From assembly GCA_012295275.1 (NCBI GenBank), contig CM022676.1:2604001-2668000 (forward strand): a stretch of 64,000 nt of DNA. The letters run 5' to 3'. The DNA comes from Chrysomallon squamiferum. Its lineage: Eukaryota; Animalia; Mollusca. Each line of letters begins with the position of its first letter. Position 1 is the first letter of the stretch. The notes beneath the pieces are model-generated. The model did no database searches. It saw only the letters and a program-made list of their open reading frames with translations, and was not told where the DNA came from. Below, one piece after another: positions 1-64,000 of the stretch. The position numbers and the translations under genes were made by a program.

Positions 1-1130
1 TAAATGTGTTCTTATTTTCTTCTTTCAGTCAAACAGATAGTCAAATAGATCCTGATTGTCTCTGGGATTAGAATTAAAACGATTACGAGGAGGTAAATAT
101 ACTGAACATAATATAATAGTTTTATGAGTTGAGAAGTGTACAGCCACCTGCTGGAAATTAGTATTAAACTGAACTGTATTTTGGGCTATGTTTTCAATAA
201 AACTTATGGATGAAACCATGGAAACTGTACCTTCATCTTCATGAAATATACGATAAAGCTTACATCTGCTAATAGTGTCAGTTTCCTTCAGAAGAGAAAC
301 TGCAAAAAGGCAGTATTTTTGAATGAAGGAAGGTAATTCGTCAATGTTGGATCTAAACGCGTGACAGTATCACTAAATAAATGTATTTGCAATAATTGGA
401 GTTATTTTAATCTTATCCCTTGTTCGTTGAGATGTAGATGCTGATATAGATGTTATCTTGAGATGAGGTTTCTATCATGTAATGAAGATTGTTAGTCAGG
501 ATAAAATTGTATTCACTCTTCTTTAATTGTGTCATATATCATGGTTTGAACATTTTGAATGTATGGTATGTGTTCCTTAGTTGGTCTTACTGAAGCCTAA
601 CTTCTCAGTAGAAATTCACTTTCACAGACTGTTAGATTCTGAAGATACTTGAATTTATTTCTGCGCAAGCTCCCTTATTAAATAACACTACACTATTTGG
701 TCTGGTTAAGTCCGTCTGTATTTGAATAATTCTTGTAGACACTTCCACAGCTGAAATGGATTTTCGACTTTCAACTACTTCAGTTTTTCACTTTGGTCAT
801 TCTTGGTAATATGTGAAGTGCTTCTCCTTGTAGTTGGTGCTTACCACATCATTCTTACATCCCTTGTTGTCATGATCATATTGAACACAAGAAGCACATA
901 TCACTTTGCTATGACATGCATTTTGACATTTAAAACACAGCAGAGGGTTTGGAATTTAAGACAGACAGGTATACTCAGCCTCAACAGATTCCGACCAACA
1001 CTTATCGGCTTCACATGACCCAAGTAAAGATAATATATGCAATGCTCTTTCACTGACAGAACCAATAACTAGAAAGCCTGGAAAGGTTTGAGAGGTAATA
1101 ACCTTTATTTCATAAGCCAGTTTAAATCAT
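1..1130 (-). mobile_element. Degraded LINE (I/Nimb-like) fragment: gag-like ORF1 zinc-knuckle region plus start of ORF2 AP-endonuclease
   Basis: Minus translation ~790-960 reads IPNPLLCFKCQNACH..C..C...H...C (decayed CCHC knuckles). ~25-390 gives FRSNIDEL..IQKY...LKETDT and VQFNTNFQQVAV...KTIILCSVYLPP, typical APE motifs. Stops and frameshifts throughout. Confidence 0.8.
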
Positions 1131-1141
1131 CATCCGAAGAT

Positions 1142-1142
<1 letters not shown>

Positions 1143-1178
<36 letters not shown>
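1143..1178. repeat. (CA)n microsatellite
   Basis: Directly visible. Confidence 0.95.
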
Positions 1179-1182
<4 letters not shown>

Positions 1183-1511
1183 AAAAGTGGGAACCGGTTT
1201 AGTTTGAAATGGTGATTACCCCCTTGTATGAGCCCTGCATATACATCTTAATAGTAAGAAAACAGTTTCCATGTAGGTTTGTAAAGTTTGAACTAAGACA
1301 GAAATTTATATATATTCAAATATCTGTATCTGTATATTTTTGTTTAAAGTATGGCAAGGTTTAGTACAAAAGAGCAATTATTTCGACTATGCTGCTTCCT
1401 TGCATGATCCCTGCATATGTTATGACGTATCTAACTATTTAACAAAAAAACACAAAAAAAAAACCACATTTAAATATAACAACAACAATAATAACTGTTG
1501 ACAAAACTTAC

Positions 1512-1829
1512 TTGCAAAAGGAGCTCTAAGTGTTAACCTCACAGAATATACAAAGTTTTGATAAGTTTCAGTAACATTCCAGGTTCCTGCGTGTTTTGTT
1601 TCATTAAAAGTAAAAATCTCAAGAGTTATGACATGTGTAGACTGTCTTGTTACATTGTAATTAAATCCAGAACCACACGGTCCACCTGATGCAAAACATG
1701 CTCCTTGTGCTGATCCATTCAGTATGAAAATAACAGATCCTGTTATGTCTTCTTCACTGTTTGTGTAGATCAAAACAAGAGACTGACCAAGCACTGGCAT
1801 TTTCTTGTCTGTGGTAAGAATTCTATTTC
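1512..1829 (-). CDS. Gene A exon 2: Ig-like domain (atypical cysteines)
   Basis: aag| acceptor, |GTAAGT donor, 318 nt, phase 1-1, open. NRILTTDKKMPVLGQSLVLIY...VIFILNG...ITLEIFTFNETKHAGTWNV has an Ig beta-strand pattern. Confidence 0.75.
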
Positions 1830-3239
1830 CTTCAAAGATAATAAAAGTAATGAAAATATATATATATATATATATATAATATAAAAAAAAAAAAAAAAAA
1901 AAAAAAACACCCCAAAAACAACTACAATAATAATAAATGACATCGTAATAATTCTCAACCACAATAGTAATATAAATGTCTTAAGTATTTAAAGAAAAAT
2001 AAAAAAAATAAAAATGGAAAATAAAATAGAAAATAATAATAATAAAAAAAATTAAACACAAAAATAATATAAAAAAACTAATATATTACTAAAATACTTT
2101 TCATAGTCAGTGAAAACACAGTTAGCTGGAATGACATGTTTGTGGGGTATCATTCAATTTGTTACTCGACTCGTTTGTCACACACCTTTTAACAACATGT
2201 GTTATACAATAATGGACTCATCTTCCTAGTTGTTACAGAGTCAGCTTAGGGAACAATTCAGAAACAAGAAAAGAAATATGTATCCACATCCATTTGTTAT
2301 GAATTCAGTCACATTTCAGGAATAATATGAAGTAAGACATCACATTCTATATATGTATGCAGTAATACGTGTTACATCACAGTGTTATATATAAGTATGT
2401 TCAGCCGGTAACTGTTCCATTAAGCTGACTGTGTAACAAGTGGGAGACAAATGACATGTTCTGGAATATGACCTATTTTCTAACTGCCTTGTTTTAGTCT
2501 TTGTAAAGTTCAGAATTTGTATAAATATGAAATATCTGTTGCTGATAATTGAAACTCACTAGTGTTTCACATGACTGTAACTGTTTTATTGGATTTTTAC
2601 GTGTTTTCATCTTTACAATATGTTTGATGTCGTATTTTCGTGAATCATGTAGCATGAATCATAAATCATCGAGTAAATGATTTCTTTCTTTACAAATAAC
2701 AATATTTGTTCCACTTAACTCGAACACGATACTGTATAACGTGTTGACAGTCTTGTTTCATACGTGTCTCTTGTCTAAACAACTAGTGTTGTTTTCAAAA
2801 ATAAAAATCTGGCTTTAGATACTGTCTTAATTTTCGAATAAATCAATAAATAAATAAATGAAAATCATTAATCGACATTAATCGTCTTATTAGTTGTATT
2901 GTTGGCGTTTTCATTAAAAAGTAAACGAAACAAAGAAATATGAAACCTTTCTGTGTAATTAATCTCACAATGGAATATAATTTTATTTTTAACACACTTG
3001 GAAATGTTTAATTAAAATTCTATTTTCAGCATAGAATTCGTTCACTTGTGATATACAAACTGTGCAGTTTAAATAATATACAGTGATAAATCTTTATCTA
3101 CGTTTTAACACTAAACCACCTCTAATCAGGACACAGCTTAAATAAATGTGTTACTTTTTCAGTACATGGATCATATTTTCAGTAATATTAAAAATATTTA
3201 TTTTAATTTATCAAATAAGAAATAAAAATAAAAGCTTAC

Positions 3240-3294
3240 CTAGACAGTAACTAACAAGGATGACAGAAACAAGTAAATATCGAAGCAGCGCCAT
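3240..3294 (-). CDS. Gene A exon 1: signal peptide MALLRYLLVSVILVSYCL(G)
   Basis: ATG at 3294, hydrophobic core, G|GTAAGC phase-1 donor matching exon 2. Confidence 0.8.
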
Positions 3295-3851
3295 TGTGAA
3301 TGTTGTGTTTAAACTTGTTTCTTCAGGGTTCACGAGTTGTACTTTATTTAGGTTATCTTACTGTGTCACGTTATTACTACAGCGCTGTCACTGTGTAAAA
3401 GTGTCTTCTTTTTTACATATATTTAATTCACTTCGTTTCTTACTTAGCGCCTCAGTTCATCTATTTCTTTAATTTAGATAACAAAAATAAATAACCAAAT
3501 GTCTTTTACAACAAACTGAATTAGTTATACCGACGTAGCTTACTCTGGGTTGTTTCGATTTATTTGAAATATTTTAAACATATTAGTAAACAAACTATTT
3601 TTTGTCTTTTTATATCTTTTTCTGTCATTTTACATCACGTTTTAAATTGTTACACTTATAATTTTAACTGCAGTGGGGGAACACGAAACAAATTCTGAGC
3701 AGTCAGTGCGATATCGGTTTTCACTGAAATCACAGAGATAATCAAGAAACGACAACTCGTCTAAAAAGAAGAAAAAAGAAAATTCTGGCCTTCTTACTAA
3801 TGGAAAAAGAGAAACATCTAGTCTATGGCAGAAAAATTTGGAGTTAAAACG

Positions 3852-4025
<174 letters not shown>

Positions 4026-6263
4026 TTTATATCATTTTTTTTTTTTTTAAGAGAAAAGCGCCTGGTTTTATCAGAATTACTAAAGTTATAATAATTTGGT
4101 TAAACTATCACTAATTTAAGTATGAAAGAGCTCATTATGCGGCAAAATCATCTTCCTCTACCAATCACCTTGTGACAGTCACATGCACTATCTTTTTGTT
4201 TTTGTTTTTTGTTCTCTAACTCAAAATATCAAGTCCAGCTTATAAAGTTTTCTTTTCTTTTTTAACTCTAGAAGAAAATAAATGAATTAAAAAGAAAGAG
4301 GAAACAGATAAGAAAGAAGAGGCTACAAAGAAAACAAATACTTTACCTAAAATACTTTTCACAGTCAGGGAGAAGATCACCATTATCTGGTGTAGCATTA
4401 CTGTAGAAACGATCCACACTGACATTTTCTGGAATCTGACCTAGTTTCTAACTGCCTTGCATTGCTCTATGTTAAGTTCTATGTAAAAAAAGAATATAAA
4501 ACAAATTAGGTGTCGAGCATATATTTCTTTCTAAATGATGATTTGCAATGCTATCTTGTTAGTGTTGTAAGTAGAAAGAGCCTATTGACTGAACTGCAGA
4601 TCTGAGTTATCATAGATAACAAGACAAATTCGTCCCAGTGCGCCCATTGTATTATTTGTCGTAGCTGCTAGTGTCTCATTTGTTTATATTTATATTTAAG
4701 TGATTAAATCTGCGTTGAAATGATATGGGAGCCGCTACGTGTACATCATCTCACTCTGCCTCCACCTTTGTTAATCATAATCAAAGTTGTTTAGCTAAAT
4801 AACTTCTCGGCATAATCATAAGTACAGACTTTGAGCGAAAAGTCTCTGAAGATTTTGAGGAGTTCATTTCATATTGTTGATGTAAAAAAGAAAAAGAAGA
4901 AGAAATTTATGGACCAGATTTTTATAATGTATCCCTTCTAAAAATATATCATCATCTAGATATAGATTCACTCTGACTAAAGTGGAATAGAAACTATTTT
5001 CATAGTACCAACTGAAGTAAAGTTATGAATAATCAAATATTGTTTTTAATTATTATTATTATTATTATTCTTATTATTATTATTATTATTCATGTACCGG
5101 ATGAATGCTTTTTTAAAATATTCAAATACGTTGCATACTGTAATATTTACCTCATTCGGAACAGTTTAGTTAAAACTGAGTTTTGATGATGCGATTCTCT
5201 CACTTGTTATAGATATGTCGTGCAGTTTACATAATTATATAGTGACAAAAGTTTAAGTCAAGTTTGAACACAAAACCAACTGTAACCGGGACACAAACTC
5301 AATGAAGGTGTTGCGTTTTGTGTACATGAATTTTATTTCCAGTTATTTTTAGTATGTTGTGACAAAACTTCTTTTCTACGGGTGAATGAGTTGTGCTCTC
5401 TGTGTGTTATCTTACTGTGTCACGTTATTACAACATCGCTCTCTCTATTATAGAGAGACTACTTCTTTCTGACTTTGATCAAATTATTCTCGCTTATCCA
5501 ACTATTTAATTGAATGAAGGGAAGTACGTACTAAAGTATCATTGTTTCATGACTTGCGGAAAAAACACAGCAAATATGTTAAGAGCGGCGTTGTGTTCAC
5601 TGTCCAATTTTTTCTACCGGATACACCTACTTTATCTAGGTTAACTTATTGTGTCGCATGATTAGTACATCGCTGTCATTGTATAAAAACGACTACAATT
5701 TTTATATATTATTTATTTCACTTTATTTATTATTTAACACAATTGCCAAATTTCATTGATTTACTTAAAGTCGTATAACTTTATCTGAAATGTTTCTATT
5801 TATTAAATACAAATTTTAGTGTTTTGAATATAAATAAATAGTCTAATTATAATTTGGTTTGTTATATTATTTCTATTTGTCACTTGAGTTCTTTTCATCT
5901 TTCATCACTTATTACATTTATGATATTCGTTCCATGTAACGTCTTTGTATTTGTATAATAATATAAAATTATTAAATTCACATGCACACGTACACATTCT
6001 GGAAAGATACACAACATAGAAACTTTCTTTATAATAGAGAATATGTTGTGTTTCAATTAGCGCTTGTCAAAAAAGCCTCACGATTCAATGGTACAATGAG
6101 AAAACCAAAATAAAAACAACTTGAGTTTTGTTACAATTAAAGACTATGCTTCTAGATCAGGCAAAATGTAGTCTGAAGTTAACTTGAAAACGTTGTAATA
6201 TATCAGACAAGAGGTGCATCCCTTTAAGTTTATCGACTTGATAACAGATTAATTAAATAAAAG

Positions 6264-6322
6264 TTACAACAAATCAAAGTACTGAATTAGATGCTGTTCT
6301 AGTTTTGCATCGTTCTCAGCAT
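6264..6322 (-). CDS. Candidate terminal exon of gene B (DAENDAKLEQHLIQYFDLL*)
   Basis: ttcag| acceptor, phase-1 compatible with the ITAM exon, ends TAA, conserved in copy 2. Assignment speculative. Confidence 0.3.
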
Positions 6323-6383
6323 CTGAAATCGCCATTGGTTATTCATAGCTTCTAGTCTGGGAAAATTTCGAAAATATTCCACA

Positions 6384-6446
6384 CTACCAATCCAGACTGT
6401 ATCTGACAATCACGATAGAAACAAGAAAGTATCCAAACAGCGCCAT
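6384..6446 (-). pseudogene. Orphan paralogue of gene A leader exon (MALFGYFLVSIVIVRYSLD)
   Basis: Clear similarity to 3240-3294 and its upstream flank; lacks the phase-1 donor. Confidence 0.6.
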
Positions 6447-6762
6447 TTTGTTTGTTCTGACTAAACTTGGTTTTTTTTTAAACGATTTTGTACTCTGTCT
6501 ATGTCATCTGCAACTCTCTCTATTACTACAGGTCTCTCTCTCTGTCTCTCACTGATATTTTCAGATGTGTCCGAAAAATTTCATTTTAGTAATTTTAGAT
6601 GTTGAATCGGTTATACAGTATTTTCATATATATTCACTAGAAAGAAATAAATAATAAATAAATAAATAAATAAAAAGGACAAAAACGATCTGGGATAAAA
6701 AAGAATTGAAATAACTACAGAGACTCTGGAAGCCATGATTTCTAACACGTTTCAAAAATATG

Positions 6763-6810
<48 letters not shown>

Positions 6811-6978
6811 GGCATACAAAACTCCTCATAACGAATAAGGAATAAAAACATTTCAGATTATCTTTACAAATACACATTTTATTTCAAGATAGTAATAAGT
6901 TATTATCAGTTCTCATCGTAGTTGGATAAATTTTAATATGATAAATAAAAGTGAATAATTCTAAATAAATGTTATTAC

Positions 6979-7077
6979 CTGAACTCGATGTGTTATCAGA
7001 CACCCGAAGCTTTTCATACGCAGGTGCATCACGTGATTGTAAACACTCGTACTGAGTTGTAGGTATTTGACCATGTT
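6979..7077 (-). CDS. Gene B cytoplasmic exon with ITAM (EHGQIPTTQYECLQSRDAPAYEKLRVSDNTSSS)
   Basis: tag| and |GTAATA, 99 nt, phase 1-1, open; YxxL-x7-YxxL. Confidence 0.8.
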
Positions 7078-7574
7078 CTATAAATTTATTAATATTTTCA
7101 TAAACACATTTTGATAAACTATTTTTCCGTTATATTTTCTAGAAAATATTAATTAAAGAAATCGTTACCGGAATTTGAAAAAAATATTAGGCGCTTATTT
7201 TTAATTCATTTAATTTACTGCAGCTTCTTTGAGTTTATAACATATATTATATAAAACATACATAATAATGTTCTTTCAGTCTTTGTCGAAATTACTTATT
7301 AATTGTTCAAACTCTTCACGAAGTGAATAAAATATGTGACTGTATGTAACTGTCTGCCTCTTTCTGTGTGTGGGTTTATGCATAAGGTTTGTTAATATGT
7401 ATGAAAAATTGGCATCTGATTTTGAATTTCCGCAATCATCTTGATTAATACTTCAAGATCTATTTCAGTTTGAATCGCTTTATGTATTAAAGAGACAGCT
7501 TCTTTGCAAAGGAAATTGCTCTAGTAAAACTAGGATCTAAAAAAGATACTCAAAACACTGGATTTCTATTTTAC

Positions 7575-7624
7575 CTGAACGAACAGCTGTTTCCTGGACT
7601 AAATCCATTGATACATCTTGATAT
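7575..7624 (-). CDS. Gene B cytoplasmic exon (YQDVSMDLVQETAVRS)
   Basis: cacag| and |GTAAAA, 50 nt, phase 2-1, fits both neighbours. Confidence 0.7.
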
Positions 7625-7945
7625 CTGTGAAACATAATAAGAAAAATATACTGGTATCTCATTCAAGTATATTTGGTTTTACTTGAATTGCTGCAACGAG
7701 ACAATCGCATATTTTGCAGAGGTATTTATGTTAATAGAGCAATGTAAATATTTTATTAGAGGTTAATATATTTTCAATCCTGATACAATTTTGCAGCAAA
7801 ATTTACTTTAAACATAAATATTATAGTTATGCACTTTGGGCATACTAGTGTCTATTTCGAACAAGGTCTGCAGGTACTTTAGTAAATAGATACTGAATAT
7901 CTCTTATCACAGTAGTTATCAGAAATATTTCAACACACTACTCAC

Positions 7946-7979
7946 GTATGTGTTTCATTTTCATTTTTGCTGTCTGAAC
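7946..7979 (-). CDS. Gene B juxtamembrane mini-exon (SDSKNENETH)
   Basis: tacag| and |GTGAGT, 34 nt, phase 1-2. Confidence 0.7.
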
Positions 7980-8295
7980 CTGTAACATATATGCACAGTT
8001 GTATTTTACAAGCTAAATAATAATTCTTACATTGAAATAATTGGATTTGATTTTCATTTTTAAACAACCAATGAAAAAAGAAAGAAACAATAATAAAAAT
8101 AAATAAATGCACGCACACGCACACACACCCACATACATATATATAGTTAAAGAGACAGAAAAAATATTAAAAATAAAAAGTAAGAAAGAAAGATAATTTT
8201 AAAATAAATAATTAAAAACTACAATAAAATAAATACGAAATATTCAAAACAGTAAAACAATATCTAATGAATGAGTCTAAAATTTAACTGACTAC

Positions 8296-8421
8296 GGATG
8301 GTGTAACCTCTTCTCCTCAAGATGAACAGAATAATTATTGCAGGAAAGCAGAGCAGAAGTATTCCTGCTACCAGACCAATTCCAATTCCAATTCCAAGTG
8401 TTGCCATGGACGAAGATTCTT
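8296..8421 (-). CDS. Gene B transmembrane exon
   Basis: tgtag| then ESSSMATLGIGIGIGLVAGILLLCFPAIIILFILRRRG (hydrophobic helix + basic stop-transfer). Donor position uncertain. Confidence 0.8.
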
Positions 8422-8688
8422 CTACAGTGATTATAATAACAAGTTTAACTACATAAATCAATTATCCGCATTTACGTTTAATTTTTTAAATTATAATTCT
8501 TTCTTTTAAAGATCTTTCATTAAATAACGCAAATAGTTTGGACAATGTCAAATTCACCAGAACCTGTATACAAGCAATGTAAAAAACTAAACAAAAACAC
8601 ACAGAGAATAAATAAATAAATAAATGAATAAATATTTTGCTGAAATTGTAAATGAAGAATCGAAAACTATATATATTATTTTACTTAC

Positions 8689-8976
8689 TAACAGTAGTAC
8701 AAACAGTCAAACAGTAACGACTGTCAGTTTTATTTGCAGAAGAGTAAATTTTAAGGTGGTAGGAAGAATTGGACTTGAGATGAGAAATGAGTAAAGAAAA
8801 AGTATTGACGTGTGTCTTATTGTCTGACACTTGCAGACTGATAGACTGGTCTTCAGTAGACAAGCGTTGTTCGACAGTGAATCTAGTGAACTTGTTTGTG
8901 TTGTATTTCCACTTGAGATCTACTGAAGTTTCTAACACATTTGTGCAGTAACACCATTCATGAGCTGATTCAAGAA
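8689..8976 (-). CDS. Gene B fibronectin type III exon
   Basis: 288 nt, phase 1-1, ttag| and |GTAAGT; TSVDLKW...FTVEQR...ISHLKSNSSYHLKIYS is an FN3 signature. Confidence 0.8.
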
Positions 8977-9022
8977 CTAAAACGTGGAAAAAGATTTATG
9001 TTGTGTTTTAATTTCATCTGCA

Positions 9023-9026
<4 letters not shown>

Positions 9027-9091
<65 letters not shown>
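9027..9091. repeat. (TA)n microsatellite
   Basis: Directly visible. Confidence 0.95.
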
Positions 9092-9094
<3 letters not shown>

Positions 9095-9226
9095 TTTAGT
9101 AAAACCTGCATATAAAAATTGATACTGGCTAATTCTGACAGGGATGGAAACAACAAAAACAAAGAAATGAAAAATCATTTGTACTTGCTAACAAAGGTCA
9201 CATGAAAAAAGTGGAAATAAAGTTAC

Positions 9227-9474
9227 CTGTAACAATGACACTGGCAGATCCTGACACTGAAGTGTTAAAAGAAGTTTTTGAAATTGCTGAGCACGTGTAC
9301 TCTCCTTGGTCTGACTGTTGAAATGAGCAGATTTGAAACAGAGAACCATCAGTGAGATATTTTGTACCAGTTCGCCATTCAAATACAACACTGTCTGGAT
9401 TACTGTCAGCTGTACAGCGTAGTATCACAAGTTTTCCCAGTTCAACTCTGATAAAATTCTTACTCTGGGTGCAT
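9227..9474 (-). pseudogene. Gene B membrane-proximal Ig (I/C2-like) exon, frameshifted by a 13-nt deletion
   Basis: LRCTADSNPDSVVFEW...DQGEYTC. Exon is 248 nt from the canonical acceptor (APRVRILSE); the missing 13 nt are present in copy 2. Confidence 0.8.
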
Positions 9475-9825
9475 CTACACAGATTGAAATACAAATATAT
9501 GTAAAAAGATGAAAAACAACAACATAATACATGCAAAGAAAAAAAATACAAGAAAAAATACAATTAATCTAAGAGGAAACAGAAAACAGATCACATAGAT
9601 TGCATTATTTCGCAGAAAACTACTGAGGAGAAGTGGTAAAATACAGTTAACGTACATTGTTTATTTCTGTTTATTATTTATAAGGATGATATGAGCATGT
9701 CGAAAGCAATATTCAAATATCTTCCTAAATTATGTCAATATTATTTACTAATTTACTTAATGTGAAAGTCATAATAAACAAATAAAACAAAGAAACAAAA
9801 CAACAACAACATTTAAACAACATAA

Positions 9826-10109
9826 AATATACATTCGTATGAAGAGAATTAGATTCAAGTCTCTGTTGTCCACTTCTGTCTCTGAAGAGATTTCCAGCTG
9901 TACATTTGTACCAGCCTCCATTGTCTTCCTTTGTAGTTGTCAGAATTTAAATCCTGTATTTTGAATGTCTGTTCCATTTCTAATCCAATAAAACTGAGCT
10001 GCTGCATTTCCTTTACCACTGTCAGGTAAAGAACAAATGAAAGAGCCTCCTGTGTTTTCTAGCCATGGCTGTTTTGGATCTCATGAAAGTGTTGGTTTGT
10101 TTGGAGGAT
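9826..10109 (-). pseudogene. Gene B upstream Ig exon, disrupted
   Basis: PPNKPTLS*DPKQPWLENTGGSFICSL...QFYWIRNG / frameshift / KEDNGGWYKCTAGN. In-frame stop, frameshift, and donor reads TTATGT. Confidence 0.75.
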
Positions 10110-13006
10110 CTATTTAAAAGACTCCCGTTTTAATTCAGGTAAGTGAGGAATTTATCTCTTCTTTTCACTTTTTTTTTCTCCACATTTTCTCATATAAAGA
10201 AGGAGAGGAATATAATTAAATCTGGCTGTATCTGTAATTGCTCTAAAATTACTATTATTGTTATTTTCTTTGGAGAGGACTGTTGAAAGTCAGACATGTA
10301 GATGTGTTTGTTTCACAGTGTATGAAAAAAAATCTTAATTTTATTCAATTATTCTCGTTTTAATTGTTGTAAATTAAATATTTTTTACTAGAAATATGTA
10401 TTAGTATCGATAGATACATACATACATACATACATACATACGTATACACATATATATATATACACATACACATGCATACAGACATAGAAACATACATCGA
10501 TACACACACACACACATATATATATATATATTTTATTTGTGTATACTAAATAATATTTGAGGAATAGTTATTGAGCTATAGCGAATAATCATGTTTTTAC
10601 AGTTATTCAATGTTTAGCTAATTAATGTTGGAATATGGGGTTAATTACAGAAAAACTAAATAGCAGAGATTACGCAGACTCCATGGCTGTTTAGAAGCTG
10701 TGTTGTATAATCACTGGAATTTCCATTATTTTTATAAACAAAAAAAAACTGGGATTAACTGAGAATAAACATTTAAACTGCAAAGTGAATTCAGAGAGGC
10801 TGACTGCAGTTGTTTTATCAACATCCAGGTGAGAAATATATATTTTCTGTGTGCATATTAACCAGGATCTTTTGATCAGTGCGCAGTCTTGCGTCACGTT
10901 GTTTGAGGGACATGTACGCGGGACAAAGGATCACTCATGGAATGGTAATTACGTTTAAAGGTCTTTTTTTAACATACATTTTGATTGCTACAAGATAGCC
11001 AGGAATATTTTTATTGTTATTCTGTGGTAGTTACTTATGCTTGAAAACTAAGTAAGATAACTAAAAGATTAGTTAGAAAGTTAACATAACAAACTGGGCT
11101 TAATTAGAACAGTATCTGTCAATGTTTTTGCATTTGAATTATATCGTGAGAATTTTACAATTTATTTATTTTTTGTTACCATTGATGGTTAATTTATGTG
11201 ATACATTAAAAAAAATAACCCATATTCAATTCTTGTGTTGTTATTCTCTAGTGGATACATAACAGTAATTTAGTAGCTTAAGCTTTCTCAGATCATTAAT
11301 AGCTTGTCACTTGACACTCACTATTGTTTGAAAGAAAGAAAGAAAAGAAAAAATAATAAAAGAAACAAAATTGAAAAATGAAAAGAAATAATTTTTCCTC
11401 TCTTGCTTAACTAATTCGGAAACGACGGATAACTATTGTAATTATAATTTTCTTTCCTGTTACAAACTGTCATGTCATTTTGTTATATGATCTTTTTTGT
11501 TTGTCTGGAAATAACGTTATACAAAGATCCTGGTCTGTTTGTGTCATGAATATAGTGAACTTTTTTTATTATTATTTTTATCTATTACTATATCATTCGA
11601 AATGTGTCCTGTTCGATACAGGCTTCTTTTATTTCTTTGTTATCGAATGAGTAAAACATATAAATAAATAAAAATGATTTGGTTTCGATTTGGGTGGGTT
11701 TAGCTGTGTAAATATATCTTTATGTTATATGTATCAATTCTGTTAAGTCATGTAGTAAGAATAGAGAGAGATGCTATTTTAAAACGTAACAAATCAAAGT
11801 AGTCACAGAATTATCGTTAGTGAATTACACTCTAAACTCTATTGACAAAAGTTTTTATTCATACTGAATTGGGTTATTTTAAATAATTGTTATACAAAAT
11901 ACAGCAGTAAGTAATACTGTATGCTGGGCTTAGTCTCTTACTTTTCACTATACTATTGAACTATATAACGTGCAGCAGTCATTGCTTGACGCTTTTCTGT
12001 CTAACATTTTAAAAAGCCTTCAGTTTGCAATTATACTCATTTGACATTATACTCATGGGAAAACACTTTAATAGTGGTGGGTAACGTAGCTGGGGGGAGT
12101 TGCTATATCTTCCATATAATCTCCACCAACCTCCTAACAATTTCCAGTTATAATTTTAAATCAGTAATTACTTTTGTTAACATTTTGTATGCATAGATAT
12201 ATATGTTCATGCGTGTGCATACACTCACAAGCAACACCATGACATACACAAACATAAAAAATACATTACATATATACATTCACACCCACACAAATACACC
12301 ATTACGCTCTAATTGTCAACCTGCCCCTTCCATCAGAAATGACGGAAGTACCGTTGTTAAAGACTTGTACAACGAACGTTATTATATTATTATTATTAGG
12401 GTCGTTATAATGACAAAGCAGTATTTGTCAGTGTTTTATTTTTAGTTTAGTTTCTACTTCCTTGATTACTTTAGATATTTTTAGAAAAATTAAATAATAA
12501 AAAAAATTAGTACTAAGTTCTAAGTTAAATTATTAAAACATTAAAAGATAAAAATGTTCAGGTAGCAGAAAAAAGACAACTAAAAAATGTTAACTGACAA
12601 GAATCAGTTTTGTTTTGCATCATCAGTATCATCAAATCTGATCTGAGTTTTCCACTACTCAAAACTAACCGACAAAAATGATGATTGATTTGACATATGT
12701 AGGACATTTTAATTGATATTTTTGTTTCAGATGACAATACATTTTTTTAAATTTAATTTTCACTTACCATTAACATTTGCCTTCTCATTTTAACAGGAAT
12801 TTAGCTTCCAATCAACAAACTAAATTACACGCCTTGGATGCCTTAACAAAATGATTTAACTAAGATGTATCATTTAAAATTTATAATATTAATTTATTTG
12901 CTAACTGAAAATAAGTTTAAAAGATTGATGTTGATCAGTCTCTCATCATTAGTAACTGACATTTTAAAGTTTCTGATTTTCTGTTGTGTCTGATTCTTTA
13001 GATTTT

Positions 13007-13103
13007 TCACTCTTTTCCTTGCTCCTTTTTCGATTTCTTTTTCTTTCGCTTTTCAGTTTCTTTTTCAGTTACTTCAGATGGTGGCAGCCTACGTGGTGTT
13101 TTC
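13007..13103 (-). CDS. Gene C candidate terminal exon, Lys/Glu-rich tail (KTPRRLPPSEVTEKETEKRKKKKSKKEQGKE*)
   Basis: Follows a pyrimidine tract and is phase-2 compatible, but the acceptor reads AT not AG in both copies. Confidence 0.4.
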
Positions 13104-13182
13104 ATCACAAACAAAAGAAAGACAAAATAAAGTGTATCTATGTGTATTTGTGAGCATCTGTTTAATCTGTCTGTCTGTTTTT

Positions 13183-13261
<79 letters not shown>

Positions 13262-13267
13262 GTATGT

Positions 13268-13356
<89 letters not shown>

Positions 13357-13365
13357 AGTGTGTGT
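13183..13365. repeat. (TG)n microsatellite
   Basis: Directly visible; counterpart ~39855-40050. Confidence 0.95.
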
Positions 13366-13402
13366 TTGAATTATACATTTAGTCACAGACTTACACATTT
13401 AC

Positions 13403-13436
13403 CCATCTGATGGTTGACCTGTAAGATTCCATGAAC
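13403..13436 (-). CDS. Gene C cytoplasmic mini-exon (SWNLTGQPSD)
   Basis: ttttcag| and |GTAAAT, 34 nt, phase 1-2. Confidence 0.5.
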
Positions 13437-14184
13437 CTGAAAAGTGTAAACTGATTATTTAAAGTACTTTAAAATAAATTAAATTAAATTAAACTATTAA
13501 AATCAATTTAAACTTGAAAAATGTTTCCAGGTTTCACTGATTTAACTTATAAGCATTTGTAAATTAAGTAAGTTAGGTTTACAGGGCAGTTGTTTCCTCT
13601 TTTTAAATTCGTTTTTATGTAAACATATTTTTAACACAAACAGATCAACTTACCTAGATATATTATAATTTAAAAAAATTAAAAAAGATAACAAAAACTT
13701 ATCGATTAAAATACATATCACATATGTGAATTTTTAAGTCAAATTAAATTAGTTTAAGAAGTTTTGAAATGTGAATCACTAATACAAAGTTATCAAAGCA
13801 GATGTATAAATATGAAATTAATATTTGACATATGCATGTTACAAAACAATATTTAAAAAATGAAGCTCAATTTAAAATAAAAACAAAAATCTACAACCAT
13901 TCTTAAAACTTTGTCTCACACATTTAGATTAAAATAGCTTGAAAAGGATAAAAAAAATTCCAAAAGAATTAACTTTCGTTTTATTTTGTATTTAAAAAAT
14001 ACATTTAATATTTCATATTTCATCATCATCATTATTATAATATTTCATTCTTTTTATTCATGTATTTGATTTTGTTGTCAAACTGAAGAAATTTCTTAAA
14101 TAAGATTTTGTTTCTTTTCAATTAACGTTATGTTGAACATTTAACGTGTACGTCTAAAGCTTGGATCAGTGGTAAACCACCTAC

Positions 14185-14286
14185 CTCTCCGTAACAGTAC
14201 CACAATGACAACCACTGCTCCACAGAGCAGAGACAAAGCACACAAAACTGGCCCTGCCACATAAACATCGCTTTTACACAAACTGC
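14185..14286 (-). CDS. Multi-pass TM exon (TM5: SLCKSDVYVAGPVLCALSLLCGAVVVIVVLLRR)
   Basis: ttcag| and |GTAGGT, 102 nt, phase 1-1. Confidence 0.75.
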
Positions 14287-14334
14287 CTGAAATTAACACA
14301 ATTATGAAATCAGTAACACTTTTTGTATTAACTA

Positions 14335-14680
14335 GCACAGTTATGATAATACAAATGTGTTACACTGCTTAACTTAACTAGTATCTGATATTCAAACACA
14401 AATATGTTACACTTTAAATTAACTACAACTGTAATATTTAAATACAAATGTGTTACAGTTTAAATTAATTAGAACTGTGATATTCAAATACAACTGTTAC
14501 ACTGTTGAAAATAACTAGAACTGTAATATTTAAATACAAATATCTTACACTGTTTAAATTAACTACAACTGTAATATTTAAATACAAATGTGTTACACAG
14601 TTTAAGTTAACTAGAACTGTGACATTTAAATACAAATTTGTTACAGTTTAAGTTAACTAGAACTGTGATATTCAAACCAA
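14335..14680. repeat. Minisatellite, ~45-48 bp unit (aactgtaatatttaaatacaaatgtgttacac...aattaactag), ~7 copies
   Basis: Visible tandem units; counterpart ~41020-41360. Confidence 0.85.
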
Positions 14681-14787
14681 AAACCATTCACTGTGAAATA
14701 TTACTGTCGAATTGATAAGGACAGACATTCTAACATTTAATTCAAACCTAATCTGCAGTATAGGTAAGGCAATATGCATTTACTTAC

Positions 14788-14883
14788 ATGTATGTTCCAT
14801 ACTAAGACAGCCCACAGAAATCAGCCCAAGAGCAATTTGTATGAAACCAAAAACCACAAGGACAATCCATCGTTTTTTGAAAT
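14788..14883 (-). CDS. Multi-pass TM exon (TM4: FKKRWIVLVVFGFIQIALGLISVGCLSMEHT)
   Basis: aag| and |GTAAGT, 96 nt, phase 1-1; not in the ORF track. Confidence 0.75.
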
Positions 14884-15171
14884 CTTCAGAAAAGGATATA
14901 AAATGTGTACACCACTAATATATCATTGTTTAGTTATTTCACTTCTACATTAAATAGTTTATCTCCAAAAGACTTGAAAAATAATAATAAATAAATAAAT
15001 AAATAATTAAATTTGATTAACTGATACTGTATTTTCAGGTAGTCTTAAAGGCAGCCAAACCTATATTATGTATGTTACCTAAAATAAACAAATAGAAAAC
15101 TGTCTTCCATAATGAAACTGGTTTGTAACCAGTTACTTGGCTTTATGAAATGTGTTTAAAATTATACTTAC

Positions 15172-15273
15172 TCAGAAGGGTCAGACACAGAAATAAGTAG
15201 ACAACTACAACAACCATCCAGACAGCCAGAACCACACTAAGAACCACTGTACAGTCACATTCACAGACTTCAG
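15172..15273 (-). CDS. Multi-pass TM exon (TM3: EVCECDCTVVLSVVLAVWMVVVVVYLFLCLTLL)
   Basis: ttttcag| and |GTAAGT, 102 nt, phase 1-1; not in the ORF track. Confidence 0.8.
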
Positions 15274-15893
15274 CTGAAAATAAAACATTAAAAGTTTACA
15301 TCTTTAACATTTATTTTATACATTAGCAGTTACCAGATGTTAATCATATTTATGATCTTATATTAGTATTAGAAAAAGCTGATCATATTATGGATTACTC
15401 TTATTTCTTAAACAGGCATCTTCTTAGACCAGATACCAAGTAGAATGCTGTTAAACAAACCAGTAATTTGTATATCCTGTGAATTTCTAATCAGATATAA
15501 CTTTTAAAAATGATATATATCTAATTTCTCTAAAGAATTAAATTCTTAAAAAAAAAAAAAAAAAAAAAAAGATTCAAATGCTGGATGTATTTCTGTGCCG
15601 TTATAATTTACGAGACTCATGTAAAAATATTATAAACATTTCAAATGTTCTTGTTATTTAGAACACTTCAATTGAAATAATTCAATATTTGTAAGCAAAC
15701 CCTATAATATTTCTATATCATATTTCAGAATATTATGCACTATATACATTGCCTTACCTCTTAACTTAGAGAGTGTCTTAGTAAGTGTGGTTGTTTATAT
15801 TAGTTAATAGTGATATATAGGGGGTTCATGCATATAGATACTGTGTATAGTTAGAAAATCTAAATAAATATGATCCAAAAAACAAAGGCACTG

Positions 15894-15965
<72 letters not shown>
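15894..15965. repeat. (ATT)n microsatellite
   Basis: Directly visible. Confidence 0.95.
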
Positions 15966-16440
15966 GGTGGTAGTAAGAGTTTTAATGTTCATCTTCCAAA
16001 TCTTATCTCAGGAATATGATTTAAAATGTTGAAAACAACTGAAACACGTATTTATCTGTAAATATGCAGCCCACATCTGTTTTAGTTGATATTTTAAGGA
16101 CCAGATTTTCTTTTAGATACAAAATGTAACCAGTTTATTTATCAATTTTTCAAAAAAGCTCTTCAGTATTAAAAGTGTAGTTTCATTTTTGTTTGTACAG
16201 AAGAACAGAAGAAGGTTTTGCATTTCCAACCAATTCTATAATCTGACAGACTGTGAACTAATTGATGTGCCTGACAGAGAGATTATCTGCAACAGAGATG
16301 CAGTTTTAGGTGGTGATAAAAAAGAAAATTTGAAAACACAACATTAATCAATCTGACCGTATTTTCATGCAATGAAGAAGTTGAAATAAAATCAATAAAA
16401 TGGGCTGTGAATGTTTTGTATTTAGCTACCAACACCTTAC

Positions 16441-16520
16441 ATGCAAAACATACACAAAGTAAAATATATCTAACATCAGGAAACAAACTGAGCAATCTGA
16501 GTGATTGTTGCCTACAGCAT
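16441..16520 (-). CDS. Candidate loop/TM2 exon (CCRQQSLRLLSLFPDVRYILLCVCFA)
   Basis: ttgttccag| acceptor with phase-2 start matching the TM1 exon end; donor GTAAGG (copy 2 GTGAGG). An alternative donor at 16436 could join 16286 (IISLSGTSI). Confidence 0.55.
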
Positions 16521-19500
16521 CTGGAACAAATAAAAACACATTTGTGTTATTTAACTGTGTAGTAATACTGCTTTAAACTGTTTTCAGTTTATACAGTGAA
16601 AGTGAATGTGAGACAAATATGAGCTTTACTCCATAAACAAGTCACACATCTAAAATGAAAACATTATTTGTGCAACAAAAACTGATAAGAAAAATGAATA
16701 AAATATCTTTATATAGGATTTATAATGAGCAATTGAGAAAATCACAATACATTCTTTACATCAAACAAGATTTTAAAAGTTCCACTACTTAAATTTCAAA
16801 CAATTCTTTTACACTGCTCCTTGAAAAAATAAAAAATCTTGAACACATTTTTATATAGTTTTTCTATATAACTTTATAACTTTTCATTGATCTATTGTTA
16901 ACAGCAACATATATTTAAAAGTGTCTCTCTCTCTATGCTAGAAAGTGAGTGATTGTAGTAGTTAAATTTAATTGGATCTGATTTTTAAGAGTAAAAGTAA
17001 TAATAATATACAACAGATTTTGTATCTGTTACAGGATGAGTCATTACAATATTTACATGGGTGAAACTTCATGTTAATTCATTCATTACAATAGCAATTT
17101 ATGAAGCTGGTCATATTTGTTAACACTACCAATCTACAAATACTTAAACTTTGTATAAATACTATTAATCATGTAGCAAATACCAAATATAAAATTTATA
17201 ACTGAGTTATAACTGCAAATATTATTAACAGACAACAAGGGCAGTAAGACATTTTAGATGCATCATATTCAGTGGTTATAACTGGACTGATATGATAGTT
17301 AAAAATGCTCTTGTCTAGCTGATTGTATTGTAAGTTTATTATAGGACTATAACATGTACATTTTCTGTTCTCTGTTTTGCTATAATGAAATGTGACCTTT
17401 GATGGCCATGCCGTGTCAAATAGATGTCCAAATGTTATCTGCATCCCTCATAACAAGCCAGCTTAATTATTCTCAGATACAATTTGCAGTTAGTAATATT
17501 AACAAATATCGAAAATTACAATTTTAATATTTAATGTAATCACAACAAATCTGATACATATTTATAATCATAATAATAATTATTAGTGGTAATTAAAAAA
17601 CAAAAATCAATAAAAAATAAAAATTAACAGGAATAAAGTATGGAGTAAAATGTATAATATAACAAAACCAGTGAATGCTGACTTAATAAAGAAAATTAGT
17701 ACATCTATTTATTTCATGATGTTTTAGTATCATTATCAAAGTTCAAAACTGAACTGAAGATTATGTTTAATTATATTCACCATTATTTTTCTATTTAATG
17801 TGATCCTTATACTTATGAGATTTCAGTTTTGCCTCTGTTTTGTGTGAAACAGAAGATGGGATAAAACATTGTCACAGAAAAAAAATTGAAATACTATCTA
17901 TTACTTAAATAATTACCAGCTTGTTAAAGGAAGGAGTACTCACATGTATATATGTATACAAACACTGACTGACTGTGTTGTTTCTGCTGTTGTAAATTAT
18001 ATAACAATATATTAAACTATTTAAAAATCAACACAATTTTTAAACCATATGAAAACTATCAATAAATAGAAAAATAAGTAAAAGAGTATACTAATTTCAA
18101 AAACAAACACAAACCTAAACATAAATCTAAGAATGACATTTCAAAGTAATTTTGAGTAAATATCTTAAAAAAATAAAAGTATAAAAAATAAAAAGTCCGG
18201 GTTTCATGCTTTGTATTTAACAGTAACATCATGTTATAACTACACCAGCCATGATATAGAACTTTAAACAGCGGTCTGAGTAAAGACCTTTATTCAGCTA
18301 ATATTTTAAAACAGCCAGACACTTAGAAACAAGCAGCTAAATATGCCACAGCATTAATTATAAGTCTGAGACTGTGACCACTAGAAGCATGCTTGAACAC
18401 ATGTATGATGGGAAAGCATGGCTAAAAATTACCCACATCCAATGATTAGCAATACTGAATTGTATTATTGTAAATAAAGCTAATTTAAAAAGGAGATTTT
18501 GAAGTCAGTACTTTTAACAAAAGTATTAAAGTATAAGTTTAATGTAATAACAAATTTTTCATTTTTATTTTAGGAGTAAAGGATGAGATGAGACATAACA
18601 GTATGAAAGACTCCAACCAAGTGACAGTTATTTAACTAATCTATAAATACACATCATGTATTCATATACAATTACCTATTAATATAATAATAATTAACAG
18701 TTTTATAGCTAAATAGTAAAATAATATAAAAAATTATGTAACTTTTCAAACTGGACTTTATCAGAAAAATTATATTAATCACCAATACAAATATTATAAT
18801 TATAATTATTATTTTTATTAAAATTAATTAGTGATTTTGCAAAATAAGATTTCAGTTTTTTTGTATTAAAACCAGTGGAAGGGGAACTCAGGTTACATGA
18901 ATGATTAGCACAAGGTCAGGGCTAACAATGTGATTATGTTACTTACTGCTTGATGGTGTTGTTTCTGTTCATGTTGATTCTAATAGAAACACATTAATAG
19001 GAATAAAATAAATAATGTTTATGAATTAAACTTTAGTATGGTAAAAACAAGTGAAGTGGAGAAAATACATTTTAAAAAAGAAAATTAGAAATATCCAATA
19101 AATAATAATATTAATAACAAAATTATTATTACTGTAATATCAAAGGACAAGGTGATGCAAAATGTGTAATCTGATTACTAAAACTAGACAAGTAACAGTA
19201 ATATCTAATTTACAAACTATAAGTGCAGATAATAAATCAGAAATATAATCATATCAAATGTAAACATTCTGGTCCGTCTCATCAAAATGGTCATCCAGGA
19301 TATTCCACAACAAAACATACTGACAGAGCAGGCCAACAATTGGTAATTTCTGGGTTCAAACCATACATATTCAACATATGTATTGGTGAAACTTTACATG
19401 TATAAAAACCAGGTATATAATAGTAATAGTGATGCTCTATCATCTATTGAAGAAGGAAAGAAAGAATGAAAGAGAAAATAAATTTGTTTCAAAGTTTTTC

Positions 19501-19634
19501 ACAATTTTATTTAATATATTTTAATCTGTCATGGAAGTTCTTACTGCAAACATTATATTCAAAACTGTTAAAAAGTGTTTATAAAAGGTTTTACAGTATA
19601 ATAAAACAGCAGATTTGCATTTATGTCACTCTCT

Positions 19635-19680
<46 letters not shown>

Positions 19681-20629
19681 CAGGCATTAAGCTGTAACTT
19701 TATCTATGTTAATCAGCATATTACTCAGTGTGGAACTAAAACAGTCAACATAGTATAAACTTCTTTTTAAAGCTTTTTTTTTTGCTATATCAGAATTAGA
19801 AGATAGAAATAAAGCTATTCCTTGATTAGTTAAGCAGAATCCACAAACAATCACTGGCATCTAGAAATTATCTGAAATAATGAAGAACGTAGCTAAGTGT
19901 ATTGAGCTGAAGGAAAAAGAAAAGTCTGGAATAAAAAAGAAATTAATTTTCAAACTGCTTCATTTGTTTATAACTTGATTTTCACATCAATAGTAGTAAT
20001 ATGTTTTGTTTTCTGTTGATCAACATTATTGTGATTCTGTCTGGTTGGATGTTGGCTCTCTGCTGTATTGTTGCTCACGTCAGTTTTATTCAGTGAATCA
20101 GTGACTGACTGTTGACAAACTTCAGATCTTGTGTGTTCTTCACAGACATCTTTACTGACTGGGTTGATTCGCAGGTTTTACATTTGTCTGATTATATGAG
20201 TAATCTTCAGAAATTTCATTATCTTCATCACTTCCATGGTTCCAAGACATATTGTGTGAAGATTAATTACCAATACATAAAAATCACGCCTTCTCTTATT
20301 TTCAATGGTAATGTTAGAAAATCAATTATAACAAACGGCATCAAACGCGTTTATCTAATTTTATAAACTCTTCCCTTACTTTGTTACATAATCAGTAATA
20401 AGAAAAATGAAGTGTTTCAAATGTATCAATGTTGATTAAGCTTTATAAGTTTGTCTTTGTTTCTACACTGAAACCCACATATCCATGAAAATATTTACTA
20501 CAGATAATATTTTAAAAGTAAATGCGGCATCTCAAGAAAAAAAGAGATGAGACAAGCGGGGCTTCCACAACCCAAGTTTCACTTTCATTTACATTGAGAT
20601 AATAGGAAAGGAACTTGAAACTTTGGTCT

Positions 20630-20905
20630 TACATTATAAAATAAATTATGTTGTTAATATTAATTATACTACAAAGACTACACATATAAAATAAATCTCC
20701 TAGTTAATATTAATTATACTACAAACACTACACATATAAAATAAATCTACTTTGTAAAATTAATGATTCTAAGAATATAAAACTGCAAGCAATACAGATA
20801 TAAAATAAATCTCCTGGCTACTATTAATTCTACTACACATTTAAAACACCAAATAATGCAGACATAAAATAAATATTGTTGATAATGTTAATTATACTAC
20901 AAAGA
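20630..20905. repeat. Degenerate minisatellite, ~46 bp unit (ataaaataaat...ttaatattaattatactacaaa)
   Basis: Visible tandem units; copy 2 (~47312-47700) has about two extra units. Confidence 0.75.
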
Positions 20906-21174
20906 CAAAACATGAAAACGAAACAGACAAAACTTTAAGAAAAAATAATAAAAAATTAGCCCTCCACTACTGAAAATATGAATCTCGTGATGGTTTATTA
21001 AGAATTATTTAACATAAAAACAACCATAGGTTTGACATCTTCGATATATAAGACACTGTATTTTTTAGGTTAAATACGTATATATATTTAGGTATACATA
21101 TAGATAGATAGATACATAGATAGATGTAATTACGTGAGATGTATGTATGTCTAAGTTATCTATGTATTTATGTA

Positions 21175-21222
<48 letters not shown>

Positions 21223-21322
21223 GATATGGAAGGAAAAACACGAAGAGACAAACAGACATGTTGGTAGACTACTGAAGAGAGGAAAAGACAGTCAAAACTG
21301 CTTCACCGTTTCACAGATTTAC

Positions 21323-21440
21323 ACGACCAAGAAAAGGCTGACTACGACGAGTAACACAGAAGAGACTACAGCAACGGCAGTTACAGCAGTTTTGTTACAT
21401 TCACAATCGATGATATTTTCTTTTACAGTCGATGTGACAT
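21323..21440 (-). CDS. Gene C stalk + TM1 exon (VTSTVKENIIDCECNKTAVTAVAVVSSVLLVVVSLFLV)
   Basis: ccag| phase-1 acceptor, donor GTAAAT (GTAAGT in copy 2), 118 nt, phase 1-2. Confidence 0.7.
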
Positions 21441-22103
21441 CTGGCTTGGGAGGCAACGTTAAATATGTTCATATAATTAATGATTATAAACCAAGTCAGT
21501 ATCATCCATGATTACACCGAATATACAAACACAATATTTGATAAAATTGTTTAGTCCGTGTATTCAAATTAATTTTCAACTTCAAAGTAAACACAGTCAG
21601 CTTTACTGTAAAGATGTGTTGACAAAATAATTATTTAAGACATTACATATATAGTGTGTATTATCTATATTTTTATAGCTATCCTCATTATTACATCTAA
21701 ATCTTATAAATTTAGGAGTAACTGTACAGCTTACTAAGCAGTATAAACCACGAGTTTCAAACTTGTAAAGATATCGGCATCAAATAACATAAAATAAAAA
21801 TATTGTAGTATCTTTTCTTTCTCGCTTATTGACTTAGATATTTTTACACAAGTACAAATAGCAGACATAAAACACATGAACATTTCATTTATCTGAAATG
21901 GCATCTTTACTTACTTTCTCTAGTAATGTTCTATAATCAGTAATAAAAGAAGTGAATTCACCCAAATACGTCAACAACTAATATTATATATAGAACCAAG
22001 TTTTAACTTTCTTTCGTTGGTAATGTTATATAATCAAGAACAAAAGAAATGAAATTCTCTAAATGCACGACAACTCATAAAAATAAATCATGTTTTCACT
22101 TAC

Positions 22104-22505
22104 TTAGTATGTTGATGTTTTCAGAACTTTCAGAGAAATGTGGACTACCATCAAGTCTGTTATAGCCAATTACACATAAATATTCTCCTGAATCACTAAA
22201 AGTCATTCCTGTCAGTTGAATCTGGATAAAAGATCCTGATTTGTCATCGTTGTCAGACTTTCCTGTCACTGTCGCTCTGGATCCAAAGTTATTTACATCT
22301 TTTAAAACAGCTTTACCTCCATTCTTTAGAGTGATAGCAGAAGCTATCATAACACTAGTACTGGGATTGCTGAGAAGTCTTCTGCTCACTGATACAGAAG
22401 TAAGTATATCAACCTCACTGATAATGTTACCAAGACTACATCTGACTGTCACAGGAACTCCTTCATAAACAGGACTTGGGCTGATTGTGAGTTGGGCGGC
22501 TTCAC
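22104..22505 (-). CDS. Gene C V-like Ig domain exon (resembles molluscan VIgL/FREP-type IgSF domain)
   Basis: 402 nt, phase 1-1, tacag| and |GTAAGT; VTVRC...IASA...RATVTG...FIQIQL...DSGEYLC. Family resemblance is from recall, not a search. Confidence 0.88.
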
Positions 22506-23011
22506 CTGTAAGTAAACATGAACAAAGAAATAACTTAAAAATGTAATAAACGTTTTCAATGTCAATGTTATATATTTCTTAATCTGAATAATACGTTTTT
22601 CATATAAATCGGAAGAAAACATTAATTTTAATTTAATGAGTTTGCTTCCATATTTCAAATATTTCATCACATATTGTAGCGCAATTGAAGAATTTTTCTA
22701 TGTCAAATTCATAGAATAATAGATTAGTAATGTATTTAAATAAATTTAAACCACTAAGTTTGAAACAAACAAAAAAATGAAACAATAATATTCTCAAGAG
22801 ATTATTTAAAATGCAAAACATTAATAATAGAATAAGAACATTTTTCGAAATAAAATGTAAATAAAAACACAGTATTTAAGAGGAAAGTATAATTGACGGG
22901 AGTAATATGATTATATTTTCAAACACACGGATACACTCAGATAGAAAGCAGGACAGACAGACAGGCAGAGAGAGAGACACAGCCATGCACACAATACAAA
23001 TAGATTTCATT

Positions 23012-23100
23012 TATATTTCAAAAATAAATTATATAATGTAACGGTCTGAATGTAGATATAAATATACTGCAATATCAGTCAGATAACATCGCATGTACAT
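23012..23100. repeat. Left arm of ~88 bp imperfect inverted repeat (partner 24719-24805)
   Basis: caaaaataaattatataatgtaac...cagataacatcgcatgtac is the reverse complement of gtacatgcgatgttatctg...gttacattatataatttatttttg. Confidence 0.85.
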
Positions 23101-23254
23101 CAAGCAGCTATATTTTGATAAAGATAATCAGTTACAAATAAAAAACAACAACTCGAGAACTATAAATATATGACACCCAACACTGCACTTATCCAAACTA
23201 AAAATCACTTATAAACCTGTTTATAAAATACTTGTATTTAGAGCTAAACAAAAA

Positions 23255-23309
23255 CAGTTGAAGTCAATGTTAAACTTGTTAATAAAATAACAGTCATTGT
23301 TGTGGACAT
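23255..23309 (-). pseudogene. Degenerate duplicate of gene C leader exon (MSTTMTVILLTSLTLTST), no donor
   Basis: Near-identical to 23483-23537 but followed by TTTTT instead of GT. Confidence 0.75.
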
Positions 23310-23482
23310 CGTTAAACAATCTAAGAACAACGTAAATGAAGAAATGTAACACTAAGAGATAAAAAAAGAAATCAGTTCAAAAACCTATTTATAAAATACT
23401 TCATCGTCTCATCGACATGTCTGTGAAAGACAAGTGTTATAGTTATTAAGACATAAACAAAAACAAATAAAGTAGAACTTAC

Positions 23483-23537
23483 CAGTTGAAATCAATGTTA
23501 AACTTGTTAATAAAATAACAGTGATTACTGTGGACAT
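23483..23537 (-). CDS. Gene C exon 1 signal peptide MSTVITVILLTSLTLIST(G)
   Basis: ACCATG context, 55 nt, G|GTAAGT phase 1. Confidence 0.85.
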
Positions 23538-23583
23538 GGTTAAAAAAATCTAAGAAAAACGGAAACGAAGACGTGTAACAGCG

Positions 23584-23634
23584 AGCTATATCTTAATTGC
23601 TTTATACCGGATGTAAATTACGGGTCATGTGACC
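23584..23634 (-). promoter_or_regulatory. Putative gene C core promoter: TATAAA, ETS-like CCGGATGT, M-box-like GTCATGTGAC
   Basis: Motifs 65-100 bp upstream of the ATG; motif match only. Confidence 0.45.
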
Positions 23635-24124
23635 GGTGACATAAAGAAACTATACCCTCTGTGATTGTTGTCTCCCCTAGTCTACTGTAAAATCTAAGAA
23701 ATAAAATCTGCGATTAAAGCACTGACTTAGTTTTTTTAACTGTAAATAATCTTTATAAACTGTTGAATGGTCTGCACATATCGAGACAGTTGTTGCACAC
23801 TCAACAGGAGATGTTATTGTTTTATTTTAAATACAAGGCGCTAGTCAAGCACTGGAAGAAAGCAGATACGAAATAACATGAAAATGAAAGAGAGAATACA
23901 CAAATGGAAGGGGAGAAGAAAGTATAAGAAAGGAGAAAGAGAAGAAAACAGAATTTAGAACATATAATCTATTTATGCTTTATAAATATTATAAATAATT
24001 ACTTTTGTCCACTGTTAAAGATTTTCCTGTCTAATTATAAATAACTATCTCACAATCCTTTGTAAAACATTTCACATTTAAATAGACTTTAAGATTAAAT
24101 TTATTAAACAACAATAACAATGAA

Positions 24125-24208
<84 letters not shown>

Positions 24209-24718
24209 AGTAAATGCACTTCACAGGTACTGATAGTAAAAAAATATTAAAAGTAAGGTTTTATTAATTCATATAAATAAAGGCTGCTTTCATTTCAGTA
24301 CTTGATATATTATTTAAAATTCAGAAGCTTATCAGGGTAGAATATTACGTTAGCTAGTTGAATAATTAAAGCAGTGCGTTTAATCTAATTTAAGCACGAA
24401 TTAAATCTCTAATAAGATTGGCAAAGAGTTAATAAATTAAGAAGTTAATATATTCTGTTAAACAAAATAACCAACACACTGAAGAATGATAAGAACATGA
24501 AAGGGAAAATAACTGTCGACGAAGCTTTTAAAACAATTCGTAAAATAATTCTTGAGGAAGCTTTCAAAACAATTCGTTCTTTCTTTTTTTTCTTTATTCA
24601 TTGCGCTGATTTGTTGTTCTCTTTATTTTGTATAAGTGCAGTGTTGGGTGTCATTTATAGTTCTGCAGTGGTTGTTTTATATTTATAGCTGAGTATCTTT
24701 ATCAGGTATCTGTGTCAG

Positions 24719-24805
24719 GTACATGCGATGTTATCTGATTGATGCTGCAGAACACTAATACATATATTCAGACGGTTACATTATATAATTTATTTTTGAA
24801 GTATA
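24719..24805. repeat. Right arm of inverted repeat (partner 23012-23100)
   Basis: See left arm. Confidence 0.85.
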
Positions 24806-25118
24806 TAAATACTCAGTAGTATTAAATACTCAGGCTTTCTTTCAGTGAATTTGCTAGTGGGGGTATTCTTCTGTGAATTCTATAGGATTACTTACGAGAG
24901 AAGACTGCAATACAGATATATAGTAACACAATTAAAGCGCTCATCCGGATCACTCAGGGGTTTGTTCACAATAGATTAACGTTGGCTGGACGAGAGTTTC
25001 AAATGGTGCCGGTTTTCTTATAGTAATTGTTTGAAGGGTCGTGAAAAAGCAACCAGACAGAACTCAGTGAAGGAAGATATGTAGGACAGACACACAGACA
25101 GAGAGTAAGTAGACTTAC

Positions 25119-25212
25119 ACGAAGATGACCACGCCGACTACCACGAGTAGCATGAAACAGACTGAGTGAACAGCAGCTACGGCATCTGTGGGCTTGGAAA
25201 TAGCCGGTACAC
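25119..25212 (-). pseudogene. Orphan TM exon paralogous to gene C TM1 (VPAISKPTDAVAAVHSVCFMLLVVVGVVIF)
   Basis: ttag| and GT|GTAAGT, phase 1-2 like 21323-21440, nucleotide similarity at the 3' end. No leader or Ig exon found upstream. Confidence 0.6.
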
Positions 25213-26264
25213 CTAATTCAATAATACATGATAATGAGGAAAGTCAACATGTTCAACGTATTAGACGCAATATGTGACTGTAAAACAAAAAGATGTACGT
25301 TGGAATTCGTGGCGAAGATTAAAATGTTCAAGTATATTATAAAAATGATTTAGCTAAATTGCAGAAATATTGTTTTCGTTATGTTATTTTCATGGTATTG
25401 ATTAAGTACTTTTATTTAATTATAGTGATAGATTATATAGATTCAATCGCTGATAAACAGACAAAGAAGTATATAGTTATATATATAAATAATACATACA
25501 TAGATAGACTGATAGATAGATACATGGATGGATGGATGGAGAGACAGACAGACAGACTGAGAGACACACAGACAGACAGAAGATAAAAGTCTATATTATA
25601 ACGAATCTTATGTCACAATCAAATAAATTAAACACTCATGACAATTTCAGTTTCAGTGGTATTTATTAATGATTAAGCCAATCTGTTACCTCATCAGCAT
25701 GAAATAAGACAAAATTAAAATAAAATATTGCAAAACAGAACAGAAAAGCTATTATCAAGATTTACGATAAGTGTTAATTGTTATTTATTTATAGTCACAT
25801 TATTGGACTGCGAATTGAACTGAACCTTTTTGAGTTAAATGAATACATTTCTCAAGAGTATTTACTTGAAAAAAAATAATGTCGTTTTGATCGCATCATC
25901 TAAGTGATTTGTATTTCATTAGATATAAACTATTTTAAACAAACTTAATGATTAAAAAATGTATCACAATTTCAGCGTCTCAGTATCTGTTTCACAATAT
26001 AAACGACGTTGTTCGTTAGCACAATCAAATTACACTAAATGTAAAATATACTAAATGTGCTCACCCGAAACAGAAATCAAAGTCTCCTTGTTACAAACGA
26101 AATTAAACTTACTTGAATTTCAGTGGTAACTTCTACGTATGTGGTTCCTAAAACAAAAAAACAAAATTATCAATTACGTAATCCAATAAGCAGAGTTCTA
26201 CAACAAATGGCAAAACATACAGATTAACAATTTGAAACTGGACATAGCAACGTTATTGTCGCTG

Positions 26265-29200
26265 CTATTTTCTTCCATTAAATTGTTAATGTACTTACTT
26301 ATATTCTCTGTTTCTTATGTAATTTTTTATGTACTTGCTTTCTTGCTTCCTTAGGTTATTATTTACGTACTTAATTTATTTCCTACTTGGATAATTTTTA
26401 ATGTACTTAGTTACATTCTTACTTACTTAGGTAATTATTTAAGTACTTACTTGCTTTCTTGCTTACTTAGATAATTATCTACGAACTTACGTTCTTTCTT
26501 ACTTTGGTAACTGTTAATGAACTTACTTATATTCTCACTTACTTAGGTAATTAGTTACGTAGATACTTGATTTCTTGATTCCATAGGTATTTGTTATAGT
26601 TCCTAGTCACATTCTCACTTACTTAGTTAATTATTTATGTACTTACTATCTTTCTTTATTACTAAGATAATTTGTTACTAATTTAATAGTTTACGTAAAT
26701 ACTTTCCTAAGTAAGCAAGAAAACAAGTAAGTACGTAAATAATTACCTAAGTAAGTGAGAATGTAAGTAAGTACGATAACATTTATCTAAGTAAGAAACG
26801 AAGTAAATAAGGACGTAAATAATTACCTTAGTAAGCAAAAAAGGAAGTAAGTATGTAAATACATACCTAACGAAGAAAGAAAGATAGTAGGTACTTAAAC
26901 AATTAACTAACTAAGCAAGGAAGCAAGCACGTACGTAGATAATTACTAAAGTAAGTGAGAATGTAAGTAAGAATTATAACAAATACCTTAAGAGTCATGA
27001 AAACCAATAAGTACGTATCTAATTATCTAATTAGAAATACCTAAGTATTTACGTATATACTTAATTTGTTTCTTACATAGATAATTGTTAATGAACTTAC
27101 TTACATTCTCGCATACTTACTTACTTGTTTCCTTGCTTACTTAGGCCATTATTTACGTACTTACTTACTTTCCTTCTTACATAGATAATTGTTAATGTAC
27201 CTACTTATATCCTCACTTACGTATGTTACTAGTTACTTACTTACTCGCTTCCTTGCTAACAGACCATTATTTACGTAATTATTTGCTTTCTTACTTAGAA
27301 AATTATTAATGTACTAACATTCTCACTTACTTAGGTTACTATTTACTTACTTACTCGATTCCTTTCTAACTTACGACATTATTTACGTAATTACTTACTT
27401 TCTTACTTAGATAATTGTTAATGTACTCAGTTGCGTTCCCACTTACTTAGTTACTTGCTTCTTTGATTACATAGGTCATTATTTACGTACTTAATTACTT
27501 TCCTTCTTACTTAGATAACTATTAATATACTTCCATACATTCTCACTTACTTAGTTATTTTCTTTCTTGCTTACTTAGGTAATTATTTACGTTCATACTT
27601 ACTTTCTTTCTTACATAGATAATTATTAATGTACCTACTTACATTCTCACTTACCTAGGTTAATATTTACATACTTACTAGCTTCCTTGATAACATAGGT
27701 CATTATTTACGTTCTTATTTTCTTACATAGATAATTGTTAATGTAATTAATTGCATTCTCACTTCGTTACTTGCTACCTTGCTTACTTAGGACATTATTT
27801 AAATTCTTAGTAACTTACTTTCCTACTTAGATAATTGTTAATATACTTACTTACATTCTAACTTACTTAGATTATTATTTATTTACTTACTCGCTTCCTT
27901 GCTTACTTAGGCATTATTTAAGAACTTATTTACTTTTTTAGTACGATGATTGTTAATACATTTAGTTACATTGTCACATACATAGTTACTTGCTTTCTTG
28001 TTAACATAGGTCATTATTTACGTACTTACTTTCTTTCTTAGATAACTGTTAATTTACTTACTTACGTTCTAACTTACTAAGTTGCTTGCATCCTTGCTTA
28101 CATAGGCCATTATTTGTGTACTTACTTCCTTTCTTAATTAGATAAGTGTCAATACATTTACTTACATTCTCACTTAGTTAGGTTACTATTTATTAACTTC
28201 CTCGCTTCCTTGCTAACTTAGGCTATTATTTACGTACTTACCTACTTTCTTACTTAGATAATTGCTAATGTACTTACTTATATTCTAACTAAGTTAGTTA
28301 TTTGCTTCCTTGCTTACTTAAACCATGGTTGAAGTACATACTTTATTTATTACTTAGGTAATTGTTAATGTACTTACTTACATGCTGACTTACTTAGGTT
28401 ACTATTTACTTACTTACTTGCTTCCTTGGTAACATAGGCCATAATTTACGCACTTAGTTTCATTCTCAGTTACTTAGTTACTTCCTTCTTTGATTACTTG
28501 TGTGATTATTTACGTACTTAATTGCTTTCCTTCTTCCTTAGATAATTGTTAATGTACTTACTTACATTCTCACTAACTTAGTTACTTGCTTCCTTGCTTA
28601 CTTACGTCATTATTTACGTACTAACTTACTTTCTTACTTAGATAATTGTTAATATACTCTCTCACATTCTCACTTACTTAGGTTTCTATTTACTTACTTA
28701 CTCGTTTCCTTTATAACATAGGTCTTTATTTACGTTCTTACATTCGTACTTACATAATTTTAAAGTGATTACTTGCATTCTCACTTCGTTACTTCCTACC
28801 TTGCTTACGTAGGACATTATTTAAATACTTACTAACTTACTTTCCTACTTAGATAATTGTGAATATACTAATTTACATTCTATCTTACTTAGGTTATTAT
28901 TTACTTAGTTACTCGCTTCCTTGCTAACTTAAGCATTATTTACGAACTTATTTACTTTCTTAATTAGATAATTGTCAACATATTTACTTATACTCTCACT
29001 TACTTAGGTTACTATTTACTAACCTACTCGCTTCCTTGCTAACTGAGGCCATTATTTACGTACTTACGTACTTTCTTACTTAGATAATTTCTAATGTACT
29101 TAATTACATTCTCACTTATCTATGTTACTATTTATTTACTTACTCGATTCCTTGCCAACTTAGGTCATTATTTAAGTACTACCTAACGTTACTACTGAGA

Positions 29201-32200
29201 TAATTGTTAATGTACTTACTTACTTAGTTATTTCCTTCCTTTCTTACTTAGGTCGTTATTCACTAACATACTTATTTACTTTTTTTCTTAGTTTCATAAC
29301 TTTTAATGTCCTTACTTAATTTCTCACTTACTTAGGTTACTATTTACTTACTCGCTTCCATGCTAACCTAGGCCATTATTTACGTACTTACTTAATTCGT
29401 TACTTAGATAATTGTTAATGTAATTACTTACATCCTCAGTTACTTAGTTACTTGCTTCCCTGCTGACTTAGGCCATTATTTACGTACATACTGTCTTTCT
29501 TTCTTAGATTGTTATTAATGTACATTCTTGGATTCTCACTTACTTAGTCACTTGCTTCCTTGTTCACATAGGCCATTATTTACGTACATACTTTCTTTCT
29601 TACTTTCATTAATTACATACATTTACTCATTTCCTTTGTTACTTTACATTCTCATTTCCTTAATTACTTGTTTCCCTGCTAACTTAGGTCATTATTTAAG
29701 GACTTAACTACTTTCTGACTTACATAGATAATTGCTAATGTATTTACTTACATTCTCATTTACAAAGGTTTATCTTTACTTACTTACTCGCTTCCTTGCT
29801 AACTTATGTCATTATTTACGTACTTACTTACTTTCTTACTTAGATAATTTCTAACGTCTTTACTTACATACACAATTACTTAGGTTACTTTCTACTTCCT
29901 CGATTCCTTGGTAACTTAGGTTATTACTTAATAATTACGTACTTTTTTAATTAGATAATTGTTAGTGTACTTACTTACATTCTCACTTATTTAGTTACTT
30001 GCTTCCCTATTTATTTGTTTGATTATTTACGTACATACATACTTTCTTCCTTACTTAGATAATTGTTAATGTAATTACTTACATTCTCAGTTACTTAGTT
30101 ACTAGCTCCACTGCTTACTTACGTCATAATTTAAGTACTTACTTACATTCTGACATTGTTAGATAATTGCTAATGTATTTACTTACATTCTCGCTTTCTT
30201 AAGTTACTATTTACTCCCTTACTCGCTTCCTTGCTAACTAATGTCATTATTTACGACCTTACTTACTTTCTTACTGAGATAATTGTTGATGTACTTACTT
30301 ACGTTCTCACTTACTTAGTTATTTGCTTCCTTGTTCACATAGGCCATTATTTACGTACATACTTTCTTTCTTTCTTAGATAATTATTAATGTGGATTCTT
30401 GGATTCTCACTTACTTAGTCACTTGCTTCCTTGCTCACTTAGGCCAACATTTACGTACATACTTTCTTTGTTACTTTCTAATTACATACATTCTCATTTC
30501 CTTAGTTACTTGTTTCCCTGCTAACTTAGGTCATTATTTAAGGACTTAACTACTTTCTGACTTACTTAGATAATTGCTAATGTATTTACTTACATTCTCA
30601 TTTACAAAGGTTGCTCTTTACTTACTTACTCGCTTCCTTCCTAACTTATGTCATTATTAACGTACTTACTTTCTTACTTAGATAATTTCTAATGTCTTTA
30701 CTTACATACACAATTACTTAGGTTACTATCTACTTACTCGATTCCTTGGTAACTTAGATTATCACTTAATAATTACGTAATTTTTTAATTAGATAATTGT
30801 TAGTGTACTTACTTAGATTCTCACTTACTTAGTTACTTGCTTCCCTGCTTACTTAGGTGATTATTTACGTAAATACTTACTTTCTTTCTTCCTTAGATAA
30901 TTGTTAATATACTGACTTATATTCTCACTTACTTAGGTTACTATTTACTTACTTACTGGATTCCTTGCTACCTAAGGTCATAATCTACGTAGTTACTTGC
31001 ATTCTTACATATATAATGGTTAATGTAATTACTTACATTCTCACTTACTTAGTTGCTTGCTTGCTTGCTTAGTTAGGTCATTATTTACGTAAATACATAC
31101 TTTTTTCCTTACTTAGATAATTGTTAATGTAATTACTTACATTCTCAGTTACTTAGTTACTTGCGTCCTTGCTCACATAGGCCATTATTTACGTACATAT
31201 TTTCTTTCTTACTTAGATAATTAATTATGTAATTAGTTACATTCTCATTTCCTTAGTTACTAGCTCCACTGCTTACTTACATCATAATTTAAGTACTTAC
31301 TTACATTCTGACATTGTTAGTTAATTGCTAATGTATTTTCTTACATTCTCACTTACTTAGGCAAGTATTTACTTACTTACTCGCTTTCTTAGGTTACTAT
31401 TTACTCCCTTACTCGCTTCCTTGCTAACTAAGGTCATTATTTACGTACTTATTTACTTTCTTACTGAGATAATTGTTGATGTACTTACTTACGTTCTCAC
31501 TTACTTAGTTACTTCCTTCCTTGTTCACATAGGCCATTATTTACGTACATACTTTCTTTCTTTCTTAGATAATTATTAATGTGGATTCTTGGATTCTCAC
31601 TTACTTAGTCACTTGCTTCCTTGCTTACTTTGCTCATTATTTAGTTACTTCCTTACTTTCTGTCTTACTTAGATAATTGCTACTGTACTTATTTATATTC
31701 TCACTTACCATTCACTTACTTACTCTCTAACTTGTGTCATTATTTATGTACTTACATACTTTCTTACTTAGATAATTATTTAAGTACTTACTTACTTTCT
31801 TATTTAGATAATTGCTAATATCTTTACTTACATACTCAATTACTTAGGTTACTATTTACTTACTTGCTTCCTTGGTAACTTATGTCATTATTTACGCACA
31901 TAGTTACTTTCGTTCATACTTAGATAATTGTTAATGTAATTATTTACATTCTCTCTTACATAGTTGCTTGAGTCCTTGCTCACTTAGGCCATTATTAAAG
32001 TACATACTTACTTTCTTTCTTCCTTAGATAATTGTTAATGTAATTACTTACATTATCACTTACTTAGTTACTTTCTTGCTTACTTATTGGGGTCATTATT
32101 TAGGTACTTACTTACTTTCTTTCTTACTTTGATAATTGCTAATGTATTTACTTACATACCCATTACTAAGGTTACTATTTACTTTCTCGCTTCCTTGATG

Positions 32201-32531
32201 ACTTAGGTCATTATATACGTACTTACGTACTTTCTTACTTAGATAATTGTTAGTGTACTTACTTACCTTCTCAATTAATTACTTGCTTCCTTGCTTACTT
32301 AGGTCATTATTTACGTACATACTTCCTTTCTTTCTTACTTGGATAATTGCTAATACACTTACATATATTCTAATTTACTGAGGTTACTATTTACTAACTC
32401 ACTCGCTTCTTTCCTACCTAAGGGCATTACATACGTACTTACTTATGTTATTACTTAGATAATTGCTAATGTACTTACTTACATTCTCATTTCCTTAGTT
32501 ACTTGCTTCCTTGCTTTGTAAGGTCATTATT
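26265..32531. repeat. ~6.3 kb satellite built from TTAC-rich 24-40 bp subunits in ~100-115 bp higher-order units, with an internal inverted block
   Basis: Recurrent ttagataattgttaatgtacttacttacattctcacttac / ttag(g)ttact...cttccttgc / ttaggtcattatttacgtacttacttactttc; reverse orientation ~26705-27042. Confidence 0.95.
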
Positions 32532-33599
32532 ATTTTTATATATTATTTATTTCACTTTATTTATTATTTAACACAATTGCCAACTTTCATTGATTTACTT
32601 AAAGTCGTATAACTTTATCTGAAATGTTTCTATTTATTAAATACAAATTTTAGTGTTTTGAATATAAATAAATAGTCAATTATAATTTGGTTTGTTATAT
32701 TATTTCTATTTGTCACTTGAGTTCTTTTCATCTTTCATCACTTATTACATTTATGATACTCGTTCCATGTAACGTCTTTGTATTTGTATAATAATATAAA
32801 ATTATTAAATTCACATGCACACGTACACATTCTGGAAAGATACACAACATAGAAACTTTCTTTATAATAGAGAATATGTTGTGTTTCAATTAGCGCTTGT
32901 CAAAAAAGCCTCACGATTCAATGGTACAATGAGAAAACCAAAATAAAAACAACTTGAGTTTTGTTACAATTATAGACTATGCTTCTAGATCAGGCAAAAT
33001 GTAATCTGAAGTTAACTTGAAAACCTTGTAATATATCAGACAAGAGTTGCATCCCTTTAAGTTTATCGACTTGATAACAGATTAATTAAATAAAAGTTAC
33101 AACAAATCAAAGTACTGAATTAGATGCTGTTCTAGTTTTGTATCGTTCTCAGCATCTGAAAACGCCATTGGTTATTCATAGCTTCAAGTCTGGGAAAATT
33201 TCGAAAATATTCCACATTACCAATCCAGACTGTATCTGACAATCACGATAGAAACAAGAAAGTATCCAAACAGCGCCATTTTGTTTGTTCTGACTAAACT
33301 GTGTTTTTTTCCGAGTACACGATTTTGTACTCTGTCTAGGTCATCTGCAACTCTCTCTATTACTACAGGTCTCTCTCTCTGTCTCTCACTGATATTTTCA
33401 GATGTGTCCGAAAAATTTCATTTTAGTAATTTTAGATGTTGAATCAGTTATACAGTATTTTCATATACATTCCTAGAAAGAAAGAAAGAATAAATAAATA
33501 AATAAAAAAAAAGGACAAAAACGATCTGGGATAAAAAAAGAATTGAAATAACTACAGAGACTCTGGAAGCCATTATTTGTAAGACGTTTCAAAAATATG

Positions 33600-33656
<57 letters not shown>

Positions 33657-33831
33657 TACTATTGGCATACAAAACTCCTCATAACGAATAAGGAATAAAA
33701 ACATTTCAGATTATCTTTACAAATACACATTTTATTTCAAGATAGTAATAAGTTATTATCAGTTCTCATCGTAGTTGGATACATTTTGATATGATAAATA
33801 AAAGTGAATAATTCTAAATAAATGTTATTAC

Positions 33832-33930
33832 CTGAACTCGGTGTGTTATCAGACACCCCAAGCTTTTCATACGCAGGTGCATCACGTGATTGTAAACACT
33901 CGTACTGAGTTGTAGGTATTTGACCATGTT
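33832..33930 (-). CDS. Gene B copy 2 ITAM exon (YECLQSRDAPAYEKL intact)
   Basis: Same splice sites as 6979-7077, open. Confidence 0.75.
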
Positions 33931-34426
33931 CTATAAATGTATTAATATTTTCATAAACACATTTTGATAAACTATTTTTCCGTTATATTTCTAGAAAATA
34001 TTAATTAAAGAAATCGTTACCGGAATTTGAAAAAAATATTAGGCGCTTATTTTTAATTCATTTAATTTACTGCAGCTTCTTTGAGTTTATAACATATTTT
34101 ATATAAACCATACCTAACAATGTTCTTTCAGTCTTTGTCGAAATTACTTATTAATTGTTCAAACTCTTCACGAAGTGAATAAAATATGTGACTGTATGTA
34201 ACTGTCTGCCTCTTTGTGTGTATGGGTTTATGCATAAGGTTTGTTAATGTGTATGAAAAATTGGGATCTGATTTTGAATTTCCGCAATCATCTTGATTAA
34301 TACTTCAAGATCTACTTCAGTTTGAATCGTTTTATGTATTAAAGAGACAGCTTCTTTGCAAAGGAAATTGCTCTAGTAAAACTAGGATCTAAAAAAGATA
34401 CTCAAAACACTGGATTTCTATTTTAC

Positions 34427-34476
34427 CTGAACGAACAGCTGTTTCCTGGACTGAATCCATTGATACGTCTTGATTT
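34427..34476 (-). CDS. Gene B copy 2 cytoplasmic exon (Y to N: NQDVSMDS)
   Basis: Counterpart of 7575-7624. Confidence 0.6.
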
Positions 34477-34797
34477 CTGTGAAACATAATAAGAAAAATA
34501 TACTGGTATCTCATTCAAGTATATTTGGTTTTACTTGAATTGCTGTAACGAGACAATCGCATACTTTGCAGAGGTATTTATGTTAATAGAGCAATGTAAA
34601 TATTTTATTAGAGGTTAATATATTTTCCATCCTGATACAATTTTGCAGCAAAATTTACTTTAAACATAAATAATATAGTTATGCACTTTGGGCATACTAG
34701 TGTCTATTTCGAACAAGGTCTGCAGGTGCTTTAGTAAATAGATACTGAATATCTCTTATCACAGTAGTAATCAGAAATATTTCAACACACTACTCAC

Positions 34798-34831
34798 TTA
34801 TGTGTTTCATTTTCATTGTTGCTGTCTGAAC
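34798..34831 (-). pseudogene. Gene B copy 2 mini-exon with acceptor AG to AC
   Basis: gaacgtgtaac vs gaacctgtaac in copy 1. Confidence 0.6.
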
Positions 34832-35147
34832 GTGTAACATATATGCACAGTTGTATTTTACAAGCTAAATAATAATTCTTAAATTGAAATAATTGAATTT
34901 GATTTTCATTTTTAAACAACCAATGAAAAAAGAAAGAAACAATAATAAAAATAAATAAATGCACGCACACGCACACACACCCACATACATTTATATAGTT
35001 AAAGAGACAGAAAAAATATTAAAAATAAAAAGTAAGAAAGAAAGATAATTTTAAAATAAATAATTAAAAACTACAATAAAATAAATACGAAATATTCAAA
35101 ACAGTAAAACAATATCTAATGAATGAGTCTAAAATTTAACTGACTAC

Positions 35148-35273
35148 GGATGGTGTAACCTCTTCTCCTCAAGATGAACAGAATAATTATTGCAGGAAAG
35201 CAGAGCAGAAGTATTCCTACTACCAGACCAATTCCAATTCCAGTTCCAAGTGTTGCCATGGACGAAGATTCTT
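35148..35273 (-). CDS. Gene B copy 2 TM exon
   Basis: LGTGIGIGLVVGILLLCFPAIIILFILRRRG. Confidence 0.75.
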
Positions 35274-35540
35274 CTAGAGTGATTATAATAACAAGTTTAA
35301 CTACATAAATCAATTATCCGCATTTACGTTTAATTTTTTTAATTATAATTCTTTCTTCTAAACATCTTTCATTAAATAACGCAAATAGTTTGGACAATGT
35401 CAAATTCACCAGAACCTGTATACAAGTAATGTAAAAAACTAAACAAAAACACACAGAGAATAAATAAATAAATAAATGAATAAATATTTTGCTGAAATTG
35501 TAAATGAAGAATCGAAAACTATATATATTATTTTACTTAC

Positions 35541-35828
35541 TAAAAGTAGTACAAACAGTCAAACAGTAACGACTGTCATTTTTATTTGCAGAAGAGTAAA
35601 TTTTAAAGTGGTAGGAAGAATTGGACTTGAGATGAGAAATGTGTAAAGAAAAAGTCTTGTCGTGTGTCTTATTGTCTGACACTTGCAGACTGATAGACTG
35701 GTCTTCAGTAGACAAGCGTTGTTCGACAGTGAATCTAGTGAACTTGTTTGTGTTGTATTTCCACTTGAGATCTACTGAAGTTTCTAAAACATTTGTGCAG
35801 TAACACCATTCATGAGCTGATTCAAGAA
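35541..35828 (-). CDS. Gene B copy 2 FN3 exon
   Basis: 288 nt, open, same splice sites. Confidence 0.78.
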
Positions 35829-35874
35829 CTAAAACGTGGAAAAAGATTTATGTTGTGTTTTAATTTCATCTGCA

Positions 35875-35918
<44 letters not shown>

Positions 35919-36050
35919 TTTAGTAAAACCTGCATATAAAAATTGATACAGGCTAATTCTGACAGGGATGGAAACAACAAAAACAAAGAAATGAAAAATC
36001 ATTTGTACTTGCTAACAAAGGTCACATGAAAAAAGTGTAAACAAAGTTAC

Positions 36051-36284
36051 CTGTAACAATGACACTGGCAGATCCTGACACTGAAGTGTTAAAAGAAGTT
36101 TTTGAAATTGCTGAACACGTGTACTCTCCTTGGTCTGACTGTTGAAATGAGCAGATTTGAAACAGAGAACCATCAGTGAGATGTTTTGTACCAGTTCGCC
36201 ATTCAAATACAACACTGTCTGGATTACTGTCAACTGTACAGCGTAGTATCACAAGTTTTCCCAGTTCAACTCTGATGTGACTCT
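36051..36284 (-). CDS. Gene B copy 2 Ig exon (original acceptor deleted; in-frame cryptic tatcag| possible)
   Basis: 234 nt, phase 1-1 from the cryptic AG; SHIRVELGKLVILRC...DQGEYTC. Confidence 0.6.
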
Positions 36285-36637
36285 CTGATAAAATTCTCTG
36301 ATACAAATATATGTAAAAAGATGAAAAACAACAACATAATGCATGCAAAGAAAAAAAATACAAGAAAAAATACAATTAATCTAAGAGGAAACAGAAAACA
36401 GATCACAGAGATTGCATTATTTCGCAGAAAACTACTGAGGAGAAGTGGTAAAATACAGTTAACGTACATTGTTTATTTCTGTTTATTATTTATAAGGATG
36501 ATATGAGCATGTTGAAAGCAATATTCAAATATCTTCCTAAATTATGTCAATATTATTTACTTATTTACTTAATGTGAAAGTCATAATGAACAAATAAAAC
36601 AAAGAAACAAAACAACAACAACATTTAAACAACATAA

Positions 36638-36922
36638 AATATACATTCGTATGAAGAGAATTAGATTCAAGTCTCTGTTGTCCACTTCTGTCTCTGAAGA
36701 GATTTCCAGCTGTACATTTTTACCAGCCTCCATTATCTTCCTTTGTAGTTGTCAGAATTTAAATCCTGTATTTTGAATATCTGTTCCATTTCTAATCCAA
36801 TAAAACTGAGCTGCTGTATTTCCTTTAACCACTGTCAGGTAAAGAACAAATCAAAGAGCCTCCTGTGTTTTCTAGCCATGGCTGTTTTGGATCTGATGAA
36901 AGTATTGGTTTGTTTGGAGGAT
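36638..36922 (-). pseudogene. Gene B copy 2 upstream Ig exon, disrupted
   Basis: Acceptor AG to TG, extra +1 insertion, TAC to TAA stop, plus the frameshift and dead donor shared with copy 1. Confidence 0.75.
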
Positions 36923-37239
36923 CAATTTAAAAGACTCTCGTTTTAATTCAGGTAAGAGGGGAATTTATCTCTTCTTTTCACTTTTTTTCTCCACATTTTC
37001 TCATATAAAGAAGGAGAGGAATATAATTAAATCTGGCTGTATCTGTAATTGCTCTAAAATTACTATTATTGTTATTTTCTTTGGAGAGGACTGTTGAAAG
37101 TCAAACACGTAGATGTGTTTGTTTCACAATGTATGAAAAATCTTAATTTTATTCAATTATTCTCGTTTTCATTGTTGTAAATTAAATATTTTGTACTAGA
37201 AATAAGTATTAATATCGATAGATACATACATGCATACGT

Positions 37240-37288
<49 letters not shown>

Positions 37289-39678
37289 TGCATAGACATA
37301 GAAACATACATCGATACACACACACACACATATATATAATTCAATTTATGTATAGTAAATTATATTAGAGGAATAGTTATTAAGCTATAGCGAATAATCA
37401 TGTTTTTACAGTTATTCAATGTTTAGCTAATTAATGTTGGAATATGGTGTTAATTACACAAAAACTAAATAGCAGAGATTATGCAGACTCCATGGGCTGT
37501 TTAGAAGCTGTGTTATATAATTACGGGAATTTCCATTATTTTTATAAACAAAAAAAAAAAAAAAACACTGGGATTAACTGAGAATAAACATTTAAACTGC
37601 AAAGTGAATTCAGAAAGGCTGACTGCAGTTGTTTTATCCACGTGAGAAATATATATTTTCTGTGTGCATATTAACCAGGATCTTTTGATCAGTGCGCAGT
37701 CTTGCGTCACGTTGTTTGAGGGACATGTACGCGGGACAAAGGATCATTCATGGAATGGTAATTACGTTTAAAGGTCTTTTTCTAACATACATTTTGATTG
37801 CTACAAGATAGCCAGGAATATTTTTATTGTTATTCTGTGGTAGTTACTTATGCTTGAAAACTAAGTAAGATAACTTTCTTTAATAACTAAAAGCTTAGTT
37901 AGAAAGTTAACATAACAAACTGGGCTTAATTAGAACAGTATCTGTCAATGTTTTTGCATTTGAATTATATCGTGAGAATTTTACTATTTATTTATTTTTT
38001 GTTACCATTGATGGTTAATTTATGTGATATATTAAAAAAAAATAACCCATATTCAGTTCTTGTGTTGTTATTCTCTAGTGGATACATAACAGTAATTTAG
38101 TAGCTTAAGCTTTCTCAGATCATTAATAGCTTGTCACTTGACACTATTGTTTGAAAGAAAGAAAGAAAAGAAAACATAATAAGGAAAACAAAATTGAAAA
38201 ATGAAAATAAATAATTTTTCCTCTCTTGCTTATCTAATTCGGAAACGACGGATAACTAATGTAATTATCATTTTCTTTGTTGTTACAAACTGTCATGTCA
38301 TTTTGTTATATCATCTTTTTTGTTTGTCTGGAAATAACGATATACAAAGATCCTGGTCTGTTTGTGTCATGAATATATTGATCTTTTTTTATTATTATTT
38401 TTATTTTTATCTATTACTATATCATTCGAAATGTGTCCTGTTCGATACAGGTTTCTTTTATTTCTTTGTTATCGAAGGAGTAAAACATATAAATAATTAA
38501 AAATGATTTGGTTTCGATTTGGGTGGGTTTAGCTGTGTAAATATATCTTTATGTTATATGTATCAATTCTGTTAAGTCATGTAGTAAGAATAGAGAGAGA
38601 TGCTATTTTAAAACGTAACAAATCAAAGTAGTCACAGAATTATCGTTAGTGAATTACACTCTAAACTCTATTGACAAAAGTTTTTATTCATACTGAATTG
38701 GGTTATTTTAAATAATTGTTATACAAAATACAGCAGTAAGTAATACTGTATGCTGGGCTTAGTCTCTTACTTTTCACTATACTATTGAACTATATAACGT
38801 TCAGCAGTCATTGCTTGACGCTTTTATGTCTAACATTTTAAAAAGCCTTCAGTTTCCATTATACTCATTTGACATTAAACTCATGGGAAAACACTTTAAT
38901 AGTGGTGGGTAACGTAGCTGGGGGGAGCTGCTATATCTTCCATGTAATCTCCACCAACGTCCTAACAGAATTTCTAGTTATAATTTTAAATCAGTAATTA
39001 CTTTTGTTAACATTTTGTATGCATAGATATATATGTTCATGCGTGTGCATACACTCACAAGCAACACCATGACATACACAAACATAAAAAATACATTACA
39101 TATATACATTCACACCCACACAAATACACCATTACGCTCTAATTGTCAACCTGCCCCTTCCATCAGAAATGACGGAAGTACCGTTGTTAAAGACTTGTAC
39201 AACGAACGTTATTATATTATTATTATTAGGGTCGTTATAATGACAAAGCAGTATTTGTCAGTGTTTTATTTTTAGTTTAGTTTCTACTTCCTTGATTACT
39301 TTAGATATTTTTAGAAAAATTAAATAATAAAAAAAATTAGTACTAAGTTCTAAGTTAAATTATTAAAACATTAAAAGATAAAAATGTTCAGGTAGCAGAA
39401 AAAAGACAACTGAAAAATGTTAACTGACAAGAATCAGTTTTGTTTTGCATCATCAGTATCATCTAACAGGAATTTAGCTTCCAATCAACAAACTAAATTA
39501 CACGCCTTGGATGCCTTAACAAAATGATTTAACTAAGATGTATCATTTAAAATTTATAATATTAATTTATTTGCTAACTGAAAATAAGTTTAAAAGATTG
39601 ATGTTGATCAGTCTCTCATCATTAGTAACTGACATTTTAAAGTTTCTGATTTTCTGTTGTGTCTGATTCTTTAGATTT

Positions 39679-43189
<3,511 letters not shown>

Positions 43190-46100
43190 CTGGAACAAAC
43201 AAAAACACCTTTTGTGTTATTTAACTGTGTAGTAATACTGCTTTAAACTGTTTTCAGTTTATACAGTGAAAGTGAATGTGAGACAAATATGAGCTTTACT
43301 CCATAAACAAGTCACACATCTAAAATGAAAACATTATTTGTGCAACAAAAGCTGATAAGAAAAATGAATAAAATATCTTAATATAGGATTTATAATGAGC
43401 AACTGAGAAAATCACAATACATTCTTTACATCAAACAAGATTTTAAAAGTTCCACTACTTAAATTTCAAACAATTCTTTTACACTGCTCCTTGAAAAAAT
43501 AAAAAATCTTGAACACATTTTTATATATATAGTTTTTCTATATAACTTTATAACTTTTCATTGATCTATTGTTAACAGCAACAGATATTTAAAAGTGTCT
43601 CTCTCTCTCTATGCTAGAAAGTGAGTGATTGTAGTAGTTACATTTAATTGGATCTGATTTTTAAGAGTAAAAGTAATAATAATATACAACAGATTTTGTA
43701 TCTGTTACAGGATGAGTCATTACAATATTTACATGGGTGAAACTTCATGTTAATTCATTCATTACAATAGCAATTTATGAAGCTGGTCATATTTGTTAAC
43801 ACTACCAATCTACAAATACTTAAACTTTGTGTAAATACTATTAATCATGTAGCAAATACCAAATATAAAATGTATAACTGAGTTATAACTGCAAATATTA
43901 TTAACAGACAACAAGGACAGTAAGACAGTTTTAGATGCATCATATTCAGTGGTTATAACTGGACTGATATGATAGTTAAAAATGCTCTTGTCTAGCTGAT
44001 TGTATTGTAAGTTTATTATAGGACTGTAACATGTACATTTTCTGTTCTCTGTTTTGCTATAATGAAATGTGACCTTTGACAGCCATGCCGTGTCAAATGG
44101 ATGTCCAAATGTTATCTGCATCCCTCATAACAAGCCAGCTTAATTATTCTCAGATACAATTTGCAGTTAGTAATATTAACAAATATTGAAAATTACAATT
44201 TTAATATTTAATGTAATCACAAAAAATCTGATACATATTAATAATCATAATAATAATTATTAGTGGTAATAAAAAAACAAAAATCAATAAAAAATAAAAA
44301 TTAACAGGAATAAAGTATGAGGTAAAATGTATAATATAACAAAACCAGTGAATGCTGACTTAATAAAGAAAATTAGTACATCTATTTATTTCATGATGTT
44401 TTAGTATCATTATCAAAGTTCAAAACTGAACTGAAGATTATTTTTAATTATATTCACCATTATCTTTCTATTTAATGTGATCCTTATACTTACATGATTT
44501 CAGTTTTGCCTCTGTTTTGTGTGAAACAGAAGATGGGATAAAACATTGTCACAGAAAAAAAATTGAAATACTATCTATTACTTAAATAATTACCAGCTTG
44601 TTAAAGGAAGGAGTACTCACATGTATATATGTATACAAACACTGACTGACTGTGTTGTTTCTGCTGTTGTAAATTATATAACAATATATTAACCTATTTA
44701 AAAATGAACACAATTTTTAAACCATATGAAAACTATCAATAAATAGAAAAATAAGTAAAAGAGTATACTAATTTCAAAAACAAACACAAACCTAAACATA
44801 AATCTAAGAATGACATTTCAAAGTAATTTTGAGTAAATATCTTAAAAAAATGAAAATATAAAAAATAAACAGTCTGGGTTTCATGCTTTGTACTTAACAG
44901 TAACATCATGTTATAACTACACCAGCCATGATATAGAACTTTAAACAGCGGTCTGAGTAAAGACTTTTATTCAGCTAATATTTTAAAACAGCCAGACACT
45001 TAGAAACAAGCAGCTAAATATGCCACAGCATTAATTATAAGTCTGAGACTGTGACCACTAGAAGCATGCTTGAACACATGTATGATGGGAAAGCATGGCT
45101 AAAAATTACCCACATCCAATGATTAGCAATACTGAATTGTATTATTGTAAATAAAGCTAATTTAAAAAGGAGATTTTGAAGTCAGTACTTTTAACAAAAG
45201 TATTAAAGTATAAGTTTAATGTAATAACAAATTTTTAATTTTTATTTTAGGAGTAAAGGATGAGATGAGACATAACAGTATGAAAGACTCGAACCAAGTG
45301 ACAGTTATTTAACTAATCTATAAATACACATCATGTATTCATATACAATTACCTATTAATATAATAATAATTAACAGTTTTATAGCTAAATAGTAAAATA
45401 ATATAAATAATTATGTAACTTTTCAAACTGGACTTTATCAGAAAAATTATATGTATCACCAATACAAATATTATAATTATAATTATTATTTTTATTAAAA
45501 TTAATTAGTGATTTTGGAAAATAAGGTTTCAGTTCTCTTTATTAAAACCAGTGGAAGGGGAACTGAGGTTTCATGAATGATTAGCACAAGGTTAGGGCTA
45601 ACAATGTGATTATGTTACTTACTGCTTGATGGTGTTGTTTCTGTTCATGTTGATTCTAATAGAAACACATTAATAGGAATAAAATAAATAATGTTTATGA
45701 ATTAAACTTTAGTATGGTAAAAACAAGTGAAGTGGAGAAAATACATTTTAAAAAAGAAAATTAATAATATCCAATAAATAATAATATTAATAACAAAATT
45801 ATTATTACTGTAATATCAAAGGACAAGGTGATGCAAAATGTGTAATCTGATTACTAAAACTAGACAAGTAACAGTAATATCTAATTTACAAACTATAATT
45901 GCAGATAATAATATAATCAGAAATATAATCATATCAAATGTAAACATTCTGGTCCGTCTCATCAAAATGACCATCCAGGATATTCCACAACAAAACATAC
46001 TGACAGAGCAGGCCAACAATTGGTAATTTCTGGGCTCAAACCATACATATTCAACATATGTATTGGTGAAACTTTACATATATAAAAACCAGGTATATAA

Positions 46101-46316
46101 TAGTAATAGTGATGCTCTATCATCTGTTGAAGAAGGAAAGAAAGAATGAAAGAGAAAATAAATTTGTTTCAAAGTTTTTCACAATTTTATTTAATATATT
46201 TTAATCTGTCATGGAAGTTCTTACTGCAAACATTATATTCAAAACTGTTAAAAAGTGTTTATAAAAGGTTTTACAGTATAATAAAACAGCAGATTTGCAT
46301 TTATGTCACTCTCTCT

Positions 46317-46360
<44 letters not shown>

Positions 46361-48096
46361 CAGGCATTAAGCTGTAACTTTATCTATGTTAATAAGCATA
46401 TTACTTAGTGTGGAACTAAAACAGTCAACATAGTATAAACTTCTTTTTAAAGCTTTTTTTTTTTATATCAGAATTAGAAGATAGAAATAAAGCTATTCCT
46501 TGATTAGTTAAGCAGAATCCACAAACAATCACTGGCATCTAGAAATTATCTGAAATAATGAAGAACGTAGCTAAGTGTATTGAGCTGAAGCAAAACGAAA
46601 AGTCTGGAATAAAAAACAAATTAATTTGGATCTGCTTCATTTGTTTATAACTTGATTTTCACATCAATAGTAGTAATATGTTTTGTTTTCTGTTGATCAA
46701 CATTATTGTGATTCTGTCTGGTTGGATGTTGGCTGTCTGCTGTATTGTTGCTCACGTCAGTTTTATTCAGTGAATCAGTGACTGACTGTTGACAAACTTC
46801 AGATCTTGTGTGTTCTTCACAGACATCTTTACTGATTGGGTTGATTCGCAGGTTTTACATATGTCTGATTATATGAGTAATCTTCAGAAATTTCATTATC
46901 TTCATCACTTCCATGGTTCCAAGACATATTGTGTGAAGATTAATTACCAATACATAAAAATCACGCCTTCTCTTATTTTCAATGGTAATGTTAGAAAATC
47001 AATTATAACAAACGGCATCAAACGCGTTTATGTAATTTTATAAACTCTTCCCTTACTTTGTTACATAATCAGAAATAAGAAAAATGAAGTGTTTCAAATG
47101 TATCAATGTTGATTAAGCTTTATAAGTTTGTCTTTGTTTCTACACTGAAACCCACATATCCATGAAAATATTTACTACAGATAATATTTTAAAAGTAAAT
47201 GCGGCATCTCAAGAAAAAAAGAGATGAGACAAGCGGGGCTTCCACAACCCAAGTTTCACTTTCATTTACATTGAGATAATAGGAAAGGAACTTGAAACTT
47301 TGGTCTTACATTATAAAATAAATTATGTTGTTAATATTAATTATACTATAAAGACTACACATATAAAATAAATCTCCTAGTTAATATTAATTATACTACA
47401 AACACTACACATATAAAATAAATCGCATTGTTAATATTAATTGTATTACAAATAATACACGTATAAAATAAATCACCTTTTTAATATTAATTATACTACA
47501 AATATAAAAAACAAACAACACATATATAAAATAAATCTACTTTGTAAAATTAATGATTCTAAGAATATAAAACTGCAAGCAATACAGATATAAAATAAAT
47601 CTCCTGGCTACTATTAATTCTACTACACATTTAAAACACCAAATAATGCAGACATAAAATAAATATTGTTCATAATGTTAATTATACTACAAAGACAAAA
47701 CATGAAAATGAAACAGACGAAAATTTAAGTAAAAATAATAAAAAATTAGCCCTCCTCTACTGAAAATATGAATCTCGTGATGGTTTATTAAGAATTATTT
47801 AACATAAAAACAACCATAGGTTTGACATCTTCGACATATAAGACACTGTATTTTTTAGGTTAAATACGTATATATATTTAGGTATACATATAGATAGATA
47901 GATACATAGATAGATGTAATTACGTGAGATGTATGTATGTCTAAGTTATCTATGTATTTATGTATCTGTGCATAGATATATATATATATCCATATATATA
48001 TATATTTGGATATGGAAGGAAAAAAATGAAGAGACAGACAGACTACTGAAGAGAGGAAAAGACAGTCAAAACTGCTTCACCGTTTCACAGACTTAC

Positions 48097-48214
48097 ACGA
48101 ACAAGAAAACGCTGACTACGACGAGTAACACAGAAGAGACTACAGCAACGGCAGTTACAGCAGTTTTGTTACATTCACAATCGATGATATTTTCTTTTAC
48201 AGTCGATGTGACAT
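48097..48214 (-). CDS. Gene C copy 2 stalk + TM1 exon
   Basis: 118 nt, consensus GTAAGT donor. Confidence 0.72.
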
Positions 48215-48877
48215 CTGGCTTGGGAGGCAACGTTAAATATGTTCATATAATTAATGATTATAAACCAAGTCAGTATCATCCATGATTACACCGAATATAC
48301 AAACACAATATTTGATAAAATTGTTTAGTCCGTGTATTCAAATTAATTTTCAACTTCAAGGTAAACACAATCAACTTTACTGTAAAGATGTGTTGACAAA
48401 ATAATTATTTAAGACATTACATATATAGTGTGTATTATCTATATTTTTATAGCTATCCTCATTATTACATCTAAATCTTATAAATTTAGGAGTAACTGTA
48501 CAGCTTACTAAGCAGTATAAACCACGAGTTTCAAACTTGTAAAGATATCGGCATCAAATAACATAAAATAAAAATATTGTAGTATCTTTTCTTTCTCGCT
48601 TATTGACTTAGATATTTTTACACAAGTACAAATAGCAGACATAAAACACATGAACATTTCATTTATCTGAAATGGCATCTTCACTTACTTTCTCTAGTAA
48701 TGTTCTATAATCAGTAATAAAAGAAGTGAATTCACCCAAATACGTCAACAACTAATATTATATAAAAAACCAAGTTTTAACTTTCTTTCGTTGGTAATGT
48801 TATATAATCAACAACAAAAGAAATGAAATTCTCTAAATGCACGACAACTCATAAAAATATATCATGTTTTCACTTAC

Positions 48878-49279
48878 TTAGTATGTTGATGTTTTCAGAA
48901 CTTTCAAAGAAATGTGGACGACCATCAAGTGTGTTATAGCCAATTCCACAGAAATATTCTCCTGAATCACTGCAAGTCATTCCTGTCAGTTGAATCTGGA
49001 TAAAAGATCCTGATTTGTCATTGTTGTCAGACTTTCCTGTCACTGTCGCTCTAGATCCAAAGTTATTTACATCTTTTAAAACAGCTTTACCTCCATTCAT
49101 TAGTGTGACAGCAGAAGCTATCATAACACTAGTACTGGGATTGCTGAGAAGTCTTCTCCTCACTGTTAAAGAACTAAGTGCACCAACATGACTGATAATG
49201 TTACCAAGACTACATCTGACTGTGACAGGAACTCCTTCATAAACAGGACTTGGGCTGATTGTGAGTTGTGCGGCTTCAC
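48878..49279 (-). CDS. Gene C copy 2 V-like Ig exon
   Basis: 402 nt, open; ...IISHVGALSSLTVRRR...MTCSDSGEYFCGIGYNTLDGRPHFF. Confidence 0.88.
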
Positions 49280-50255
49280 CTGTAAATAAACATGAACAAA
49301 GAAATAAATTAAAAATGTAATAAACGTTTTCAATGTCAATGTTATATATTTCTTAATCTGAATAATACGTTTTTCATATAAATCAGAAGAAAACATTAAT
49401 TTTAATTTAATGAGTTTGCTTCCATATTTCAAATATTTCATCACATATTGTAGCGCAATTGAAGAATTTTTCTATGTCAAATTCATAGAATAATAGATTA
49501 GTAATGTATTTAAATAAATTTAAACCACTAAGTTTGAAACAAACAAAAAAATGAAACAATAATATTCTCAAGAGATTATTTAAAATGCAAAAGATTAATA
49601 ATAGAATAAGAACATTTTTCGAAATAAAATGTAAATAAAAACACAGTATTTAAGAGGAAAGTATAATTGACGGGAGTAATATGATTATATTTTCAAACAC
49701 ACGGATACACTCAGATAGAAAGCAGGACAGACAGACAGGCAGAGAGAGAGACACAGCCATGCACACAATAGAAATAGATTTCATTTATATTTCAAAAATA
49801 AATTATATAATGTAACGGTCTGAATGTAGATATAAATATACTGCAATATCAGTCAGATAACATCGCATGTACATCAAGCAGCTATATTTTGATAAAGATA
49901 ATCAGTTACAAATAAAAAACAACCACTCGAGAACTATAAATATATGACACCCAACACTGCACTTATCCAAACTAAAAATCACTTATAAACCTGTTTATAA
50001 AATACTTGTATTTAGAGCTAAACAAAAACAGTTGAAGTCAATGTTAAACTTGTTAATAAAATAACAGTCATTGTTGTGGACATCGTTAAACAATCTAAGA
50101 ACAACGTAAATGAAGAAATGTAACACTAAGAGATAAAAAAAGAAATCAGTTCAAAGACCTATTTATAAAATACTTCATCGTCTCATCGACATGTCTGTGA
50201 AAGACAAGTGTTATAGTTATTAAGACATAAACAAAAACAAATAAATAGAACTTAC

Positions 50256-50310
50256 CAGTTGAAGTCAATGTTAAACTTGTTAATAAAATAACAGTGATTA
50301 CTGTGGACAT
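50256..50310 (-). CDS. Gene C copy 2 signal peptide exon MSTVITVILLTSLTLTST(G)
   Basis: 55 nt, G|GTAAGT. Confidence 0.85.
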
Positions 50311-50873
50311 GGTTAAAAAAATCTAAGAAAAACGGAAACGAAGACGTGTAACAGCGGGTCATGTGACCGGTGACATAAAGAAACTATACCCTCTGTGATT
50401 GTTGTCTCCCCTAGTCTACTGTAAAATCTAAGAAATAAAATCTGCGATTAAAGCACTGACTTAGTTTTTTTAACTGTAAATAATCTTTATAAACTGTTGA
50501 ATGGTCTGCACATATCGAGACAGTTGTTGCACACTCAACAGGAGATGTTATTGTTTTATTTTAAATACAAGGCGCTAGTCAAGCACTGGAAGAAAGCAGA
50601 TACGAAATAACATGAAAATGAAAGAGAGAATACACAAATGGAAGGGGAGAAGAAAGTATAAGAAAGGAGAAAGAGAAGAAAACAGAATTTAGAACATATA
50701 ATCTATTTATGCTTTATAAATATTATAAATAATTACTTTTGTCCACTGTTAAAGATTTTCCTGTCTAATTATAAATAACTATCTCACAATCCTTTGTAAA
50801 ACATTTCACATTTAAATAGACTTTAAGATTAAATTTATTAAACAACAATAACAATGAAAATAATAACAATGAA

Positions 50874-50931
<58 letters not shown>

Positions 50932-53575
50932 AATAAATAAATAAATAAATAAATAAAGTAAATGCACTTCACAGGTACTGATAGTAAAAAAATATTAAAA
51001 GTAAGGTTTTATTAATTCATATAAATAAAGGCTGCTTTCATTTCAGTACTTGATATATTATTTAAAATTCAGAAGCTGATAAGGGTAGAATATTACGTTA
51101 GCTAGTTGAATAATTAAAGCAGTGCGTTTAATCTAATTTAAGCACGAATTAAATCTCTAATAAGATTGGCAAAGAGTTAATAAATTAAGAAGTTAATATA
51201 TTCTGTTAAACAAAATAACCAACACACTGAAGAATGATAAGAACATGAAAGGGAAAATAACTGTCGACGAAGCTTTTAAAACAATTCGTAAAATAATTCT
51301 TGAGGAAGCTTTCAAAACAATTCTTTCTTTTTTTTTTTTTTTATTCATTGCGCTGATTTGTTGTTCTCTTTATTTTGTATAAGTGCAGTGTTGGGTGTCA
51401 TATATTTATAGTTCTGCAGTGGTTGTTTTATATTTATAGCTGAGTATCTTTATCAGGTATCTGTGTCAGGTACATGCGATGTTATCTGATTGATGCTGCA
51501 GAAAACTAATACACATATTCAGACGGTTACATTATATAATTTATTTTTGAAGTATATAAATACTCAGTAGTATTAAATACTCAGGCTTTCTTTCAGTGAA
51601 TTTGCTAGTGGGGGTATTCTTCTGTGAAAGTGTTTTTTAATTCTCATAAACTATAGGATTACTTAAGAGAGAAGACTGCAATACAGATATATAGTAACAC
51701 AATTAAAGCGCTCATCCGGATCACTCAGGGGTTTGTTCACAATAGATTAACGTTGGCTGGACGAGAGTTTCAAATGGTGCCGGTTTTCTTAAAGTAATTG
51801 TTTGAAGGGTCGTGAAAAAGCAACCAGACAAAGCTCAGTGAAGGAAGATATGTAGGACAGACACACAGACAGAGAGTAAGTAGACTTACACGAAGATGAC
51901 AACGCCGACTACCACGAGTAGCATTGAACAGACTGAGTGAACAGCAGCTACGGCATCTGTGGGCTTGGAAATAGCCGGTTCACCTAATTCAATAATACAT
52001 GATAATGAGGAAAGTCAACATGTTCAACGTATTAGACACAATATGTGACTGTAAAAAAAAAAAGATGTACGTTGGAATTCGTGGCGAAGATTAAAATGTT
52101 CAAGTATAGTGTAAAAACGATTTAACTAAATTGCAGAAATATTGTTTTCGTTATGTTATTTTCATAATATTGATTAAGTACTTTTATTCAATTATAGTGG
52201 TAGATAGATTATATAGATTCAATCGCTGATAAACAGACAAAGAAGTATATAGTTATATATAATATAATAGATACATACATACATACATACATAGATACAT
52301 GGATGGATGGATGGAGAGAGAGACAGACAGACTGAGAGACACACAGAGAGACAGAAGATAAAAGTCTATATTATAACGAATCTTATGTCATAATCAAATA
52401 AATTAAACACTCACACAATTTCAGTTTCAGTGGTATTTATAAATGATTAAGCCAATAATTTACCTCATCAGCATGAAATCAGACAAAATTAAAATAAAAT
52501 ATTGCAAAACAGCAAAAGAAAAGCTATTATCACAAATAAAATCAAGATTTTCCATAAGTGTTAACTGTGATATATATATAGTCACATTATTGGACTGCGA
52601 ATTGAACTGAAACTTTTTGAGTTAAATGAATACATTTCTCAAGAGTATTTATTTGATAAAAAATAATGTCGTTTTGATGGCATCATCTAAGTGATTTGGT
52701 TTTAATTAGATATAAACTATTTGTAAGTAAACTTAATGAATAAAAAATGTATTACAATTTCAGCGTCTCTGTATGTGTTTCACAGTATATACGACGTTGT
52801 CCGTTACCACAATCAAATTACACTAAATGTAAAATATACTAAATGTGCTTACCCGAAACAGAAATCAAAATGTTGATGTTACAAACAAAATTAATCGTAC
52901 TTTGAATTTTAGTGGGAACCCCCGAAAGATTGTCAGTTACGTAAACCAATAAGCTGGTTTCTACAACAAATGGCAAAACATTATGTTTAAAGTAAGTTTT
53001 TCGAAACGAAGGAATTTACATTTATTGTATTTATTACTAATTTATATTTATTGTTTACATTCATACCTTTATTTTAGTTTTATTAGTATATGAATTTTAG
53101 TTTGTTCCGTTCATAGAAACACATACACACACACACACTGACCTATATTTGAAAATATAATTTGTTTATACCTAGGTTTTGTATGAAATACAAAACAAAT
53201 TAATGTTATGGTCTAAGAGGAACAACTCTAAAATGAGTTTTCAGATTTACTTGTTTTCGTTAACTATGTTACAAAATTTAATACAATTACAATATAGTTA
53301 CGTTTTAAAAAATACTGAAAACAAGAACTCAATAATTACATTTATTCCAGTATTAAGGAATAAGAGAAAATTAAAATTAATTCAAAGTACAACCAAAGTG
53401 ACTGTTCCGAAGTTATATTTTAGAGTTATTCCCCTTACACCGTTAAATTTTTTTTCTTGAAACTAATCCTAAATGTATATATTTTGCTTTTCTTTCCTTT
53501 TAGTTTATTTATTTATTAATTTTTATCAGCGCTAGTAATATATTTTTTTATTCTACTCATTAATCTTCCCTCTAT

Positions 53576-53607
<32 letters not shown>

Positions 53608-56001
53608 AATAATAAAAAAAAAAATAATAACAATAATAATAATAATAATAGTAATAATAATAATAACAATAATACTAAATTAATATGAAGTTACTTTTAG
53701 CATTAACCTTTGACAATTTTTGGCTTTTATGACAAAAAAATTATAATTTGCACTTCTTCTTTTCATTTACTTCATTTAAAAATGTTATTCAGTATTTGTT
53801 TAACTTTTTTTTATTTAATTTAATTTTATTTCTTATTCAAGCTTTACATTTATATATTAAAAGTTAAAATATGATCACAATATGGAATAAATGTCAAATT
53901 AAAATAAATTTGTTCTCTACGTAATCTTTCTTTCTTAATAAATGAAAAATAAAATAGTTTGTTGTTTCAATCTTTTTTGTTTCTTTTTTGTTTATGTATT
54001 TATTATTATTAGTAGTAATACTGGTAGTTGGAGTAGCAATAGAAGTAGTTTCCCTTTCTGTTTCCTAGACTTTATTTTGTGACATATTTAGAGTTATGGT
54101 TATGGGTATGGCTAAGTCTTGGGTTAGAAATATTTTGTAGATAAAACACGTCAAATGTTAAAAATTTGTTTTAGAATAAAAAACTAAAGAAAAAATCAAA
54201 TAAAACAACAAAAACAACAATAACAACAACAACAATAATGGTAACAATAATAATAATAATAATTATAATAATAATAATAATAAAATTAACAATGACAATA
54301 ACAAATAAATAAATAAATAAATAAAACAAATTAATTCAGTAAATACAGGACATTGCTTATCAAGGTTAGGAACAGATTTAAATGCAAATATTTCATAAAA
54401 CATAATAGACAATACAATGGATATTAATTGTTAATTGAATAAAATTTTAGTTTCTTGATTTTTTTTTTTTTTCTTTTTTAAATGTATGGCTCATGACTAC
54501 ACTAGAATTTGACAACTCACCTACTAACTTGACTTTGATTTTTAAAATACTAATTATGATTACTGCATCAACAATTATTTATCTAAATGAAGCATGCATA
54601 TATATATATTTCTTCAGTTTCTTATATCTCTCTCTCTGTATATATATATATATATATATAAAGATATAGATATAGATATAAATATAAGAAACGTAAGAAA
54701 TATTTTTTTAAATAATAAAATTAAATAAATAACTAATTAAATAAATATAAAAATGTAATCATCATGAACATATTCATTTTTTATGGAATCTACTTTCAGT
54801 TGTCTGCATTACATTTCTCAAGGCTACCTACTAATATAAATATTGATAATGAAAATAAAAATATTAATCAAACAATAGATTTTTAAGAATAAAGAAATAT
54901 CTTTTAAACTAAATATATTTATTATGCTAATGTTTGCTATTAGTAAATCACAAACTTTTATTTATTGGAGGACATTTTGTTTTTGTATGTTTTACTCTTT
55001 TACAAATTTTTGAGATGCACTTGGCTTCATTACACATAAGCTGAAAGATTATTTGTTTCTGGGATTTGATTTGACAGAGTGACAACTTTGCAAGAAAATT
55101 TGAATAACTAATTATCGCAGTTTTATTCAAATGTGAAGTTTGCTCGTCACCATTAATATGAAAATTCCCGGCCACATGTTGCATGTATAAGATACATGTA
55201 TGAATGCGTTCTTCTTTGTAGTGTGCGTATTTATATTTGAATGCATTTTTATTTGTTTATTAAGGAAGAAAGGTTTTATTTTTTCATCTAATACTCACTG
55301 TAACAATGCTTAATGTTTAATTCTTCTCAAAATATTTTGTTCCTAAAATCTCATCTACATGCGTTTGAACTGTAATATCTTTGTTTATGAAATTAGCATT
55401 TTATATTTATTGTTTACGTTCATACTTTTCTTTTGTTTTTATTAGTAGACGGATTATTGTTTTTCGCTTTATTGAAATACATGCGCGCCCGCGCACACAT
55501 ACGGCATACACACATCTGTAATTGAAAAAAAATATATATTTTTTTTTATTCCTAGGTTTCGTATTATGATTACTTATTTATTTATTTATTTATTATTCAG
55601 CTCGTATTAATGGAAAATCTAGAAGATACAAAAGTGTCCTGCACGTGAATACGTGTGGACTGCAAAGCAAAGTTCGTTCTCAGTTTAAATCTGCTGTGAT
55701 GACGTGCATAGTGGACGCTGTATTTTTTCTTCTGATACAGTTCATTTTCGACTGAGAAAGAAAACATTATCAAATTCGAAGTATAAGAAATACATTTTGA
55801 TTTTTTCGTATTCTTGGAAGACATACTGAAATGGCTATGACATTTTTACTTGATTAATATTCCTAATACCACATAACTTAGCCATGTTCTAAGGAATCCA
55901 CATGTTGCATGTATGCGTACTTGTTCGTATTGTTTGTACATATATGTGGCTTCGTCTTTGTTTGTCTAATACTCACCATAACAATGTATTCTATTTAACA
56001 G

Positions 56002-56644
56002 TCATAGTGATAGTTCTTATAAAAATTATAAGTATCCTGGGAGCTGAGATTGGAAAACCTGACAGCCTAATCAAATCTGTGTTTTCCAAGCCAAACTTCA
56101 CAACATTTGCTTGGAGTAACTTTGATAAACAAACACATTATAATAACACAGATGTAGTAGAGGAAAATGTTACATTACAAATACACAGAAAAACAGCAAC
56201 AGATTGTGGTTACACGTTTTCTCTCAGTATCAGTAATTTTACTCAAGATGACATTGGAACATACAAACTGTCTGTCTGTAATAAGGTTGGATGCTCTCAG
56301 TTATCTCTGAACCTAACTGGAGCAGGTCCACCTCTTCCTCCTAAAGAGTTCCAACAAGAAAGAAAATCAACATCAGACACAGTGTTCTTGCCATGGCTGG
56401 CTACCTAACTACCCAGGTGGTAATTTCAAACAAAGATTTATACTGCAGTACAAATTACAAAGTGACTCTAACTGGATTACTTGGACAAGTAAATGGTTTA
56501 ATGACTCAACACAGGGACAGAAAATATTTTATAACATCACCAATCTCCACGATAAAACAGTTTATGATGTGAGAATCTCAGCTGAAAACATGAGAACTTC
56601 AGACAATATGAGCAATTATGTCACCTTTCAAGTAATTACAAAAG
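56002..56644 (+). pseudogene. Gene E Ig + FN3 exon with 4-nt duplication frameshift at ~56395-56402
   Basis: FAW...LSISNFTQDDIGTYKLSVCNKVG...GPPLPP..TVFLPW / shift (tggctggcta) / LPNYPGGNFKQRFILQYK...W...ITNLHDKTVYDVRISAEN; donor G|GTTAGT. Confidence 0.82.
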
Positions 56645-58330
56645 GTTAGTTGTTCTGTGACTGTCATTGTTGTCGTAGTGATGCTGATTGTGTTACTTAG
56701 AAGAGGAATATTACCTGGATTGTCCACTAAAACAAGTTACTTTACAGCTTGTAAGAAATGTATTTATTGAAAACAGGAAAATTTAAAAAAATATTAATTA
56801 TATTTGTTGTCATAGAACTTCACTAATCAAGGAAGCAAGCAAATCAAATAAACAAAGGATCACTTTAAAGTTTATTGTGAATTTCTTTTATTAATTTGAC
56901 ATCACTGATGTCCCTTTGTTATTATGTGGTTACAGGGAGGCATCATATTAACATAACTTATGTAGTTTTATATTTAATTCATTCAAATATTAATGTCATT
57001 CAAATTTAACAAATAATAATAATGAATAATAATGTATTAGAATACTTCATTCATACTAGAGTCCTGCAATCAATGGTGTTTGTATCTGAGCATGTTTTTA
57101 TTTTTCAAATTGTACATATTTGTTTTTTTTTTTTACTTTAGTAAGCTATTTTCTGCTATAAAAAAAAATTTGTTGCAATTATTTTAGATAATTTTACAAA
57201 ATAGAATTAATCTGTTATGGTACTCGTTCTCACCTCTAGATGGTTTAGAACACTATGACAAAGACTGGTAAATTTTGAACTGTCACAGTAAAATGTTCAC
57301 TAGATAAATACAACATCAACAACAATACAGTCTGAGTTATTTATTTATATATAGTGTATATCTTGTAGTAATATAAAAACAAAATAAACACAACTAAATT
57401 ATTTATGGTTTATGTGAATAAAAATATGGAATCAGCTGAACCTTAATTAAAGTTGGAATAGGTCACAGGAGAATCAAGTAATTATATTAATGTAATTACA
57501 AGTCTTATATTTATATGTATTAACCATATACACCGTTAATGACTGCTGCATAATGACAGTATAAAAAACAAAAAAAGGAGAAAAGTATCTTACTGCACCC
57601 TGCTGCCACTTGCTAACCAAAGCAAGCCCAAAGTTTCAAATTCTTGAACCCAGAGGCTGATATGTATTAGATTCCTGTGGATGTTGGTGAAACCATGGAA
57701 CCAAAGAAAAAATGAAGCTAGCTGGGTGGACAGATTTCTAAGTTATTAGTTTGTCACACAAAACTTGCTGTATCTTGACTGCTAATTAATGTAATTCTAA
57801 AATTTAAAACAGCCTTCAAAATTAGTTATACCGTATTTTCCTCTAAAATGGTATTACAGACAATCAAACAGAACTTTAATTATAACCATAAATCAGAAGT
57901 TAAATGCAGTTTACTTAGTGATTATAATTATTAAAATATATTTAACACTTGTTATTTTATCTTTTCTTTATCATATAGAGAAACTAGATATTCTCAACAT
58001 TACATATATGCATAAAAATTAGTACTTTAATAAAATAGTTAAATCTACACATAAATGTATCTAATGAAATAGATAACCAAGTTTTACATTAAACAGACAA
58101 GATTATCTATGTTTGGCAAGTTTATTTGATGTAGAATCAAGAAGAATAATTATGAAATAAAATATTATATAATTTTGTATAATTATTATTTGTTTGAATA
58201 TTAAAAGAGAAATTTCAGTAGAAATTTGTTACTTAATTAATCTTAAACCACTGGATAGAGAAATTCATATGTTTTTGTTTTTTTTCTGTTATTGTTGGAA
58301 TGTTTATTTCTGTTAATTTTTATATTTCAG

Positions 58331-58352
58331 AAAAGGATACTGAAAATGCTTT
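58331..58352 (+). CDS. Gene E cytoplasmic micro-exon (KDTENA)
   Basis: ttcag| and |GTGAGT, phase 1-2, matches the next exon's phase. Confidence 0.55.
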
Positions 58353-58374
58353 GTGAGTATATATTTCTTTATTA

Positions 58375-58420
<46 letters not shown>

Positions 58421-58525
58421 AAGAAAATCAATAAAGAAAATCATCCTAATTTGTTGTTAATTTCCTTGTTACTTTGTTTTGTTGCACTCTGTAGCTGACT
58501 ACAACAGACAATATTAATGTTTGTA

Positions 58526-59195
58526 CAGTGGAACCCTGACTTACGACTGCCCCATATTATGAGTTTTCTGAGTTTTAAGCAGTCACTTGGTTTGATTTGC
58601 AAAATCCAAGTTGCAAGCAAGCTTCAGATATGCTGCCACTAGATGGCGCAACAAACAACACAGTATCCGGCCAGCATATTGCGTCTCACTCATTTATTTC
58701 ACATGGTTACCTCACCATGGAAGCATCTTGGTTGTGTTGTGCCCAATCTTTTTTTTCTGACCATGAATCTAAGAACTTGACTGCAAAGGACAGTGCTGAG
58801 AAGAAGCAGATGGTGTGCATTGAAATAAAGCATGAAATAATAGAAAAATATGAATTAACTTGGCTAGAGAGTACAAGTGTAGTACCATACAGAAGCAGAG
58901 GGAGTTGATAAAGCATGTAACTCCAGCCAAAGGCATTAAAATAATTTGTCTGATCTCCTAGATAAATACCCTTTTCAAAACCAATTTATTTCTTTACCTT
59001 CTCTTTTATAAATACATTTATAAATACATTTTTCTTATTTAAAAACATGTTACAAAAAAAATGGGTTTGGGGGGCTGGAACGGATTAGTGGTATTTCAGT
59101 TAATTTCAGCTGGGAAAATTGATTTGATATATAAGCAAATTGAGTTATGAGCTTGGTCACGGGACGAATTAAACTCATAAGTCAAGGTACCACTG
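58526..59195 (+). mobile_element. Internally deleted Tigger/pogo-like DNA transposon (670 bp)
   Basis: TIRs CAGTGGAACCCTGACTTACGA / TCATAAGTCAAGGTACCACTG, TA target-site duplications, N-terminal transposase HTH remnant KDSAEKKQMVCIEIKHEIIEKYE. Confidence 0.88.
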
Positions 59196-60353
59196 TATGT
59201 GAATAGTCATTATTTCTTTTCGTGTGAGAAACATAGTTAAATTTTGTTGTTTATTGATGCAGCTCACTTTGGAACAGTCTTCATTCAGGTATACCAGATA
59301 TGCTTAATAATTTTGATTACCTTATTAATTAAATATGCTTGGGTCACCTACTAGGTATAATTTACATGAAGATTATGTTATTATTTTTTTTTAAATTTAA
59401 AATTTTAATTTTTAGATCTCAACCAAAATTTAGAATTTATAATGTGAAAATTAAACTTGAGAAATGCATATCGGTCAGACCTCAGTACATATGGGACATT
59501 AATGTCATAATAATTTAAAATGAACTCCTATGTGCTATACAGAATGTATAGTTACTTCAACAACCATACTGAAAAAAAATTTAGTCAAACTTTAAAATAT
59601 TTTCAGATTCACATATAACAAATAAGATGTAATAAAAATGTCACAAACATTCTATTAATTTTCCAGTGCATTTCCAACCTTTTGAAGTTAGTGTAAAGAA
59701 ATCATCAAGTCTGCTTTTGTGCCCACCTTTTTAAGAGAATAAGCAGATTTTTTTTTTATCATAATACATTTTATTATGTTTTAACTATATGAGCAATAAA
59801 CACATTTGTCTTGCTTTTTTATTTAGAATTTATATTTAAATATGATATTTTCTTAGTTTTTATTGAAAGGCATGGTTTTCAAATTTTCTGTTTTTGTATG
59901 TTTGTGGATTATTAATGGTAATTACATACTGTTTTTTAAGTTTATTTTTTGTTTGTTTGTTTTGTGGACATCTGGAGACTAATCCTGTTCAAGACACTCT
60001 TATTATGTTATGTGTTAGGTAAGCCAGATTGTGAAAAAAGAATATATGCATGCATATATGTATTTATGCATGTAAGAATGTACACTGGTCAGAAGTATTA
60101 GACATATACTGGTACTACATACATAATTATTGTTAAAGTGATCCAGGAGTATTTTCTAATGGATTTCACAAAATTAGAATAAGTACAGTGAAAGAAGTGT
60201 GAGGTCTGTATAAATGAATAATGGAAATGGAATTTAAGTAAATACATTTATATGCAGCCATGTGTTTTATTTCCTCTGATACAGCATATGCATGATTCCT
60301 ATTGAATGGTTTTATATTTGAATGATATACATTTTTTATGATTCTAAATTCAC

Positions 60354-60354
60354 G

Positions 60355-60405
<51 letters not shown>
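60354..60405. repeat. (CA)n(TA)n microsatellite
   Basis: Directly visible. Confidence 0.95.
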
Positions 60406-60406
<1 letters not shown>

Positions 60407-61773
60407 AATAAAGTTTAAATTAATAAAATTATAGAAATTTTAAAAAGCTAGCGTGTGTATGTGAAAAATACACTCTTTAAGTCATATTATTTTCATACAT
60501 TTATTCAAATATATTTGTTTAGAATATATTGCAAGATATATAATGTCAATAAAAACAATAAAAATGTACAAAACTTAGATGGGTTTATAAATGTATAGAC
60601 AATTAATTTGAATGTATTGTATAATTATTTTTTAAATTTTGTCTTTCTTTATTTATATTTTATTGTCATGTTTTGTGTAATTTATATCTGATGGAATAAA
60701 CTAAAAAAGTTCAGTATAAACAATATAACTTTATTTCAGTGAAAATGTGTTCTATGTGTTTATGTTAAATATTGTACATGCTTTATTTTTAACTTTATAT
60801 TTTGCCATTTCAATTAATATAAATGATCTTTTTAGTAAATTTAAAAAAAAAAATAATTCTGTTTTGCTCAAGTAAGTATTCATCAATATAAAATTCAGTA
60901 AATATTATTGTAAAATAACCTAATTTGCAAAATATCTCATTTGTGCAAATTATTAGGAATCTTTAATGAAAATAAATTCCAATCATGGATTTAATGTTTA
61001 CTGTGAACAAATTTTGTCTTTGGAATATTGGGTCTCCATCAAAAGTCGCAAGTAGAATAATATTAAAACAGGAGCATCCAACAGTAAATCAAGATGAAAA
61101 AAAAACAACAAAAAATACCCCAAACTTATAATGAAAATTAGAGACTGTGTAAAGTCAGCATTTTTTCTTTCATAATGCTTTTTATGTGTTAGCAACTTAT
61201 GATATAACAGGGTCTTCATGCACTTGATCTAATTTCAGACCTAAATCTAAAGGAGAGGATTGGGGTTTTGCTCACTTGATCTAATTTTTAAGACTTTTTA
61301 ACTACCCATGGAGAGAGAGAGACAAACTTATGTTTGCTATTTTTGGCATTTGTTTTGACAAAAATCTAACTTATATGTGTAATATTTCCTAAAATATTAA
61401 TTTGATGCAAGAAATACTTGGTCAGTTAGACATTTTTTGTTTGTTTCTTTGAACAAATTATTATATAGAGTTTTTCATTTTAACGTGATGAACCTAAAAG
61501 TGTATATTGTTTGTGATAATTGTAAAAGTATCCTGAATAAGATTTCATTGAAGTCTGTTTTATTTATTTAATTTACATACGTTTTTACATACATACATAT
61601 TATTTTTTGATGATCGCGACACTGACAAAACAAAACAAAACAATAATAACATTTTGAAATTAAAAGAGGAAACAACAATATTTGAAGTTTAAACTAATAA
61701 AATTAACCATAAAACATTAAGTTATTCTATCTGTACTGTACTAATGTGCATATTATTTATATTTGTTTTGTAG

Positions 61774-61808
61774 GCAGACAAATAGTAATGCAGAATGTGT
61801 ATTGCCAG
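61774..61808 (+). CDS. Gene E cytoplasmic mini-exon (QTNSNAECVLP)
   Basis: tgtag| and |GTAATC, 35 nt, phase 2-1. Confidence 0.6.
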
Positions 61809-62045
61809 GTAATCCCACAGTTCAATTTTGTTTAAACTGACATTGGCAAAATATATGTAGAATTAATTACCCATGAAAAAATATAATTATTAAAATATTA
61901 AGTAGTTGTGAAGTCATCATCTGAAGATTAAACTGACGTCATCTAAAAAAGAAAAACAATCTTTTTAACTGAATTGGATTTATGATAAACTTGTGAAATG
62001 AAAATGGAACATATTTATTGCTTAAATAACTGATTCATCTTTTAG

Positions 62046-62105
62046 TTCTAGAAGAGTTGTACTACATGAATCGTGATGACAGATTACAGAATCAAGTATT
62101 GCCAG
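62046..62105 (+). CDS. Gene E cytoplasmic mini-exon (LEELYYMNRDDRLQNQVLP), GC donor
   Basis: tttag| and CAG|GCGAGT, 60 nt, phase 1-1. Confidence 0.6.
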
Positions 62106-62427
62106 GCGAGTACCATAAAATCATATGAAATTAGACTGAAATAACCAACTTGCACATGATACAGAGTTTATTCCAACAGAAATAAACATTTGTCTTAAAA
62201 TCTGTGCTTATTATTAATAACATAAATTTATTTGAAGAAGAAAGGAAATAAGATAAAACCGTTTCTTCAACAGCTGAACAATACTGGAAATTTTCACATT
62301 GCAATAGCTATTATTCTTTCTATTGCAGAAATAATATTTTATAAACTGTTAAATTTAATAGATATTTGTGGTAAAAAATTAAAACAAATAATTATTTAAT
62401 TAAATTATTTTCTTGTTTTTGTTTCAG

Positions 62428-62487
62428 TGTTGGAGGATAATGATTTGTATTTCAAATCTGATGACAAAAAGAAACTCAGATTGCCAG
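62428..62487 (+). CDS. Gene E cytoplasmic mini-exon (LEDNDLYFKSDDKKKLRLP)
   Basis: Long pyrimidine tract + cag|, |GTTTGT, 60 nt, phase 1-1. Confidence 0.7.
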
Positions 62488-63139
62488 GTTTGTATTACAT
62501 CATGTTTAAAAAGAGACAAAGAGGGAAAAAAAGTAATAATATTAATAATAAAATAATTTACAGATAACTGATCTCTTCAGAATATAAGTTTCAGTAATAT
62601 GTTGCTGTTTTTTGTTGTTGTTTTTTGATGTTTTTTTAGTTTAAAAAAATTAAAGACAGATTTATTCTGGCAGCATTTAATAATATGGAAATGAAAATTA
62701 TTTTCTTATTCTGTATACAATTTTTCAATCATTACAATTAATAGTTCATTACTTAATTAATTTACTTTTAACCACATTCATATTAAAACTGTGTTGTACC
62801 AATTTTTCATTACATACAACTGCTGATAATGAACATGATACGTGTTCTTTTCATTGCTAAAAAAGAGTAAATTATAATATCTTTACCCATCCATTTATCC
62901 ATCATCTGTGAATTCTGTCTGTTATCTTTTTGAGTCTAATTTTGCCATAGTCTATGTATTATTTTTGCGAAATGTTAATAATAATAATAATAAAGAATTG
63001 GCTTGTAAGAATTCTTAGTTTTTAGAAATGATAAATTCATAATACATTTACACAAACATACCAGTGTCTGGTGTTGCTAACATTTTCATATTTATTAAAA
63101 TGATATCTACTGTAATTTAATATGCTGTCATTGTTATAG

Positions 63140-63274
63140 CAGGAAATGATTCCAGACAAGTTGATCCTAAACCAAGCACAAGTTCTGGAGTGACAGCTGA
63201 GAATACTGAAAGTCAATATTCTGTTGTAAAGACAACAAAGACTGGTCAGTCTACAAGTAATCAGAGTAAAGAAG
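63140..63274 (+). CDS. Gene E cytoplasmic exon with ITIM-consensus SQYSVV
   Basis: tatag| and |GTAAAA, 135 nt, phase 1-1, open. Confidence 0.72.
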
Positions 63275-64000
63275 GTAAAAAAACATTAAAAACAAATAAT
63301 AGTAAAAAAACATGAAAGGCTGACTGGGACTTGGAGCATATCTTTAATGTTGAACTCTACACCTTTTCAAATGTACTTTATATAATAGTATCCAATGACA
63401 ATCTTATTGATGTAGCTCAATGCTATCATTTCAACAGATTTTAGTCATTGTTTAATAAACCTTGAAATTATATATGGATCCAAATTATTTAAAATTTGTA
63501 TCACATTTTTTATAAAAGCTCCACACAATTTACTATTAAATATTTATTAGGTCATAACAGAAATAATACTTGTCAAAAATTAAATTGTTTCTTGCTGATG
63601 TGCTGCTTATAATACAGTATTCACAGTCATCAAAAGTCATTTATAAGTGCAACTATTATGTGGCTTTGGTGAACATATTGTTGAAATGGTGGCTGGAAAA
63701 AAGTCACAAAATGTATGGGTTTGTATTGAATGTGGCATTATAGTATGCATGGGCTAATTGTTAAACTTATTGATTAAGCTAGATTAAAGAAAGTGGCTTC
63801 ATACTGGGTCTAGCTTGGGTTTAGCTTGCTGATTAGGATATATTTAAACTAAGGGCTTCCTATTGTAAATGATTTATAAAATATCCCAGGTTAAAATTAT
63901 TTCACTATATATTCTACAGCTTGCTCTAGTATCAGAAGTATGTTTAATATTGAAGTTACTCATAGCAATAAGAGTGGTAACAAAATCTGTTATGAGGGTT

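What the first reader, a model, noticed from the sequence alone, without database searches (positions are those of the whole stretch)
6979..8976. Canonical ITAM on an FN3-TM receptor tail kept intact while the Ig exons decay
Seen: YECL-QSRDAPA-YEKL matches YxxL-x6-8-YxxL exactly and is identical in both copies. FN3, TM and tail exons stay open and in phase in copy 1, with an extra TYQDV motif and a possible terminal IQYFDL (ITIM-like). The two upstream Ig exons carry stops or frameshifts. All ectodomain exons are phase 1, so skipping the broken exons, or splicing from gene C's V exon, would stay in frame and give a V-FN3-TM-ITAM chimera.
Basis: partly seen in the sequence, partly recalled or inferred. 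Interest (0 to 1): 0.7.

Follow-up and report, generated by a model that had tools for sequence, protein, structure and literature searches.

The report
Decaying snail ITAM receptor gene fragment
A real immune-activating motif (ITAM) sits in the leftover back half of a duplicated receptor gene, likely from a snail; both copies are broken and are likely decaying remnants of an ordinary activating-receptor family rather than a newly rebuilt receptor.

Summary
The motif, the exons and the frame are real. YECL-x7-YEKL lies on the minus strand (7051-7007; copy at 33904-33860). RNA contigs confirm every junction from FN3 to the ITAM exon, and 2 of 2 full-tailed homologues (Gigantopelta aegis) keep the ITAM.

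The claim that it was kept while the Ig exons decay is not supported. The copies differ by only 2.1%, so 45 identical bases has P=0.39. FN3-to-ITAM exons carry 14 non-synonymous and 2 synonymous changes, and copy 2's tail is broken too.

The segment is the 3' half of an SP-Ig(n)-FN3-TM-ITAM family gene; its 5' exons are absent from the window. In all 4 RNA runs (one study) FN3 is fed by the Ig exon; no V-to-FN3 join is listed. All 4 hold a form with a stop one codon before the ITAM exon. Read-through joins from gene C and into a next-gene-type exon occur. The last exon is likely VNIYENTV, not IQYFDL.

Verdict: likely a pseudogene fragment of an oyster-CgIgR-like receptor family, apparently undescribed in gastropods; low-to-moderate interest.

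The parts
7007..7051 (-). ITAM YECL-QSRDAPA-YEKL (YxxL-x7-YxxL), copy 1
   Evidence: the four key residues are kept in Gigantopelta P0002 and P0036
6979..7077 (-). tail exon T3 (ITAM exon), phase 1-1
   Evidence: spliced from T2 in RNA contigs
7575..7624 (-). tail exon T2 (YQDV...). Its last full codon, TCA at 7578-7576, reads TGA in one RNA form in 4 of 4 runs
7946..7979 (-). tail exon T1 (34 nt); acceptor lost in copy 2
8293..8421 (-). transmembrane exon
8689..8976 (-). FN3 exon, open, phase 1-1
   Evidence: Pfam fn3 E=1.2e-5; 48/96 identical to P0002
9227..9474 (-). Ig exon B, 13-nt deletion in copy 1 (copy 2 lost the acceptor instead); expressed relatives have the 13 nt
9826..10109 (-). 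Ig exon A, dead: stop in copy 1; frameshift near 9943 and missing phase-1 donor shared by both copies
6611..6636 (-). likely last exon T4 (VNIYENTV-stop); frameshifted in copy 2; not seen among the listed RNA joins
6264..6322 (-).
   Evidence: weak acceptor, downstream of a relic signal-peptide exon
6392..6446 (-). relic signal-peptide exon of the same family, with no GT donor at the phase-1 position
   Evidence: 70% identical to gene A's first-exon region
3240..3294 (-). gene A signal-peptide exon: 5' end of the next tandem family member
1512..1829 (-). gene A N-terminal Ig-like exon (D1); a D1-type exon follows T3 in RNA contigs
   Evidence: 47% identical to P0038 residues 19-123
13403..13436 (-). 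gene C second-to-last exon, joined to the IgB acceptor in run X2
13007..23537 (-). gene C: SP 23537-23483, V 22505-22104, TM-like exons 15273-15172 and 14286-14185, tail exons to its own stop; open in both copies; stalk micro-exons not resolved
33448..36921 (-). copy 2 of the Ig-Ig-FN3-TM-ITAM fragment (FN3 acceptor 35828, ITAM 33904-33860)

Best explanation
The segment is the 3' half (Ig-Ig-FN3-TM-tail) of a member of a tandem receptor family, likely gastropod, that likely signals through its ITAM, and both copies here are likely pseudogene fragments decaying at random. Shown: the exons, frame and splice junctions; the homology to Gigantopelta aegis proteins with the same order of domains and the same ITAM; no signal-peptide, D1, Ig2 or Ig3 exon between gene C's stop and Ig exon A; lesions in both copies; no deficit of amino-acid changes. 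Inferred: intact family members work like oyster CgIgR, where ligand clustering leads to phosphorylation of both tyrosines, Syk/Shark tandem-SH2 docking and haemocyte activation. Inferred: the fragment lost its 5' half and Ig exon A before the roughly 20-kb block was duplicated. Inferred: close copies are transcribed as passengers of read-through from gene C, spliced from one gene's second-to-last exon to the first usable internal exon of the next. Copy 1's tail is likely open only because little time has passed (about 1% change per copy).
For: Homology: P0002 (XP_041379358) matches IgA, IgB, FN3 and TM and P0036 also matches the ITAM exon. P0038 shows the family's 5' half (SP-D1-Ig-Ig-IgA-IgB); in the window D1 matches only gene A, downstream, and the two middle Ig domains have no exon of their own. 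No purifying signal: exons FN3-T3 differ at 16 of 597 nt (2.7%) vs 2.1% background, 14 non-synonymous and 2 synonymous. Changes fall on both copies: with P0002 as outgroup 4 of 14 are derived in copy 1, 3 in copy 2, 7 unresolved. RNA contigs carry copy-2 letters at 8808, 8804, 8790, 8391 and 8367 in 4 of 4 runs. Neutral simulation keeps copy 1 open with P=0.31; 6 of 8 post-duplication lesions in Ig exons has P=0.10. A third close form in RNA has intact IgB but a stop before the ITAM exon in 4 of 4 runs, so each form is broken somewhere else. Read-through joins: gene C exon to IgB in X2 and T3 to a D1-type exon in X2 and X3. One X1 contig is identical to the frameshifted IgA over 103 nt, so that lesion is not an assembly error.
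Against: Copy 1 has no lesion from FN3 to the stop, and with 16 changes the test has little power to see weak constraint. An open T2-T3 junction is listed in 1 of 4 runs (X1, depth 5.7 vs 8.6 for the stop form). In X3 and X4 part of the T3 depth has no listed upstream join. The RNA is assembled contigs of other individuals from one study, and it differs from both copies at 7005-7007, so it does not report on these exact alleles; rare joins are dropped. No genome is held, so a 5' half beyond 64 kb is not excluded. Gene model P0037 joins a signal peptide straight to IgB, so short forms may be natural in this family.
Confidence: 0.7

Rival explanations
1. Copy 1 is a working, shortened receptor: a family signal-peptide or D1 exon outside the window, or an unseen first exon, splices past the dead Ig exons into FN3 and gives an FN3-TM-ITAM or D1-FN3-TM-ITAM protein.
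For: All ectodomain exons are phase 1 and copy 1 is open from FN3 to the stop. Exon skipping occurs in the family: IgB joined directly to TM in X3. P0037 is modelled as SP-IgB-FN3-TM.
Against: No family 5' exon lies upstream within the window except copy 2's donor-less relic. The listed FN3 partner is IgB in 4 of 4 RNA runs. Copy 1 carries derived amino-acid changes, and both copies have His where RNA and P0002 have Pro near the FN3 start.
Confidence: 0.1
2. Gene C has captured the tail. Its variable V exon is joined to the ITAM module, either V to FN3 or through the gene C-to-IgB join, which copy 1's 13-nt deletion happens to put in frame.
For: Both joins give open frames in copy 1; the second is 489 aa, or 523 aa with both gene C TM exons. 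The gene C-to-IgB join exists in 1 of 3 RNA runs laid there. Gene C is open and its V exon is unusually divergent between copies.
Against: No V-to-FN3 join is listed. The observed join used an IgB that has the 13 nt, which stops after 15 codons. The 489-aa form has two TMs, both followed by basic residues, so Ig-FN3 would be cytosolic or the ITAM luminal (inference). In-frame by chance is 1 in 3. Gene C has its own stop and an AATAAA about 110 nt later.
Confidence: 0.07
3. The two copies are the two haplotypes of one locus laid in tandem by the assembly, and the locus is a polymorphic paired-receptor gene with ITAM-bearing and ITAM-less (stop-before-ITAM) alleles kept in the population.
For: The copies are about 98% identical at aligned bases and are separated by a 6-kb satellite. 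The stop form is in 4 of 4 runs. In X2 two upstream forms (T1 junction depths 9.8 and 10.2, one about 84% identical in TM) feed a stop junction of depth 20.2.
Against: Both copies still lack a 5' half and a working IgA or IgB. The stop lies about 100 nt before a further junction and would likely trigger nonsense-mediated decay (general knowledge). The stop form continues into a D1-type exon rather than a poly(A) exon.
Confidence: 0.13

Closest known systems
Gigantopelta aegis LOC121392011 (XP_041379358), LOC121392000, LOC121391402 and the VSIG10L2-like and CEACAM5-like models (P0002, P0036-P0039)
   Same: Same order IgA-IgB-FN3-TM-tail, about 50% identity, YQD(V/I) plus YxxL-x7-YxxL (YESL/YGKL, YDSL/YEKL); multi-copy.
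   Different: Those models have open Ig exons and are uncharacterised predictions. The window's copies have broken Ig exons and no 5' half.
Oyster CgIgR (PMC6994640; passages read)
   Same: Molluscan type I Ig receptor with a canonical ITAM of similar wording (YTEL-x8-YEKL there). Reported there to bind bacteria and recruit CgSyk. The family here is predicted to have five Ig-like domains.
   Different: No FN3 is described for CgIgR in the passages read. Orthology was not tested because its sequence was not fetched.
Hydractinia Alr family (PMC9546547; passages read)
   Same: Tandem cluster of Ig-Fn3-like-TM receptors, one domain per exon, ITAM or ITIM tails, with expressed pseudogenes (12 of 41 models are pseudogenes) and partial duplicates.
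   Different: Cnidarian, with V-set/I-set/ECS and an allorecognition role. No sequence homology was tested or found here.
cis-spliced read-through (conjoined) transcripts (PMC4450057; passages read)
   Same: [quoted passage not shown] This fits T3 to D1; gene C to IgB fits if dead IgA is skipped.
   Different: Described in human cells. Here only junction contigs were seen, and T3 to D1 could also be a back-splice within an intact paralogue.

Membership tests
ITAM-bearing immunoreceptor | YxxL/I-x6-8-YxxL/I consensus | tested here: met
   YECL-x7-YEKL; consensus as given in PMC9546547
ITAM-bearing immunoreceptor | motif in the cytoplasmic tail, in frame after one TM, in spliced RNA | tested here: met
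   junctions (the open T2-T3 form is listed in 1 of 4 runs)
ITAM-bearing immunoreceptor | motif conserved above its flanks in homologues | tested here: met
   10/15 identical vs 15/35 before and 4/17 after in P0002; 2 of 2 full-tailed homologues keep Y, L, Y, L; both are from one species
ITAM-bearing immunoreceptor | phosphorylation and Syk/Shark tandem-SH2 binding | not testable with these tools
   needs a doubly phosphorylated peptide assay; no genome is held to look for Syk
Functional gene (this locus) | own first exon or signal peptide and an open ectodomain | tested here: not met
   no SP, D1, Ig2 or Ig3 exon upstream within the window; IgA and IgB broken
Functional gene (this locus) | purifying selection since duplication | tested here: not met
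   14 non-synonymous and 2 synonymous changes, pN/pS 2.05; low power
Gigantopelta LOC121392011-type Ig-FN3-TM-ITAM family | collinear homology over Ig, FN3, TM and tail | tested here: met
   tblastn and alignment
CgIgR orthologue | reciprocal homology or shared clade with CgIgR | not tested
   CgIgR was not among the 5 hits and its sequence was not fetched
ITIM-bearing receptor (IQYFDL) | ITIM in a spliced terminal exon | tested here: inconclusive
   in frame if spliced, but the acceptor is weak and the homologue tail fits T4 instead; the region was not inside either RNA lay

The most novel reading that the evidence does not exclude
A new activating receptor caught at birth: read-through splicing from gene C couples its fast-diverging V exon (23 of 399 nt differ between copies, 19 in changed codons) to the orphaned ITAM module, either directly V to FN3 or through the observed gene C-to-IgB join that copy 1's 13-nt deletion puts in frame. 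A stop one codon before the ITAM exon in sister copies would supply ITAM-less partners.
Probability: 0.07. Interest if true: 0.7.

Novelty: new member of a known kind. Interest (0 to 1): 0.27.

Why it matters
The locus itself is likely ordinary birth-and-death debris. The by-product worth keeping is the family: a multi-copy Ig-FN3-TM receptor family with a conserved canonical ITAM in a Gigantopelta-related snail, now labelled only 'uncharacterized', 'CEACAM5-like' or 'VSIG10L2-like'. The Gigantopelta genome paper lists an expanded CEACAM5 family among immunity genes and has no 'ITAM' occurrence. If that expansion is this family (inference), it offers candidate activating receptors for microbe or symbiont recognition in gastropods, testable with a Syk pull-down. 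If the chimera were real it would show exon capture giving a variable V domain a signalling tail.

Tried and rejected
No whole genome is held, so paralogues could not be counted.

Word-index protein searches with the FN3 exon and with gene C's V exon among longer proteins found nothing (weak negatives). The exhaustive search found P0002; its other 33 hits were multi-FN3 matches at 23-35% identity and were not followed, except P0001 and P0005, which carry no name.

The ESM Atlas on the P0036 FN3-to-tail part gave only generic FN3-TM clusters at 0.90 or less. The second Atlas request did not complete.

No earlier findings by sequence or by place.

Literature: two searches for ITAM with gastropod or peltospirid terms (top 25 of 86 and top 20 of 5,608 listings seen) showed no description of this family. 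One review's passages mention ITAM only for oyster. Supplements were not read and may bear on this.

Rejected: identity between copies as evidence of selection; IQYFDL as last exon; a TM donor at 8308 (RNA uses 8293). Copy 2's T1 loss would put the ITAM out of frame if T1 is skipped, but an AG 6 nt downstream could rescue the frame (seen, untested).

No complex prediction was run, because ITAM binding needs phosphotyrosine.

Full report
1. Observation. The motif YECLQSRDAPAYEKL is on the minus strand at 7051-7007 and again at 33904-33860, inside a block of about 20 kb that is repeated (5698-12636 with 32532-39466, and 12791-26218 with 39464-52981) on either side of a satellite at about 26.2-32.5 kb. 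In copy 1 the exons FN3 8976-8689, TM 8421-8293, T1 7979-7946, T2 7624-7575 and T3 7077-6979 have canonical ends and splice into one open frame. FN3 passes Pfam's cut-off and IgB matches Ig_3. The pattern alone is weak evidence: 20 non-repeat matches occur in the six frames of this window.

2. What it belongs to. An exhaustive search with the FN3 exon gave 34 hits. One covered the whole domain at 50% identity: P0002, Gigantopelta aegis XP_041379358. A search with P0002 returned 5 proteins, all from that species. P0002 and P0036 run IgA-IgB-FN3-TM-tail and both keep YQD(I) and the ITAM; P0037 ends after the TM, and P0038 and P0039 lack FN3 and TM. In P0002 the 15 ITAM residues are 10/15 identical to the window, against 15/35 before and 4/17 after. 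So the ITAM is a conserved family feature. P0038 supplies the family's 5' half: signal peptide, an N-terminal Ig-like domain (D1), two more Ig domains, then IgA and IgB. In the window D1 matches only 1830-1513 (47%), downstream of the finding, with its signal-peptide exon at 3294-3240; the two middle Ig domains have no exon of their own. The finding is therefore a 3' half-gene between gene C (SP-V-TM-tail, open, with its own stop at about 13007) and the 5' end of the next family member. The host is inferred to be a gastropod related to Gigantopelta from these hits alone.

3. Last exon. An exon at 6636-6611 gives VNIYENTV-stop in frame, has a 0.82-pyrimidine acceptor and lines up with the homologue's end. 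The IQYFDL frame has a 0.45-pyrimidine acceptor and lies just after a relic signal-peptide exon at 6446-6392. It is probably not part of the tail. Neither candidate was inside an RNA lay.

4. Is the ITAM half preferentially kept? The copies differ at 113 of 5386 non-exon bases (2.1%), so 45 identical bases has P=0.39. FN3-T3 differ at 16 of 597 bases, 14 non-synonymous and 2 synonymous (pN/pS 2.05; no deficit, P=0.91). With P0002 as outgroup, 4 of the 14 changes are derived in copy 1, 3 in copy 2 and 7 are unresolved. RNA contigs carry the copy-2 letter at five FN3/TM sites in 4 of 4 runs (121 further rows were not shown). Copy 2's tail has lost the T1 acceptor, the YQDV tyrosine and the frame of the last exon. 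IgA shares a frameshift and a missing donor in both copies, so it died first; IgB broke independently in each. By my count from that alignment, 6 of 8 later lesions fall in the Ig exons (544 of 1170 nt, P=0.10), and a neutral simulation leaves copy 1 fully open with P=0.31. The pattern needs no selection, though the test is weak.

5. RNA. Four RNA runs of one study and one run of unknown kind from a second study hold the stretch, all as contigs. X1-X4 were laid on 6840-9020 and X1, X2, X3, X5 on 9100-10390. (a) The FN3 acceptor is fed by IgB in 4 of 4 RNA runs and no V-exon end is listed (61 and 35 loose-end rows hidden). (b) Expressed IgB has the 13 nt that copy 1 lacks in 3 of 3 RNA runs laid, and T3 differs from both copies at 7005-7007, so the RNA comes from other alleles or paralogues. 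(c) In 4 of 4 runs a T2-T3 junction has C at plus-strand 7577 where the window has G, turning TCA into TGA one codon before the ITAM exon (depths 8.6, 20.2, 11.7, 5.75); the open junction is listed only in X1 (5.7), and part of the T3 depth in X3 and X4 has no listed join. (d) After T3, the contigs of X2 and X3 continue into a D1-type exon (17 of 20 bases match 1801-1820; in frame). In X2 the IgB acceptor is fed by gene C's second-to-last exon (29 of 29 match), which with intact IgB stops after 15 codons. Both joins fit the read-through pattern of PMC4450057 (passages); back-splicing in an intact paralogue is an alternative for T3 to D1. Intact relatives seem to be expressed: the IgA stop is absent from all covering contigs, the IgA frameshift is filled in X2 and X3, and X1 shows another Ig exon joined to IgA. 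X3's IgB is preceded by 30 letters that read as an Ig exon end, but 24 of them also match gene C's intron in the opposite orientation, so that join is ambiguous. One X1 contig is identical to the frameshifted IgA over 103 nt, so that lesion exists outside this assembly. Contig depth is not an expression level and rare joins are dropped.

6. Mechanism. For intact members the most likely mode is that of oyster CgIgR (PMC6994640, passages): Ig domains bind a microbial or cell-surface ligand, the ITAM is phosphorylated and recruits Syk. This step is inferred, not tested. For this locus, the best reading (0.70) is a 5'-truncated fragment, duplicated and drifting, with close copies transcribed by read-through. 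Rivals: haplotype pair with ITAM-bearing and ITAM-less alleles (0.13), a shortened working receptor (0.10), capture by gene C (0.07). One curiosity keeps the last alive: copy 1's 13-nt deletion makes the observed gene C-to-IgB join in frame, giving a 489-aa two-TM ORF, but its predicted topology is poor and the join was not seen on a deleted IgB.

7. Known systems and novelty. ITAM-bearing Ig receptors are known in molluscs (CgIgR), and tandem Ig-Fn3-TM-ITAM clusters with expressed pseudogenes are known in Hydractinia (PMC9546547, passages). Searches (listings only) and passages of PMC11999971 and PMC7895826 showed no description of this gastropod family as ITAM receptors; supplements were not read. 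It is a new member of a known kind, and this particular copy is likely dead. Interest 0.27.

Noticed in passing
window 22505-22104 and 49279-48878 (- strand): Gene C's V exon differs between copies at 23 of 399 nt (19 in changed codons, clustered at residues 30-40 and 102-124) against 1.9% for the block (P about 5e-6): diversifying selection or gene conversion in an open V-TM receptor with no database hit among longer proteins. Possibly more interesting than the finding.
   Followed up: partly
window 15273-15172 and 14286-14185 (- strand), and their copies: Gene C has two 102-nt phase-1 TM-like exons; only the second ends in basic residues. They may be alternative exons, or the first may end a lipid-anchored or two-pass form.
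   Followed up: partly
window 7577, RNA runs X1-X4: A stop codon one codon before the ITAM exon is present in all four RNA runs and is fed by two different upstream forms in X2; possible ITAM-less partner receptors or a shared pseudogene lesion.
   Followed up: partly
window 8423, run X3; 8416-8693, runs X2 and X4: Family isoforms: IgB joined directly to TM (FN3 skipped), and forms with extra bases between FN3 and TM.
   Followed up: no
window 5736-5628, 5446-5354, 6545-6394, 33382-33227 (- strand): Several partial copies (70-79%) of gene A's first-exon region lie between T4 and gene A: traces of deleted tandem family members.
   Followed up: partly
window about 26150-25100 and about 52000-51770 (- strand): Read by eye: the 3' end of another gene, finishing in a hydrophobic stretch and stop like a GPI-anchor signal; in copy 1 its upstream part runs into the satellite. 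My scripted check used wrong boundaries, so this is unverified.
   Followed up: no
window 55893-56646 (+ strand): An Ig-like and an FN3-like domain in one stretch, split by a frameshift near 56320-56400: another broken Ig-FN3 receptor, or an assembly error.
   Followed up: partly
window about 26260-32530: A 6-kb degenerate satellite (unit about 100-110 nt, with a short inverted part) separates the two copies; a possible rearrangement or assembly break point.
   Followed up: no
window 28-369 (- strand): An ORF fragment that looks, from recall, like the endonuclease domain of a non-LTR retrotransposon; not searched.
   Followed up: no
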